Of a stretch of DNA of 64,000 nt, positions 1 to 64,000 are shown piece after piece. Every line of letters starts with the position of its first letter. Position 1 is the first letter of the stretch. This DNA is from Andalucia godoyi And28 (Eukaryota > Protista > Jakobida). The DNA is taken from the NCBI GenBank assembly GCA_009859145.1, contig VRVR01000045.1:31506-95505 (forward strand). Direction: 5' to 3'. Made by a program: the position numbers and the translations under genes. The notes under the pieces were generated by a model, which did no database searches, was not told the origin of the DNA, and saw only the letters and a program-made list of their open reading frames with translations.

Positions 1-1
1 G

Positions 2-733
2 ATTTGACGTCGTACCATCTCCGAGCTGCCCGTATGCATTGTTACCCCAGGCTTTCAGAGTTCCATCAGACAACAAGACAAACGCTTGAAATCCTCCGGT
101 GGTCAACGCAATGGCGCCTGACACTCCAGAAACATCCACAGGTGACTGTGCGTCTACGCCTGAACCATCTCCGAGTTGTCCGTCGGCATTCGATCCCCAG
201 CACTTCACACTTCCACCAGTCAGTAATGCGCAAGTGAAGGCTTCTCCAGTGCTGATAGAAATGGCGGTTGTTATTCCAGGAACACTCACAGGTGTCGATT
301 TGGATGAGGATGTACCATCTCCGAGTTGCCCAGCACTGTTCAAGCCCCAGCACTTCACAAGTCCGCCAGAGAGCAGTGCGCAAGTGTACGATACACCAGC
401 GCTGACAGCAATGGCGGTTGTTATTCCTGAAACATTCAGAGGTAACAGTGAGTTGGTCGCTGAACCATCTCCAAGTTGCCCAGCATTGTTGTAGCCCCAG
501 CATTTCATTGTTCCATCAGACAGCACAGCACACGCATGATTGTCTCCCACGCTCGCCGATACAATGGATGATAGTCCTAGAGCAGTAACCGGAGACGGTT
601 GATTATTCTGCGTACCGTCTCCAAGCTGTCCGTACTGATTATCACCCCAACCGGCAACCAGAAATTCTGCATTCGATTGCAGGCAAAGAAAGCCCAGAAT
701 TACACTGAAAAACAGAAACTTGGCCTTCGTCAT
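2..733 (-). CDS. Secreted RCC1/BLIP-II-type repeat protein (3' end runs off the window)
   Basis: Manual minus-strand translation from ATG at 733 is open to the window edge: MTKAKFLFFSVILGFLCLQSNA (signal-peptide-like), then repeats such as WGDNQYGQLGDGT, HACAVLSDGTMKCWGYNNAGQLGDGS, TCALLSGGLVKCWGLNSAGQLGDGT and LKAWGNNAYGQLGDGT. It is absent from the ORF track because there is no stop in the window. Confidence 0.9.
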   Translation of the reverse strand, partial: MTKAKFLFFSVILGFLCLQSNAEFLVAGWGDNQYGQLGDGTQNNQPSPVTALGLSSIVSASVGDNHACAVLSDGTMKCWGYNNAGQLGDGSATNSLLPLNVSGITTAIAVSAGVSYTCALLSGGLVKCWGLNSAGQLGDGTSSSKSTPVSVPGITTAISISTGEAFTCALLTGGSVKCWGSNADGQLGDGSGVDAQSPVDVSGVSGAIALTTGGFQAFVLLSDGTLKAWGNNAYGQLGDGTTSN

Positions 734-1031
734 CGTGAAAGCGCCGTCGCCTGCGCGATGACCAGCAAATTTCTCAAATTCTTTCTTAGAAGAACGCCAA
801 TTTGGCTTGCTGAGGCCGAGTCGCATCTCGCAAGTTGCAACCCGAGGAAGCGTGATTTTTTCTCAATTGCTAAGGGTATTCGCCATCCAGGAAGTTTGTT
901 ACAAAGGGGACAAAAAAAATCGTTCGATCGAATGTGGACGCCGAAGAACACAAACCGTCCGAGCAGATGCTTTCTGGGACACGGTTGCTCAGCGATCCTT
1001 GCGAGCACCGCAAGGCATCCAAGCCATCAGC

Positions 1032-3889
1032 TAGGGGTGTGCAATTTGTTAACTACGGTTAACCTCGTCAATTTTCGGTGAAGTTAACTTCTCCAATCAA
1101 TTCTCTGTCGTCTGCACAAGCCGATTCGAAAAGCTGTGTACTAGCAATGACAGTCAATGAACATCAGTAAAACCTGCTCCCGTGACAGCTCTAAAGAGGA
1201 GCCTCAGGAAGCTGAATTCAGATTGTCGATTCTGTTGCTCTGCTCAGAAAAAGAAATGCATCTTTTCTTCTCGTTTGGCTGATCTGTTGTTTCACAATCA
1301 GAAGCAATTTCTGCATATTAATGGCCGGAATAGCGGAGAAAGAAATTCCTGAACCCTCAGGAAACCCAGAATTGTCGAGAACAGAAAAAAGAGAAAGAAT
1401 TTTGAAATCGCCGATTCGAGAACTGTCAAAAGAATGGGACGCTGCTTTCACTCTCGAGAGCTTGAATGAGGCCCGAATAGCCATTATTCTGCGATACCGA
1501 CTTCCATTCGACACACAATTTGGTGTTCCGCCGAGGAAGACTTCGAAGTCATTCCTGGCAATGCATTCAATAATCTTCCCAGAGTGCCTGGCTGATTCCA
1601 ATCAGGATGTCCTGTTTTGCATGAAATGTCACGCAAAAGTTTGCAACAGCAAAGGCAATACAAACAAAGCTGATGCGCACTGGAAAGAGCACAGACAGTG
1701 GTATGGGTCACAGATTCCTGCAAATGCGACGCCTTCAGGTTCGTGCGAAAGCGAATCAGCTTCTGCCCCTTGAAAAAGAACTGCAACCGATCTGAATCCC
1801 TTTGATTATGTTGCAATGGCAAAGAAAAAACGAGAGATTCAGGATGATCGACAGAGAAGAGGACAATCGATCTTCGAGGAAGATGTAGTGGTCTTTATGA
1901 TTCTGGATATGCAGCCATGGAGTCGAGTGAATTCCGCTGGATTTCGCTACCTCAATGCGCGATATATGCCGTACATCTTGAGAGACCGTACCACCTTCTC
2001 AAGATCGCGTGTTTCACAAGTCATCGACAAAGTTCGTAACATGCTCATTAATCGTGTTTTCGTGCATGTTCCATACTTTTCAATTTGTGCAGATGGGCTG
2101 GACGTCTTCGCGGATGGATCATTATTTGGGGATTACTTGCCATTTCTTAGACGCGCAGTTTCGTCTAAATTCTTCAATACTCAGATTTGCGTTTTGTTCA
2201 TCAGGCAAAGCGGACGTAATTGCTCCTTTAATTCTCAAAAGTATGCAAGCTTTTGGCATCGAATCCAAGGTTTCGTGTCTGACAACTGACAATGCGTTTG
2301 CCATGTCCAACGCTGCAGGACTAGCAAGTCTTCCGCATCTGCCATGTTTCGTTCATACCCTCCAGTTAGCAGTGAATGAGGCGTTATCTTTCTCGCCAGT
2401 TGTCGTGCAATTGGTCGCCTCTGTCAAACGCATTGTGCGCTATTTCAAATCATCATATGTTGGGAAAGGTCGACTGACAGAAACGTTTCAGTCAGCTGGT
2501 CTGAAGATCGACTCCCTTGTGCAGTGTGTGGATACTTGGTGGAACTCTGTGTATGATATGTTGGAGCGTTATTTGGAAGTGCAGGTATCCGTCGAAATGG
2601 TTTTGAGAGCGCTTGACAAATCCAATCTTGTCCTTCCTGAGGGAGCAAACGTTTTGGCGAAGCTGTTAGTGAAGGAGCTCTCGGAGTGTAAGGATATCAC
2701 GCTATACTTTTCAACTGCAACATCCATATCAGCTAGTAGAGTTATTCCAAGAATTATCAAATTATTGGATGCTTTGAATGTCGCGGAGCCTTCACTGCGA
2801 AACAACAGCGCACTGGACTCACTACCTGAGGAAGAAGGCGTTCTGACAGGAGACGCTGAAATGCTGCAAACACCAGATGATGAACTAGAGGAAAGTGCGG
2901 AAGTGTTGGTCATTTCGACGCATCAAGCCACCGAATGTATGCTGAGGTTTGCTTCGAGTCTGCGGTCTGCCATTGCACGACGGCTGTCTCCTTTATTAGG
3001 TAATACCACATTGCTGAAAGCGACTTTCCTAGATCCGGAAACACACATGGCACTGTTCCATTACTGTGCTCGCAGCGTCGGACCGTATGGTCTCCCTGAA
3101 GCGTCCCCCGACTCTCTCTACGTCTCTACAGTGTGCTGGCTTCAACAAGAACTGCTGGGCATTAGGCTCGCAGAGATGTTCAAGGATGACGACACCGCAA
3201 ATTGCTCAATGGCAGTCCATCTTTCAAAATTGGCGCACTCTGAACAAACAAGACAGTTCCAGGCGTGTGGTCTGACTCTGCGACGATTCTGTGAAGACAT
3301 GAACCCCATGCTACGAGATCCTGCGGAAATTCTCGAAAATCACTTAACTGCTGCCATTTATTTTCAGCGGCAGACAGGACATCCTAGTTCTTCGATTACT
3401 GTTTCGAAAGAACTGTCCTTGCTTGCAAGAAAGTACTTATGCTGCATGGCATCTTCCGTCAGCGTGGAACGAGAATTTTCCCTGTCAGGACTTGTTCTGA
3501 ACGATCTTCGAACTTCTCTTGGTGCAGACCTAGCAGAAGCACAGATTTTTGGGAAGGACAATATCGAAATCGTAGAATTTGAACATCCGCGTACGAAAGA
3601 GGCTTGTGTGAATTGGGATCTGAGAGTCCGCTGGAATGAACCGGTTTTCAACGACATCCAAGATGCGTATGTGAAAGTGGATTTTGAGGTATTCGGAACC
3701 CCAAGAAGATTAAATTCGATATTCGCGATGCAGCGCTGTCGTGTCACATCATAATCGGTAATGCGGTAAAGTAACTCAAATGCTATTGCCAATACGGAAA
3801 ATCCTAACAGAAGTTAACTACCATAACTAATTTTTCGGCAAAAGTTAACTTTGGCAACCAATCGGGAGATTGGAAATTGCACACCCCTG
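1032..3889 (+). mobile_element. hAT-superfamily DNA transposon, full-length but probably defective
   Basis: Terminal inverted repeats TAGGGGTGTGCAATTT (1032-1047) and AAATTGCACACCCCTG (3874-3889) match at 15/16. Subterminal GTTAACT motifs occur at both ends and the element encloses a hAT transposase. No 8-bp target-site duplication is visible. Confidence 0.85.
1321..3754 (+). pseudogene. hAT transposase with in-frame stop (1771-1773) and +1 frameshift (~2095-2098)
   Basis: BED-finger-like CMKC...HWKEH; DMQPWSRVNSAGF; SICADG/WTS (first catalytic D, split by one extra base); TTDNA; CFVH (CxxH); TWWNS; C-terminal ASSVSVEREFS dimerisation motif. ORFs 1321-1773 and 1816-2289 share a frame, and 2009-3754 continues in the next frame. 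Confidence 0.85.
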
Positions 3890-4156
3890 GCGCAAGTATG
3901 TGCAGCACGGCTCCGAGCGCATTCCCGTGCACTGCCGACGGAGCTGGCCGGAGCCTGCATCTTTGATGCCTCGCGGTTGGCAGATTTTCCTCGCACAATC
4001 CGCACCTCCCAACTCCGTCTCCGCAAAAGAGTTCACAGTCATCTGGCCCCATTTATTGTTTTTCTTCTTCTTCTTCTTTTCCTGTTTTAACTCACGTCAG
4101 TGATTCAATTTCTTCTGCAATTCTTCTCAAATATTCAAAATTGAAAGGGAAAAAAA

Positions 4157-4822
4157 ATGTCTTGTTCAGTATGGATGGTTACGCTAGTCGCATTCTTTGC
4201 GCTGCTTGCGCGGTCGAGTGCATCCGTGGGCATCGACATGTCGTCCGAGATCTGCTCGACCATGTCTCTTGGCACCTGGCAGTGCCTGCAGTCCCAGGGC
4301 TACTCGTTTGCGATCATCGAGGGCTTCCAGGGCGGCGGAGGAGTGAACCAGAACCTTGCCCAGTGCGTGTCCGACGCCCGGTCTGCTGGGTTTGCCTATG
4401 TCGACACGTATATTTGGAGTGCCCCGTACTGCGGCACCGGCTCCGGCTCTGGCGACGCAAACGCGCTGATGGACTACATTAACGCAAACGGCGTCGATGT
4501 GGGGACCGTGTGGGTCGACGTTGAGTCTGTCGACGGCTGCATGGGCGACACGGGCACCAACGTTGACTTCTACAAGGACATGACGCAGACGTTCTTGAAT
4601 GTCGGGTGGGTGACCGGGGTGTACTCGTCGCCGGGCGAGTGGGGCATGACCATGGGCGACGCGGACATTGCATCCAACTTGCCGCTGTGGGGAGCCACCT
4701 ATTCGTACGAGTGCAACTTTGGCGATGTCGAGCTATTTGGCGGCTGGGGCTCGATTGCAATGATGCAGTACTCGGACGAAGGTAACTCGTGCGGCATCGA
4801 TTACGACCTGTCTTGCTATTAA
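4157..4822 (+). CDS. Secreted GH25-like lysozyme (protist/nematode type)
   Basis: Signal peptide, then VGIDMS...WQCLQSQGYSFAIIEGF, VDTYIW, TVWVDVES, GVYSS...W, LPLWGATY, FGGW...MMQY and a terminal D.D.S motif, typical of amoebozoan/nematode GH25-like lysozymes. Confidence 0.85.
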   Translation: MSCSVWMVTLVAFFALLARSSASVGIDMSSEICSTMSLGTWQCLQSQGYSFAIIEGFQGGGGVNQNLAQCVSDARSAGFAYVDTYIWSAPYCGTGSGSGDANALMDYINANGVDVGTVWVDVESVDGCMGDTGTNVDFYKDMTQTFLNVGWVTGVYSSPGEWGMTMGDADIASNLPLWGATYSYECNFGDVELFGGWGSIAMMQYSDEGNSCGIDYDLSCY

Positions 4823-5175
4823 GGAGCTGGATGGATGCCCTCATATGTACGGTGTCGGCCCTCCAAATCCGTTGTTCGTTGTTCGTTTGAATTTTGGACA
4901 GAATAAAGTAAAAAACTGTCGCGATTTCTTTCCGTTGTGGACAGGACTGTCTGCAAAATACCTTTTTTCCAAAGAGTCGTTATAGATAAAAGAATAATTT
5001 AGAGCGCACAGGCTAGGAAGAGTTACGTTGCCGAGATCCCCATGCACAATCATTACGATGATGTCCTGGTTTTTTGTCTTTGAAGAAATGAATGCAGATC
5101 TTTGTGCATTCACACTGAAACGAAATTTTCACTGAACACATCAACGAGTCAAGAATTCATAGCCTCAGCGCTTCG

Positions 5176-5663
5176 TCAGGCACTCCCACAGCATCCGAAG
5201 TCATCGCATGTAGACCAGCACTGCAGGATACCGCCTCCTCAGCGCCACACGTCAACGGCACACTGTAAGTTTGAGCCGACATCACAAGGAGGACTGCCTG
5301 CAGAACATGCGTTCAAGTTGAACGAGTTAACCTGCCACAGGCCCACATCCGTCGAGCCCTCGGCGTCGGCATCGGCATCACAGGCGTGATAATCACCACC
5401 AGATCCATGCTGCAGAATGCACTGACAACAAGACTGCGACCATCCGGAGCTGATCCCACGAAAACCAATCATTGTGAGTACTCAACACATGACGGGCTGC
5501 TCGAAAACGAAGGAGGGGACAAAACACTGAAATATACGTGCAACTGGGCACATGCTGAGGCAATGTCCGTGTGCGCAGCTCCTGCACAGGTGGAGCAGGG
5601 GGTGGCGTGCACAACAGGAGGAACCGCTGCACAGAAGATCACTGTTGCAAGAAGGACACGTAT
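5176..5663 (-). pseudogene. Decayed secreted c-type/SLT-fold lysozyme-like gene
   Basis: GSTDVGLWQVNS resembles the lysozyme-c motif. The expected catalytic Glu reads HGSGG instead of HESGG. An in-frame TGA at 5241-5239 is followed by GGGILQCWSTC. A signal-peptide-like RVLLATVIFCAAVPPVVHA begins at ATA (5663) rather than ATG, and a probable GT-AG intron lies at about 5450-5540. Confidence 0.65.
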
Positions 5664-5699
5664 GAGTGGACTGGGATATTATGACGCAGATAAAGAATG

Positions 5700-6173
5700 G
5701 TGAACAGGACTTTTCAAAAAAGCTGCTGGCAGCGGAGAAGCAGGTTGGCGATGATGTTTGTTGGTTAGATGCTTACGGCGGCATATCCAAGCACAAACTT
5801 TCAGCAGTTCATTGTCTCAGTGTAGATGCATGGTCGTCAAGTAACCAACTTTATCCTTATGACTGCAGCCGGAAACAGCCGCGAATTACCAGTATTGCAA
5901 CACAGAAGAAACCAGTTACAACACTGGAATCCGCCGCCCCCCCTCACCGGCATCCGCAAGTCCATGCTCGGATTCACAGGATACCACTTTAAGTCTTCCT
6001 TCCAAAAGACCGGTTGTCTTTCAATAAAAAGCACACACGGCGTTTGTGATACATCCAATCGCAGAATTCAGACAGCAGGCAGAAGTGATTCCTCAAAAAG
6101 CCGTCTACGCCGCTCGTTGAACGCTGAAGGTGCGCTCCTCCTGCAGTTCAAAACAGGATCTGCACACATTTAG
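5700..6173 (+). mobile_element. Possible highly degenerate hAT (DUF659-like) transposase remnant
   Basis: Across a frameshift the fragments LSVDAWS, NFILMTAAG, GVCDTSN..TAG and GSAH fall in the order expected for D.W / NF / TDN / CxAH. The match is weak and judged by eye. Confidence 0.25.
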
Positions 6174-7397
6174 GGAACAACAGAAATCTCGCATCACCAC
6201 TCAAAATCGGAAATCATTTGCGGAAACGCTCCTTCAGGGCAATGCTATAAATCAGCAATTACTGAACGACGCACTGAGCAAATGACGGACTCCGTTTGTC
6301 CGTTTATGCCGCGCTTTGGAAAGGTGCTCGTAGGCTTTGGTTGGACAGGATCGGCATCCGTAAAACCATGGGCAGCGAGGAGTTCTGATGGCAGACTCCA
6401 TAACGGAGCTACCCTGCAGGATTTCTGTCGACAAGAGCACGGGTGCGGAGGGCTTAGTGGCTGACACGAAAGACGCCACGACCGCAGGATGCTTGTGAAT
6501 CGCGTGGGGGACGCGGTTGCGAGACGCAAAGATCATGCGATTCAACCGATAACAAGAGTGTTGGACAGCACGAAGTATTTCCTGCTCTCATACCCTGCGA
6601 ATGTAGATAGTGAACAACAAAAGGGCTTGACATCAGTCCTGTTGCTACCTCAATAAAAGTGCAAAAGTATTTAAGACGTCCATGAATGATCTCTTGCTCC
6701 CAGATCATCGGATTTCGCCAGATGCCTCGCTATATAACGAGTGGAAGCAACACAAGAATGAAGAATCATTTGATCTGCACCGCTGCAGAAGGATCTCCGA
6801 TATCCACCCTTTGCTCAGAACTGTAAACAGAACATATTGAATTCGCAAGTCCGTACTTCCTGTTGCTGTCGCTTGACTTTCACACGTTGTGTGCCTGGGA
6901 CGGCGAAGCCCCTCCTCTCGTGTGTTTCAGAGGCACTCTACTGGAACTCGTGAGAATCGACGCATGGACATGGAAACCGGGTGTCCGTTGCAAGACATCG
7001 CGCGGGGTGTGATCCATGCGGTCTTCACGTTTCAGTTTCAAAAATGGGAAATGAGAATGCCACGTGTCACGCGCCTGTGAAGAAACGATCCTGCATAAGG
7101 TTCAAGTGTTGACTAAGGCTGAACTTGCCCTTTCACTGCTCTTCCTTTCCCTCACTGACGTTCTCCGTTCTCGGTTCGCACTTCTCAGCCTTTCTCTCCC
7201 GTTTTCGTATTTTTGCCACTTCCTTGCTTCATTTTTTCCCCTTGCAATTCATTCTTTCTGTAGAGAGTGAGAGAGTTCGGCAGACGACCGCTTGGAACCT
7301 CTCAAGTGGTTCTTCCTCTTTTTTTTCCTTCTTCTTCTTCTGTTTTTCGTTTCTTTTGGATGTTGGCATTGATGGTATTTCATAGGGTTGTTTGAAA

Positions 7398-10300
7398 ATG
7401 AGCCAGCCTCCCTCGCAACAGCATCCAGGCGTTCCTCCAGGGTTTATAGCATCGTCTCCAATGACTTCATTTGCCCCGGCACCTGGTTCAATGTACCAGC
7501 CTCCTCCTCAACCGGCTCGTATGCAATCGCACCAGCCTTCACATCCACCAGGGTCTGGATCAGCACCACCACCTGCTGATGCTGGTCCCATGAGGCCTCC
7601 CGGAGGATTCACGTCTTCGTCCGCTGTGTACTCTCGTCTCCCTCCTTCTTCTTCGCTCCCTGCCCCTCCCGGCTTCGTCTCTCCTGACTTTACCCCTCTG
7701 CACGCAGGTGCACCGACACACCCGCCTCCTCCGTCTGGATTTGCGGGTACTCCGGCCCCGTCTCCGTTTGGCATTGCGCAAGCATCGACTCCGCAGCCGC
7801 CAGGGCAGCCACAAGGTCAATCCCAGGGCCGGATGCTTGAACAGTCGTTCCAGAGTGTTCTGCCTCACCAACCGGCTCCTTGTCCTCCAAGGATGGAATA
7901 TGGACAGCAATTGCCGCCGATGATGCATCATCAACCGTCTCTTGTTGGAGCCCCTCATGGACCCGGCATGAAAATGACGTCGACGTCCGCTTCTGCACCG
8001 CCTGCAGTGCGCCAAGTGAGTGTGAGCCAGCCACTGGCCCGACAAATGGCTCATCAGCAACCGAATATGACGACAAGTGCGCCTGTGCAACTTGCGGATT
8101 CCATGCTTCCTCGCCGAACACGGCCTGTACCTGGTTTTGCTCCTCGATCTGCGATTGAGTTGTCTGTCGGTGTTTTTCCCGCGTCTCCTTCGCTGGTGTC
8201 AAAATTCACTCTTCCCGTCGGCGCGGTTGTTACACCGCTTCATATTCTCCCCTCAGAAGACGGAACAGTTGGAAGGGATACGACTCCTGTCGTGCACTGT
8301 GGTTCATGTGGAGTGGTGCGATGCAGACGATGCAAGGCGTATGTCAATCCGTTTGTGTCATTCACAGACTCCGGACGTCGCTGGATCTGTAATCTGTGTC
8401 GATTTGGAAATAATGTTCCTCCGGAGTACTTCTCGCCACTGGATTCGCAGGGTGTTCGGGTGGACGTTGCGCAGAGACCCGAACTCTCGGTGACCTCTGT
8501 CGAGTTTCTGGCACCTGCAGAAAACATGGTGCGTCCGCCACAGCCGCCGTGTTTTGTATTTGTAATCGATGTTTCTGCGGGTGTTGCTCAAGAAAGCTTG
8601 CCGACATTGACTGACGCACTCGCATCATGTGTTGAAGAACTTCCAGGAGACAAACGCACCTTGGTGTCCATAGTTTGCTTTGATTCTGCAGTCCATCTGT
8701 TTACTGTAGATGGTGAACGGGGTTCGTTCCGCATCTCGACGATTGCGGATCCGCAGCCTGCAGGTGCCGCACCGACTCTTCCCAAAGAGAACTCGGACGG
8801 AAGCGCTGCAGCGTCACCGTTTATGGAGGATGGTCCTCTCTGCCTGCCCGCTCCCGTGTCCTCGTTGCTGATTCCAGCGAAAGACGCACTGCCCACATTG
8901 AAGAAGCTTATTTTGTCTCTTCCTCGCTTGTTCCCATCTCAATCCGTATCTGCGCAGTGCTGCACTGGGACGGCACTGCATTATGCCCTTCGTATCATGG
9001 GGGGCATTGGTGGAAAGCTTGTGCTCTTCCAAGGCTCGCTTCCGACGTTGGGCCGGGGATCGCTGCTTCCAGAGCGTGAGGACTTTAAGCTCTACGGGAC
9101 GGACAAGGAAAAGAATCTGTTGGAGCCTGCAGAGAAGTACTATAAGGACCTTGCACTTGAGTGCTCCCGCCTCCAGGTTGGCGTCGATGTTGTGTTGCTC
9201 GCACCGAACACGGATCGATATACAGATGTCGCGTCGCTTGCCGTTCTTGCTCGAGTTACTGGCGGGGCGTTGATCCGAGCCCCTCCTCAGACCGCTGGTC
9301 GACGAGAAAACTCTGAGAATCCCTGGATCCGTGATGGACGTTTGCGGACTCTCTTGTGTCCCGCTGCGTTGGCACTGGAGGCTTTGATGCGAGTGCGCTC
9401 TTCACTGGGGCTCCGCTGCACGGACTTTTTCGGGAACTTTTATCTCCGATCAACGGACTTGCTGGCTCTCCCGAATGTGTCTGCAAACCAGTCCTTTGGA
9501 GTTATTATTCAACACGCTCCGTCTGCGTCCGGCGGTCCGCAGGTTGTTCCGACACCAGTCGCATATTTGCAGGCTGCTTTGTTGTACACGAGTACGAACG
9601 GCGAGCGCCGTATTCGTGTTCACAATATCCAGCTTCCTGTGTCGAATGCACTGTCTGAAGTTGTTGATTCTGTGAATTCCCGTGTTCTTGCGGACCTCGT
9701 TGCAAGGCAAGCCGCGACGGCGGTACTTGCAGGCACGCAAAAGCTGCAACAAGTTCGCCTTGGCATCCAGGATACTTGCGTTTTCTCTCTGAGGTCCATC
9801 CGTGGAATGTTCCGGACCTCGTATCCTGGACAGGAGGTTGGCTCTCTCGTCTCCAGTGGTATTCTCCCTCGCAATATGGTGATGTATCCGCTGTATGCAT
9901 TGGCATTGTTGAAGCATTCCGCTTTCCGTGCCGATACGGATGTCCGTGCGGATGAGCGCATCGAAGCACTGCAGTCTTTGCTGTTCTACTCGTCGGATGC
10001 CAGCCTGTCTCCTGTTATGATCAACCTGTCTCGTTTCTTCTCCTCCACGGAGCTTACGGGATTGGAGTGCACGGTTCCGCTGTCTCGCGCGTACTTGAAC
10101 ACTGAAGCTGCGTATCTCTTGGTGTATGGCCCAATGCCCGCTGATGCGCTTGTGTGGTTTGGAGCCCAGAGCACAGTCGATGCGGTATCTGTAGGAAGAG
10201 ATTCGAGATTCCAGCGACTGCTGTCTCTTTTTGGAATTAAGAGCGTTCCTGCCGAGAACTGGGTTTCGGAGGGTGGTCGACCTATCCCGTTATCGGCAAA

Positions 10301-10442
10301 TATGTCGACGGCTTCAGTCTCGCAGTTTTCTCAAAAGGCAGAAAAGAAGTTCTGTCGATACCTGGTTGAAGACCGGGGTGCATCCGCGATGAGCTATCTT
10401 GAGTTTATGCAATTCTTGGTCAGTGACATTCCTCCGAAATGA
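7398..10442 (+). CDS. SEC24: COPII coat protein Sec24
   Basis: Pro/Gln-rich N-terminus; zinc finger RCRRCKAYVNPF...WICNLC; trunk domain FVFVIDVS; beta-sandwich YLQAALLYTSTNGERRIRVHN; helical and gelsolin-like regions. First ATG at 7398; no introns. Confidence 0.95.
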   Translation: MSQPPSQQHPGVPPGFIASSPMTSFAPAPGSMYQPPPQPARMQSHQPSHPPGSGSAPPPADAGPMRPPGGFTSSSAVYSRLPPSSSLPAPPGFVSPDFTPLHAGAPTHPPPPSGFAGTPAPSPFGIAQASTPQPPGQPQGQSQGRMLEQSFQSVLPHQPAPCPPRMEYGQQLPPMMHHQPSLVGAPHGPGMKMTSTSASAPPAVRQVSVSQPLARQMAHQQPNMTTSAPVQLADSMLPRRTRPVPGFAPRSAIELSVGVFPASPSLVSKFTLPVGAVVTPLHILPSEDGTVGRDTTPVVHCGSCGVVRCRRCKAYVNPFVSFTDSGRRWICNLCRFGNNVPPEYFSPLDSQGVRVDVAQRPELSVTSVEFLAPAENMVRPPQPPCFVFVIDVSAGVAQESLPTLTDALASCVEELPGDKRTLVSIVCFDSAVHLFTVDGERGSFRISTIADPQPAGAAPTLPKENSDGSAAASPFMEDGPLCLPAPVSSLLIPAKDALPTLKKLILSLPRLFPSQSVSAQCCTGTALHYALRIMGGIGGKLVLFQGSLPTLGRGSLLPEREDFKLYGTDKEKNLLEPAEKYYKDLALECSRLQVGVDVVLLAPNTDRYTDVASLAVLARVTGGALIRAPPQTAGRRENSENPWIRDGRLRTLLCPAALALEALMRVRSSLGLRCTDFFGNFYLRSTDLLALPNVSANQSFGVIIQHAPSASGGPQVVPTPVAYLQAALLYTSTNGERRIRVHNIQLPVSNALSEVVDSVNSRVLADLVARQAATAVLAGTQKLQQVRLGIQDTCVFSLRSIRGMFRTSYPGQEVGSLVSSGILPRNMVMYPLYALALLKHSAFRADTDVRADERIEALQSLLFYSSDASLSPVMINLSRFFSSTELTGLECTVPLSRAYLNTEAAYLLVYGPMPADALVWFGAQSTVDAVSVGRDSRFQRLLSLFGIKSVPAENWVSEGGRPIPLSANMSTASVSQFSQKAEKKFCRYLVEDRGASAMSYLEFMQFLVSDIPPK

Positions 10443-10751
10443 TAGAAGTCCTGCAGATCAGTAGATCGTCATCTCTTTTTGTCCCACAATCCACCTTTCT
10501 TCTGCGTGACTGCGAATCTGCGACTCAGAGAAGGCACACATTTCCAAAGGCGTTCTTGGCGACTTTGTGCTGAATTTCCTTTTTTTTCTTCTTCTTCCGA
10601 GGCTCAGATATGCCAGGAAATGTGGAAACTCTCGTTCAAACTCATCAAGCGAGAGGACTCGTCAAATGCACACATCAAGCAACCGCTGAGAACACACGCC
10701 TCGTTGAGATGAAGGATGTAGTGGATCACAGAGACGACGGCGAAGAACAGT

Positions 10752-11533
10752 TTACTGTCCGCTGTGCAAAGCGCACCAAGGAAAACACACTTGAAGAATT
10801 TGACGAAGAGCTGTTTTCAATGCAAAATTCTTCGGCATCGGACAGTGAGCATGCGTGACCGGCTTCAGGAGCAGGCACCATTTTTTGTTGATTTTTTGCT
10901 GTGTGCATTCGTATGTCAAAAACACGACTGTCATATTGTGCTGTCGGTTTGGGGATGGCTTGAACAAACCTCTTCTTGCACGGTGGATGCAGCATATTCC
11001 TGTATCCGCGTTCTTCAGTCCTGGAAAACGTGTTCTATGATAATGCCATCGCAGCAGCATTCAGGAAAACTCCGTATTCTTCTAATCTAAATTCATATTT
11101 TCTGTTTCGAATTCCTTCCCCATTTTTGCAAATCTTCCCTTCATTCTATTTTCTTTTCTTTCACACGGTTTTTTTCCAAGCAAGGCGATGTGCACATGGT
11201 CGACTTTTCGAGAAGCGGTCTCTACGGTTTGATTCAGCGTGTGGATTTGCTTTTTTTTGTCGAGGAAGATTTGCCCGGCGATTGGCCACAAACTCTGAAG
11301 TTGGCAGTACGAACAATATCGGTAAAACCCATCGCAGATGGCAATATCTCCAGAAACTCGACGATGTGGGAGGGCCACGCTTCGTCTGGAAAGCGGATCA
11401 CGCTTCTCATTCGGAATGCGGCAACTATAGCACCAGGAAAAGATTTTGAAGTACGCTGGATGGAGAGGATGCCTCGAAAAGACAGAAACCGAAGGATCTG
11501 GTGAAGAATGGAAAGCGGTATATCGGCGATCAT
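10752..11533 (-). pseudogene. Short or frameshifted F-box gene remnant
   Basis: MIADIPLSILHQILRFLSFRGILSIQRTSKSF fits the F-box pattern. The frame closes after 99 aa, and protein-like text continues in other frames (11082-11310 and 10752-11060). Confidence 0.4.
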
Positions 11534-13469
11534 AGTGGTATTTCATTGGGAAAAGAAAAAGGGAAGAAGAAGATACTCTCAACGAGACATCTTTTCTTTC
11601 ATATCATAAAAAAGCCACGAATTTTGCTTGTCAAGTATTCCCGCTTGCTGCAGAATCGTTTTCTGTGGGTTTACTTTATTGGGAAATGCTATCGATGCCG
11701 TCGCCGGACGTTTCTCAAAGACCAAAGTTTTCGTCAAGCATCTTCGACCTGTGGCTGCCCATTCAGGATGCCCGACGGGACGTTTGTATACGGTCTGCGG
11801 TCGTTCCACCAATCATAGTGTCCTGGATTCTGCTTATTGTGCGGGATCTCTCGAGGCCGGTCATGGGTCCATTCTATTCCCATTCATTCACTTTCCTACG
11901 GAAGTTCCCGACAGGACACTCGGAAGGTTGGATTTGAATGTATAGATCCAGGCTTTTACAGACAGGGGGGGTCAGTCCTCGCAGAACCGATGGTGTTCTG
12001 GGGGTTGTGCAAGAGTTTCATAATGCCTTTTAATTACGATCTTCGAGACGGTCGTGCGGGCTTGCTTCGATCCAAGCCAATCTCCCAGCCAACGAGGCAT
12101 GCTTCTGGCGGCTGGAATATTGCTTACAGCGTCGATTTATTCTCGCAGACTGAATTGTCACCGTTCAGCGATGACGAAGGTGAAAATGCAGTTCGATATT
12201 TGGCCATGCGCGCTTATGAGGGTTATAACCACAAAAATTTGATTTTTCTCGTGTCCAAAAGGATGCATCGACTAGCTCAAATGCCTCTGTGGAAGGTCGC
12301 ATTGCGCGTGTTTTATGCTGCTCGAAGCGACGCTGTGATGATCTGTCGCACTCCTACTGTGTGATGGAATGGGCAAGAATTTTGGAGATTTGTGTTACAA
12401 TAAAAGGCATTTCAGCTAATACCGGTAAAGACGAGTGTCGTCATGTTCTTCCCTGCTCACGTGCGTCACGAAAAGGAATTTGTGGCAACATTTGCTTACC
12501 AGGAACTATCCAATAATGTAGGATCTTCGTGTTCGCATGCACCTCTTCCTGTCAGTGTTCCTCTCACGATGGCAGCCGCCACCTGCGAAGAGCAGACACG
12601 ATCTTAGTTCGACTTTGATGGTCTTCCAATCTCCTTCTTGTCTTGGCATGGCTTTCTCTGTTGTTTGACAAGTATGTGCACAAAAAGCCAGTAAAACAAA
12701 CTGAATGTTCATGCGTTTCCATTGCATGCTGAGCTCGAGAGAGGTCGCTGGTGCACGCCTGCTGCCAAGCATCTGCATCACAGAAATCCACTGCACCGTC
12801 GCCGGGCATCGCAGCAGTACAAGACATCAGCCGGGACCCCCGAAAGACTCCTAATGCGCGCCGACACCGTGCAGGCAGAGTGTTTCGAAACGGGTTGCAC
12901 CTTGCATCGGGCTCCGGTTCAATTTTTTTTTTTGTTGCTGTCCCGCTCCCGCCACTTGTGCAGCACCAAAAAGACCATCTTGTTTTTTAGCTAAACTCTG
13001 ATCAGTTACCACATTTTCCTTCTTCCTCCTCAACGATTCCCTGTCTCTGCAGCATCCCCGATCACAAGCAACGGCATCAACAATCACCATGACAAGCAAG
13101 CATCTCAGAGCAGCCACATCCGATTTCCGTGCGTGTCTGCTGCTGCAGTTTGACGGCAAGGAGCAGCGGCCTTGACCTCCTTGTCGCAGGAAAAATGGGG
13201 AGGGGGTCGAGAGAAGGCTCCGCCGGCGCTCTTGCATCGCAGTCGGTCAGTGGCGTCGGAGTCGCAATCGCTCATCGAGACCTGCTGATGGGGAATGAAT
13301 GCGCACAATCGTTCTGTCGCAGCAGAGAGCATCGCCCAAAAATGCTTGCTGCCCTTGCTGGACAAGAGCAGAAAATGTTTGATTTTGTTCCCCTCCTTTA
13401 CTCGCTGTGTGCAAATTTGCTTGTTGACTCCTGCCTTCACCTTGATTCTTCTGGAAACAAATAAAAACA

Positions 13470-14528
13470 ATGTGGGAGTATTTGGCATCTCCGTCCTTGG
13501 TCCAGAAGATTCTCCTGGTCCTTGCGGCAGTGGTTGTCCTGCGCTTGGCCATTTCTTCTCAGACTCGGCTCTTCGCTGGCTCGTATGCGCCAAACCAACG
13601 ACCAATGATCCGCGTTATCGTGATGGCAACCCCGGATCGCCTGTCATTTCTGGAAGAGGCTGAGCGAACTTGGCTGCAAGACTGGGATCCAGACCGGGTG
13701 TTCATCGTTGGAGATCGCGATTCCAATCAAGAAATAGTGCCGTTTCCGGCGTCTGTGCTGCACAGCCAGCGAAGATTTCTCTATCCTTCGTATCTTCGTA
13801 CGATCCCATCCTCCAGGGACAGCGCGCAACTGTTTCATCGCTGGTTTTTCGCTGCGGTTGAAATACTGCGCATGCATCCAGACACGGAATGGGTTCTGCG
13901 AGTCTGCGACGATACGTATGTCGTCAAGGAGAATCTGGAAGCCTCCTTACACGGTGTCGACTTTCGTGCAATGTCGTTTATGGGACAAGCGTCGATAACA
14001 TATCCACAAGGAGCAAAATGGCCAGTGAAACACAAGGAAGATGTGGAGTTGTTTTCCGCCCTGCACCCTGGTGGCGGAGCAGGATGGCTCGTCAGTCGAC
14101 GGCTTGTAGAGTGGATGTCCGTCAATCCGCAGACTGTGGATGCCAACACCCATCTCATGATGTTCAACGATGACGTTTTTTCAGGGTACTTCTTTTTGAA
14201 GGAAGCCGGAGTGGTGATGAAAAACCATGCTGGATTTGTGCAGGAACCGCGCTCCCTGGAGAATGATTTGAAGACGCTCTCGCACTGTCCAAGAGACCTT
14301 CCCCTCTACCAGCTGTCCCCTCTCTCTGACTGGGGTCCCATCATGCCCATGTTTCCGACTCGGTGGCCCGATTTGTCAGTCTTCCACACTTCTTCGCCGT
14401 CCATGTTCCGAGCACTGAGGGACGTTGCGACGTACAAGGAGAGACATCGGGTTCGCTTCTCGATCTCTCCGATGGATCAGCCAATCGTTCAGCTTCATGG
14501 TTCGAATTTTACGCTTTGTCTAGAATAA
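13470..14528 (+). CDS. GT31-family (Fringe/beta-1,3-glycosyltransferase-like) type II membrane protein
   Basis: N-terminal TM helix, then AERTWL, WVLRVCDDTYV (DxD-like), GGGAGWLVSR and DDVFSG motifs typical of GT31. Confidence 0.75.
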   Translation: MWEYLASPSLVQKILLVLAAVVVLRLAISSQTRLFAGSYAPNQRPMIRVIVMATPDRLSFLEEAERTWLQDWDPDRVFIVGDRDSNQEIVPFPASVLHSQRRFLYPSYLRTIPSSRDSAQLFHRWFFAAVEILRMHPDTEWVLRVCDDTYVVKENLEASLHGVDFRAMSFMGQASITYPQGAKWPVKHKEDVELFSALHPGGGAGWLVSRRLVEWMSVNPQTVDANTHLMMFNDDVFSGYFFLKEAGVVMKNHAGFVQEPRSLENDLKTLSHCPRDLPLYQLSPLSDWGPIMPMFPTRWPDLSVFHTSSPSMFRALRDVATYKERHRVRFSISPMDQPIVQLHGSNFTLCLE

Positions 14529-14926
14529 CATGTGGACATTTTTCTGCAAAGCCATTGGCAAAGCAGTTGATGCACCAAGAGAGCGCACACAGGTGGAAAC
14601 GCGGGTGCGTTGCTGCAAGATTCCAGCGACCGTGCAGACGGACCCCGTCCCGGCACTGACTCTGCGCCCGGCGTCCGGCTCGTGCTTTGTCACTGGGTGG
14701 CAGAACGCCCGTCGCGATGCACGGGACCGTGGACGGAATCGCGAAAAACCAATCATTCCCCCAGATTGCTTTTTTGGGGGAATGGGCTGGTGGAGAGAAA
14801 AGGATTGGGTTTGTGTGGAATCCTTGCAAACCGCTACACTCCACGTCCATCACGGTGTAGCGAACAGAGAACATGGTGTTTTCGAATGGGGAAAACGCCA
14901 CGGGATCACCAGCAACATTCTCGCTC

Positions 14927-16471
14927 CTACATCAAAGAACACGAGAAGCCAAGACAGCTTACGCTCGCAGATTGTCCATCGCGAGAGTCTGCATTCGAGA
15001 ATTCGGCATGCAGCTGATCCGACACTTCAAAGTTATCTTCGTTGATCACTCCCGCTGGCGCCAGGCTTCTTAGTGTCCTTCTGTATGCCAAGAGCGCACG
15101 ATCATTTACGCGGACAATGCTGCCGGAGACGTCGTTCAGGGAATGGCTGCCAAGATGCGGAACGCCCGGACCGAAGATTCTGCCGGAGCTGTCCATGCAT
15201 CCGATCAGCTTTGTCAAATCAATCAGCAGAGGTCTGTCAGCGTCCTCCGTGGACAAGTCTTCTGGAAACAAGCGCAGCCATGGATCGAAAAACGTGCGGT
15301 AGGCATGCACGATATCCGCGGATGGAATCCAGGCGACGCACAGCCGCGGAGCGCCCACCAGAGCAACACGGTACGGATATGGCCCTGCACCTTCCGAATC
15401 GTCGTCGCCATCCTCTGCATCCACTGCACGCACTGCACCGCCACTGCTGCCCGGCTCAGGATACCCGGCAGTCGTGACCTCCAGGTACCGCAAGTGAGGC
15501 AGAAATGGAATCACAAAGTCGCGTCCGAGCATCGCAGTGGACAGATGGACGGACAACTGCAGGAGCTGCGTAAAGTGCGCTACGTTCGAGTCCATTGATT
15601 CTGCGCAGTTCATGATGCGTAAATAGTGAATCGAGTCCGTATTTGCGAGTCGATACCACGGCTCGCTTCCGCCGTCCAGTACCAAATCTCGGATCCCAGC
15701 ACAGTCGACAAGAAGCGGACGTTCCGCGATGCAGGTCTTCCGCACATGGCACAGCAGATCCAGATATCCACGGTGAAACGAAGCCAGCTTCAGCGGTCTG
15801 CCGAATTCGCAGCTGTCGACCACAACCTTCATGGCGGCGACAGGAAACGTCGGATACATGTCGAGCACAGATCGTTCGAATTCCGATGCCACGCACTCTT
15901 CGACGACGACTCGCAGCGTCTGTTCATACGCCGTCAGCTCCTCCATGTGGTGCAGGCTTGCCAGGTTCTTCAGAACGATGGTCAGCGACCGCACACGCGG
16001 GTCAAGACACAGGTTAAGCACCGATAGCTGGAACGTCGTCGCAAACTGAATGACGAGCGTCCACGGCCCCTCCGCACCCCGTGCATCAAGGAACCCAATG
16101 ACCTCGTGTGGAATCCTTCCGTCCGCAGACAAGAACGCAATGCCCAGCTCAGAACGCCCGATGTTTCTCCACACGTCGCTCGACGGCGCACTGCTGTCCT
16201 GCTCCGTGTCCGACGGGCGGTCATGGAACGGCAGCGAATTCCACCAAACCCACGCCGCGCGCCGCGCCACAACATGGTCAAAGCACCGGTAAAGCCCCTT
16301 CAGCACCAGCTTCTCCCGCACAGAATCCAAAATATCAACGGTCGTAATGTGCACTGGAGCTGCTGTAGACGACGCCACAAACCACGACTTGCACGTCAGC
16401 GAGATCCGGGCCCGCGTCCACACGTCCAGAAACGAAAATGCCCTCAAAAGAACCTTTTCGTCCTGCATCAT
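14927..16471 (-). CDS. F-box protein with uncharacterised C-terminal region
   Basis: ATG at 16471, then DEKVLLRAFSFLDVWTRARISLTCKSW (F-box); long uninterrupted GC-rich ORF. Confidence 0.7.
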   Translation of the reverse strand: MMQDEKVLLRAFSFLDVWTRARISLTCKSWFVASSTAAPVHITTVDILDSVREKLVLKGLYRCFDHVVARRAAWVWWNSLPFHDRPSDTEQDSSAPSSDVWRNIGRSELGIAFLSADGRIPHEVIGFLDARGAEGPWTLVIQFATTFQLSVLNLCLDPRVRSLTIVLKNLASLHHMEELTAYEQTLRVVVEECVASEFERSVLDMYPTFPVAAMKVVVDSCEFGRPLKLASFHRGYLDLLCHVRKTCIAERPLLVDCAGIRDLVLDGGSEPWYRLANTDSIHYLRIMNCAESMDSNVAHFTQLLQLSVHLSTAMLGRDFVIPFLPHLRYLEVTTAGYPEPGSSGGAVRAVDAEDGDDDSEGAGPYPYRVALVGAPRLCVAWIPSADIVHAYRTFFDPWLRLFPEDLSTEDADRPLLIDLTKLIGCMDSSGRIFGPGVPHLGSHSLNDVSGSIVRVNDRALLAYRRTLRSLAPAGVINEDNFEVSDQLHAEFSNADSRDGQSASVSCLGFSCSLM

Positions 16472-16695
16472 TTCAGTACACTTACTCGCCAAACAAGCAG
16501 AAACGATGGCGGCAAAAGAAGCAAATATCAATACTTAATAGACTCCTATGAATGATAAAATGCACACTCTATAGTCCTTTAGAAACGCATCACTCTTTAT
16601 TCCCGTCTTTTGGCCCTTGAGTGTACAACTTCGCTTACAGCTAGCATCAAGCAATTTTATTCTCTCCCCGTCAAAATAGGAATGATCCGGTTTAA

Positions 16696-19600
16696 TCAAA
16701 TTACGGGCGCTGCGGATGCGAGGAGGACGACACTGGGGAGCGTGGACAAAAAGTCGGAAAAGGCAAATTTGCGTAGCTTGCGGGCGTTGAGAACGGTCAG
16801 GAACTCTGCATCGGAACCGAGAGGCACGGATCCAAAGAGTATCATACAGGCCCGTCGGAACGCATCGATGGACATCAGAGAGTCTGCCTCGCCGACACAT
16901 GCACTTTCGAACACGTCGCGCAATGCAGACTTGAGATCTCCAGATTCCACGTACACCTTTCTTGACGCAAGGGCAAGTTCGCGAGCCTCGTAAAACGCAA
17001 CGACTCCAGAGAGAAACGTGTCAAAGTCAAAAACGGGCTCTCTCATGTCTTGCATTGCCGCACGGCCGCGCATTCGGTTCTTCGAGGTGTCTACTGGCGG
17101 CAGAGCGTCGAGGAACGTGACGACCTCGGTCTCCGAAGGCGACGAGTCCCACTGACTGACCACGGATGAGAGCACCTCAAAGGCACGGGAACGCAAAAGG
17201 ACCAGCTGGCTGTGCGACTGGACGCTTGGCTGCAGGAACCCGAGACCAACCGAGTTCAGCTTGTTCAGCACCAGCAGGTAGCACTTCAAAGCAAGCGAGT
17301 CGTGCTTCTCCAGTAAAAAGTCCACAAACGTCTTGACTCGTAGCGACTGGTGCTTCATTGACTCGGTGGACACGGAGAAATCTAGGAAGTTCTGCTCGGC
17401 AATCTTTCTCAACCCAAAGCGAGTCGCAAAGATTTCAAACGCAGCATCCGACATGCGAATGTCGGACAGGTTGGACGAAATAATTGTCGAGTACACGTTG
17501 GCAAGATTCTTCAGCACCCAAGGCAGCGCACGAAGGCGTCCCTGGCCACTCTTGCTGTTTTTCAGCTTCTCGAGCTGCAACGACAGCGTCGCCTCGGCCC
17601 GGCGCTCTCGCATAACTTCCAGCAAACGGCCAACAACTAGCGACGAAAGCGACAAGACAATGTCCGTCGCCTTTTTGTCCTCCTTCAGGTCCAATTCAGA
17701 CTGCAACGACTGCTCGGACTGCTTCGCAGACAGCTGCGACACTGAGTCTGCCTGTGCCAACGACGCGGGGTGGGGAGTCGGAGGAGTGAGAGGCTTCACG
17801 CCACGGGCAACGGTCCGCTTTCGAAGAGAAAGAAGCGCAATAATAGAATGCACGCGTGAGAAGAATGATCGATATCGCTTCTCTGGCTTCTTGATTCCAG
17901 ATTCCCAGTCAAAGTGCGTGGGATACGTTTGTGCTCGCGAGATCCGATCATCTTCGTCCATGTCCTCGTACATGTCGAGCTGCTGCAGCTCAGGAAGCGT
18001 TGCAACACTGGATGCACGATCCGAGCCAGCATCCGACTCGGCGTCCGAGTCGCTGTGGTCATCTGCTCGGCCTTGCTCGCCTTCGAGGGCCTTCTGGAGA
18101 TCGCTTTCAATGGACGACGTCATAGAGTGTCGAGGATACGTAATTCTGCCGACATACTCTGAGAATTTGATGGACGGGCGGGACCTATTGGTCCCTTCTC
18201 CAGAGTCCTGGGTACGCTGGGTGTTCAGCCCGCCACGAGAAGGATCGCGATTCGCGCCGCCAAGAACCGGCTTGATGCGCGACAGGATTGGCGTGATTGC
18301 GCTCCCGGAGGATGACGAGCCGGTGGCCGGAGCACCTGCGGTGGAATTCGATGGCATGTTCCATTGTTGGACTTCTGGAGAGCGTGTCGTCGATGGAGAG
18401 CGTCCAGAGCGATTGACATGCTCCACATCGCTGCGAGCAGACCTCGAAGAGTCCGGAGACCCAGTCAGACCGTTGGACGATCCAGGTACCTGAAGAGTCA
18501 TGGACTGGTCCCTTGCACTCTTTGTCGACGCCAATGCGGTCGTGGGTGCCGACCCCGGCGCCACAGCAGACGTGGTCGTGGGAGTGGACGCGGACATACC
18601 GCTCTCAAACATGCCAAGAGGCTCCCGGTCGAGCACCGCGGGAGACCGCTGGGACGACAGCGTGGAGCCACTTCTTGCCCTTCCGTCTCTCTTATCCGAC
18701 GCTTTGGCAGCACGGACATTAGACGGACCGTCTTGGTCTTTTGTGCCCTGCTTCTTGGAGGACGGAGACGTGTCTTTCCGCTTGCTCACCGAGGAGGATC
18801 CCTCAGGCTCCACAACCTCTGGAGGCGCAGCAAGAGCATCCCTTACCGTCGAGCTCGGACCGGTCTTCGTAGCGGCTTTCCCTCTCTTCGTCTTTGTGAA
18901 CTTTGCTGCTGCAAGACTCGACGATGTGGCTGCACCGGAACTGGAACTGGGAGCATCCCCCGATTTGGATTTCTTCTTGGTCTTCTTTCCAGATTCTGCT
19001 TTGTGCTCCGTCGCATCCGGCGAATGTCGGCGCGAGGACTGCTGCGACGGCGGCCGATATTCGTGATCCACTTGGAAATCATCGTCAGGAAGCTCATCTT
19101 CAACCTCTTCGAGAATGCTACCAGTCCGATAAACGCTACGACTTCCGCTGCCACCACCACCGCTGGCAGAGTGTGGGCTCACATCCCTCTTGGATCCATC
19201 AGCTGCAGCAATGGACGACAAGAGCTGCTGCTGCTGCTGCTGCTGCTGCTCTCCAGCATGCTTTCTTCGAATGGAATCCTCCGTAAGAGTTCGAACCTGC
19301 AGTCCAACACTGCGCGTTTCCTTTGGGGCCTGGACGCGGGCGATCTGGGCGCTGTCATCTATGTGCGCCTCCAGCTCTGCGTTGAGAGACTGGACCTGGT
19401 CAAACAACCGGGCATTTCGCTCCTTTTCGAAATGCACCTCGGATCTCAACACCGCAGCCTCCTCTTTGAACGAGTCCACCTCTTTCTGCAGCTCCTCCGA
19501 GCGATCTCGTCCAGACGAGGATACCTTCTCAAAGAACGCGAAAATGCCGTCGAACATATCTGGAAGCTCTTGCGCCAACCCTGCGATGCTTGCAACTGGG

Positions 19601-21939
19601 TCCGTCATATTTCCAGATGAGGAGGCTGATGCCGCTGCCGCCGAGTTTGTTCTTCCATGCACCCCGCTTTGCGGCTTTGATAGAGCAGCGGGGGCCAGCT
19701 TCTCGACGATCTCGTGTGGAAACTCTGAAAAATGCGCGAATGCACGCTGCGTTTTCGCGAGCCTGCTCAGGCCATTGCGGACCGCAGCAATTTCGTTCCT
19801 GTGCTCGTTGGCCGCGAGCCTGGACTGCACGGCGACGCACAGTCCTGCCAAGGAATCAAACACCTGCTTGAAGGCAGATGACTGGTGTCGATTGCGATCT
19901 TCCACCTCCATCGTCATTTTCAACTGCATCTGATGAGATGCCTTGGCCTTTTCGACGTCCAACTCAAGATCTCGAATCTTTTGTCGAAGCGCTTCGTTGA
20001 CTGGGTCGACTTGATTGTACATCATTTCTTCATCCGAATCGGAAAAGTCGACATCTGCCAGGGATTCTTCTCCAGATGGTCGCGGCTTGCGCGTGGCGGA
20101 GCGAGCATGAGGAATCTCGTCTGCGTCGTTCTCTTCATCCCCTTCGTCCTGGTCAACGCTCCCAGCCTTTTCAACCTTCCACGCTTTGTTCCCTTTGGCA
20201 TCCTTGTGATCCTTGGCGTCCCTGTCGTCCTTGGCATCCTTGTCGCCCTTCACAGAACTCGATTCGGATGAAGGGACGGCTTCTTCCAGCGAGTCGTCTT
20301 GTGGCGCATGGGCGTCTTCGCCCGAACTGACAGCATCCTCAATGACGACAGTTCCAGCCGAACCAGATGACGTTCGTCTGGAATGCTGTCGCCGTTTGGA
20401 AGACCCGTCTGCCTTCTCGGAGTCCTCGCCAACGGACTCTGTTTCAGTCTCTGAAAACGTCGTTGTGTGTCGGTGCGTCGAAATCTGCGAGCCGTCCTCT
20501 TGCTTCATGTTCGCCATGGAGGGCTGCGACTGCAACGAGTAGCGACTGACTTGCCTGAGCAGCTGCCCAAACTTGTCCTTCATCTTGTTCAGGCGCTGGA
20601 TGGACGGCGACTGAGAGTGCGGGACATACGACCCTCCCATAGCCCTATCGAGGGCAGAGCCCTGGCTGTCCAAGGCCTTCAGAATCCGGTTCATCTTGTC
20701 CTCTTCTTCCTTGAGCCGCCGCATCTCCTGCTGCTTTTCCGAAATCATGTTTGCAATCTGACCAGGCTCCACATCGGCCCAACGCATCATCAGTCTGCGC
20801 TTCTCTGCACCCTCATCGTCCGAATCATTACCGTCTGCAAGCATCGGCAGCGCAACCTTTCGATTCGTCTCAATCTCCCATGCCCGAAGCGACTTTCCTG
20901 CTCGCTTCACATTCTGCTGTGCATCTGTCCAGACATTCAAAATCTCGCGCTGACGCTGTCTATACTGATTAAGCGTTTCGCGGTCCTCCAACGTGCGTGC
21001 AATGAATGCTTTCGCAGAACCTTTTCGTGAAAACCCTGCCAGCCCTTTGCCCCCCGACCGTGGTCTTGCTGGCATATCCGGGGCATACAGCGGGTCCAGC
21101 TTCAACTTTGCTCGTGCGGGCTGCGAGGATGATATCGGTCGGTTCGCCATCTGCAGTGTTGCTGCATCTGCCGCGGACTCGGGACGCCGAATCGGAATTG
21201 GGTTCAACCCATCCGGAACGCCCACGTCGGTGGAGAAGCCACCAATGTTCAAGTACTGTCTGAGAACATCCAGTTCTTCTTCGACTTTTTGCTTTTCCAA
21301 ATTCACGGTGCGCAGCTTGTACCGCATCTCCGACGTGGACTCGTGAAACGAACGCTTGACTTGCTCTGCAGATGCCACGGAAACTCGCAATTCCTCCAGA
21401 AACCCCAGCATCTCGGGACTTTTCGAGCGGTGTGCAAAATCCGCTGCAGCCGTCGAAGGCCGAGGGAACACATCCACGATCGAACTCAACGGTACGTCGA
21501 CGACATCCGTGAACAACATCGACTTTTCAGATGCTGAGGCTGAGGCCGAGGTAAGCTCGTCTGGCTTGCTCAAGTGGCTCGCTGGCGATACTCCTCGACC
21601 ACCCCGTCCACCATGCCCACCCCCTGAGGCTGACGACGACGTGCCACGACTGCTCTTGGAAGTCGTGTGTGGCCGAACCATGTTGAGAGACAGGTCCGAT
21701 TGTTCTCCGGCCGCTCTGCCTGGAGACGGCGACCGCGGCCCCTTGATCCCAGCTCGAAAGCGCTGCGCAAACGAAAACGACGTGTCGCCAGCTTTCTTCG
21801 AGCCAGTCGGAGACGTGTCAGAAGGCTTCTTTTCATAATACCAGAAGTTCCCAGAACACTTCAGCTCTGTTTTTTCCGTGTCCGTCCTGTCTGAATTGCT
21901 GGAGTGTGTGTGCTGGTCATGATCCTCGCCGGTTCTCAT
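16696..21939 (-). CDS. Large hypothetical protein (coiled coils, long disordered region, folded C-terminal domain)
   Basis: 1747-aa ORF with several heptad-like segments, Ser/acidic low-complexity tracts, polyQ and a hydrophobic C-terminal ~300 aa. Confidence 0.75.
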   Translation of the reverse strand: MRTGEDHDQHTHSSNSDRTDTEKTELKCSGNFWYYEKKPSDTSPTGSKKAGDTSFSFAQRFRAGIKGPRSPSPGRAAGEQSDLSLNMVRPHTTSKSSRGTSSSASGGGHGGRGGRGVSPASHLSKPDELTSASASASEKSMLFTDVVDVPLSSIVDVFPRPSTAAADFAHRSKSPEMLGFLEELRVSVASAEQVKRSFHESTSEMRYKLRTVNLEKQKVEEELDVLRQYLNIGGFSTDVGVPDGLNPIPIRRPESAADAATLQMANRPISSSQPARAKLKLDPLYAPDMPARPRSGGKGLAGFSRKGSAKAFIARTLEDRETLNQYRQRQREILNVWTDAQQNVKRAGKSLRAWEIETNRKVALPMLADGNDSDDEGAEKRRLMMRWADVEPGQIANMISEKQQEMRRLKEEEDKMNRILKALDSQGSALDRAMGGSYVPHSQSPSIQRLNKMKDKFGQLLRQVSRYSLQSQPSMANMKQEDGSQISTHRHTTTFSETETESVGEDSEKADGSSKRRQHSRRTSSGSAGTVVIEDAVSSGEDAHAPQDDSLEEAVPSSESSSVKGDKDAKDDRDAKDHKDAKGNKAWKVEKAGSVDQDEGDEENDADEIPHARSATRKPRPSGEESLADVDFSDSDEEMMYNQVDPVNEALRQKIRDLELDVEKAKASHQMQLKMTMEVEDRNRHQSSAFKQVFDSLAGLCVAVQSRLAANEHRNEIAAVRNGLSRLAKTQRAFAHFSEFPHEIVEKLAPAALSKPQSGVHGRTNSAAAASASSSGNMTDPVASIAGLAQELPDMFDGIFAFFEKVSSSGRDRSEELQKEVDSFKEEAAVLRSEVHFEKERNARLFDQVQSLNAELEAHIDDSAQIARVQAPKETRSVGLQVRTLTEDSIRRKHAGEQQQQQQQQLLSSIAAADGSKRDVSPHSASGGGGSGSRSVYRTGSILEEVEDELPDDDFQVDHEYRPPSQQSSRRHSPDATEHKAESGKKTKKKSKSGDAPSSSSGAATSSSLAAAKFTKTKRGKAATKTGPSSTVRDALAAPPEVVEPEGSSSVSKRKDTSPSSKKQGTKDQDGPSNVRAAKASDKRDGRARSGSTLSSQRSPAVLDREPLGMFESGMSASTPTTTSAVAPGSAPTTALASTKSARDQSMTLQVPGSSNGLTGSPDSSRSARSDVEHVNRSGRSPSTTRSPEVQQWNMPSNSTAGAPATGSSSSGSAITPILSRIKPVLGGANRDPSRGGLNTQRTQDSGEGTNRSRPSIKFSEYVGRITYPRHSMTSSIESDLQKALEGEQGRADDHSDSDAESDAGSDRASSVATLPELQQLDMYEDMDEDDRISRAQTYPTHFDWESGIKKPEKRYRSFFSRVHSIIALLSLRKRTVARGVKPLTPPTPHPASLAQADSVSQLSAKQSEQSLQSELDLKEDKKATDIVLSLSSLVVGRLLEVMRERRAEATLSLQLEKLKNSKSGQGRLRALPWVLKNLANVYSTIISSNLSDIRMSDAAFEIFATRFGLRKIAEQNFLDFSVSTESMKHQSLRVKTFVDFLLEKHDSLALKCYLLVLNKLNSVGLGFLQPSVQSHSQLVLLRSRAFEVLSSVVSQWDSSPSETEVVTFLDALPPVDTSKNRMRGRAAMQDMREPVFDFDTFLSGVVAFYEARELALASRKVYVESGDLKSALRDVFESACVGEADSLMSIDAFRRACMILFGSVPLGSDAEFLTVLNARKLRKFAFSDFLSTLPSVVLLASAAPVI

Positions 21940-21941
21940 GG

Positions 21942-21942
<1 letters not shown>

Positions 21943-21974
<32 letters not shown>

Positions 21975-21992
21975 CTACCTACCTACCTACCT
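21943..21992. repeat. Compound microsatellite (CT)15 + (ACCT)5
   Basis: Read directly; lies just upstream of the ATG at 21939. Confidence 0.95.
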
Positions 21993-22643
21993 ATCTTGCG
22001 CTCGGACACCTGCTGCTTGATAGAAGGGTCCCAAAAAAGTTAGATTCCAATGCGGACACTGTGCATGCAGTCTCGAAAAGTCCAAAAAGGGGGAGCTCTC
22101 TGCGTATTGCAAAAATAATAGAGTTACTTACTGATTCACACAATCCGGACGGCGATGGCAAAAAAACCCTCAATTAAAAAAACACCGGAAATCCGTTAGG
22201 TTCATAAAGGTTTTGTTTCTCATTACACCGGCAACCATGAAGAGGCTCCGTCGTTTTTGATGATGCTGCTCTTGTCAACCACTTTTCTCTGCTCGTGCAG
22301 GCACGTCATGTGCGGTCGTCCTGTCGGGAAAGACGTATGAGCAGACCAAGACACAAGCTTTCTGTGGTGTTGTTTTATTCATCGCGCCTACATTGTACAC
22401 CAACCACGGATAAGCATCGCTGATCACCCATAACCAATGTTGCAACCCAACAACATGCATAATGCAACGCGGCGGCGTGTTTACAGGGCTTTCATGATCA
22501 AAATGGGGTGAAACGAATCGGGCATCGTGTGACGGAGTTGTCAAGATAGCAAACGCATGCGCATGGCGCGTGGCAGCGGTGTATCATCAGGTTCCTCCTA
22601 CAAGGCAGGCGGGGGCGAGGCTGCCTGTTGCGAGACTGTGCGT

Positions 22644-25600
22644 CTATGACCGGACGTTGGAAATGCGCTGCACGGAGGACTGGCCGTTGACGTTGTTTGT
22701 GCGGAATAGCACATTGGCATTGTTGAACATGCCTTCCTTGAGAGAGACGATGACAAACTGCGCTTCCTTGAAATATGTCTTCAGCATTTGGCCGATGTTT
22801 TGCGTGTGGGACAAATCGAGGGCGGCATCAACCTCATCGAGAATGTAGACGGGTGCTGGCTTGTATCGCAGCATGGCAAGGATGAGAGAGAGCGCAACGA
22901 GAGAGCGCTGGCCGCCAGAAAGCTCCGTGAGCGACTCCTTCCACGTTCCGCCCAGCGCAACGCGAATCTGCAAGCCTTCCGCAAGATCGTCTTCAGAAGC
23001 ACGGTCCAACTTGGCCGTCATGCCTGGCAGCAGCGTATTCAAGATGGAGCCAAAATCCTTGTTGACCTTCGTCCACGTATCCTCGAGAGCCTCCCGTTTC
23101 TTCACATCCAAAGTGACCATGACCTGTTCGATCTTCTCTCGGTCACGAACAACCTTCTCGCGCTTCTCCAAGAGTTCCTGATAGTCCTTTTCGGTGGAAT
23201 CCAGCATGTGGATAACCTTCTTGTTGACCGAGCGACCTAGTCGCTCGCATCTGTCTTCCAAATCCTTAATGCGACCACGCAAAGCTTCGAGGTTCATATC
23301 CTCGACAGAGAGCGACCGAGCATCCGCCTCGATCCCAGAATTCTTCCGCAGTCTCGCATCTCGCTCGCGGACAGCTCCAGACGTGTCCTTCGTGATGCGA
23401 GATCGCTCGTGCTCGGCCTTTCGCACAAACAGGCTGGACTCGTTCACACTTGTTGTCAATGACTCAATCTCGCGCTCCAGCTCCGAGATCGCCGACGACG
23501 ACGCAGATACTTCAGAACGCTTCGCGTCTTCCTGCTTCTTGCACTCAAATACTTTTGAGCGCAGTTCCTGAAGCTCGGTTTGCTTTGCTGCCAGTCTCGG
23601 TCGCAAACCATCCACCGAGTCGCGAAGCTCTGACCCCGAAGCAGTCGACCGCTCTATTTCCTTGTGCAGCTGCGCCAGTTCCGCATGGACCGTTGCCAAT
23701 TGCTGTGCACACTCGCTCTTCTTCTTCTTGTACGACGTCAAGTCACTGTTTGCCTGGGAAAGTGCTTTCTTAAGAGAATCTCCACTCTGCTTGGAGGCCG
23801 ACGTCATCGAATCGAGCAGCGCTTGCTTCTCTTTTAAATCGGCCTCGAGGATCGCCATTTGACGCTGGAGTTGAACTGCCTCCGTTTCTGCAGATTCAAT
23901 GTCCGACTTCAAACGATGGTACGCATGCGAGGCGATTGCTCTCTCCAGAGAGTCGGCTTCTGCCTTCAGCGACGATACCTTGCCTGCCTTCTCTTGCATT
24001 CGAATGATCTTGTCCTTGTTGTCCGAGACCACGGCAAGCTCCTTCCGGAGGACGTCGATCTCTTGTTGCAAAGAGTCTCGTTCGAAGACAAGATCCACCA
24101 GAGAAGCGTCACGAGAGCCCTTTGAAGAGCCATCGGAGCCTCCCGTCAGCGTACCGGATGGATCGAAAATGTCTCCGTCCAGCGTAACCGTGCGAACTTG
24201 CACCTGCGGATCGAACGCCACTGCGCGCGCCATGTCCAAGTTCTGGCAAACAAATGTTCTTCCAAAAACGTACTGCATTGCCTTTTCGACAGACGGTTCA
24301 AACGTTACAAGCGACACAGCAGTCAGCGCCCGATTGTTCGACACGCGGGAAGCACCATTTTGCTGTTGCTGCGACAGCGGGGAGGCAGAAATGGTGTCGA
24401 GAGGCAGAATTGTCACTCGTCGCTTGAGGCTCCCCGAGGCAAGGAGGGACTTTCCCGTTTCGGCCGAATCAACAACTACTTGGTACAGACGACCACCAGC
24501 CACAACTTCCAGCGCCTTGGAATACTGCGGATCCCGAACATGCATCAAGGAACCGACAGTGCCGTGGACCACAGACGAGGCAGAAATCTTCCGGGAGTCG
24601 TACTCGAAATTGAGAACCTGCAGAGCAGTGTGCACCTGCGATGCTCGAGACTCCTTTTCAAACAACTTGCTTCGGAGCGCCTTTTCCTTGCCGACCAGCT
24701 GGTCCACAGCAGTGTTTTCCTTTCCTTGCGATGCGGATACGGAAAGATCAGCACCGTGCTGCGACAGTTCGCTCTGTACAGACTGTTTGCGAGTGACCAG
24801 CGACGCATGGTCCTTTTCCTGCCTGCCCAGCTCCTTCTGCTTCTTTCCACGGTCCGCTTCGACAGCGGACAATCGCGACTTTGCAGACGAAATCTGCGAC
24901 TGCGTTTCTGTGATCTTCGCCTTGATGCTGGCCACTTCTTCGGCAACAATACTTGCATTCCCAGATGTCGCAGACTTGGTCAGATTGGCGACGCGCAGCT
25001 TGTACTCGTCAATCGCGTTTTCGAGACGAGAATGCTCGGCCTCCAGCGTCAGCCTCTCTGCGGACATTTGCTCCAATCGAGTCCTGTCTGCTTTCACGGA
25101 CGCTTCCAGATCTGCAAGCTGTTTCGCTTCGGCATCCAGCTGACTACGCACAGCAGCCACCTCTGTCTCTGCTGCAGATAGCAGCTTCGCCCACTTGGCA
25201 GTCTCCGTTTCCAGTTTCTTCAGCTCTTGCATGCCCTTTTGTTTGCTTCTGAGAAGATCGAGCTCCTTTTCCTTTGCAGCCAGCGTCCTCTTCCCTTGCT
25301 TCTCCATTTCTCCGCATCGTTTGCACTCTGATTCCAGCTGCGCCGACTCCCGCTCCAGTGCTTCTAGTTGCTGCAGCAGCAGTCCAAACTCCAGGGCCTC
25401 GAGCATGCGCTTCTGTCGATCCAGCTCGCCGTTTGCAACTTCCCATTGCTTGTACTCTTGGTTTTCGTCCCGCAGCTTCTGCAGCATGGGCGTGACCTTT
25501 TCGCCCAAGAGCTGCGAAATTTCCTCGAGCTTTTCGCTCTTCTTCTCGATCGTCTTTTGCGCCTGGATCTTCTTTGTTTCGTACATGCGTGTTCCCGCAG

Positions 25601-26102
25601 CCTCTTCAATCATTGCCAGAATCTCAGGGGGCTTCATATTCAAAACCTTGGTGATGCGGCCTTGCATGATCAGAAAGTGCGGGTTGTTCACGTTGAGCTG
25701 CACCGACAAGAACAGGTTCTGGACTCTACTGAGCTGCGCATTGTGTCCATTGATGAGATACTTGTTGCGGCCTCCCAGCAAGATCTGACGCGTCACTGTG
25801 ATCTGGTCGTTGGTCTCGTACCCTGGCGGAGAAGACTTTTTATCGCGATTGTTGAATACGAGCGTCACAGATGCCTTTGTGATGCCGGCCTGTCCCTGTT
25901 TGTACACCAGTTCTTGAAGCTGCTGCACGCGCACTTGCTGCAAGTTTGAAATCCCAAGAACAAAGCATATCCCGTCCAGAATATTCGACTTTCCAGACCC
26001 GTTCAGACCCGTAATCGCGTTAAAATGAGGATCAAATCCTGAAATCACCGTCCGATTCGCATAGGACTTGAACCCATCCAGTATTATCTCTTCAATGTAC
26101 AT
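22644..26102 (-). CDS. SMC2: Condensin subunit SMC2
   Basis: MYIEEIILDGFKSY; Walker A GLNGSGKSN; NNPHFLIMQGRITKVLNMKP (SMC2-typical); hinge domain; LSGGQ signature; ILDEVD Walker B. ATG at 26102. Confidence 0.96.
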   Translation of the reverse strand: MYIEEIILDGFKSYANRTVISGFDPHFNAITGLNGSGKSNILDGICFVLGISNLQQVRVQQLQELVYKQGQAGITKASVTLVFNNRDKKSSPPGYETNDQITVTRQILLGGRNKYLINGHNAQLSRVQNLFLSVQLNVNNPHFLIMQGRITKVLNMKPPEILAMIEEAAGTRMYETKKIQAQKTIEKKSEKLEEISQLLGEKVTPMLQKLRDENQEYKQWEVANGELDRQKRMLEALEFGLLLQQLEALERESAQLESECKRCGEMEKQGKRTLAAKEKELDLLRSKQKGMQELKKLETETAKWAKLLSAAETEVAAVRSQLDAEAKQLADLEASVKADRTRLEQMSAERLTLEAEHSRLENAIDEYKLRVANLTKSATSGNASIVAEEVASIKAKITETQSQISSAKSRLSAVEADRGKKQKELGRQEKDHASLVTRKQSVQSELSQHGADLSVSASQGKENTAVDQLVGKEKALRSKLFEKESRASQVHTALQVLNFEYDSRKISASSVVHGTVGSLMHVRDPQYSKALEVVAGGRLYQVVVDSAETGKSLLASGSLKRRVTILPLDTISASPLSQQQQNGASRVSNNRALTAVSLVTFEPSVEKAMQYVFGRTFVCQNLDMARAVAFDPQVQVRTVTLDGDIFDPSGTLTGGSDGSSKGSRDASLVDLVFERDSLQQEIDVLRKELAVVSDNKDKIIRMQEKAGKVSSLKAEADSLERAIASHAYHRLKSDIESAETEAVQLQRQMAILEADLKEKQALLDSMTSASKQSGDSLKKALSQANSDLTSYKKKKSECAQQLATVHAELAQLHKEIERSTASGSELRDSVDGLRPRLAAKQTELQELRSKVFECKKQEDAKRSEVSASSSAISELEREIESLTTSVNESSLFVRKAEHERSRITKDTSGAVRERDARLRKNSGIEADARSLSVEDMNLEALRGRIKDLEDRCERLGRSVNKKVIHMLDSTEKDYQELLEKREKVVRDREKIEQVMVTLDVKKREALEDTWTKVNKDFGSILNTLLPGMTAKLDRASEDDLAEGLQIRVALGGTWKESLTELSGGQRSLVALSLILAMLRYKPAPVYILDEVDAALDLSHTQNIGQMLKTYFKEAQFVIVSLKEGMFNNANVLFRTNNVNGQSSVQRISNVRS

Positions 26103-26588
26103 CCCTCTCTGTATGCCAATCAATCAATTACAATATTTAAATTGATTCTCTATATAAATAATAAGAAGAAAGAAGAAGAAAGAATCGTTCCAACAAAAAC
26201 GACTGGTGTTTAATTAAAAACAAGACAGCAGAGCCGAATTGAAATTCAGCGACCGGATTTTATGGCGGGAAAGCTGCTCAGACCGACGGAATAGAAGGGA
26301 TAGGTTAACGACCTAGGGTTTTCCAAGTGCTATATTTTTATTTTTTTGTTTTGTGGCACCCAGGTGCGATGGGCAAAACCCTCCCTATCGGAGCAGCAGA
26401 TCTTCTCTCTTTTCCCTCGTGTACAGCAGCGGGACTTCGTTCTACTCGCATATCGATGCGTATTCCGCATTGGCTTTTTGTTTTTGGTTGCTAATGCTTT
26501 TCTGTTTTGTTTTTCGTCTTGGCTTTTCATACATTATTATTATTATTATTAATATTATTATTAATGTTTTTTTGGAGGGAGAGGGGAA

Positions 26589-27869
26589 ATGTCAGAGGTT
26601 GAAGACGAGACAGTGGCGTCGGTGGTGCTGGCACTGGTGGTTGTTGGGGTTTTGTATGTGCTGGTGTCGCGGCGGCGACGAGAGACGCTTTCGAAACGAG
26701 CTCCGACGAAGATCCATGTTTCGTCGTGGATGGAGTTTCGAGTGGGGACGTGGATCATGGCGGTGCTGGAGAAGTTCAAATACACGTGTTCTCCGCCGTC
26801 CGTGCAGCTTATGGAATACGCTTGTGGGTACTGGAACTCGGCTGCAATGTATGCAGCGGCGAAACTCCGACTGGCGGATTTGGTGGAAGACCATTTTCCG
26901 TCGCCGGTCTCGACGTATGATTTGTCGCGGAAGCTGGCGGTTCACGAGGATGATCTGTACAGACTGATGCGCGCGCTTGCGACCAAGGGCGTGTTTGCGG
27001 AAACTCCAAACAGACACTTTGTGCAGACTCCGCTCTCCGATATGCTCCGGACGAACCACCCGCTGTCGATGTGGGGCGCTGTCGTGAGTCTGCATGAAGA
27101 ACAGCGCCATGCGTTTGCACGCTTGTTTGAGTCGGTGGACCAAAAGGTGGCTACCGCAGCTCCGAGTGTGCCGCGCAAGTCTGGGTTTGAAATCGAGTAT
27201 GGAGAGCCATTCTACGACTATCTGGACAAGCATTCGCACCAAAGCAAGCTGTTTGACGAGTTCATGAAGGGCGTCAGCAATGACTCAATGCCCGTCATTG
27301 CTCAGGACTTCCACTTCGAAAAGTATGGCACCATTGTGGATGTCGGCGGCGGCGACGGGACGCTGCTCAAGACCATTTACGAAATGAATCTTGCAAAACG
27401 GTGCAAGGGTTGCAAGAAACTGCGCTGCCAGTCCCACAACTGCATTCTCTTCGATCGGCCCGCCGTGGTTTCTCTGACGGAATTTCCGACGACGGTCGTG
27501 GTGAAGAAGGCCGCCGGAAGCTTTTTTGATGCCGATACCATCCCAGTGGGAGACTTGATCATTCTGAAGGAGGTTCTGCACAACTGGACAGACGAAAATT
27601 GCCTCAGGATCCTCTCGTCTGTGTCACAGAGAATGTCCGGAACGAACGCTCGCATTCTTGTCATCGATGTTGTCTTGTCGGAACTAAAGGACTGCGATCA
27701 CCTGCGAGCCCTAAAGACGTTCCTGGACCTGCACATGCTCACCATGCTTCGAGGAATGGAGCGTACCAAGATCCAGTTTGCGGAGCTTGTTGCCAAGGTT
27801 GGTTTGGAAGTCGAGGCCATCATTCCTATGCGAACCGTATACTCGGGCATCCTGCTGAAAAAAGCCTAA
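26589..27869 (+). CDS. SAM-dependent small-molecule O-methyltransferase (COMT/ASMT-like) with N-terminal TM anchor
   Basis: Dimerisation helix-turn-helix (AAAKLRLAD...LYRLMRALATKGVF); SAM motif IVDVGGGDG; GSFF; LKEVLHNWTDENCLRIL; DLHML...GMERT. Confidence 0.9.
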   Translation: MSEVEDETVASVVLALVVVGVLYVLVSRRRRETLSKRAPTKIHVSSWMEFRVGTWIMAVLEKFKYTCSPPSVQLMEYACGYWNSAAMYAAAKLRLADLVEDHFPSPVSTYDLSRKLAVHEDDLYRLMRALATKGVFAETPNRHFVQTPLSDMLRTNHPLSMWGAVVSLHEEQRHAFARLFESVDQKVATAAPSVPRKSGFEIEYGEPFYDYLDKHSHQSKLFDEFMKGVSNDSMPVIAQDFHFEKYGTIVDVGGGDGTLLKTIYEMNLAKRCKGCKKLRCQSHNCILFDRPAVVSLTEFPTTVVVKKAAGSFFDADTIPVGDLIILKEVLHNWTDENCLRILSSVSQRMSGTNARILVIDVVLSELKDCDHLRALKTFLDLHMLTMLRGMERTKIQFAELVAKVGLEVEAIIPMRTVYSGILLKKA

Positions 27870-28188
27870 AAATTGTGATCGCTGTTGGATGTGGGATGTT
27901 GTTGGATTCCGTTTCCTCTTGTGAGCAGGTTTTTTTTTTAATTTTTTTTTTTTTATTAATTTTTTTTGGGCAATAGGTGGTTTTTCAATTAAAATGATAT
28001 TGGGAATATTGCACACAATGAAGACAAACACTGGCCGGCTGGGAACTGTCTATTTCAGGAAGCTGTTCGAGGTGCATTTTTTAATGAACAAGCAGAAAAC
28101 GAAGAATAGACGGCAGCAGAGCATTTGGAGGGAGAAGAGAGGAAGGAAAAGGCTATCTCCCCTCCGTGCTCCCGGGCCGTTCGACCGC

Positions 28189-29629
28189 TTACCACTCTGC
28201 GTTGGGAGGCCGATTCTGCCGCATCCAGTTATTAAACATCTGGATCGGCTTGTCGGTGCGGACATACTTGTCCATTCGCCATCCATACTGTCGAGGTCTC
28301 TGTCGGGCAAGGACCACATTGTCTTCGTGGAAGAAGATATCGCGCTCCATGAGAACAAAGAGTTTCGACAGCAACGGTCCGAGCACCGGCATCCGCAAAT
28401 GGTTCTGCGAATGGCGCAGAATCATGTACGCATGGTCTTCGTCAACTGGCGAGATTGCGACATAGAAGAACCACTGCGGATCGTACTTGATGATCAGAAA
28501 TCCTGGGAAGTACATGTGGGTTTCGATGTACACCGAGGTTGGATCCCCGTCCTTCTCTTCGAATTTCCCGCTCATATGGAGTCCTCTGTCATTCGGGAGT
28601 GGCTCGCACTTGTACTCGCGGACGAGCCTGTTCCTGATTCCCGTCGCCGCCTTGTAAATCCAGTTTCCGTGCAGTACTCCAAAGTGCGCATGATCCAGCA
28701 TTGTGTTCTCGACGAGGCGGTGATAGGTATGGGGATACTCGCGCCCTTCCGCAAACGTGTTCCACTTGTCTCCTCGCACAACGGGGAGATTGTGCTCTGC
28801 AGACGGCACGGGTGGGAACCCCTCTTCCCGGTCATCGCCGTACCACATCCAGATGTATCCAAACTCTGACCGGCACGAGCTTCAGCGCGTGTCCGCGGTG
28901 CGCCGTCGGCTCGGTACTCTCCGTAGGCTGCCTGACGCACTTTCCAGTCCTATCAAACGAGAACGAGTGGTACGGACACTGGATGCACGACTGGCCGTTC
29001 TCCTTGACAATCTTTCCTCCGAGCGTCAGCGACGCGCCACGGTGCGGACATCGATCGGAATGGCACACAACACCGCCATTGTCGTCTCTCCACATTGCAA
29101 AGTCGACTCCAAAGCGGCGCACATGCATTGGTGCTTTCCTCCCGAGCTTCGTAGACTCGAGAACACCATACCATTGGTTGTACGGCCACCAGTTCTGCTT
29201 CACCGTCTCCTTGCGCATCTCCTGCTCCGTCGGCAAAATCAGCGGGGCATTCCCAATCGAGTAGCTCGAGAACGTAAGCAGCCTCTTTAGTCCCCGCCAC
29301 AGCCTCCGGGCCATCCATTCCACACCCCGCAGCCCTGCATACACTCCCGCAATCTGCAGAACCAGAGGAAGCGCGGGCAACTGCACGTACGCGCACGCAG
29401 CACCAAGGCGGTCCTGCAGGCCGAGCGCCGGGATCAGATCACGCAACTCTGCCAAACTCAAGTGCGACCACCCCCACGATCCCCACGATCCCCACGATCC
29501 CCACGACCACGTCTCAAGAAGCTCCGGGCGGTACATCCAAATCCCTGCAAGCACCGCTAAAATCCCTGCAAGCGCCGTTCCACGCACTGTGGACCCGCCA
29601 CTCCGACCTGTGCGGATTCCAATCGACAT
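28189..29629 (-). CDS. Membrane-anchored Rieske non-heme iron oxygenase, interrupted by an apparent 2-nt frameshift at ~28865
   Basis: The 5' ORF has TM segments and Rieske ligands CPHRGASL...CPYH. The 3' ORF has the mononuclear Fe motif DHAHFGVLH and a later HED. Restoring AG in GTCAGAG[AG]TTTGGA gives a continuous VPVREFGYIWMWYG and ~480 aa. Confidence 0.8.
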
Positions 29630-29722
29630 CAGTCCCCTCTTTGCTCCTCGCTATCTATCTCCCTGATGATGATGATGATACTCGATTATAAAATTGCTGA
29701 AAACGTCAAATAAGCAAATATC

Positions 29723-29763
29723 AAAACATTCAAAGCAAAACATTCAAAGCAAATATTCAAAGC
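29723..29763. repeat. Three tandem copies of an AAAACATTCAAAGC-like unit in a divergent intergenic region
   Basis: AAAACATTCAAAGC x2 followed by AAATATTCAAAGC, read directly. Confidence 0.85.
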
Positions 29764-30126
29764 AAAAATAGTCTGGGATTTCTGTTTTTACTTTTGGTGT
29801 GCTCTGGTTGCGGAGAAACCGTGCGGCAGGACGGCTGTAGTGCACGAAAATAGCTCGAAAAGGCACTGACAGTGGCGCATCGTGCATAGCGGGGAGGACT
29901 GACAGTCGACGAGTGTCAGAATTTTCAAAAGTTGTTGTCTCCGACATTCTCAGTTTTACTTTATTTTGCACTTTATTTTTTCTCGTATATGTTTCCTCTT
30001 TGTGGCTTTTTTGTCTTGTGTTTTGCTCTTTGATTTTATTAAGAGGAATATAATTGTAAAGAGTGTTAGGGTTGTCAGAACGGGGACGGGGGTGGAAGGA
30101 GCGGAGGGGGAGAGAGATAGAACATA

Positions 30127-33100
30127 ATGAGGTTTGACGTGTTCTTGTCGATAACTCCGACGCCGGTGGATGGATTTTGTCCTTTGGAGAGCGAGATGTG
30201 GAAGAATGCAATGGAGCAGGTGCGGGTTGCAGATGACGCTGGGTTTGAAGTTGCGTGGTTCGCAGAATCGCATTTGTCGCACAAGGCACAGCTTCGCAAT
30301 CGACACCCGGTCACGCCGTCGTTTGAAGGCGAAATCGGACTGAACTCGGACTTTCCGCAGCTTGCAACACGTGTTTTGAGCTGCACAAAACGCATTGGCG
30401 TTGGCGCAGCGGTGTTGAACATTCTTTCTAATGGGGGGCCAATCGCAAATGCAGAGTGCATTGCACAGCTCATCAGCATGCACACTGCGCTCAGCTCGGA
30501 CCCCAACCGGGAAATCCACGTGGCATTTTCAGCGGGGCGATTTGAGTATGCGCGTCGAGCATTCGGCGTGCTTCCTCGTAACGAATATGAGAGCATCGTG
30601 TGGGAGGAGCTGCAGCCGCTCGTTTTCAGAGAGGCAATGGAAGTGTTTGTGCGGTTGCTGAGGGGAGATGTGCTCAGGGCGGACCAAATCGCCCCGTGCA
30701 TCTTGTCTGCACATGAAGTCGCGGACCAAGCAAAATGGTTCTCGTTGCAAAGGGCTCTTCGATTGAGAGACGCGAAGAGCGATCGGGCAGGCCAGGCATC
30801 CCCCGAATCGAATAACCCTTGCTCGTGGTGCACGGACGTAAGGCGAATTGACGAGCACCAGGTGCAGTTCCCGCTCCGCTTCATCTTTCCCGATCAGCAT
30901 ATTGGCGTGATTTCGAGGCCGCAAAACGCATCATGTCTAAAGTTGCTCGTGGCGACACATGATCCTTTTCTGCAGCGATTGGCAAACAAGTGGCTCCCCG
31001 TGCAAGTGTGCAACTTGTCGGTGACTCCGGCGGACGTCATTGATCAAACACACGAATTGATGAAGGAGGCGTACCATCCAGCAGGTGGTCCCTGGATGCG
31101 TGAATATATGCCCCGCACGGTGTTGGTCTTCTTGAATGCGGACTCGTCGCTCACAGAAGTTCAACAGAACGACGCAGCAAAGAAATCGGCATTGGCGGCG
31201 CTAAAGTCGTATTGGAAGGCCGTGGAGGGTACCATTTTGGATGAGGATTCGCCAGCCAACAACATGAGAAATGCAGTGTGGGGTTGCCCTGCGCAGGTTG
31301 CCGCGCAGCTGCGAAATAACTATCATGCAGACGACAGACTAATGCTGTGGTTTGATTTTTTCAACCACGACTCCGTTGCAGTGTGCAATTCCATGAAGAA
31401 TTTTATGAGACTTGTGGTGCCCATGCTGAACGATGTCATACACCCGCGCATCTTGCAATCCAATGCTTGCATAGCGCCGAATAACAACGTCAATCGTAAC
31501 AGCAACAGTACGAGAACCGGCTCCGTGGAGATGCTGGCATCCGGCTACAGTGCGGCTGTCAAGGGGACCCGTAAGGAAATCGTCGTTGTAATTGACCTTC
31601 TTCCACCAATTGAAAACGCCGATGAGGCTTCGTGGACTGCCGATTGGCTGCGGAGTAGCAGTGCGCAAGATCTTGAGGTCCGGGTGTTCAAGGGCATTGA
31701 CGGCATTTGGCCAACCGAGTATGATTTGGCGGGGTGCTTGGCAGTCGTGCTCACGGGGTCGACGTGCTCTTGCGTCAACGACTATGATCATACCGAACCT
31801 TTGTTCAAGTTCTTTGCGTCTGTCATTCGTCTTGAAATTCCCACATTGGCGATTTGCTACAGCGCACAAATGCTAGTTCGATGGATTGCGGGGAAAGAAC
31901 ATGTTCTGCGGCTACCTGCTCCACATGTCGGATTCGTGCAAGTTTCTGCCATGGCGGATCGAGGTTTCGGCAGGTCTGCCACTCTGTTCAATTCCATTGG
32001 CGCCAGTTTGATTTCCACAAGCGCGCAGTCGGACGGTTTCATTGTTCCAGATGAGAACATATCGTATGAGTTGCAAGTCGGGTCGTCGAAACAGGAAACG
32101 AGATTCATTCACACTGCGTCTGCTGAAAAATGGAAGTATCAGGGGTTCCAGCTGCTTGGCCTTCCTGTCTGGGGCGTGCAATTCCACCCAAACTGGCCCT
32201 GCTACGGCTCCGAGACAGTGTTCAACCTGTTGCAACGCGGAAATCCAGCCTTGGTCGTGGAACGACAAGGCGAGTTTCGAGATGCAGATCAGTTCTCCGT
32301 CGGAAAATCTTTCTTGGAAGCGTGCCGTCACCATGTTATGCTCAAGTGGGTGGTCGGCATCCATCTGTCCGGCCTGACCAACCTGTCCACGCCCAGCTAT
32401 GTGGCTCCCAAGGACCCCTCTGTGACCGCAGCGGCCGAGGCAAGTCGTGGAGATGGCTCCCTGTGGACTCGAGGATATGGAGACAATGATCAAGGGTGTG
32501 TGTCGCTGTCGGGAACCTCCATGAAGATGGCGTATCGCGTAATGGCGGTTCTACCAGGCTACTCTTCTGAAGCAGAAGCTACCATTCGGCAAATCATTGA
32601 ATCCACCTTTGAGTCGATTCACAGTGTTGCGAACAATTTCAATGCAGAGTCGGAGATTTCCAAGGCTATCGAGCATTTCCGGCAAGGCGGAGAGGAGATT
32701 CGCATCTCTTCTTTGCTGGAACGCCTCCTGCGGTCCACATTTGATGCGCACCTTGTGACCAATCGATTGTTCGATCCGACAGTAGGGAGCATCAAGAAGC
32801 TGTGGAAGACCCAGGATGGTGTGCCGGAGGACCAGAGGTCGTCTATGATGCACACGATTGGCCTTGGACGTTGGTATGTATTGCGAAAGGAAGGTTGCAA
32901 TGCGGCTGTGCTGTCTCGCAAGCATGCCAAGTCGCCGCAGTGTGCTCTCTTGGACATCGACCTGTGTTCTATTGCCAAGGGCTTTGCGGTCGATTTGATT
33001 TGCGAGCGCTTGTTGGAAAGTGGGGTAGTCCGCTATTGTGTGGAATGGGCAGGAGAGATCCGGGTTCGCGGTTCAGATCCCAGTGGTCGTCCGTGGAGGA

Positions 33101-34632
33101 CTGAGATTGTGCGGTTTTTGAATTCCTCGTCAAATCGCCAGAGCATTGTTTCAGATGAGCTTTTTACCACGACTTCCTCGGTCGCGGCCCCTTTGAATGC
33201 TTCTCTAAACGGCGCCGGAAAAGAGAGCCCCGAAGCTCGGGCTGCAAAGCGGCGCCGAGCTTCTGGCGATTCGTGGGAGGATGTGGGGAGCGCGCAGTTG
33301 ACTCCAATGTCTGTGAGTGACAATCGATCCTTCATTTCTTTTGACCTGGCGACTCTGCACCCCGCACAAGAGCTTGCGCTGGCGACGAGCGGCACATTCT
33401 ACGAGTCGCTTGGGAAGGACAGGAGCCACATCATTGATCCTCTTTCGGGAGAGCCGGTTGTGGTTGTTAGGGCTTCGCCTGTGTGCGTAACTGTTGTCGT
33501 TTCCACAGAAGCCGGTCCTTTGAAAGGCAGCTACCAGCACGATGCGTGCGCATGGGCCGATGCGATTGCGACTGCTGCAATGACAAAGTCGAGTGCCGAA
33601 GAAACGGCAATGTATCTGTGGAACATCATGCACCGCCTTCCGGAGCGGTATACCCACACGCTCCCTCCGAACCTCGCGATCCTCGAGTTCTTTGTTACCT
33701 CGAAGTCTGGAAGAACGTTCAATCGCGCTAGTGTAAGCGACCTTGTGGCCGTCCAGACGTCTCGAATGGTCACCAGTCTTCCCCTCCCCGTCTGTGTCCT
33801 CGTCGCCCGAACACCGTTTTCCTTTGCGGGCAACAGCAATGGAACAGCCAACAATGGTGCAACTTCGAACCCGAGTGAAAACACGAAATCTCCGCGTACA
33901 AATGACCCGTCAAACATTGGGTGTTTGTGCACCTCGGCGTTCTTCTCGAGCTCTGGATCATTCATCGTTTCGCTCGGAATCTCCAATCGCCTGTGCCGTC
34001 TTCTCACGAACGCGGATGGTATTATTGTCACCGACCTCATTGCATATTTCCTGTCTCCGACGCAGCACAATCTGGCGCGTGAGATACTGGATAGCAGTTC
34101 CGACTCTCCGATTCTCAGCGATGCAACATGCACGTTGCTGCATGACGGCGCAAGTCGGTCGTGCACGGTGAAGCTCACGGCGTCGTATCCGATGGGCGAC
34201 CACGTCGTGTTCGTCGGGTTTGTGCAGGATCAAGCGTCTGGCAGCGACTGCCGTGGAGACCGAGACTTTCTGTCGTATGCTCGCAAGGAATACTTCACAC
34301 AGTCGGTGTTCTCGAATGACAGCGAGCTCCCGCAACCAAAGTCGCGTGTCATCCAGGAGTTGACCGAGTCCACGGGGTCGATTCTTGGTGACCAGCCGAT
34401 TGCCACGGGAGTGTGCTCCGTCCGACCGCCCATCTTTTATGCAATGACGACTTCAAAGGCCGGTGGCTGGGTCAACAAGAAGGTCACGCTTTCGGTGCAG
34501 GAAACTGATCCCGAGGGATTCTCGACGTTCGGTCCGCTCAAGTCCGTAGACGGCATCGTCTCGCGCGTCATTCACCTTCCCAAGCAAGCCGCACTCCTCA
34601 TGATCGACGCTCTGCGGATCAACGGGAAGTGA
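30127..34632 (+). CDS. Four-domain fusion: luciferase-like monooxygenase + class I GATase-like + ApbE flavin transferase + flavin reductase
   Basis: LLM: GFEVAWFAESH, TKRIGVGAAV, VWGCPAQVAAQL (~30127-31437). GATase-like: VVLTGS, LAICYSAQ, GVQFHPN (~31570-32330). ApbE: FDPTVG, DLCSIAKGFAVD, ATSG, HIIDP, ADAIATA (~32500-33720). Flavin reductase: PLPVCVL..., GDHVVFVGFV (~33735-34295). Single 1501-aa ORF. Confidence 0.85.
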   Translation: MRFDVFLSITPTPVDGFCPLESEMWKNAMEQVRVADDAGFEVAWFAESHLSHKAQLRNRHPVTPSFEGEIGLNSDFPQLATRVLSCTKRIGVGAAVLNILSNGGPIANAECIAQLISMHTALSSDPNREIHVAFSAGRFEYARRAFGVLPRNEYESIVWEELQPLVFREAMEVFVRLLRGDVLRADQIAPCILSAHEVADQAKWFSLQRALRLRDAKSDRAGQASPESNNPCSWCTDVRRIDEHQVQFPLRFIFPDQHIGVISRPQNASCLKLLVATHDPFLQRLANKWLPVQVCNLSVTPADVIDQTHELMKEAYHPAGGPWMREYMPRTVLVFLNADSSLTEVQQNDAAKKSALAALKSYWKAVEGTILDEDSPANNMRNAVWGCPAQVAAQLRNNYHADDRLMLWFDFFNHDSVAVCNSMKNFMRLVVPMLNDVIHPRILQSNACIAPNNNVNRNSNSTRTGSVEMLASGYSAAVKGTRKEIVVVIDLLPPIENADEASWTADWLRSSSAQDLEVRVFKGIDGIWPTEYDLAGCLAVVLTGSTCSCVNDYDHTEPLFKFFASVIRLEIPTLAICYSAQMLVRWIAGKEHVLRLPAPHVGFVQVSAMADRGFGRSATLFNSIGASLISTSAQSDGFIVPDENISYELQVGSSKQETRFIHTASAEKWKYQGFQLLGLPVWGVQFHPNWPCYGSETVFNLLQRGNPALVVERQGEFRDADQFSVGKSFLEACRHHVMLKWVVGIHLSGLTNLSTPSYVAPKDPSVTAAAEASRGDGSLWTRGYGDNDQGCVSLSGTSMKMAYRVMAVLPGYSSEAEATIRQIIESTFESIHSVANNFNAESEISKAIEHFRQGGEEIRISSLLERLLRSTFDAHLVTNRLFDPTVGSIKKLWKTQDGVPEDQRSSMMHTIGLGRWYVLRKEGCNAAVLSRKHAKSPQCALLDIDLCSIAKGFAVDLICERLLESGVVRYCVEWAGEIRVRGSDPSGRPWRTEIVRFLNSSSNRQSIVSDELFTTTSSVAAPLNASLNGAGKESPEARAAKRRRASGDSWEDVGSAQLTPMSVSDNRSFISFDLATLHPAQELALATSGTFYESLGKDRSHIIDPLSGEPVVVVRASPVCVTVVVSTEAGPLKGSYQHDACAWADAIATAAMTKSSAEETAMYLWNIMHRLPERYTHTLPPNLAILEFFVTSKSGRTFNRASVSDLVAVQTSRMVTSLPLPVCVLVARTPFSFAGNSNGTANNGATSNPSENTKSPRTNDPSNIGCLCTSAFFSSSGSFIVSLGISNRLCRLLTNADGIIVTDLIAYFLSPTQHNLAREILDSSSDSPILSDATCTLLHDGASRSCTVKLTASYPMGDHVVFVGFVQDQASGSDCRGDRDFLSYARKEYFTQSVFSNDSELPQPKSRVIQELTESTGSILGDQPIATGVCSVRPPIFYAMTTSKAGGWVNKKVTLSVQETDPEGFSTFGPLKSVDGIVSRVIHLPKQAALLMIDALRINGK

Positions 34633-35129
34633 CGGAGTCCTTTGGGAGAAGACGGACAATTTCCCAAATCGGGAAAGTCCCTTGCGTCGTCGGAGCTCCG
34701 ATTCGCTTGCAATCCTGCATCCGCTATCGTGCATCATTTCCGATCGTCCATCACAGTTTTTTGGGGGGGCGGAGTTGCTTTTCGACAGCAACAGGATGTA
34801 AACTGGATATGCGTTTTCTCCCCGAAAGCAAAGGCTGCTCCCGTCGTTGGGTTGTTTGCTTTGTTTTGTCTTTTTGGGGGGTGACGGAAGCCTCTTTCTT
34901 TTTTAACCTCTTGATTCGTTTTGTTGATTTTTGTTGATTTTTCCCGTGTGCTTGCTTCTAAAACGCATTCATGTTTATTGCGTTCATCTTGCTCACATTG
35001 TAATTACCAGGTGTTGTTTTTGTTTTTAATTGTCATTATCATTATCCATTATCAATTATCATTATTGTTTTTTTATTATATTTTTGTTGAAGGTTTTCCT
35101 TTGCTTGAGAGGAAGCGGACTAGAGGAGA

Positions 35130-38100
35130 ATGGATGAGGTTCCGGAACAGCATTTCCTGATTGGAGGGCTAGAGTGTGTGGAGAACTGTGTTCGGAGGAT
35201 ATGCGATGCGGTCCGTCTGCTGCCGGGCTGTCACGACTGTCATGTTGCTTCCTTTTCGGACGGGTTGATGGTCGTGAAAGGGGCTGTGGACACTCTCGCG
35301 ATTTTCGAGGCGGTCTGTGCCCTCGGCTACACAATCGACGTGGCCCGGGCCGCCGACGCCGCCGCCGCCGCCGTGTGCGTGGTTGTGTGCGTGGTCGACG
35401 CTGACGCTGACGTGGAGATGGAGGTGGACAGAAGGCTCGTGTCTGCAATCGGGCATTTCGAAGACGTCGCTCGCGTCAAGGTGTCTCGATTTGTGCTGGA
35501 CTCCTGCCCTCGTGCGGCAATTGTATGCAGCTTGCGACGTCCATCGGCATTCGCGTCCGCCATCACCTCCATCATCGATACTGCATCAGGCCTCGGCTTG
35601 TCTCCGCAAACACCTGCTTCGCGTCAGTACGATTTGCTGCTGCTGGACCACCCCGAATCGACGACCGTCGACACCATCCTTGCCTTCCTCACCCGTCTTC
35701 CAGGCGTCCTCTCTGTGTCCTGCCTCCCAAGCCCCCCGAACCCTAGCTTGGCGAACCCTAATCCTGGCCATTCTCGCTCCCGTGAAGGAGCGGTGCGGGT
35801 GCTCCGCGTGACGTGCCACCTTGCAGACCCACAAGCGCTGACGTCGCGCGCGGCCTCGGCACCCCTGCACTCGCTTCTTGTCCCGCGGGACCACAACCCT
35901 AATCATCCTAACCACCGTAACCCTAACCTTAACTCCACTCCGCTTTTTAAAATCGGAGCATCACCCTCCTCGGCAGCCGCAAAGTCGGCCACGGACCAGC
36001 CGCCGCTTGTGCTGCTGGGCTTTGTAGTCGACGGCATGCGGTGCCAGCACGGGTGCGCAGACTATCTTGCGGATCTCGTGGCGTCGCGGGCGTCGGAGTT
36101 TGGCGCGGGCATCACTGCCGTCAAGTGCACGAAAGCGACGCGGATGCTGGTGGTCGCGGTGAACATGACGGGAGCGGGATCGGGATCGGGATCGGGCATT
36201 GCGAGCCATCAACTTGCCTCGATGCGGGAGAAAATCGCCGCGCTGGCGGCGACCGAGTACGACCGTTGCGATGCAGTGGACTCGATCTCGCGGCTGGTGT
36301 TCACGGGGCTGCGCGGGATGAAGTGCCAGCGTGGGTGCGCCGATGCTCTTGCACGCACTGTGCTGACCACGGTCGACCGCGTGCTCGATGCTTCCTGCTC
36401 GTTCGAGGACGCCGTGCTGACGGTCGACCTTGCGGTTCCGCGTGGAAACGAAGCTGCAGTCGAGCGCAGCGCCGCCACTGCGATCCACCAACTCGTTCTC
36501 TCTGAAGAGTATTCGTGCGATTCCAGCACTGGCGATGACGATGGCGCGGGGGTGCTCATGGACCGATTCCCATGGTTCGGGTACTTGCCGATCGCGCGCC
36601 CTTCGTCGTCTTCTCTCGTGCTTCCCATCGAGAGTCCTGATGGTGGCGCGAATGAAGATGGCTGGAAGTTCCCAGCTACTGGCCATCATGCCTCGGCGAG
36701 CACAGAGATGGACAGGAAAAACGTAGAAGAAGAAGCGGAATTGGTAGTGAGGCGAGAAGTGGAAGTGGATAAGGAAACGGCAGCGAGGAAAGAACGAGTG
36801 TCGACCTCCGTGTATAAAGTGACTGGGATGACATGCACGTCATGTGCGAATGCAATCAGCAAGAATGTGCGGTCAAAGGCAGGCGTTGTGTCGGTGGAGG
36901 TGTCGGTGATGACGGACCGCGCGACTGTCGTGCACGATCCTCGACAGACGTCCGCAAAGGCCATTGAAGCTGTGATTTCCAAGATCGGGTACGGCTGCTC
37001 GTTGCTATCCTCGACCCACCAGGCCGATGATGCGGATGATACGGGTGAGTTGAACAAGAAGCATGGAGCCGGGGCTGCGGGCGGCGAGGAAGTGGTTCAG
37101 TATGCATTTGCAGTCGCCAACGTCACTTGTGCGAAATGCATCGACAAGATCTCTGCTGCAGTACATGCCCTCGATCCAGTTCACGTCGCCTCGGTCACTC
37201 TCGACCCCCTCGATCCCATCGACTCCCGGCACAGGAATGGCAGCAGTGGGGGCGAGGAAGAAGGGGATGGTGGTCGCGATGCGAATCCAGGGACTGACGA
37301 TGATGCTGTTGTTGGTGGTAGTGGTGGTAGTGGTGGTAGTGGTGGTAGTGATGATGATGATGATGATGATGATGCGGACGAACCATCATCGTCGTTGTCG
37401 TTTGCAACAGCGGTTCAATCTTGGCTTTCGCGTATGCTTCCGTTCTCGCGCGGCGGACATCGCATTCGCTCGACTCGGTTCAGCGCCGGTGCTGGCTCTG
37501 GCACACGACCTGCGACGCAGAGAATGAAAATGACGGTGACGCTGTCGGATGCTCGATTCATCCGGCTGACTTCTCCATCCACCGCATCGACCTCGGCATC
37601 GTTCTTGTCACCGTCGACGAATGCCGTGGTATCGCGGTTCACAAACGATGCAGAAGGAGAAGGAGAAGGAAAACAGAACCAGCAGCCGAGGAAGAAACTT
37701 GGGCCGCGGACGATTGTGGCGATGCTGGCTGCGCTTGGATATCCATCATCGTATCTTGTGACAGATGCGAATGCGGCGCTCAAGGAGTCGCTGCTGCGCA
37801 AAGAAGAGATTGCGCTGTGGCGTCGACGGCTGTGCATCTCGCTGGTATTTACAGTACCGCTCCTGCTTCTCAATATGTTCTTTATGCTCTTTGCGCCGTC
37901 GTCAACATCCATGACGGCCATGTTGTGGGTCGGCATTGTATCGTGGATCCTCGCGACCCCCGTGCAGTTCTACTCCGGGCACGTATTCCACCGAAATGCA
38001 CTGAAGGCCATTCGCTCGGGCTCAGCGACGATGGACGTGCTTGTCTCGCTCGGTACTTTTGCAGCGTACTTGTTCTCCGTCGCAGCGCTCCTCCTGACCA

Positions 38101-40235
38101 TCTCCATGACCTCCTCCTCTGCCGACGGGCACTCCGACTCTGGCTCCTCAGACGACGTGGAGACTCCCCAGTATTTCGAAACCTCTGCGACACTCATTTC
38201 GTTTCTGCTTCTGGGAAAGTTCCTCGAAAGCGTCGCAAAGTGCAAGTCGTCGGCTGCAATGGTTCGGCTGCTCGATCTCAAACCGTCCACCGCCCTTCTT
38301 CTGGAAGGCTACACGGACACCTTAGACACGAACGAGAGCGATGGCGACAGGAGTGCGTCGTATGTGGCGGAAAAGGTCGTAGCGACAGAGCTTCTGGAGC
38401 CCGGTGATGTGCTGCGGGTGCGCCCGGGTGACAAGGTTCCGTGCGACGGGGATGTGCTCTCTGGCTGTGGGACAGCCGACGAGGCGATGTTGACGGGCGA
38501 GTCGGTCCCCGTAGCCAAGCAAGCTGGCAGCTCGGTGCTTGGTGGAACGGTACTGCGTGACGGCGTGCTTGTCATCCGAGCCGAGCGCGTGGGTTCGGAC
38601 TCGGTGTTGGCACAGATGGTCCGGCTGATGGAGCAGGCGCAGGCACGAAAAGCTCCTGTGCAAGCGCTTGCGGATGCCATTTCAGCAGTGTTTGTACCGT
38701 TTGTCGTGGCGCTCGCGATCGCTGTCTTTGTGCTGTGGCTTGTTCTCGGGGCAACGAATGCCTATCCGCACGAATGGCTGCCGAGTGGCGTGACTCCTCC
38801 TGTCTTTGCACTGCTTGTGGCGATCACGGTGCTGGTCATTGCGTGTCCGTGCGCGCTCGGTCTTGCGACTCCGACTGCCGTTCTCGTGGGAACGGGCGTT
38901 GGTGCTGAACTTGGCGTCCTCATCAAGGGCGGCGCTCCACTCGAGACGGCTGCCCGCACCCAGATCGTCGCATTCGACAAGACAGGCACACTCACTTGCG
39001 GACAGCTCGCCGTCGACAAGGTGCACTTTGAAGATGGAACGCAACCAAGGCTGCGCGTGCTCGTCATGGTAGAGGCGCTTGAGAGAATGTCGGAGCATGC
39101 GATTGCGAGAGCGCTTGTCGCGTATGCGAGAACCGAGTGTAAGGAACACTGGGACGAAGCCACCCGGTTTGGCATTGCGCCGCGCGACGTGCAGACGCAT
39201 CCAGGGCTCGGCATCGCGGGCGTGTTTTCACAGTCCTCTCTGACCCTCTTGGACGCCAAGAAGGTCAGTGCTGCGGCGATGGATGCAGGCGAGGGTGCTG
39301 GAGAGACTTCGGTGGTGATTGGGACACATCGGTTTATTGCGGAAGTGCATGGGATCGTGATGCCTTCGTGGGCCGTGTCGCGGTCTGCAGACTATGCGTC
39401 GGCGGGGTTGTCGCTGGTGTTTGTAGCAGTGAACGGAACAGTGACTGCGGTCTTTGGGCTTGGCGACACGATTCGTCCCGAGGCAGCAAGCACAGTGTCG
39501 TATCTGCAGCGCAGTCTTGGGCTTCGCGTGTACATGATCTCGGGCGACAACCCGCTTGCTGCGCGACGAGTTGCGCAGCAGGTAGGGATCCCACTTGACC
39601 GAGTTGTGGCGGGTGTGCTCCCGGCTGGCAAGATCGATGCGATCCGTTCGCTGCAGTGCTTTGGGTCGGTGCCGCAGAGCGCTGGGCACGATGCAGTGGT
39701 TGCGCGAGTCGAGGCGACCAACGCAGCGCGGATTGCACGCGGCAAGCGGCCGGAAGTGTTCACCGTTGCGATGATTGGCGACGGGGTGAACGATGCGCCG
39801 GCAATGTTGCAGGCCGATGTTGGAATTGCAGTGGGAGCTGGAACGGACGTCGCTCTCGAGTCCGCGGGCATCGTGCTGATGAAGGACTATTTGTGGGACG
39901 TCGTCGTCGCTCTTGATCTCTCACGCACCGTGTTTCGCCGAATCAGACTGAACTACGGATGGGCGCTCGGATACAACATCATCGCAATCCCCATTGCGGC
40001 CGGCGCACTGTTCCCTGTCACTCACTGGCTGCTGCCCCCGGTCGTTGCAGGCGCGGCAATGGTCTTCTCCTCTGTCTCGGTGCTTCTCTCCTCGCTGCAT
40101 CTCAAGAAGTACCAGCGCCCGCCGTCGAGGTTCAATCTTGGAACCAATGACGATTCGGACCATGAAGGCAACACCGATCGCGATGTTGCTGCATTCTCTG
40201 AAGATGAGCGCGAGCAGCTTGTCGAACAAGCGTAA
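35130..40235 (+). CDS. ATP7: P1B-1 type copper-transporting ATPase
   Basis: TGES, ACPCALGLATP, DKTGT, SEH, GDGVND, YN and MxxSS motifs, plus five N-terminal HMA-like Cys motifs. Symbol denotes the family (ATP7/CCC2/RAN1), not proven orthology. Confidence 0.92.
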   Translation: MDEVPEQHFLIGGLECVENCVRRICDAVRLLPGCHDCHVASFSDGLMVVKGAVDTLAIFEAVCALGYTIDVARAADAAAAAVCVVVCVVDADADVEMEVDRRLVSAIGHFEDVARVKVSRFVLDSCPRAAIVCSLRRPSAFASAITSIIDTASGLGLSPQTPASRQYDLLLLDHPESTTVDTILAFLTRLPGVLSVSCLPSPPNPSLANPNPGHSRSREGAVRVLRVTCHLADPQALTSRAASAPLHSLLVPRDHNPNHPNHRNPNLNSTPLFKIGASPSSAAAKSATDQPPLVLLGFVVDGMRCQHGCADYLADLVASRASEFGAGITAVKCTKATRMLVVAVNMTGAGSGSGSGIASHQLASMREKIAALAATEYDRCDAVDSISRLVFTGLRGMKCQRGCADALARTVLTTVDRVLDASCSFEDAVLTVDLAVPRGNEAAVERSAATAIHQLVLSEEYSCDSSTGDDDGAGVLMDRFPWFGYLPIARPSSSSLVLPIESPDGGANEDGWKFPATGHHASASTEMDRKNVEEEAELVVRREVEVDKETAARKERVSTSVYKVTGMTCTSCANAISKNVRSKAGVVSVEVSVMTDRATVVHDPRQTSAKAIEAVISKIGYGCSLLSSTHQADDADDTGELNKKHGAGAAGGEEVVQYAFAVANVTCAKCIDKISAAVHALDPVHVASVTLDPLDPIDSRHRNGSSGGEEEGDGGRDANPGTDDDAVVGGSGGSGGSGGSDDDDDDDDADEPSSSLSFATAVQSWLSRMLPFSRGGHRIRSTRFSAGAGSGTRPATQRMKMTVTLSDARFIRLTSPSTASTSASFLSPSTNAVVSRFTNDAEGEGEGKQNQQPRKKLGPRTIVAMLAALGYPSSYLVTDANAALKESLLRKEEIALWRRRLCISLVFTVPLLLLNMFFMLFAPSSTSMTAMLWVGIVSWILATPVQFYSGHVFHRNALKAIRSGSATMDVLVSLGTFAAYLFSVAALLLTISMTSSSADGHSDSGSSDDVETPQYFETSATLISFLLLGKFLESVAKCKSSAAMVRLLDLKPSTALLLEGYTDTLDTNESDGDRSASYVAEKVVATELLEPGDVLRVRPGDKVPCDGDVLSGCGTADEAMLTGESVPVAKQAGSSVLGGTVLRDGVLVIRAERVGSDSVLAQMVRLMEQAQARKAPVQALADAISAVFVPFVVALAIAVFVLWLVLGATNAYPHEWLPSGVTPPVFALLVAITVLVIACPCALGLATPTAVLVGTGVGAELGVLIKGGAPLETAARTQIVAFDKTGTLTCGQLAVDKVHFEDGTQPRLRVLVMVEALERMSEHAIARALVAYARTECKEHWDEATRFGIAPRDVQTHPGLGIAGVFSQSSLTLLDAKKVSAAAMDAGEGAGETSVVIGTHRFIAEVHGIVMPSWAVSRSADYASAGLSLVFVAVNGTVTAVFGLGDTIRPEAASTVSYLQRSLGLRVYMISGDNPLAARRVAQQVGIPLDRVVAGVLPAGKIDAIRSLQCFGSVPQSAGHDAVVARVEATNAARIARGKRPEVFTVAMIGDGVNDAPAMLQADVGIAVGAGTDVALESAGIVLMKDYLWDVVVALDLSRTVFRRIRLNYGWALGYNIIAIPIAAGALFPVTHWLLPPVVAGAAMVFSSVSVLLSSLHLKKYQRPPSRFNLGTNDDSDHEGNTDRDVAAFSEDEREQLVEQA

Positions 40236-40412
40236 GTCCACACCCCGCCCATCCGTTTCAGTTCTTCGCAGTGCGCGCGTCGTGTAGCGTAGCGTTGTCG
40301 ATGGATTACTTGATGTTGCTGTTGTTGCTCTTTCTTTTTCTTTTTCTTTTTTGCGGATAGAATGATAAATAGACAGAATGTTGAGCTTTGAGATCATTAC
40401 TTGAATGTGTTG

Positions 40413-42929
40413 CTATTCCTCCTCGTCGTCCGAGTCCACGTCCATTGCATCTTCGTCGTCGTCCAGCACGTTGCTCTGGTCGTCGTCGCTGTCGCTTTCG
40501 TCGTCTTGCACCATGGCGTCATCGTCGTCGTCGTCGTCGTCTGGATGTTGCATGCGGCCCGCTAAGAAGCTCGATACATTTCCGGCCGGCGACTGCGAAG
40601 AGGAAGAGGAGTTGCTCTTGGAGGTGGAGGTGGACACGGAAGCGTTCTTGGTGGTGTCTGGGCGGCTCGCAAGAGCCGTGCGCTTCTGATTCCGGATCTC
40701 TGCAAGCAATATCCGGGCATCGGCAACAAACGACCCGCCGCAATCCGACAGGCGCAGTGCACACTCTTCGGCCCATCCGAGCTCCTCCAGCCGCAAGTCG
40801 ACCGTCGATGGAGACGACCCAGAAACCGCTGGTGTTGCGTAAAACGACGCAAGGAACCGGAATGCACTCGCGATATCCTGGCCTTCGCAGACGGAACTCA
40901 GAGTCTCGACATCCGGTATGCTGCGAGCTCGTTTCGCTGCCCATGCATCTGCAGTCCACTCGTCTTCACTCACACCCCGATCCTCGGGACGCAGTGGCGG
41001 CGGTCGCTGTGAATGTGGTTGTTGGTCGTGGCTTGTTTCTGTGGCGATCGCGTGGCACCGCGCAAGCCATTCCCAGTATGTCCCGGCCGCAAGCTCTCGT
41101 TTGCCAAGTCGTTCATAGACTGCACCGAGCCTGACGAGTGCCGAGACCTCGATCTGCCCTGTCATGACCACGACGCTCTTTTCACCACCACTACCTGCCG
41201 CAGAAAGTACGCCGTCCACTGAAGGCTTGTGGTTCACCGCCGGGCCTCCGACGAGGAACAGTGGCATCGCAGCGCGGGGCTTTGCAGCCCGGTGGAAGCA
41301 CCGTGCCGCATCCACCCAGTTTTCGAGCTTGGAGAGCGCAAAGCCAAGAGCAGCCCAGATGCGGCCGTCGTAAGGGCGCAGCTGGGCGGCGCTTGAGTAG
41401 TACCACGTCGCGAGCTCCCAGCGCTGCAGCAGCTCGTAGGTCTGTCCGAGCCCGTACCACGCGCGGAAGTCTGCAGGGACGACATCAATGGCCCTGCGGT
41501 ACGCAACGACTGCCGCAGACGTGTTCTTCAGCTCGACGCACTCGTGGCCCAGCAGCGTCCATGCCGCGACGCACCGGCCGTCCATTTGCACTGCCCGCTT
41601 GAAGTACTGCGCCGCGAGCTCGTGTCGGCCGCGCAGAGAGTAGTAGTTCCCAACCACGAGCGCAGAGATTGTGTGGAACCGATCGACGGCGCTTACCGCC
41701 TGTGCAAGCTCTGCAAGCGCCGTCCGGTCGTTCTGCACATACAGGATGTTCGAAAGCGTGTCGAGCGAGTCCAGGCGGAACGGCGCGATCTGCCGTGCCC
41801 GCTCCAGCAGTTCACGCGCCTCCTCAAACCGCCGCACCGCATAATATGCATATGCATCCAGCGTCAGCAGCAGCGGACAACCGTCGTGCATGCCTGGAGG
41901 AATCACGTGCGTTTTCAAGTACTGTGCTGCATCCTGCATGCGGTCAGGACGCGCTTGCGACTCGTGCTGGCAGTACACATCAAACATGCTCCACACCGAC
42001 CACAGCAGGCGCCGCCCTCGCTCCGCTCTGCTATTACCGTTACTATTGCTACTACTACCATTGCTGCTGTTGCTGTTGCTGTTGCTGTTGGCACCGCTCG
42101 TGGTGGAGAAGAGGTGAGGATAGAGTGTACGGAACCGAGTGGACGCGACGCGCTGGTCCTCGTGTGCCGCAGACGCAAAGAGCGGGTTGTCCATGACCGA
42201 CTGTGCAAGACCTGTCCACGCGCTCCACAGCAGCGGGACCTGCACCACGGCCTTTGCAAACGACTCGAATGCCTCTTCCCACCGCGCCATGCTCAGCAAG
42301 CATGCGCCGCGCAAGTACTCGAGAAACGGGTCGTAACGGCACCCGCAGTCGTCGGAATCGAAGTCGGAATCAGAGTTGGAGTTAGAGTTGGAGTTGGAGT
42401 AGGACTCGGCGAGGGCAGTCCAGCAGCGGAGTTCATCGAGAATAAGCGGGACAGATGCACTCGCAACGGCCGAATGCGCAGGCGCATCCGACACCGCAAG
42501 CACATCCTGCTCTCGGATGCCTTCTGCATGCAAAAATCGCGCAAACAGCCGTAGAAAGACGCACGGGAACGAAATTTCCATCTTTGGAACAGTTGACGTG
42601 GATGACGTCGGGGCCATCGGCAGCGGCAGCGCGGCGTCCAGGAACGACAGCGTGTGGGCCGCCGAGAGGTACTCGCCGCGGTCAAAGTACGCCTTGGCAC
42701 ACAGGAACGCGTCCGTGTCGCCCGGTTGTATCACTTGATACCAGGGCTGCCCAGGCCTTGCAGCTGGTGACGCTGAGTGGCTGGTAGCATCAAGTGATGG
42801 AAGCGAGGACAGCAGATCGGCACAGAACCGCGCGGAAACCGCCAGTCCGCGCGTCGAAAACGAAATCAAAGAGTGCCGGAGATTCAGCCTCCATTCTGCG
42901 ACAGAAAGCGCAGCAAACGAATGACGCAT
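40413..42929 (-). CDS. CDC23: Anaphase-promoting complex subunit 8 (TPR protein)
   Basis: DTLSNILYV, VGNYYSLRGRHELA..YFKRA, AWTLLGHECVELKNT.AA..AYRRAID, DFRAWYGLGQTYELL: the CDC23 TPR signature. Confidence 0.92.
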   Translation of the reverse strand: MRHSFAALSVAEWRLNLRHSLISFSTRGLAVSARFCADLLSSLPSLDATSHSASPAARPGQPWYQVIQPGDTDAFLCAKAYFDRGEYLSAAHTLSFLDAALPLPMAPTSSTSTVPKMEISFPCVFLRLFARFLHAEGIREQDVLAVSDAPAHSAVASASVPLILDELRCWTALAESYSNSNSNSNSDSDFDSDDCGCRYDPFLEYLRGACLLSMARWEEAFESFAKAVVQVPLLWSAWTGLAQSVMDNPLFASAAHEDQRVASTRFRTLYPHLFSTTSGANSNSNSNSSNGSSSNSNGNSRAERGRRLLWSVWSMFDVYCQHESQARPDRMQDAAQYLKTHVIPPGMHDGCPLLLTLDAYAYYAVRRFEEARELLERARQIAPFRLDSLDTLSNILYVQNDRTALAELAQAVSAVDRFHTISALVVGNYYSLRGRHELAAQYFKRAVQMDGRCVAAWTLLGHECVELKNTSAAVVAYRRAIDVVPADFRAWYGLGQTYELLQRWELATWYYSSAAQLRPYDGRIWAALGFALSKLENWVDAARCFHRAAKPRAAMPLFLVGGPAVNHKPSVDGVLSAAGSGGEKSVVVMTGQIEVSALVRLGAVYERLGKRELAAGTYWEWLARCHAIATETSHDQQPHSQRPPPLRPEDRGVSEDEWTADAWAAKRARSIPDVETLSSVCEGQDIASAFRFLASFYATPAVSGSSPSTVDLRLEELGWAEECALRLSDCGGSFVADARILLAEIRNQKRTALASRPDTTKNASVSTSTSKSNSSSSSQSPAGNVSSFLAGRMQHPDDDDDDDDAMVQDDESDSDDDQSNVLDDDEDAMDVDSDDEEE

Positions 42930-43327
42930 TATAATCTGACTGTTCTTTTCTTTTCTTTCTTTTTTTCTTTTTCAGCTGCGTAGTTTGATTTTCAACAATC
43001 GAATTAAAAAAGAGAAACAGGGAATTTGCAAATATTCGGGGAAAGGCAGAGAGAGATCGACAGCATCAAATTTGTAGCATCAATGCACGAAGAGCGGGGG
43101 GTCGGAATATGTCCGAGCAGGAGAACGGTGAATGAACCATCAAACTGCCCGACAGCGACAGGCGGATGTTCATTGATCGCTTTCTTTTTCTTTTTCTTTT
43201 TCTTTTTTCTTTTTTCCCCCCCTTCTTCTCGTGCATGAACAAAGGGAAAGGTGAAAAAGGTGGGAAAGTGGGACAGCGGACGTTTTGGGTTTTTTTTGGA
43301 GTCTTGCATTGGAGTTTTGGAGGTTGG

Positions 43328-44125
43328 ATGAGTCATGTTGCGCTGGATTCACCTGTCGTAAAGAAGAAGGGTAATGCGTTGACACACGTCGACTCGCCTC
43401 GCCGATCGGCTGTGGAGGCATTGGCGAGCCTTCCTTTTCGAGAATCGCCCGATGCGCTTGATGGGTGGGATTTGCCCGCCGACGATTTCCTTCCCGCCAG
43501 CCCGCATCCCGTGCAGCAACGACAACCGCCACAAAGTCCCAAAGATGCCGCGATGCCTGATCCAAGCACGCTATACACGACGGCAGCAGTAGCAACAACA
43601 ACAACAGCAACAACAGCAACAACAGCAACAACAACAACAGTGGCGAGAAGGGGGAGGAAAAAAAAGAAGAAATCCAGCACGACGGCTGCTGCTACGTCTA
43701 CTCGCTCTTCGTCTGGGTCTGGATACGGATCCATGTTTTCGTCAATTGAGCTGGAAAAGAAGAGAAGGAAAGAAGAGTACGTCAAGAATGTATCGGCGCA
43801 ACTTCGCAACGAAGATGCAAGCAATCGGCTCTCAGCGTACATTGAAAAGCGGAAAAGGGCTCTTGAAATGCGGTTCGCGAAAACCGCGGCAGTCCAGCTT
43901 TCTTCGCGCGGCCCGACCCTCACGATCTCTGTGCCACCACTGCAGTCGAGGCCTCCGCCGCAGTCGACGGCGGTAACAGTGCCGAGGCCACCTGTTCGAA
44001 GACCGCACAATCCAACGCCAGCCAAGGAGCGCCCGGTTGTATCGATGCCAGTGTTTGGGCGACCCGTTGAAAAGAAGAAGGCCGAAGTGACGCGCGTCAT
44101 CAAGGTCTCTCTCCGTTCAAGCTGA
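43328..44125 (+). CDS. Hypothetical low-complexity basic protein
   Basis: In-frame ATG at 43328; poly-Thr/Ala tract, basic NLS-like stretches and a short coiled coil; no family motif recognised. Confidence 0.5.
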   Translation: MSHVALDSPVVKKKGNALTHVDSPRRSAVEALASLPFRESPDALDGWDLPADDFLPASPHPVQQRQPPQSPKDAAMPDPSTLYTTAAVATTTTATTATTATTTTVARRGRKKKKKSSTTAAATSTRSSSGSGYGSMFSSIELEKKRRKEEYVKNVSAQLRNEDASNRLSAYIEKRKRALEMRFAKTAAVQLSSRGPTLTISVPPLQSRPPPQSTAVTVPRPPVRRPHNPTPAKERPVVSMPVFGRPVEKKKAEVTRVIKVSLRSS

Positions 44126-44205
44126 GCATTCGCAAGTGTTTTTTCGTTTTTTTTTTAAATTAATACTACGCTGTTCGATTTCAACTAGACTATTCCCGGC
44201 ACGTT

Positions 44206-44769
44206 TTACTTCTTCTGAAGGGCAGACTGGATTTGTGCGGCCAGGATTTCGGGCGCGGATTTTTCGAATTCTGCAGGCGAGTTCTCGACGTTGAGTGCCT
44301 TGACGGTGCCATTGTCGACGAACATCGAGTATCGTTTGGACCGGATGCCAAGGCCGGCTGCGGTAAGATCCACGTCCAGGCCCACCGCCTTTGTAAACAC
44401 CGCGCTGGGGTCCGCCAGAAACACAATCCCCTCAGCGCCGTCCAGCGACTTCTTCCAAGCTTCGACTGTAAACGGATCGTTCACCGCCACACAGCAGATG
44501 ACGTCCGCACCCGCCTTCTTGAGCTCCGACTGGTGCGAGATGTACGCAGGAACATGCTTGGAATGGCAAACGGGCGTAAACGCTCCCGGAACCGAAAACA
44601 ACGCCACACGCTTCCCTCCAAAAAAGTCAGCCGCTCCAACAGTCGTACCCGTAATCGTGGGCTCGCCACGTGCATAGAACACTACAGTCGACGGGCTCTT
44701 TCGAAGCGCCTGCGTCACAGACTCTGCCGTCGCCGAAAACATTCTTCGAAACACCGTCATTGTCGCCAT
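44206..44769 (-). CDS. PRDX5: Type II peroxiredoxin (Prx5/Ahp1 class), probable mitochondrial presequence
   Basis: VPGAFTPVCHSKHVP, VAVNDPF, RSKRYSMFVDNG; Arg/Ser-rich N-terminus lacking acidic residues. Confidence 0.92.
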   Translation of the reverse strand: MATMTVFRRMFSATAESVTQALRKSPSTVVFYARGEPTITGTTVGAADFFGGKRVALFSVPGAFTPVCHSKHVPAYISHQSELKKAGADVICCVAVNDPFTVEAWKKSLDGAEGIVFLADPSAVFTKAVGLDVDLTAAGLGIRSKRYSMFVDNGTVKALNVENSPAEFEKSAPEILAAQIQSALQKK

Positions 44770-45109
44770 CTTCTTCTTCTTCTTCTTTTTCTATTGCTTT
44801 TCCTCTTTCCTTTTACTTTTCCGCTTACTTATGCAAGTATGGAGATGTACAAAACGGGAATCAAATGCAGACGCATTTTTTGGCCAGCGAGCAATTTGGT
44901 TGTGGATGCGGAGCACTGTGGGGGGCAGCAGCAAGTCGTTCGAGTTGATGCATTGATGCTACCAATTTTTTTTTTTAAGGTCGCCTTCGCTTCGTGGAGG
45001 GTTTTATGCTGCTGTATGTGCACACAGTGAGACCTTGGCCATTCTGTTCTTTTTTGAGTTTGTGAAAGAACCAACCAACCAGCAGTCGTAACGGGATTGC
45101 GGAGAGACG

Positions 45110-46219
45110 ATGGCTGGCGTGTCAGTGCTTGCGGGTGTGGTGCTTCTGAGCGTAAGTGTGGCGCTGTGTGGCGGCGCAGGGACGTTCTATCGTGCGTCGG
45201 ATCTCAAGGATTTTGTGTACGACAGGCAGACTGGGTTCGTGTTTGGCACGGGATCGGCGGATTCGGGCGAATCGGGTCTGCTGTACCGGTACGAGGTGGC
45301 AAGTGGAAAGACGCTTGCGCCGGTGAAGCTGGGATCGATGCTCCGGGGGCTTGCGCTCTCGCGAGACGGAGAGACGCTGTATGTGTGTGACTTGGCGGCT
45401 ATAGATACAGTGGCGGGGGTTGCGTGGGTGTGGACCGTGTCGGTGCGGGACGCGGTGTCGGGGGCGTTTGTAAGCGCGGGAAAGCTGTTGTATCCGAGTA
45501 CAGCGGGAGTGCTGCCGGCCTATGGATCGTTTGATGTGGCTGTGCTCAAGGATGAGTCGGTTGTCGTCACGACCGGCAACCAGTGGTCGACCCCGCAGGT
45601 GATTCAGCCGTCGACGGGAAAGACGTTTTCCATTGCTACAACTGTGATGGGGGGCCGCGTCGAGGCACTGGGCGACGGGTCAGCGGCACTGATTCTTAAC
45701 ACCGGCGTCTCCGGGGCGGATCTGTTCCTGTTTGAGCTGTCAGCGCCACAGACCGTCAGACGGCTGACGAGCATCAATGCGTTTGCATATGACATGCAGA
45801 CAGAAGGGCCGTTTTCAAGTCGCATCTGCATCCCAACGTACCAGAGTGTCATGGTCTACGACATTGCTGGCACTCCTTCGCCGACGCCCAACCCGATTGT
45901 CCTCCCGGTGAACGGCGCGCTTGGCTGTGCGTTTGATCCGTGCGACAGCTCGATTCTGTACGTTGCGGCATCGCCGGCGTCGCAGGCTACGTCAGTGATC
46001 AGCACGTATGATCTCACGTCCGGCGCTGTGGTCTCCACGTCGGACATGAAGCAGTACTGGCTCTACTGGGAGTCCAACCAGCCATTCTCCGTTGGCTCTC
46101 TCAAGATGTTCTCGGACGGAAATGCCCTTGTTGTCAACGTCGGAAACTCTTCTTCCCCGGCTGTGCTTGGTTCGTCCGCTGGATTTGTTGCCCTTAAACG
46201 ACAAATCACCCTTTCCTAG
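45110..46219 (+). CDS. Secreted beta-propeller-like hypothetical protein
   Basis: Signal peptide followed by repeated beta-rich blades (GLALSRDGETLYVCD, FDVAV, AFDPCDSSILYVA). Confidence 0.6.
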   Translation: MAGVSVLAGVVLLSVSVALCGGAGTFYRASDLKDFVYDRQTGFVFGTGSADSGESGLLYRYEVASGKTLAPVKLGSMLRGLALSRDGETLYVCDLAAIDTVAGVAWVWTVSVRDAVSGAFVSAGKLLYPSTAGVLPAYGSFDVAVLKDESVVVTTGNQWSTPQVIQPSTGKTFSIATTVMGGRVEALGDGSAALILNTGVSGADLFLFELSAPQTVRRLTSINAFAYDMQTEGPFSSRICIPTYQSVMVYDIAGTPSPTPNPIVLPVNGALGCAFDPCDSSILYVAASPASQATSVISTYDLTSGAVVSTSDMKQYWLYWESNQPFSVGSLKMFSDGNALVVNVGNSSSPAVLGSSAGFVALKRQITLS

Positions 46220-46739
46220 GCCACCGTCTTTTTCCGCCAATCCTCTTCTTTCTCCTTTTTCGGGCGTGCTGGCTTGCTTGCCTGCATGCTGATGTGGATG
46301 TATGCTGCTTCCGCGAGATTCGTTTTGTGGTTTGATTTTCATGGCTCGGATGTATTTTTCTCCTTGTATTGTAAGATGTTGTCGTTGTATGTTTATTGCT
46401 GTATTGTTAAGAATGAAAATGAAGAAGAGGAAGAAGAAAACCGCTAAGTCGAGAATGCTCGCGAACAGAATCGACGTTGTGCTCCGGGGTGTGTGACAAG
46501 GAGCGTGACAGTCGGGGAAAACGCCTTTCGGAGATTTTTCCCTTCCCTCCCATCCTCACATCAACAAATCCCACGGTCAGTTGAGGTCTTGAGGCGCGGT
46601 TTTCCGAAGACAGGCTCATGAGTCACAAGTTGAGCATCTCTGTGCATTCGTACCGATTTTGGAAATTCTGATTGGACTGATATTCTGGAGAGCGAAAACC
46701 CCGAAGAAAACAACAAAAACATAAAGAGTCAGAAAAAAA

Positions 46740-47069
46740 ATGTCTACGATGCAAGGCACGGCGGTACTGATGAACACGCAGAGAGGGCTTGCGGCCTCTA
46801 CGACGGATGTTCCGGTGTCTTTTCTTCGCGAGACGCGGCAGCTTGTGACGGATATTACAGCCGCGCACATGTCTGCTTCTCAGCTTGCAGGCTACGGTGC
46901 GTTTTTCGCTGGTGTGGGCGTTGTGCTTGCAGGTACGGGCGTTCTTGCGTTTGGCGTGTCTGTGCTCTTGACCTCCATCAAGACCAACTTCTTTCCAGCC
47001 AAGGACCCTAGCCAAGCGACGCCTGACATGCAAGCAGCCGACTGTAGTGAGCATCCCTCAGTCGCATGA
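46740..47069 (+). CDS. Small single-pass membrane protein
   Basis: ATG after an A-rich leader; Gly-rich hydrophobic segment GYGAFFAGVGVVLAGTGVLAFGVSVLL. Confidence 0.5.
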   Translation: MSTMQGTAVLMNTQRGLAASTTDVPVSFLRETRQLVTDITAAHMSASQLAGYGAFFAGVGVVLAGTGVLAFGVSVLLTSIKTNFFPAKDPSQATPDMQAADCSEHPSVA

Positions 47070-47157
47070 CCGTACGACGGGTGCAGGACAGAGACCACAG
47101 AGAGAGAGAAAGACAGACAGCGCGCTCGTGGGTCAGAGAGAGGAGAGGGATGGGGCG

Positions 47158-49305
47158 TCAGGGGCTTCCGGAGGCCAGGTTTTCGAGAAGCGGGAATTTT
47201 TGGGAATCGAGGGCAGGAAAGGAGCCTGGCGGAACAGAGGTGCCGCAGACGCACAGGGACCGCAGATGCTTGAAGCCGGCGTCGCCGGCAGTGTCGATGC
47301 CTTGCAGCGTGATGGCAGTGAAGTTGAGGGCGAGGGACTCGAGGTGTGGCATTGATTGTGCCAGAAGGGCGAGTGACGAGTCTGTGATTCGAGAGTTTCG
47401 GCTGAGATTCAGATGCTTCATTTCGGAGAGAACTGCAAGGTGGCGGACCCCGACGTCCGACAGTAGGCCCGAGCAGATATCGAGGCGCTCGAGGTGCACG
47501 AAGACGGCAAGGAAGACCAGTCCAGAGTCGGAGATGCGGGCCGTGTACAGATCAAGGTGCTTGAGAGTGGTGTGGAGCGACGGGTTGCGGGCAAGCTGGC
47601 GAATCGATCGATCCGTGAGGGACTGGATGTCCAAGTTCAGCACAGACAGACATGGTCCCCACTTGCCGATTGCATCCACAGCGTCATCTTCGAGCCGCGG
47701 GCAGCAGAACAGACGGATTTTCGAAAGATTTGGCGAATCCTGGAGTTTGAGAAGTCCTCGTCGGGAGACCGTTGTTTCGCTCAAATCCAAATCGATGAGA
47801 TTGTGCTGAATGGATCCAAACCCGGTGGATTCAAGAAAGACGTCAGAAACACGCGTGTTGGCGAGTTTTAGGGTTTGGAATGGAAATCGGCAAAGGACGG
47901 TCATGAGACCATCCGTGACTCCAGCGATATTGCTTACATCCAGAGTGTGCAGAGGACAGGCAGGATCTACCAAAGACTGGAAGAACGTCCTGATGTCTGC
48001 CTCGGAGACACGCAGCGATCCCAGCTTGAATACACGCAGGCTTCTGAATACGGGATGTATTCCTGTGTGTCCGTCGGACACGGATTTGAGGAAAATTCTC
48101 CAGCAAAAGCTGATGTTGAGCGTCTCAAGCTGCGATGCAATTTCGGGAACGAGAGCGAAGAAATCCGAAAACAAGGTATCGGACATCAATGTCCCATAAA
48201 CATTGAGGAATGTGAGCGACCGCAGGGCAGTGAGGCATGTGATGTACTTTGACGAGACGCGCGCACAGCGTCCCATGTTCAAGTGCCGCAGCTTCGTAAG
48301 CTTCGAAATGTGGGCGATGCTGTCGTCTCCAAGGCCGGTGCATTGTCCAAGATCAAGATGCTCCAGCGTCGGAGCGAGCTGTGCCAGATGCTCCACGCCT
48401 GAGTCTGTGAGAGACTCGCATCCATGCAGCGACAAGTGCAAGAGGCTCCGAAGCCTTGCAGTGTGCACAAGGTGTCGATCGTCCATCTCCACGTTGTACC
48501 AGTAGTCGAGGTGCAGAAGCGACGGTGGGAACTGTGCAAACTCGGATCCATCCAGATTCGGACACGCAATCAGCCTCAATGCAGACAGCACATTCGACAG
48601 CAGTGGCTTGGATCCAGCAGGCTTCGGGAAAAAGGCACTTGATTCCAGACAGGATGCATTCATGCAGTCGAGCTGCCGCAGCTGCGGGTACCATTCAAAC
48701 AGCACATCCGAAACCAATGCGTTCGTCGCGGCCCTGCCATCAATCGATACCGACGAGACCGGTGTGCCTGCAAAGCTTGACGACCACTCGACCATGCGAC
48801 GCGGGTCTCGACGCTGCGGCTCGATCGAAAGCTTCTTTGCGAATAAATAATCAATCATCCAGAACGGAAGCACAGATACCAAAGGCTGCTCCGTGCGGTC
48901 TGAAAGAAACAAGTCTGCATACTCCACAACGAGATCGAGCAAGCACTCTTGAAGCGTCGCTCCGCGAAAATTCATCTTTTTGTCTGTCTCTTGTCCTGCG
49001 CTTCTTCTGTGCATGCCCGGAGAACTGCCCGGAGAACTGCCCGGAGAACTGCCCGGAGAAGTGACAGCAGGTGGGGAACCACCTTCTGCAGTCGTGGTCC
49101 GGTCCTGCACGACACAAGACGACGTCATCATCACGACATTCGCCAAGGACGAGGAGACACGAATCGGCGACGAGGGGGACAGCATCGGAAACGAAAGACC
49201 GTGGCCCTGCAATGCCGATCCCTGCTGCCGTCTACTTGACGACGCCGACGATGACGAACTGCTGCTTTCTGAAGAAAACGAGTTGCGCGAACAATTGCCT
49301 CCCAT
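47158..49305 (-). CDS. Leucine-rich repeat protein (AMN1/FBXL-like LRRs)
   Basis: Repeated L..L.L..C..LTD.G motifs. Start placed at MGGNCS (49305); an upstream in-frame ATG at 49467 is an alternative. Confidence 0.8.
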   Translation of the reverse strand: MGGNCSRNSFSSESSSSSSSASSSRRQQGSALQGHGLSFPMLSPSSPIRVSSSLANVVMMTSSCVVQDRTTTAEGGSPPAVTSPGSSPGSSPGSSPGMHRRSAGQETDKKMNFRGATLQECLLDLVVEYADLFLSDRTEQPLVSVLPFWMIDYLFAKKLSIEPQRRDPRRMVEWSSSFAGTPVSSVSIDGRAATNALVSDVLFEWYPQLRQLDCMNASCLESSAFFPKPAGSKPLLSNVLSALRLIACPNLDGSEFAQFPPSLLHLDYWYNVEMDDRHLVHTARLRSLLHLSLHGCESLTDSGVEHLAQLAPTLEHLDLGQCTGLGDDSIAHISKLTKLRHLNMGRCARVSSKYITCLTALRSLTFLNVYGTLMSDTLFSDFFALVPEIASQLETLNISFCWRIFLKSVSDGHTGIHPVFRSLRVFKLGSLRVSEADIRTFFQSLVDPACPLHTLDVSNIAGVTDGLMTVLCRFPFQTLKLANTRVSDVFLESTGFGSIQHNLIDLDLSETTVSRRGLLKLQDSPNLSKIRLFCCPRLEDDAVDAIGKWGPCLSVLNLDIQSLTDRSIRQLARNPSLHTTLKHLDLYTARISDSGLVFLAVFVHLERLDICSGLLSDVGVRHLAVLSEMKHLNLSRNSRITDSSLALLAQSMPHLESLALNFTAITLQGIDTAGDAGFKHLRSLCVCGTSVPPGSFPALDSQKFPLLENLASGSP
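49014..49060. repeat. 12-bp coding tandem repeat (TGCCCGGAGAAC x~4; encodes GSSP repeats on the minus strand)
   Basis: Read directly. Confidence 0.9.
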
Positions 49306-49323
49306 TCCAGCTGCAGATTCACC

Positions 49324-49416
49324 ACTACTACTACTATTACTACTACTACTATTACTACTACTACTATTACTACTACTACTATTACTACTACTACTATTAC
49401 TACTACTATTACTACT
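49324..49416. repeat. (ACT)n microsatellite with periodic ATT interruptions
   Basis: Read directly; the unit is mostly ACTACTACTACTATT. Confidence 0.95.
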
Positions 49417-49714
49417 CGTCGTCGTTACCCATAACCATCTGCGGGGAATTATTATTAAACTTGCCATAATCGGGGAATTAAAAAAAAGAATGCCCCGCCC
49501 GTTTGAGGCAGTCAAGGAAACGGCGTTTTTGTTCTACGAGCGATGATGAACCATTGCGAACCGGATTATTATTTGTCATTATTAATTTTCATCGCTCTTG
49601 TTAATATTAATTTTTTATTATGATTATTATGTATATATATATATATATTTAATATTATAGTATTATTTATTCTTTTTTTTGAAGGCTCCCGAAGAGTGTG
49701 CTGTTTTTCCAAGA

Positions 49715-52700
49715 ATGTTTGGGAATATATTTGACGAAAATCCGATTGATCTGGATTTCACCGGTTCCTATCGATATGCGCCGTACGTTGGCCTTGAAAA
49801 CGAAGGCGCGACGTGTTTTTTGAATGCACTTTTGCAGTCGTTGTACTGGTGTCACCACTTCCGAACATTCATGTTTCGGATTCCACTCCGGCAGCTGGGA
49901 GTGCACAACGACGAAGATCTGGTTCGGGTTTTCCTGTCTTCTGGTGACTTGCCGTCCCACATCAAGCTTGCGGAAGACGAGTATTATCCGCTGTCTGCAG
50001 ACGAGCTTGTTGCGATGGGTTTCTCCGAGAAGCTTGTTGCGGCTGCTCAAAAGGTGTATCGTGGCAAGTCCGAGCGCTATGCAGACGAGATGCTCGAGTG
50101 GATGATGAACCATAGCACGGCTGTTCGGAGTGCGGACGATGACGAAACGGACAGGATTACGGAGCCCCGGAAGCTCGTGCTGCATCTATTGGAGATCTTT
50201 GCTTCCCTGCAAATTCTGCAAGTACGGAGGAAGAGAAGGAGGACTGGCAGCGGGAGCCGTGATGTGGACCTGGATCTGGACCTGGACCTGGACCTGGACC
50301 TGGACGTGAATGTGGATCGTCCGTCTAGCATATCCGCCCTGAGACTGACAAGGACGTTCGGATGGACTGCCGAAGACTTGGGCACCCAGCATGACGCCGC
50401 CGAGCTGTATGCTGTGCTGATGGATGCTGTGCAGCAGCAGGTCTCGAAGTGCTCGCTTGGGAATCCAGCCAGCCACGCAGATCTCGACTTTGACGATCCG
50501 GCAGATTACGACGTCGCAGAGAAGGTGCTGCAGCGAACAATGTCTGGCGTCCAGACGATCACGACGTGTTGTACCGTGTGTGGCACCGAGTCGGCTCGCT
50601 TCGAGGACATATGGATGCTGCCGCTCACGGTTCCGCTTGAGCAGAGAGAACGCCCTGCGCGGCTGGAGGATCTCTATGCCGAGTATACGCATCCGGAAAC
50701 CTTGGATGGAGAAAACGCGTATCTGTGCGATCATTGCGGGAAGAAAGTGCGGGCACTGCGGTCTCAGTGCATTCAGAGGTATCCTTTGGTGCTCTCCGTG
50801 CATCTGCTGCGGTTCACGTACGATATGAAGAGAATGGAACGGGTGAAGATCAACTCCTTGGTGGAGTATCCACTCGAGTGGCAAGTTGGAGGAAACCCCG
50901 ACCTAACGTACACCCTTCGCTCCATCGTCGTTCATCTTGGCTCTGCTTACGGGGGCCACTACAAAGCGTATGTTCAGACAAATCCGGGCGAGTGGTTCGA
51001 GATGAATGATTCCAACGTCAGCCAAGTTCATGATCTGAAGTCTCTGCAAAACTCCTCGTCCTATCTCCTGTTCTACGAAAGAAGAGACCGGGATGCCGAA
51101 GACTCTGAAAAGCCTGCTGTTGCCGAAGACTTCGAGGCAGAGTGGCTTCTAAACACCCTGTCGATAGAGGCAAACCTGTCAGCGCAGGTGCGTGCGGTGT
51201 TTCAAGATCCGACCTTGCTTCCCCGTCTGCGCAACCAGTGGAAGCACGTGTGCTCGGCCGACAGCATCATCCAGCCGGACCTGTGCATATATCTTGCGGC
51301 GAAGTTCGGCTTACGGAAAGAATATCAACTCCGATCCCAAGAATCAATCAAGTTTGACGGCATCGAGCATGCGTCGTCGTCGTCTTCGAAGTTCGTAACT
51401 GGCATTTCCAGGATCCAGCCGCCGAAAGCAGGCCCTACTCTCTGTGACTCTCGACTGGTTGCAATTTTGCGTTCCCTCACGCAGGATGAGCTGTTCTGGT
51501 TTACTGTATCCCCTCCATCTCTACTCACAGAAGATCGCGTACTCGGCCACGACATCGTTCTCGTTCCTCGCACCGTGCAGTTTCCAGGCCATTGGCTCGA
51601 AATTCGGTGCTTCTATATGTTTGATGATTCGACGGACTGTGAACTATCCTTGTTTGTGTCGCCGTTCGTTACTGTGAATCAAGTATTGGATTTGGTGTAT
51701 CACAACGCGGGAAAGGCATTGCGAGCGACCTCTGAAATCCTGGAACCTGTATATGTCTATTCAGTTCCGGATCTCCAAGAGGAACGAAAGAAACAATCAC
51801 TGAAAGTTTATGAACCAAGCTCCAGAAGCTACGTTTCCGATTCATCCGCGCCGTTCATGTTCTCGTACCGCCAGGCTCGACGGCTGTGGATCGATCGGTC
51901 CGCGGGAAAGCGGATTCTGGATAAGATAACAGACGAATCAAATCGTGTGTCCATTGAAGTCAAACCGTTTGAGAATGTCCACGTGAAGTCATACCAAGAA
52001 GATCATGACATCTGGTTGTTCACTGTTTCTCGATTCACCACTGTGCGCGACCTGAAGCTCCTCGTTTCCCAAAAGGCACCGGAGATTGCAGAAAAGTGTG
52101 TGGTTGACGACACGTATCTTGCTCGTGCTGGTAATATCACAGTTGGGGATCCCATTTTTGACGAGTCTCTCTCTCTCTCCGAAGCTGGAATCTTCACAGG
52201 GGACTGCCTGCTGTGGGTTGCCGGCGCCCCACCGAATCCCAACGCCAAGGACCTCATCGTTGTTCTTTCAAAGTCCGCGGCTGCCGGCTCTTCTGCTTTT
52301 GCGGCAGTTGTCGAAGATGTCGTCGGTCCGTTTTCACCGTACATGCATGAGCACTCGGGTTCGTCGTCGGCCAGCAAAGAGATCAAGCGAGTGACTCTTC
52401 CGAAAGTGGATTTCTCAACTGCACGCCTGGCGGATTTGACCTCGCGGTCTGAACTTCGAGAATATGCCATGTTTGTGGAGCAGATATGGACTTGCGACTT
52501 CTTCCAGCTTCCACGAGACTGCCTGGTCGATTTTACCAAGAACAGATTTGACACGAGAACTCTCAAGGCAATTGGACTGCAGGATGAAGATACGATCTGC
52601 ATGATGATTAACGATGATGCCCGTAACGTCAACGAAGAAGGCGACATACAGGTTTCTGTCCATGTCGGGGTGAGTCTGAACGACCGCTTTTGGTGGGGAA

Positions 52701-53524
52701 TGACCGACCAGTACCTCCAGTGCACGTCTCATTCGTTTTCGCTGCGCACGCCGATGAAAGAGTTTCTTTCCAAGATTGGAAGTCTTCCATTGCCACCACC
52801 ACCACCACCCGCTGCTGCTGCTGCAAGCAGCTGTGCGCCGCCAAAAGACACTCCAACCGGCGAATTTGGTACATGGCTCGCGCTTCCACATCTGCATTCG
52901 CCTTACCCGCTGCCGAGTGCCATTCACGTGCCCCTCGCTTGGCGTTTGTTCGCTCCTCTGGATTCATACGCAGACTTCAATTCCCTAGAAGAAGCACTGT
53001 CTGATATTCTGAAGCGGGATGTGACTCCCGGTACCCTTCCCAGCCCGCATGACAAGCTGACGACCTCTGAACAGCATTACTTGACCATTATTCGCTCTCC
53101 TTTCAAGTCTGCTGGCGTCCCGTTGTTTCTTGTTCGGCATGAAACAGGATCTATTCAAACTGTGCACTTGGCGGCGCAGGACAAGCGAACTGCCCCATCG
53201 CTGGCCGTCGAAAACGACCAAATGCTGATGAAATTCGATTACACCGAATCAAGGTGGATTGTTTGCAGCCGGAAGAAGCGAAAGAAGGGCCGTGTCGCCC
53301 CCTGCGACGCTTGGATGGTAATCAATGCGTCCGATGAATGGTTCCAGAAGACCATCAATGGAAAGACACAACGCCAGGACGGGCTCGGCTTGTGCGGCGG
53401 GGGTGGTGACGATGATTTGCAACGTGCGCTGGAAGAGTCGGCGATGATGGCTGTTGCGAATCATTCAAAAGCAGACGCAAGTGCTCCGAGGAAGGCGGAA
53501 AAAGGTGTGCGTATTGCCCTGTGA
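49715..53524 (+). CDS. USP40: Ubiquitin-specific protease, USP40-like
   Basis: Cys box GLENEGATCFLNALLQSL; LTRTFGW; QHDAAEL; His box HLGSAYGGHYKAY; WFEMNDS. N-terminus MFGNIFDE recalls USP40. USP family is certain; the subfamily is inferred. Confidence 0.8.
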   Translation: MFGNIFDENPIDLDFTGSYRYAPYVGLENEGATCFLNALLQSLYWCHHFRTFMFRIPLRQLGVHNDEDLVRVFLSSGDLPSHIKLAEDEYYPLSADELVAMGFSEKLVAAAQKVYRGKSERYADEMLEWMMNHSTAVRSADDDETDRITEPRKLVLHLLEIFASLQILQVRRKRRRTGSGSRDVDLDLDLDLDLDLDVNVDRPSSISALRLTRTFGWTAEDLGTQHDAAELYAVLMDAVQQQVSKCSLGNPASHADLDFDDPADYDVAEKVLQRTMSGVQTITTCCTVCGTESARFEDIWMLPLTVPLEQRERPARLEDLYAEYTHPETLDGENAYLCDHCGKKVRALRSQCIQRYPLVLSVHLLRFTYDMKRMERVKINSLVEYPLEWQVGGNPDLTYTLRSIVVHLGSAYGGHYKAYVQTNPGEWFEMNDSNVSQVHDLKSLQNSSSYLLFYERRDRDAEDSEKPAVAEDFEAEWLLNTLSIEANLSAQVRAVFQDPTLLPRLRNQWKHVCSADSIIQPDLCIYLAAKFGLRKEYQLRSQESIKFDGIEHASSSSSKFVTGISRIQPPKAGPTLCDSRLVAILRSLTQDELFWFTVSPPSLLTEDRVLGHDIVLVPRTVQFPGHWLEIRCFYMFDDSTDCELSLFVSPFVTVNQVLDLVYHNAGKALRATSEILEPVYVYSVPDLQEERKKQSLKVYEPSSRSYVSDSSAPFMFSYRQARRLWIDRSAGKRILDKITDESNRVSIEVKPFENVHVKSYQEDHDIWLFTVSRFTTVRDLKLLVSQKAPEIAEKCVVDDTYLARAGNITVGDPIFDESLSLSEAGIFTGDCLLWVAGAPPNPNAKDLIVVLSKSAAAGSSAFAAVVEDVVGPFSPYMHEHSGSSSASKEIKRVTLPKVDFSTARLADLTSRSELREYAMFVEQIWTCDFFQLPRDCLVDFTKNRFDTRTLKAIGLQDEDTICMMINDDARNVNEEGDIQVSVHVGVSLNDRFWWGMTDQYLQCTSHSFSLRTPMKEFLSKIGSLPLPPPPPPAAAAASSCAPPKDTPTGEFGTWLALPHLHSPYPLPSAIHVPLAWRLFAPLDSYADFNSLEEALSDILKRDVTPGTLPSPHDKLTTSEQHYLTIIRSPFKSAGVPLFLVRHETGSIQTVHLAAQDKRTAPSLAVENDQMLMKFDYTESRWIVCSRKKRKKGRVAPCDAWMVINASDEWFQKTINGKTQRQDGLGLCGGGGDDDLQRALEESAMMAVANHSKADASAPRKAEKGVRIAL

Positions 53525-53586
53525 AGGCATGTAAAAGGAGAAAGGGAGATTGGTTTTTGTTTTTGATTTTTGACGTGCAACACCTG

Positions 53587-55470
53587 CTAAGCCATGGACA
53601 CTTGTTCCCTTTTCTTTCCCGACATCAAATGGTGGCCACCGCGGGTTGCTTCCCTGACTACGTCTTTCCATTGTTTCCCGTATTGCCAAGAGCTGACCAT
53701 CGACAGCCAGTCTGCAGGAGACGGGTTCCAGCCGTCCGTGGATTCTCTAAAGTACGGGAACACTTCTCGATCTAACATTTCGGCTGTGATCTGTGCATCG
53801 ATTGCACACAACCAGGGGGAGATCTCGGATTCGCGGAGCGGCGGCCCGAAAAAGACGTGCTGCTCCAGACGGCCCGGTCGAAGAACAGCTGGGTCAATAG
53901 CTTCCTTTCTGCTTGTGGTTCCAATTACCACTACTCCATCGCGGTTCTCGATTCCATCCAGTTCGGTGAGAAGAGTATTGACGATTCTGTCTGTGACTCC
54001 GGAAGAGTCGTGTCCTCGAACAGGTGCAATGGAGTCCACTTCGTCCAGCACCAGGACACAGGGTCGACGACTCGATGACCGTGCACGCTCAAATATTGAA
54101 CGTAAATTTGACTCGCTCTGACCGGTAAACTTGGACAGAAACTCGGGGCCACGAATGAACAAGAAGGAGCCACCTCGCTGATGCACCAACTGGCACATCT
54201 GCTTGGCAATGTACGACTTTCCAAACCCCGAGGGTCCAAAAAACAAATACCCCAGCGCACACGGTGGTTTCATGAGGCGAGTCAGTGCCTCGCAGACGAA
54301 CGGGGCCATGATTTCATCAATCAGAGTTTCACAAACGTCGCGATACAAATGGAACCTGACTGGATGGTCTGCAGTGGAACGCTGCTCACCGCGTCCTTCT
54401 CCTGCCAATACATCATCATCATCACCGCTACAGCGATCACCGCCGTCGACGTCGTCACTAGGCAGCTGCCTCAGTCTCACGTTCATCCAAACGGAAGGGG
54501 CAGCAGAAGCAGCGCACACGCCTATGCGAGACAGGAAGGATGGTTGCAGATAGAACACAAGATCAGTGACGGAGGATCTCTGCATAACAAAACCTGCGCG
54601 TTTCGCTTTGCGAATAACATTTGCGACGATCGCTTGTCTCTTCAGCGAATCCATTGGGAGTTCAAATTCAAAGACGTTTTCGCGACAGAAGAACAGTCTG
54701 CCATCTGCCACGTCGCGCAGGAACTCCTCGAAAAACGGTAAAGGCAATACAGGGAAGAGAGACACTTCCAGAGGAAGATCAAGACTGTCGCTGTCCTCTT
54801 CCTCTGTTGCCGCGTCACCCGCTCCGTCAGCGCCATCCTTGGCGATGGAATGCCAGGGCGACAGCTGATGCAGTGCCGGCGTGAGCAGGCCAAACGGGTC
54901 TCGATGCTTCTTCAATTCGATGGATATTTCGCAGTTGGCGCCCATTCTTCTCAACACGTGCGGAACTTTAACACGAAACTGGATTCCCAAGACCCGGAGG
55001 CGCTGATCCGGATACACGATCGACGAGATCGAGTGCCAGTTGACCGCCTCCAGCTCTTGAGCAGACGTCGTGTTCAAAAGATCTGCATCTTGCGTGGAGT
55101 CCGGGACCAGGACGACCGACTCGGCAATTTCCGGCACAAACGGCTGCACCGTGCGCAGGTCCATGTCCAGCAGCAACGAGATCGAGCCCCAAAACGCCGA
55201 GGGCACGGACCCGGACTCGGACTCGCAGAAATGGTGCGCAGAAACCTCGACGTGCTGCGTGATGTTCCAATGAAACTGCACATAGATCGGGCGGCTTTCC
55301 AAAACCTTAGTTTTCGGATGCAGAGCAAACACCAGCATCGGAATGCCGTGAAATGCTTGTAAATGCTCTGCAACCTCGCGCGTCAGCGTGATTGCAGATG
55401 TGCCAGAGGATGGCAGCACCGTGTGCACATTCACGCGAAACGACAGTTGCTTCGACGTCCGGAATGACAT
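53587..55470 (-). CDS. PEX1: Compact PEX1-like AAA+ ATPase
   Basis: Walker A GPSGFGKS; GPEFLSKFTGQSE; Walker B VLVLDEVD; RGHDSSGVTDRIVN (PEX1-typical); DPAVLRPGRL. An upstream segment VVLVPDSTQDADLL resembles the PEX1 N-domain. Confidence 0.75.
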   Translation of the reverse strand: MSFRTSKQLSFRVNVHTVLPSSGTSAITLTREVAEHLQAFHGIPMLVFALHPKTKVLESRPIYVQFHWNITQHVEVSAHHFCESESGSVPSAFWGSISLLLDMDLRTVQPFVPEIAESVVLVPDSTQDADLLNTTSAQELEAVNWHSISSIVYPDQRLRVLGIQFRVKVPHVLRRMGANCEISIELKKHRDPFGLLTPALHQLSPWHSIAKDGADGAGDAATEEEDSDSLDLPLEVSLFPVLPLPFFEEFLRDVADGRLFFCRENVFEFELPMDSLKRQAIVANVIRKAKRAGFVMQRSSVTDLVFYLQPSFLSRIGVCAASAAPSVWMNVRLRQLPSDDVDGGDRCSGDDDDVLAGEGRGEQRSTADHPVRFHLYRDVCETLIDEIMAPFVCEALTRLMKPPCALGYLFFGPSGFGKSYIAKQMCQLVHQRGGSFLFIRGPEFLSKFTGQSESNLRSIFERARSSSRRPCVLVLDEVDSIAPVRGHDSSGVTDRIVNTLLTELDGIENRDGVVVIGTTSRKEAIDPAVLRPGRLEQHVFFGPPLRESEISPWLCAIDAQITAEMLDREVFPYFRESTDGWNPSPADWLSMVSSWQYGKQWKDVVREATRGGHHLMSGKKREQVSMA

Positions 55471-55886
55471 CCTTCTCCTCCTCCTCCGCCTCTTCCTCCT
55501 CCTCCGCCTCCTCCTCCTCCTCTTGATATGTCAACACTACAGCGATAAAAAACACGGGAAATGACACGATGTAACACGACATGACGCAGAATGATACAGC
55601 GACCCGGGATGTCTGAACCACAAAAAAAAAAAATGATGACAAAACGATTGTAGTACGAGGATCAAGTGAGGCGTCCTTCAATTCAACTTGGAGAGCGGAC
55701 TTTTTTTCTTTTACAGTTGAAAAGAAAAATAGCGACCGTTCTAATTCATGCATTGTGGGTATTTGATTTTGTGTGGTTCGTTTTAATGTTTTCTTGATTT
55801 TGTTTTTGTTTTTTGTTTTTTTTTTTGAAGTTTTGAATGGTTTAAAGGAGTCGATTTAAAATTAGACTCAGGAAGAGATCATAAGA

Positions 55887-57086
55887 ATGAAGTCGATCTT
55901 CCATGCACTGGCCTCGCGGGTGCTCAGTCTTCCGATTCCGTATGTGCCGGATGCCTCGGAGCGGCGATTGCTGAGCGCGATTGTCCCGGAGACACCGTCT
56001 ACAGCAGATATGCAGCTTCGACTTGCACTTCGGTTGGGGCACGCGCTGAGCCAGCAGCGGGCACTGACGAGCGACTCGACATACAAGAACGTGCTGTCTT
56101 CTGAGGATGACGACGGCGACTCGTCGTCATCGTATCTGCCGTACTACTTGATTGACGCGATCCTCGCGCAGTTGTATGCAGCGCACGACTATGTGGCATC
56201 GCTGAAGCTGGCGCTGCGGTCCATCGATGTGTTTCTTTCGCGGTTTTCGGTCCTGTTCGAGAAGCTTGACATGGATGGCCTGGCAGCAGGATCGCTGCGG
56301 TTTGTCTCGGATGCAGAGTCGGTGACGTGGAAGACGGACCCGCGAGAGGTGCTGGAGCGAGACGACCCGAAAACGCGGCTTCGACGGGCGCATCTCATGA
56401 GGAAGGGGCTGCAGGCGATCATGGAGCCGTATGCCGCTCTTGTTGATCTGTATGGGCTTCAAAGTGAAGGCGAGCACCATGTGAGCTTGGAGGGCGTGGA
56501 TGTGTCGATTATCCTTCCGCTGTCGCTAGAGGAACCGGGGCGGGCGTCGGAAATGTATTACCCGTTGCTGTTTTCTATTGTTGCATGCGACCTCTTGCAG
56601 CTCAAGCGGCGCGTGGACCAGGAAATCGAGTTGCTGCAGTTTGCGAAAGATCGGGAACTCACTCCCGGCGGAGACTCGGGCCGCGACGAAGCGTTTCGAA
56701 GAGAAATGGAGCGAGAGCGCGAGGCCGAGCAGAAAACTGGAGAGGTTATTACGGTCCAGCCGCTGCATGACATTCAAGTCCTGCCAAATTCGATTGTGAG
56801 CTTGGAAAACGTCAGAAAAGATATTCTGGACAATGTGTTTGTGGACCGTAACCCTTGGAGCATGACAATCGAAGAGTTTGGAGAACGTCTGATGCAGCAA
56901 CAAGCTGAAATGAAACAGAAAAACATTGATCACGCCATCAAGGAAGAGCAGCAGAAGAATATGTGGGTGGCTCCAGGATACACTCCTGAAGAGCAGGAAG
57001 AGGAAGAGCGGAAGAAGCAGTCGTCATGGGATGACTGGAAGGATGAAAATCCGTACGGCGCTGGAAATTCAATGCGGAACAAATAG
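55887..57086 (+). CDS. TAP42: PP2A regulator TAP42/alpha4
   Basis: Helical N-domain, PWSMTIEEFGE and C-terminal WDDWKDENPYGAGN motif. Confidence 0.9.
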   Translation: MKSIFHALASRVLSLPIPYVPDASERRLLSAIVPETPSTADMQLRLALRLGHALSQQRALTSDSTYKNVLSSEDDDGDSSSSYLPYYLIDAILAQLYAAHDYVASLKLALRSIDVFLSRFSVLFEKLDMDGLAAGSLRFVSDAESVTWKTDPREVLERDDPKTRLRRAHLMRKGLQAIMEPYAALVDLYGLQSEGEHHVSLEGVDVSIILPLSLEEPGRASEMYYPLLFSIVACDLLQLKRRVDQEIELLQFAKDRELTPGGDSGRDEAFRREMEREREAEQKTGEVITVQPLHDIQVLPNSIVSLENVRKDILDNVFVDRNPWSMTIEEFGERLMQQQAEMKQKNIDHAIKEEQQKNMWVAPGYTPEEQEEEERKKQSSWDDWKDENPYGAGNSMRNK

Positions 57087-57400
57087 GTGGAATCGGAGAA
57101 GCGGAAAAGAGGAAGAGAGATGCTACTGCCACTGCTGTTGCTGCTGCTGCCGAGGATTGTTGCTACGGATGGTTGGACCAGAAGATCAGTCAACGTAGAC
57201 GCCGTGCAAGAATCCAGCGCATCTAATTATCGTGCTATCTTTTTCGAATGCTTGACCTTTTTGTTTACCATAGTCTTCGTTTCCTTGCGATTTGTTAATT
57301 ACAACGGACGTCCCAAGGCAATATGCTACATCCTTGATTGTTTCACAGCGAGAAAGGAGGAGGAGCGGAAGAAGAAGAAGAAGAAGAAGACACTCAATTC

Positions 57401-58885
57401 TCATTGTTGCTCGGTAAGATAAACAACAACAACAGGCTCTGTGACTTCGATTCCCGAACTGCGAGGCACCACAATGTGAGCATGTGAGGTGCTGACGGTC
57501 ACCGGAGAACCTTGCAGTTTCACAGCAATACGAAGCTTGGAATTCCCCGTCCTCTTCAGCATGTTGGGAGTGGAATTCACGCCAAAAGTAGAAGCGGATG
57601 AAGACGTTGACAAAACATTTGATGATGGGATGGCGGACAAGGAGGCAGATGCTAGTGATGCCGCCGCCTCTGACGCGGGATTCTCAGCATTGCCGGTTTG
57701 CTCTTCGGTGAGCACCGCCAGGAAAATACTGTCAATGAGCATCGGATTGGATGATACTCCCACTGCGGAAAAGAACGCTTCATTAGCCTTTATCACGCGA
57801 CCTTTGGCGTTCTTTGGCGCTTCATTCTTGTCTTCGTCCTTTGCAGAAGCTTCCGCGGCGGGCTCTTCATTTGAGACGGACGAAAGCGGGCCAGATACAA
57901 CTGCCGCTGGAAATGGGCATTCCCAGAAGCCAAACGACGGTGCGTTCCATTCAATCCAGTGATCCCACTCATCTCTGCAATAACACTGTCGTCCGTAGAG
58001 CGTCGAAGAGTCGACCATCTTGATGCTGGAGTGGTGTGCGGAGAGCGGCACCTGTACTGCCGTACTGCCGGCGGTGTGAGAATAAAACGCGCCTCCATGT
58101 GATCCAATACCCCCTGTAGCCGCAGCGCCAGCAGCATTGCCATTTGCAGTGCTGTTTTGTCCGCTGCTATTCATACTTGTGCCGCTCGCAACGCCGTTGG
58201 CAGCCGTTGAGCCGAATGAAGTTGCAGATCCCGACGACGTGCTGCTGTTCGCACCTCCACTGGTCGCGGACCCTGAGGTCTGTGGAAGAGCAAAAAACCG
58301 CGATCCATCACCATGCATGTGCCCGTGATGCAAAGGATGCGAAACCGACCCTGCGCCGGCTCCTGTGCCGGCACCTGCGGACGAATGCATGCCACTCATC
58401 TGCGGATGACCATGGTGCTGCGCCATGCCCATTCCAACGCCGATGCTATTCGTATTGATATTCATATTCATGTACTGTGGCATCGGGGTAATGAGCGACG
58501 TTTGTGTTCCCGCCGCTCCCGGGGACCCGTAGAAGGGCAGCGTAATGACCGGAAGTCCGGCCGTTGAAAGAGCAGGGCGACCTCTCTTCTTTGGCGGATC
58601 ATCGCAGCACATCGGGAGTGAGAGCTTTAGACACCGGACACACGGCCGTTGTTCGTCGCACTTCTTGTGAGCCCTTCTGCAGTTTGCGCACGCTTGGCGC
58701 GATAACGAAGCAGACGACGACGACGCATTCAAATTGTTTGTGGAACTCGGATCGTACGAGTCCGATACTGGAGACGATGGCGCAGACGAAGATGATGGAC
58801 GCCGGACCTGAACCGTCACTGGGACCGTCACCGGAACCGTCATGGCAGACGATGACGCTGACGATGACACTTCAGAAGACGACAT
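57401..58885 (-). CDS. Zn(II)2Cys6 binuclear cluster transcription factor
   Basis: CANCRRAHKKCDEQRPCVRCLKLSLPMC followed by KKRGRP; possible PAS-like C-terminal segment (FPAAVV...VIKANEAF). Confidence 0.85.
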   Translation of the reverse strand: MSSSEVSSSASSSAMTVPVTVPVTVQVRRPSSSSAPSSPVSDSYDPSSTNNLNASSSSASLSRQACANCRRAHKKCDEQRPCVRCLKLSLPMCCDDPPKKRGRPALSTAGLPVITLPFYGSPGAAGTQTSLITPMPQYMNMNINTNSIGVGMGMAQHHGHPQMSGMHSSAGAGTGAGAGSVSHPLHHGHMHGDGSRFFALPQTSGSATSGGANSSTSSGSATSFGSTAANGVASGTSMNSSGQNSTANGNAAGAAATGGIGSHGGAFYSHTAGSTAVQVPLSAHHSSIKMVDSSTLYGRQCYCRDEWDHWIEWNAPSFGFWECPFPAAVVSGPLSSVSNEEPAAEASAKDEDKNEAPKNAKGRVIKANEAFFSAVGVSSNPMLIDSIFLAVLTEEQTGNAENPASEAAASLASASLSAIPSSNVLSTSSSASTFGVNSTPNMLKRTGNSKLRIAVKLQGSPVTVSTSHAHIVVPRSSGIEVTEPVVVVYLTEQQ

Positions 58886-59270
58886 CTACTTCACACTTTT
58901 ACTCCAGCACGCACACGCCGAAAACGCACACGAAAGCACCCTCTGATCGCACGCGAAACCTGGAGAAACTGGCAAAGACGAACAAGACTGCACTTGAGAC
59001 AGCAGAAAATGAAATCACGAAACGAATTCACGGAATGAAATGACAAATACGAAAACAATGTCTTGGCGAACGACGGGAACGGGGGTTTTGGGCTTTTTAG
59101 GAGGGTACTTGTCGGGGTTCCGGGAAGGCGGGGGTTCGGGAAAGCACCGATGTCCGATGGCCAATTTGGGGGGGTGTCATGTCAGTGACGCTCTCTGACA
59201 CTGACACGGACTCGGACACTGACATTGGGGGGGGATTTTTCTCCCGCGCTCGGAGGGATGTGTGCCTCGA

Positions 59271-59368
59271 GAGTCAAGAGTCAAGAGTCAAGAGTCAAGA
59301 GTCAAGAGTCAAGAGTCAAGAGTCAAGAGTCAAGAGTCAAGAGTCAAGAGTCAAGAGTCAAGAGTCAA
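59271..59368. repeat. Perfect heptamer tandem repeat (GAGTCAA)14
   Basis: Counted directly: 14 perfect copies. Confidence 0.97.
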
Positions 59369-59438
59369 GATGCACTGCTGCATCTTCATCTTTCGAAATC
59401 GCTCATGTTAACTGGCTGTTGGAGAGCGGGGGAGTAGG

Positions 59439-59978
59439 ATGTCAGTGACCCAACTTGGAGAGCTAGGTGCGGCTTCCATGTGTGGCGGTGGTGTGTCGCC
59501 GGAGCTGCAAGCGTGGATTATCCCTGCACAAATCCAGTCTGCCAAGCCGAGGCTGGATGCTCCAGTGCAAGGCTACTTTGCGTCGCGCATCTACCCGTCG
59601 TTTGCATCGTATGATCGTGCGGAGCTAGGAGATCGCAGCACGTCGGAGCAAATGCATCTCGTGGAGTGCAATCACAGTGACAATGACACCACGGTCGCAT
59701 TCTTCCGCGGACGCATTCTGTCGCAAATGGAAGCAATCCCATCACCCATTTCGCAGAGTGCGGATTCTCAATCACAGGCCAATGGATCCGGAAACCAGAA
59801 AGACCCTCGCGTGTTTATGATGCAGTCAGGGGTCGCAGGAGAAAGGAAACTCGTGGCTGTGAATCGCATCGCCGAATTCAAACTGGCCGGCGATGAGTTT
59901 CGACAGTCGATTCTCTCCAAGGCCAAAGCATACCTGAGTGTCGCGAGTCAGGCGCATGCACAGCCGCCGATTTCCTGA
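59439..59978 (+). CDS. RNASEH2C: Ribonuclease H2 subunit C-like protein
   Basis: IIPAQI...APVQGYF, AFFRGRIL and C-terminal AKAYLSVASQAH follow the RNase H2C pattern (LPC.I...A.V..YF / A.FRGR.L / W...A.AIH). Confidence 0.6.
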   Translation: MSVTQLGELGAASMCGGGVSPELQAWIIPAQIQSAKPRLDAPVQGYFASRIYPSFASYDRAELGDRSTSEQMHLVECNHSDNDTTVAFFRGRILSQMEAIPSPISQSADSQSQANGSGNQKDPRVFMMQSGVAGERKLVAVNRIAEFKLAGDEFRQSILSKAKAYLSVASQAHAQPPIS

Positions 59979-60582
59979 TGATTGAGTGTCGTGGGCCGAC
60001 GTCGATGCATGTCAGAATCTCCGGTCTCGTCCATTGAAACAGCTGCTTGTCCAACACTGTAACAGTCGGTAAGCACGGTGCCATTCGATCGCTCGGGAAA
60101 GTGTCGTCCAGGACGCTCTAAGACGCAAGCGATTTCGTCGGTTGTTCGGCGTACAGAATACAGGTACACCATGAATTACAATAAATAACAGCGAAAATAG
60201 AAAACAAAAGTGAAAAGAATGGCGTGTTTTCCCTCCTGCCGTAGACTGTCCGAAATGGCTCTCCAGTCTTTCCAAGCCTCGACCACTGTAGTCAGAAGGT
60301 GCGCACGTGGCAAAAAATAATAAAAAAACGAGTTGCACGCGTGATGCATCGCCATGCGTCATGCATGGAGGCTTTTTTTTCTCTTATTGGCAACTGTGGA
60401 ATTCAGCAGTCTTTGGTGACCTTGGGTTCGTTCGATCATTCCGCCTTCCTTCTTCGCTGTGCCTTCTTTTTTATTCTGATCTTGTTTCTCTGTTGTTTGT
60501 TTGTTTTGTTTTTAATTAAATTAGTGCAGTGGTCCTGATTTTGATCATTTTTGAAAAGAAAAAGACAACGAGTTCGTGGATC

Positions 60583-62274
60583 ATGTCGACAGCTTATTTG
60601 ACGCCTGAGCAGGAGTCTCGAAAGCGCGAGCTGATGGCGATTTCTCGTCCTGAAGACAGTGTTTTCAAGACTAAGCTGGAGGCGATTGAAGCGGAGATTG
60701 CGGCGTTCACGAAAGTGATTGACCAGGGTAAGAGCACGATGGCGAGTGCAAAGGAGAACAAGAACTCTGCATCCAGCGAGGTTACCGACCGCAAGGCAGC
60801 CATCGCCAAGATCATGGAACGGCTCAATCCGCTGCAGGAGACCCGTGAGAGACTTGACCGCGAGGTCAAGGCTGCAAACGAGGCGAAGGAGCGCATTGCT
60901 GCAGATCTGCAGAAAAAGCGCGAGGCTCTCGAAGGCTTGAAGTCGGAAGTTGAGATTGACCGTCAGGTGGAGACGCTTGAACACCAGATTGAAAGCGGTA
61001 ACCTGTCGTTGCCCGAGGAAAAGAAGATTTTGCAGAAGATTTCGACTCTTCGCAAGCAGAAGCCTGTCTTTGCCGAGCTTGCACAGGCCCAAAAGGGGCT
61101 CGATGCCGCATGGCAGGTTGTGAAGGCGCTTCAATCCGAATTCAACGCGTCACGGAACGCAGTGAATGCAGTGCGTGATGAACTCAAGGCTGCCCACAAT
61201 GGTCTTCATGAATACATGCAGAAACACAAAGCTGACCTGCCGAATTTCGAGACTGTGATTGCCAAGATGAACGAGGCATATGAGAAGCGAAAGGAGAAGC
61301 AGGCCGAACGGGATGCCTTGTACAAGAATCACCGATCTGCCGTCGACGCTTTCTTCGGCGCTCAAAAGGAGCTGTCCAAGATTAGAGACGTGGAATACCG
61401 AAACCGCCGTGCTCACGAGAACCGTGAACGCAGAAGAATCGAAGAAGAGGAGCAGAAGACGGAAATGGAATCGAATCGCAAGGCACAGTGGCTCTCGGAA
61501 ATTGAAATGTGCGCCTCGCTGATCAGCTTTTTGGAGAATCTCTCGGAAAACTCGGAAAAAAAGGAGGCAGAGGCACGTAAGCAGCGTGAGACTCATCGTG
61601 CGCTTTCCAAGCTTGAGGAGCAAGGGTACTTCATCAAGAAGAAGGGAGAACCGAACAAGAATATGAAGAAGGAGATTGCGTCTGCGCAGAAGAAGTCTGC
61701 TGCAGCCGCTCAGCAGGTCCCGGCACCAGTTGCCGCTGCTTCCAGCAGCAAGGAAGAGGCTCCTGCAAGCGATACCCCGGCGCAGCCAAAGGAGGAGCGC
61801 AAGTTGGTTATTCCGTTTGAGAAGCTCCAGGCTTTTGGATCTTTGGAAGTTCCAGCCCCTGTTACGTGGGCTGACGTGCCGGTTGCCATTGAAGCTGTCA
61901 AGCAGAAGAAGACTGTCTTTGAAGGCAAGCGCGAGGAAGCAATGAAGAAGTTGGATGAAGATCTTGCCAAGATTGCTCTGGACTTTGAGAAGAAGAGAAA
62001 GATCGAGGAAGAGCGCGATGTGCAGCGCGAAGCCGAGCGCCAAAAGGAGCGTGATGAGAAGGAGAAGGAGCGTGAGAAGGAGCGCTCTGAAAAGGAGAAG
62101 GAACGTGAGAAGGAGCGCGAAGCTAGGAATAAGGAGAAAGCTGAGAAGAAGGAAAAGAGAGACAAGGAGAATGCCGGCAAAGAGCCGAAGGAGTACAAGA
62201 ATAAGCAGAAGAAGGACAGACTGCCTCCTGTCGCACCGGACTCTGCAGCGTCCGTGGATGCTATTACCGAATGA
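60583..62274 (+). CDS. BFR1: Coiled-coil protein, BFR1-like
   Basis: Long coiled coil; EIEMCASLISFL and F..L.VPAP.TWADVP.AIE..KQKK motifs resemble BFR1-family proteins. ATG at 60583. Confidence 0.55.
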   Translation: MSTAYLTPEQESRKRELMAISRPEDSVFKTKLEAIEAEIAAFTKVIDQGKSTMASAKENKNSASSEVTDRKAAIAKIMERLNPLQETRERLDREVKAANEAKERIAADLQKKREALEGLKSEVEIDRQVETLEHQIESGNLSLPEEKKILQKISTLRKQKPVFAELAQAQKGLDAAWQVVKALQSEFNASRNAVNAVRDELKAAHNGLHEYMQKHKADLPNFETVIAKMNEAYEKRKEKQAERDALYKNHRSAVDAFFGAQKELSKIRDVEYRNRRAHENRERRRIEEEEQKTEMESNRKAQWLSEIEMCASLISFLENLSENSEKKEAEARKQRETHRALSKLEEQGYFIKKKGEPNKNMKKEIASAQKKSAAAAQQVPAPVAAASSSKEEAPASDTPAQPKEERKLVIPFEKLQAFGSLEVPAPVTWADVPVAIEAVKQKKTVFEGKREEAMKKLDEDLAKIALDFEKKRKIEEERDVQREAERQKERDEKEKEREKERSEKEKEREKEREARNKEKAEKKEKRDKENAGKEPKEYKNKQKKDRLPPVAPDSAASVDAITE

Positions 62275-62499
62275 GCTTATTAGACTTGATCTGTTTCTTT
62301 CTCAGTGCTGTTTCTGTGTTGTTGTTTTTGGTTGTGATTGATTTAAAGATGAAAGTGCGAACGAGCAAAAACAATGATTACCTGAGTTGACTGTGCCGGG
62401 CATCGACGCAAGTCCTCTCTGACTGTATTGTATGTTCTGTACATTGCTTGATCGTTGCGAATTTGCAATAGAGCTGGAACGGAGCTCGGATGCGTTCCT

Positions 62500-63963
62500 T
62501 CACTGGTGAATGTTCGCCGAGTCGCTGGGATCTCCTGTAGCGGAGCAGATTCTTCGCAGCAGCGGCATAACTTCGTCACCAGTGAAACGTCCAAGAACAC
62601 CTTGCGCTAAGCTCTTTTCATCAAATTTTGTACAAGGGTCCGTCGTCTTCCACCTCGATGCTGCTGTGCATCGTCCAATGATGAAAGGAACAGGTTCGTG
62701 AGAATGATCTTCAAACGAACAGGGGGTGGAGTGGTCACCCGTTACACAAAGTGCAACGTCTGCCGGAAGATCTCGCATCAGCAGTCCAACAACGTCGTCG
62801 CACTTCTTCAACATTCTGGACTTGATTTCCACTGAGCCATCATGGCCCGCATCATCCACGCACTTCACGTGAAGGAAAACAAAATCTACCGGTCCAGATA
62901 TCGGCGACAACATATCTGTCTCCTCGGCTGAAGGCAGGTACACCGACGGCGCGCTGGAAACGGTGCGGTGGTGGAACAGTTGAATGGCTGCTCGGCCCTT
63001 CATCATCAGATTCGAATCATAGTCACCAGTTGTCCCGCTGGGAACAATGACTGGAAGACCGAGGCAGAGCCCTAAGCCCTTGATACAGGCAGTGGGTGCA
63101 ATCATCACCTGAACAAAAGGCGATTCTCGCAAAAAGCGGAACGGCGGCGTCTGGATCCGAACTCCAGCCCCACGGAGCAACACGCAATTTGCAGGTGGCA
63201 GACTGTTCTCAATGCGCTGCAAGTTCAGAGGATGGCATTCCAACAGGGTGGAAAAAATGTCGGAAAGCGCATTCACCAGATCACACGTGAATAATGCAGC
63301 GTTGTACTGCGGGTCATCAGCAGGAACAGTTGGAGCACACATGACAAGGGGCAAGTTATCTCGAAGCGGGTCCGTGCCGGAAATTGCATCACTAAGGCCA
63401 GGCCCTCTCACTCGAACCCCACAACGATGTTCTGTAGAGTACTGAACAAGAACGGAGTATCCTCTGAACTTGGGTTCAAACACTCCGAGATCGGCGCATT
63501 TTTCCGAGAGATACGCGCACAACGGAGGTCCATACGGCTGAAAATGTCGATCTGCTCTTCTTGACGTCACAAATGGCGTGACACCGCACCGAAGACAGCA
63601 CTCCGACGCCCTGTCACGAACCACAGCAAAATTGGATTTGAAAGCAATGTCACCTACCTGCATGTCGATCCCTGCGCCCATGGACTCGAATGCTCCACGG
63701 CCGCGGTAGTACTTTTCTGGTGGATACCCGAAAATCGAGAGATGAGCAGTATCGGAACCACAAGCAACACCGGGGCGCACAGGATCCAGCAATCCGCACA
63801 GACTCATACTGGTCAATCGATCGAGGTTCGGCAGATCGCTTGATTCCAGCGGAGTCTTGAAGTCCACCTCTCCATTTTCCGATGCAGGCTGGGCATAACT
63901 GACATCTGCTAATCCGTCAATAAGCACGAAGCATAGTCGATTCAACAACTTTCCTTCTGACAT
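62500..63963 (-). CDS. apgM: Cofactor-independent phosphoglycerate mutase, ApgM (archaeal-type) family
   Basis: VLIDGLAD, PGVACGSDTAHLSIFGY (catalytic Ser), GRGAFE, HVKCVDDAGHDG, TGDHSTP, DHSHEPVP. Confidence 0.9.
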   Translation of the reverse strand: MSEGKLLNRLCFVLIDGLADVSYAQPASENGEVDFKTPLESSDLPNLDRLTSMSLCGLLDPVRPGVACGSDTAHLSIFGYPPEKYYRGRGAFESMGAGIDMQVGDIAFKSNFAVVRDRASECCLRCGVTPFVTSRRADRHFQPYGPPLCAYLSEKCADLGVFEPKFRGYSVLVQYSTEHRCGVRVRGPGLSDAISGTDPLRDNLPLVMCAPTVPADDPQYNAALFTCDLVNALSDIFSTLLECHPLNLQRIENSLPPANCVLLRGAGVRIQTPPFRFLRESPFVQVMIAPTACIKGLGLCLGLPVIVPSGTTGDYDSNLMMKGRAAIQLFHHRTVSSAPSVYLPSAEETDMLSPISGPVDFVFLHVKCVDDAGHDGSVEIKSRMLKKCDDVVGLLMRDLPADVALCVTGDHSTPCSFEDHSHEPVPFIIGRCTAASRWKTTDPCTKFDEKSLAQGVLGRFTGDEVMPLLRRICSATGDPSDSANIHQ

Positions 63964-64000
63964 GTTCTTTGAACAGCGTCGACCGAACGAACAGAAACCC

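Follow-up and report, generated by a model that had tools for sequence, protein, structure and literature searches.

The open reading frame (ORF) at 30127 to 34632 of the window, that is, of the whole 64,000-nucleotide stretch of DNA that was analysed, is best explained as a genuine single-exon gene for one multi-domain flavoenzyme. As judged from the sequence, it joins a module of luciferase-like monooxygenase (LLM) and amidohydrolase in frame to a module of ApbE and flavin reductase. The predicted product reads best as a self-sufficient, Rut-pathway-like oxygenase and amidohydrolase that carries its own flavin reductase, and this explanation as a whole has a probability of about 0.5. The features considered are the following.

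30127..34632, forward strand: complete ORF, stop codon included, 1501 aa, ATG at 30127
30127..31446, forward strand: LLM domain, aa 1-440 (prokaryotic homology, AF2, Foldseek)
31447..31566, forward strand: linker 1, aa 441-480, N/S-rich (AF2 pLDDT <50; no conservation with relatives)
31567..32382, forward strand: class I GATase-like Cys-His amidohydrolase domain, aa 481-752 (Pfam, relatives, GMP synthase alignment)
32383..32496, forward strand: junction between the modules, aa 753-790 (homology on both sides)
32497..33726, forward strand: ApbE / FAD:protein FMN transferase domain, aa 791-1200 (Pfam, PDB chains), with a low-complexity insert at about aa 999-1070
33751..34302, forward strand: diverged Flavin_Reduct-like (HpaC/RutF-type) domain, aa 1209-1392 (family-specific profile, weak Pfam match)
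34303..34629, forward strand: C-terminal tail, aa 1393-1501 (single-sequence AF2 model unusable)
28189..29629, reverse strand: divergent neighbour, Rieske + VanA_C-type non-haem iron oxygenase, in two ORFs with a frame change near 28870
26589..27869, forward strand: neighbour, natural-product-type O-methyltransferase

An in-frame stop lies two codons 5' of the ATG at 30127, so the ORF has no N-terminal extension. At 53% GC the probability of 1501 codons without a stop is about 7e-29, and GC1, GC2, and GC3 along the whole ORF, linkers included, are coding-like, uniform, and the same as in the neighbouring eukaryotic genes. The coordinates, this composition, and this probability bear out the 1501-aa stop-free ORF claimed by an earlier, sequence-only reading. 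The four domains that it had called, in the order given above, were also recovered, three of them by Pfam and the Flavin_Reduct-like domain by a family-specific profile. Searched with the whole protein, Pfam returned in order Bac_luciferase (7e-9), GATase (3e-5), and ApbE (1.9e-30). The host is an intron-poor eukaryote.

Domain content of the predicted protein

The LLM domain passed the PF00296 cut-off of 27.9 bits with 35.9 bits in the whole protein and 40.3 bits in the segment. Compared with more than 2500 stand-alone prokaryotic LLMs, it showed 45-49% identity over about 93% of its length, and 118 of 143 columns with at least 90% conservation among 37 prokaryotic members are retained in it. 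The AF2 model of aa 1-440 predicts a TIM barrel with pLDDT mostly above 90, whose top Foldseek matches were 2i7g, 7bip, 8k74, and bacterial luciferases (E 1e-12 to 1e-8). The motifs that the sequence-only reading had quoted, AESHLS (aa 46), GEIGLN (aa 68), and MPRTVLVF (aa 328), are present in the protein and agree with the consensus of the prokaryotic subfamily. The resemblance of the LLM to an uncharacterised bacterial subfamily, which it had suggested, was borne out as well; the LLM belongs to this subfamily, which is large, unnamed, and prokaryotic, with members of about 410 aa in Poseidoniales/MGII archaea, Thermoplasmatota, Planctomycetota, Myxococcota, and others. The identity of the LLM as RutA was considered and rejected, as no RutA model in NCBIfam matched the window protein (E up to 1) or three prokaryotic homologues. 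Neither NCBIfam models nor Foldseek gave a close characterised LLM and, taking both results into account, the substrate class is a guess.

At about 160 prokaryotic loci, an amidohydrolase of the Asparaginase_II family directly follows the LLM. Of 84 loci, 69 have its start no more than 250 nt past the LLM, and of 80 loci, 66; an amidohydrolase is therefore the habitual partner of the LLM. The loci also conserve an SDR and an aldehyde dehydrogenase, in SDR-LLM-Asparaginase_II-Aldedh operons. The sequence-only reading had asked whether bacterial homologues are operon neighbours, and the answer was negative: across these loci GATase, ApbE, or flavin reductase never adjoins the LLM, and the fixed partner is Asparaginase_II, together with the SDR and aldehyde dehydrogenase.

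The GATase-like domain passed PF00117 marginally (24.1 bits in the whole protein and 27.6 bits in the segment, cut-off 22.8). It shares 52-58% identity with 7 relatives, in which ICYSAQMLVRW is invariant. Cys577, in AICYSAQ (aa 575-581), and His688, in QFHPNW (aa 685-690), align with the GMP synthase catalytic Cys and His, respectively, and neither residue varies among 8 relatives; the Glu of the class I triad is Asn in this domain and in all 8. By Pfam, the protein contains no ammonia-accepting partner synthase domain, and the PDB matches of the domain include the stand-alone gamma-glutamyl peptidase 1 and TM1158. The AF2 model of its C-terminal half was poor.

The ApbE domain scored 106.8 bits (E 1.9e-30) with PF02424, for a cut-off of 25.6, and was matched by PDB ApbE chains with E 4.5e-16. 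All the ApbE motifs checked are present, namely, IAKG (aa 949), ATSG (aa 1086), SHIIDP (aa 1100), and ADAIATA (aa 1144). The His of SHIIDP aligns with the residue mutated in 6nxj, a site at which 6nxi and 6nxj are not alike; the protein retains a counterpart of V. cholerae His257. By these motifs, the domain looks catalytically competent. A flavinylation motif of the Dxx[ST][SG]A[ST] type, strict or relaxed, is absent from the protein and from the long ORFs of the window. An intact ApbE with no target motif is not accounted for by a simple oxygenase-plus-reductase model.

The Flavin_Reduct-like domain fell below the PF01613 cut-off of 27 bits (12.7 bits, E=0.14), with the match on the same residues as that of a profile derived from relatives of the ApbE-Flavin_Reduct type, more precisely from their reductase domains. 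With this profile, aa 1209-1392 scored 20-22.7 bits, while 2000 shuffles reached no more than 6.0 bits. The reductase domains of those relatives themselves score 1e-10 to 1e-25 on PF01613 and match FerA, HpaC, StyB, and RutF models. On the strength of these profile matches, the domain is a homologue of the reductase part of the algal ApbE-Flavin_Reduct proteins. It is strongly diverged. The usual LTATS motif reads CLCTSA, a 30-aa low-complexity insert occupies aa 1233-1262, and the second reductase-like repeat of the algal relatives is missing. The single-sequence AF2 model of the region reached a pLDDT of 32.7. For the C-terminal tail, Pfam, profile, and database searches gave no match.

Proposed activity and rival readings

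In the proposed mechanism, the Flavin_Reduct-like domain would oxidise NAD(P)H and reduce FMN. The reduced FMN would pass to the N-terminal TIM barrel of the LLM, where O2 would be activated and a small amide-bearing substrate oxygenated and probably cleaved. The GATase-like Cys-His domain may then hydrolyse an amide bond of the substrate or of the product, a step that in the prokaryotes would fall to the Asparaginase_II-family enzyme encoded right after the LLM. The logic of the Rut pathway would thus be contained in one polypeptide, with counterparts of RutA (LLM), RutF (flavin reductase), and RutB (Cys amidohydrolase). It is established that a two-component LLM needs exactly a flavin reductase as its partner (PMC7662398), and the earlier interpretation of the two ends as oxygenase plus reductase was judged reasonable. 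The ApbE domain and the reductase came together, and in their parent family the protein probably flavinylates its own N-terminal motif. With this motif missing from the window protein, the most likely role of ApbE is some different dealing with flavin, perhaps the cleavage of FAD to give FMN or the transfer of FMN onto a non-canonical or trans acceptor.

It is also conceivable, if unlikely, that a real fusion has only a loose functional link between its halves: the ApbE-reductase part would keep its algal job, as a flavin-transferase/reductase unit, or be a decaying relic, and the LLM would be supplied with reduced flavin by another reductase of the cell, like its prokaryotic relatives. The parent ApbE-Flavin_Reduct family exists without any LLM, and the acylation signal, the flavinylation motif, and one reductase-like repeat have been lost here, the remaining reductase domain being diverged. 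Besides, the prokaryotic LLMs of the subfamily have no linked reductase, so the coupling of LLM and reductase is without operon support. However, the catalytic motifs of ApbE are all intact, the C-terminal half gives no sign of relaxation in its codon-position composition, and a flavin reductase is the very partner required by a two-component LLM (PMC7662398).

We regard as very improbable that ApbE tethers FMN covalently in cis, through a phosphoester bond with a non-canonical Ser/Thr, and that the flavin then serves the reductase and/or the LLM site. Intact catalytic motifs would allow it, and both the parent family and the kinetoplastid fumarate reductase pair ApbE with a cis acceptor, but a canonical or family-type acceptor motif is absent from the protein and from the other long ORFs of the window. 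It would be a long shot, too, that such a tethered FMN moves back and forth between reductase domain and LLM barrel as the captive covalent cofactor of a single-protein monooxygenase. LLMs are not known to use covalently bound FMN and, if the idea were true, this protein would be the first LLM to use it.

Origin of the fusion

No other protein with all four domains was found among 1.84 billion representatives. The architecture had been described as not known from elsewhere, and the exact four-domain combination is indeed unique in the databases searched, but each half exists as a two-domain protein. LLM and GATase are colinear also in one animal-like contig, and proteins with ApbE-Flavin_Reduct form a family of red, green, and glaucophyte algae. 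By this homology, the gene joins two pre-existing two-domain modules, not four unrelated pieces. The assembly from laterally acquired genes proposed by the sequence-only reading is plausible for the LLM; the ApbE-reductase half, however, comes from a eukaryotic family.

The LLM-GATase relative is homologous up to about aa 757, and from aa 760 the protein resembles the algal family, its APKDPS (aa 760-765) aligning with the HPxDDS motif that precedes ApbE there. The N-terminal MGC acylation signal and the [DE][ST]x[ST]xA[ST][LFY] motif of that family are replaced here by the LLM-GATase module. That the ORF is an artefact (misassembly or a collapsed junction, a sequencing error removing a stop, an unrecognised intron or alternative start), with the two halves separate in the cell, has little probability: the GATase-ApbE junction is spanned by no other sequence in any collection searched, the halves differ in their closest relatives, and the frame change in the adjacent Rieske oxygenase gene indicates that local errors or decay occur, yet the two modules meet in frame over no more than a few residues, with homology on both sides, coding-type GC1/2/3 runs through the junction, no Met occurs around the beginning of the ApbE part other than within its first conserved strand, and the ApbE half is devoid of the N-terminal region of its free-standing relatives, as a true fusion predicts.

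Comparison with known systems

The prokaryotic LLM subfamily shares with the window protein the identity noted above over the full LLM domain and the signature motifs, but its members stand alone in operons, whereas here the LLM is fused to three more domains. The ApbE half has some of its closest relatives in the ApbE-Flavin_Reduct proteins of Archaeplastida (for example, Pedinophyceae CAG9460248.1, Cyanophora paradoxa, Gloeochaete, Bangiopsis, and Timspurckia), with 33-39% identity; a stand-alone ApbE of Chlamydiia scores equally, with 42% over a shorter span. The Archaeplastida proteins have the HPxDDS-like motif before ApbE and the homologous reductase-like domain after it. They differ in being 600-990 aa long, with an MGC start, the [DE][ST]x[ST]xA[ST][LFY] motif, and two reductase-like repeats, while the window protein has one repeat and neither N-terminal feature. 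The NADH-fumarate reductase of kinetoplastids and algae, with an N-terminal ApbE, is likewise a eukaryotic, cytosolic or organellar case of ApbE in a multi-domain flavoenzyme and has the same Mg-site motif; its N-terminal Dxx(s/t)(s/g)AS acceptor and its fumarate-reductase/cytochrome b5 reductase body are both absent here.

A natural fusion of oxygenase and flavin reductase is StyA2B of Rhodococcus opacus and Variovorax paradoxus (PMC4460183, PMC6017014), which also places a two-component flavin monooxygenase and a Flavin_Reduct-type reductase in one chain. StyA is, in contrast, an FAD-dependent Rossmann-type epoxidase and not an LLM TIM barrel, and StyA2B is bacterial and has two domains only, without ApbE or amidohydrolase.

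The Rut pathway of pyrimidine degradation in E. coli comprises the LLM oxygenase RutA, the flavin reductase RutF, the Cys amidohydrolase RutB, and the RidA protein RutC (PMC7662398). The window LLM is no RutA orthologue, its parts are fused whereas those of Rut lie in an operon, and ApbE is added. The amidohydrolase is isochorismatase-like in Rut, GATase-like here, and Asparaginase_II in the prokaryotes of the LLM subfamily. Even so, the prokaryotic operons of this subfamily resemble Rut in carrying an amidohydrolase, aldehyde-handling enzymes, and sometimes RidA, and the predicted activities of the window protein have the same composition as those of Rut: an FMN-dependent LLM, a reductase of the Flavin_Reduct family, and an amidohydrolase with a Cys nucleophile.

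Reading frame and domains of the fusion protein

The fusion protein is encoded by a single reading frame whose ATG is at 30127 and whose stop codon ends at 34632 (+ strand, 1501 codons). Since an in-frame stop lies 2 codons upstream of the ATG, the protein begins directly with the luciferase-like monooxygenase (LLM). The probability of finding 1501 stop-free codons by chance at the composition of the window was about 7e-29, and the GC content at the three codon positions was coding-like, even along the frame (linkers and low-complexity inserts included) and the same as in the adjoining genes. The single 1501-residue ORF described in the sequence-only reading was thus confirmed. The LLM, GATase and ApbE domains that it had named were also recovered, in that order and each above its Pfam cut-off:

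aa 1-440, LLM, Pfam Bac_luciferase above cut-off
aa 481-752, GATase-like domain, marginal Pfam pass
aa 791-1200, ApbE domain (FAD:protein FMN transferase), Pfam above cut-off, interrupted by a low-complexity insert
aa 1209-1392, Flavin_Reduct-like domain, detected with a profile of the reductase domains in related ApbE fusions
aa 1393-1501, C-terminal tail, no domain call

Over about 93% of its length the LLM domain shares 45-49% identity with over 2500 prokaryotic proteins, which stand alone and are about 410 aa long; this homology is far stronger than the Pfam score implies. In 37 of these proteins 143 columns reach at least 90% conservation, and the domain keeps 118 of them. The motifs that the sequence-only reading gave for a bacterial subfamily are present both in the fusion protein and in the consensus of this family. 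The predicted structure of aa 1-440 was a confident TIM barrel matching LLM structures, with an identity of at most 17% to any solved structure. There is no NCBIfam model naming the prokaryotic subfamily, and identity with RutA was not supported in the NCBIfam model search.

The GATase-like domain is 52-58% identical to the seven relatives in the alignment. The Cys of AICYSAQ and the His of QFHPNW match the catalytic Cys and His of GMP synthase, and the Glu of the triad is replaced by Asn in the domain and in all its aligned relatives. The ApbE domain retains IAKG, ATSG and ADAIATA. It also keeps the His in SHIIDP, which aligns with a residue differing between PDB 6nxi and 6nxj. Pfam detected no fumarate reductase domain in the protein, strict and relaxed patterns found no flavinylation motif in it, and a six-frame pattern search over the window, other long ORFs included, found none of the family type.

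The call of a flavin reductase in the sequence-only reading held with the family profile and failed with Pfam (E=0.14): the profile from relatives' reductase domains gave 20-22.7 bits on aa 1209-1392, and none of 2000 shuffles exceeded 6.0 bits. The relatives behind this profile clearly belong to Flavin_Reduct (FerA/HpaC/StyB/RutF type). Only the family profile succeeded here, a direct phmmer search with the C-terminal part giving no match among the algal proteins, and a single-sequence AF2 model of aa 1200-1501 had a pLDDT of 33.

Gene neighbourhood and relatives of the two halves

The neighbours of the fusion ORF are eukaryotic (SMC, Cdc23/APC8, Sec24, ubiquitin hydrolase, TAP42 and P-type copper ATPase). 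Considering that these genes are long uninterrupted ORFs, with strand switches every 1-3 genes, the host is an intron-poor, gene-dense eukaryote of about 53% GC. A kinetoplastid origin, considered on account of ApbE, was rejected on these strand switches and on the lack of a fumarate reductase domain. Neither Rfam families nor tRNA genes turned up when the window was scanned. Two genes precede the fusion gene:

26589-27869, +, O-methyltransferase of natural-product type with dimerisation domain, upstream of the fusion gene
28189-29629, -, Rieske [2Fe-2S] and VanA_C-type oxygenase, oriented divergently to the fusion gene

The closest solved relatives of the first are the natural-product methyltransferases DtpM and AlpH. 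The second consists of two overlapping ORFs with a one-base frame change near 28870, where an intron would not fit; either the gene is a pseudogene or the sequence contains an error. Because three small-molecule tailoring enzymes adjoin, they may constitute a small metabolic gene cluster.

Elsewhere in the window, the P-type copper ATPase (35130-40235, +, 1701 aa) has a single HMA domain from residue 561 and an unusually long N-terminal extension without recognised domain. The ORF at 16696-21939 (-, 1747 aa) had no Pfam match at E <= 0.001, and that at 2009-3754 (+, 581 aa) carries a hAT-family transposase dimerisation domain. The latter and another 581-aa ORF at 60529-62274 were considered as repeats and found to be unrelated (26% identity).

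No second protein with the same domain combination was found in a HMMER scan of 1.84 billion representatives (query aa 302-1501) or in the metagenome scan, nor did the literature searched contain anything on the four-domain architecture, in agreement with the sequence-only reading, which had presented it as unrecognised. A full-length word-indexed search matched the query alone, apparently by low-complexity swamping, and relatives were sought domain by domain; metagenome and GTDB scans returned only stand-alone prokaryotic LLMs.

The two halves of the protein have separate sets of relatives. Relatives of the C-terminal part of the LLM and of the GATase-like domain, at 51-61% identity, occur only in AT-rich contigs (GC 32-38%). 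All of these contigs carry the GATase-like gene, at 54-59% identity; the regions concerned are:

L005:318-2472
L006-L008:10001-10825
L092-L094

Animal genes (7tm_1 GPCRs) flank it in the two contig sets with nameable neighbours, L005 and the contigs of the bdelloid rotifer Adineta steineri. In contig L005 the LLM lies upstream of the GATase and colinear with it, an arrangement which supports the LLM-GATase junction, although this copy is broken by a frame change and in-frame stops; the other AT-rich contigs retain the GATase part alone. Because the Adineta contigs keep the GATase and L005 keeps a degraded LLM too, it is suggested that an LLM-GATase gene was transferred into bdelloid rotifers and later lost its LLM.

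Among the best matches of the ApbE-reductase half are 23 eukaryotic proteins, 600-990 aa long. This algal (Archaeplastida) ApbE-Flavin_Reduct family (P0134, P0138, P0140, P0143, P0150 and 18 further proteins) has named members in Pedinophyceae, Cyanophora, Gloeochaete, Bangiopsis and Timspurckia. Its layout runs from an MGC start, an N-acylation signal present in most members, through [DE][ST]x[ST]xA[ST][LFY] and HPxDDS to ApbE and two reductase-like repeats. The second element fits the motif at which kinetoplastid fumarate reductase is described as being flavinylated, and the family looks like a membrane-anchored, self-flavinylating reductase; no paper on it was found in the literature searched. 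Since P0135, a stand-alone ApbE of Chlamydiia (42% identity, shorter span), scores as high on the ApbE half as the best algal fusions, there is a hint that the Archaeplastida ApbE is of chlamydial origin. The alignment of the fusion protein to the algal family starts at APKDPS (aa 760): LLM-GATase replaces the whole N-terminal part of the family, acylation signal and acceptor motif included, with a join only a few residues wide.

Operon of the prokaryotic LLM family

We compared prokaryotic loci covering about 1.5 Mb (L001, L002, L009, L011, L012-L091, L095-L174): 84 were metagenomic, and 80 came from the genomes of GTDB species representatives, with few exceptions MAGs. The sequence-only reading had asked whether bacterial homologues are operon neighbours. 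They are not: a tblastn search of these 164 loci gave no hit for GATase, ApbE or a flavin reductase beside the LLM. The recurrent neighbours were:

Asparaginase_II gene starting at most 250 nt after the LLM: 69/84 metagenomic, 66/80 GTDB
SDR in the locus: 64/84 metagenomic (53 upstream), 68/80 GTDB
Aldehyde dehydrogenase in the locus: 54/84 metagenomic, 66/80 GTDB

The order SDR - LLM - Asparaginase_II - aldehyde dehydrogenase is highly conserved, with the Asparaginase_II gene in almost all loci having sufficient downstream DNA, and the operon is Rut-like in composition. LigB, RidA, TDO and cyclase genes occur in a minority of loci. A kynurenine-pathway reading, taken from the first two bacterial loci, was abandoned, TDO, cyclase and kynureninase being confined to a minority. 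Its members are found mainly in Poseidoniales (marine Group II), other Thermoplasmatota, Planctomycetota, Myxococcota and Bdellovibrionales, and the genomes carrying it are nearly all uncultured MAGs. Nothing on this operon was found in the literature searched.

Proposed function and comparison with known systems

LLMs act as the oxygenase component of two-component systems, in which a reductase provides the reduced flavin that they need. In the fusion protein the C-terminal domain, belonging to a reductase family that serves LLMs, would supply reduced flavin to the LLM, and the Cys-His GATase-like domain would carry out an amidohydrolase step. Taking into account the reductase-family domain, the amidohydrolase partnership and the Rut-like set, we consider it about an even chance (0.5) that the protein is a self-sufficient oxygenase/amidohydrolase for an amide-bearing small molecule. 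Given that the prokaryotic LLM is partnered by an amidohydrolase and that of the fusion is joined to a different one, this looks like a non-orthologous replacement, a Cys-His amidohydrolase standing in place of Asparaginase_II for the same step.

ApbE, which is intact but has no acceptor motif, is the part left unexplained by the oxygenase/amidohydrolase model. It may provide FMN by cleaving FAD, it may work in trans, or it may tether FMN at a non-canonical site, which would be the most novel of these readings. Alternatively, the ApbE-reductase half could be independent in function or in the course of decay. The four-domain ORF could also have arisen as an artefact of assembly or annotation, but the GATase-ApbE junction is clean and in frame, the coding signal is continuous and the ApbE half lacks the N-terminal region that free-standing relatives carry.

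The combination in the fusion gene is new, while its parts and working principles are known. In the literature searched, eukaryotic ApbE is described only as a fumarate reductase fusion and called rare; the gene adds a new architecture, and the protein is a natural test case for ApbE function without its usual target. The gene is of value above all because it offers a functional lead for a very large LLM family: the fusion is a Rosetta-stone link between that family, an amidohydrolase step and a Flavin_Reduct-type reductase, which yields the testable hypothesis that an amide-bearing compound is cleaved oxidatively in a Rut-like manner. A self-sufficient natural LLM, if true, would be a useful biocatalyst scaffold.

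StyA2B is a natural oxygenase-reductase fusion (PMC4460183, PMC6017014), and RutA with RutF exemplifies a two-component LLM oxygenase and flavin reductase (PMC7662398). The LLM of the fusion protein differs from the Rut pathway in not being RutA, whereas the Rut logic of LLM, amidohydrolase and flavin reductase is reproduced, with RidA and aldehyde-handling enzymes in the prokaryotes.
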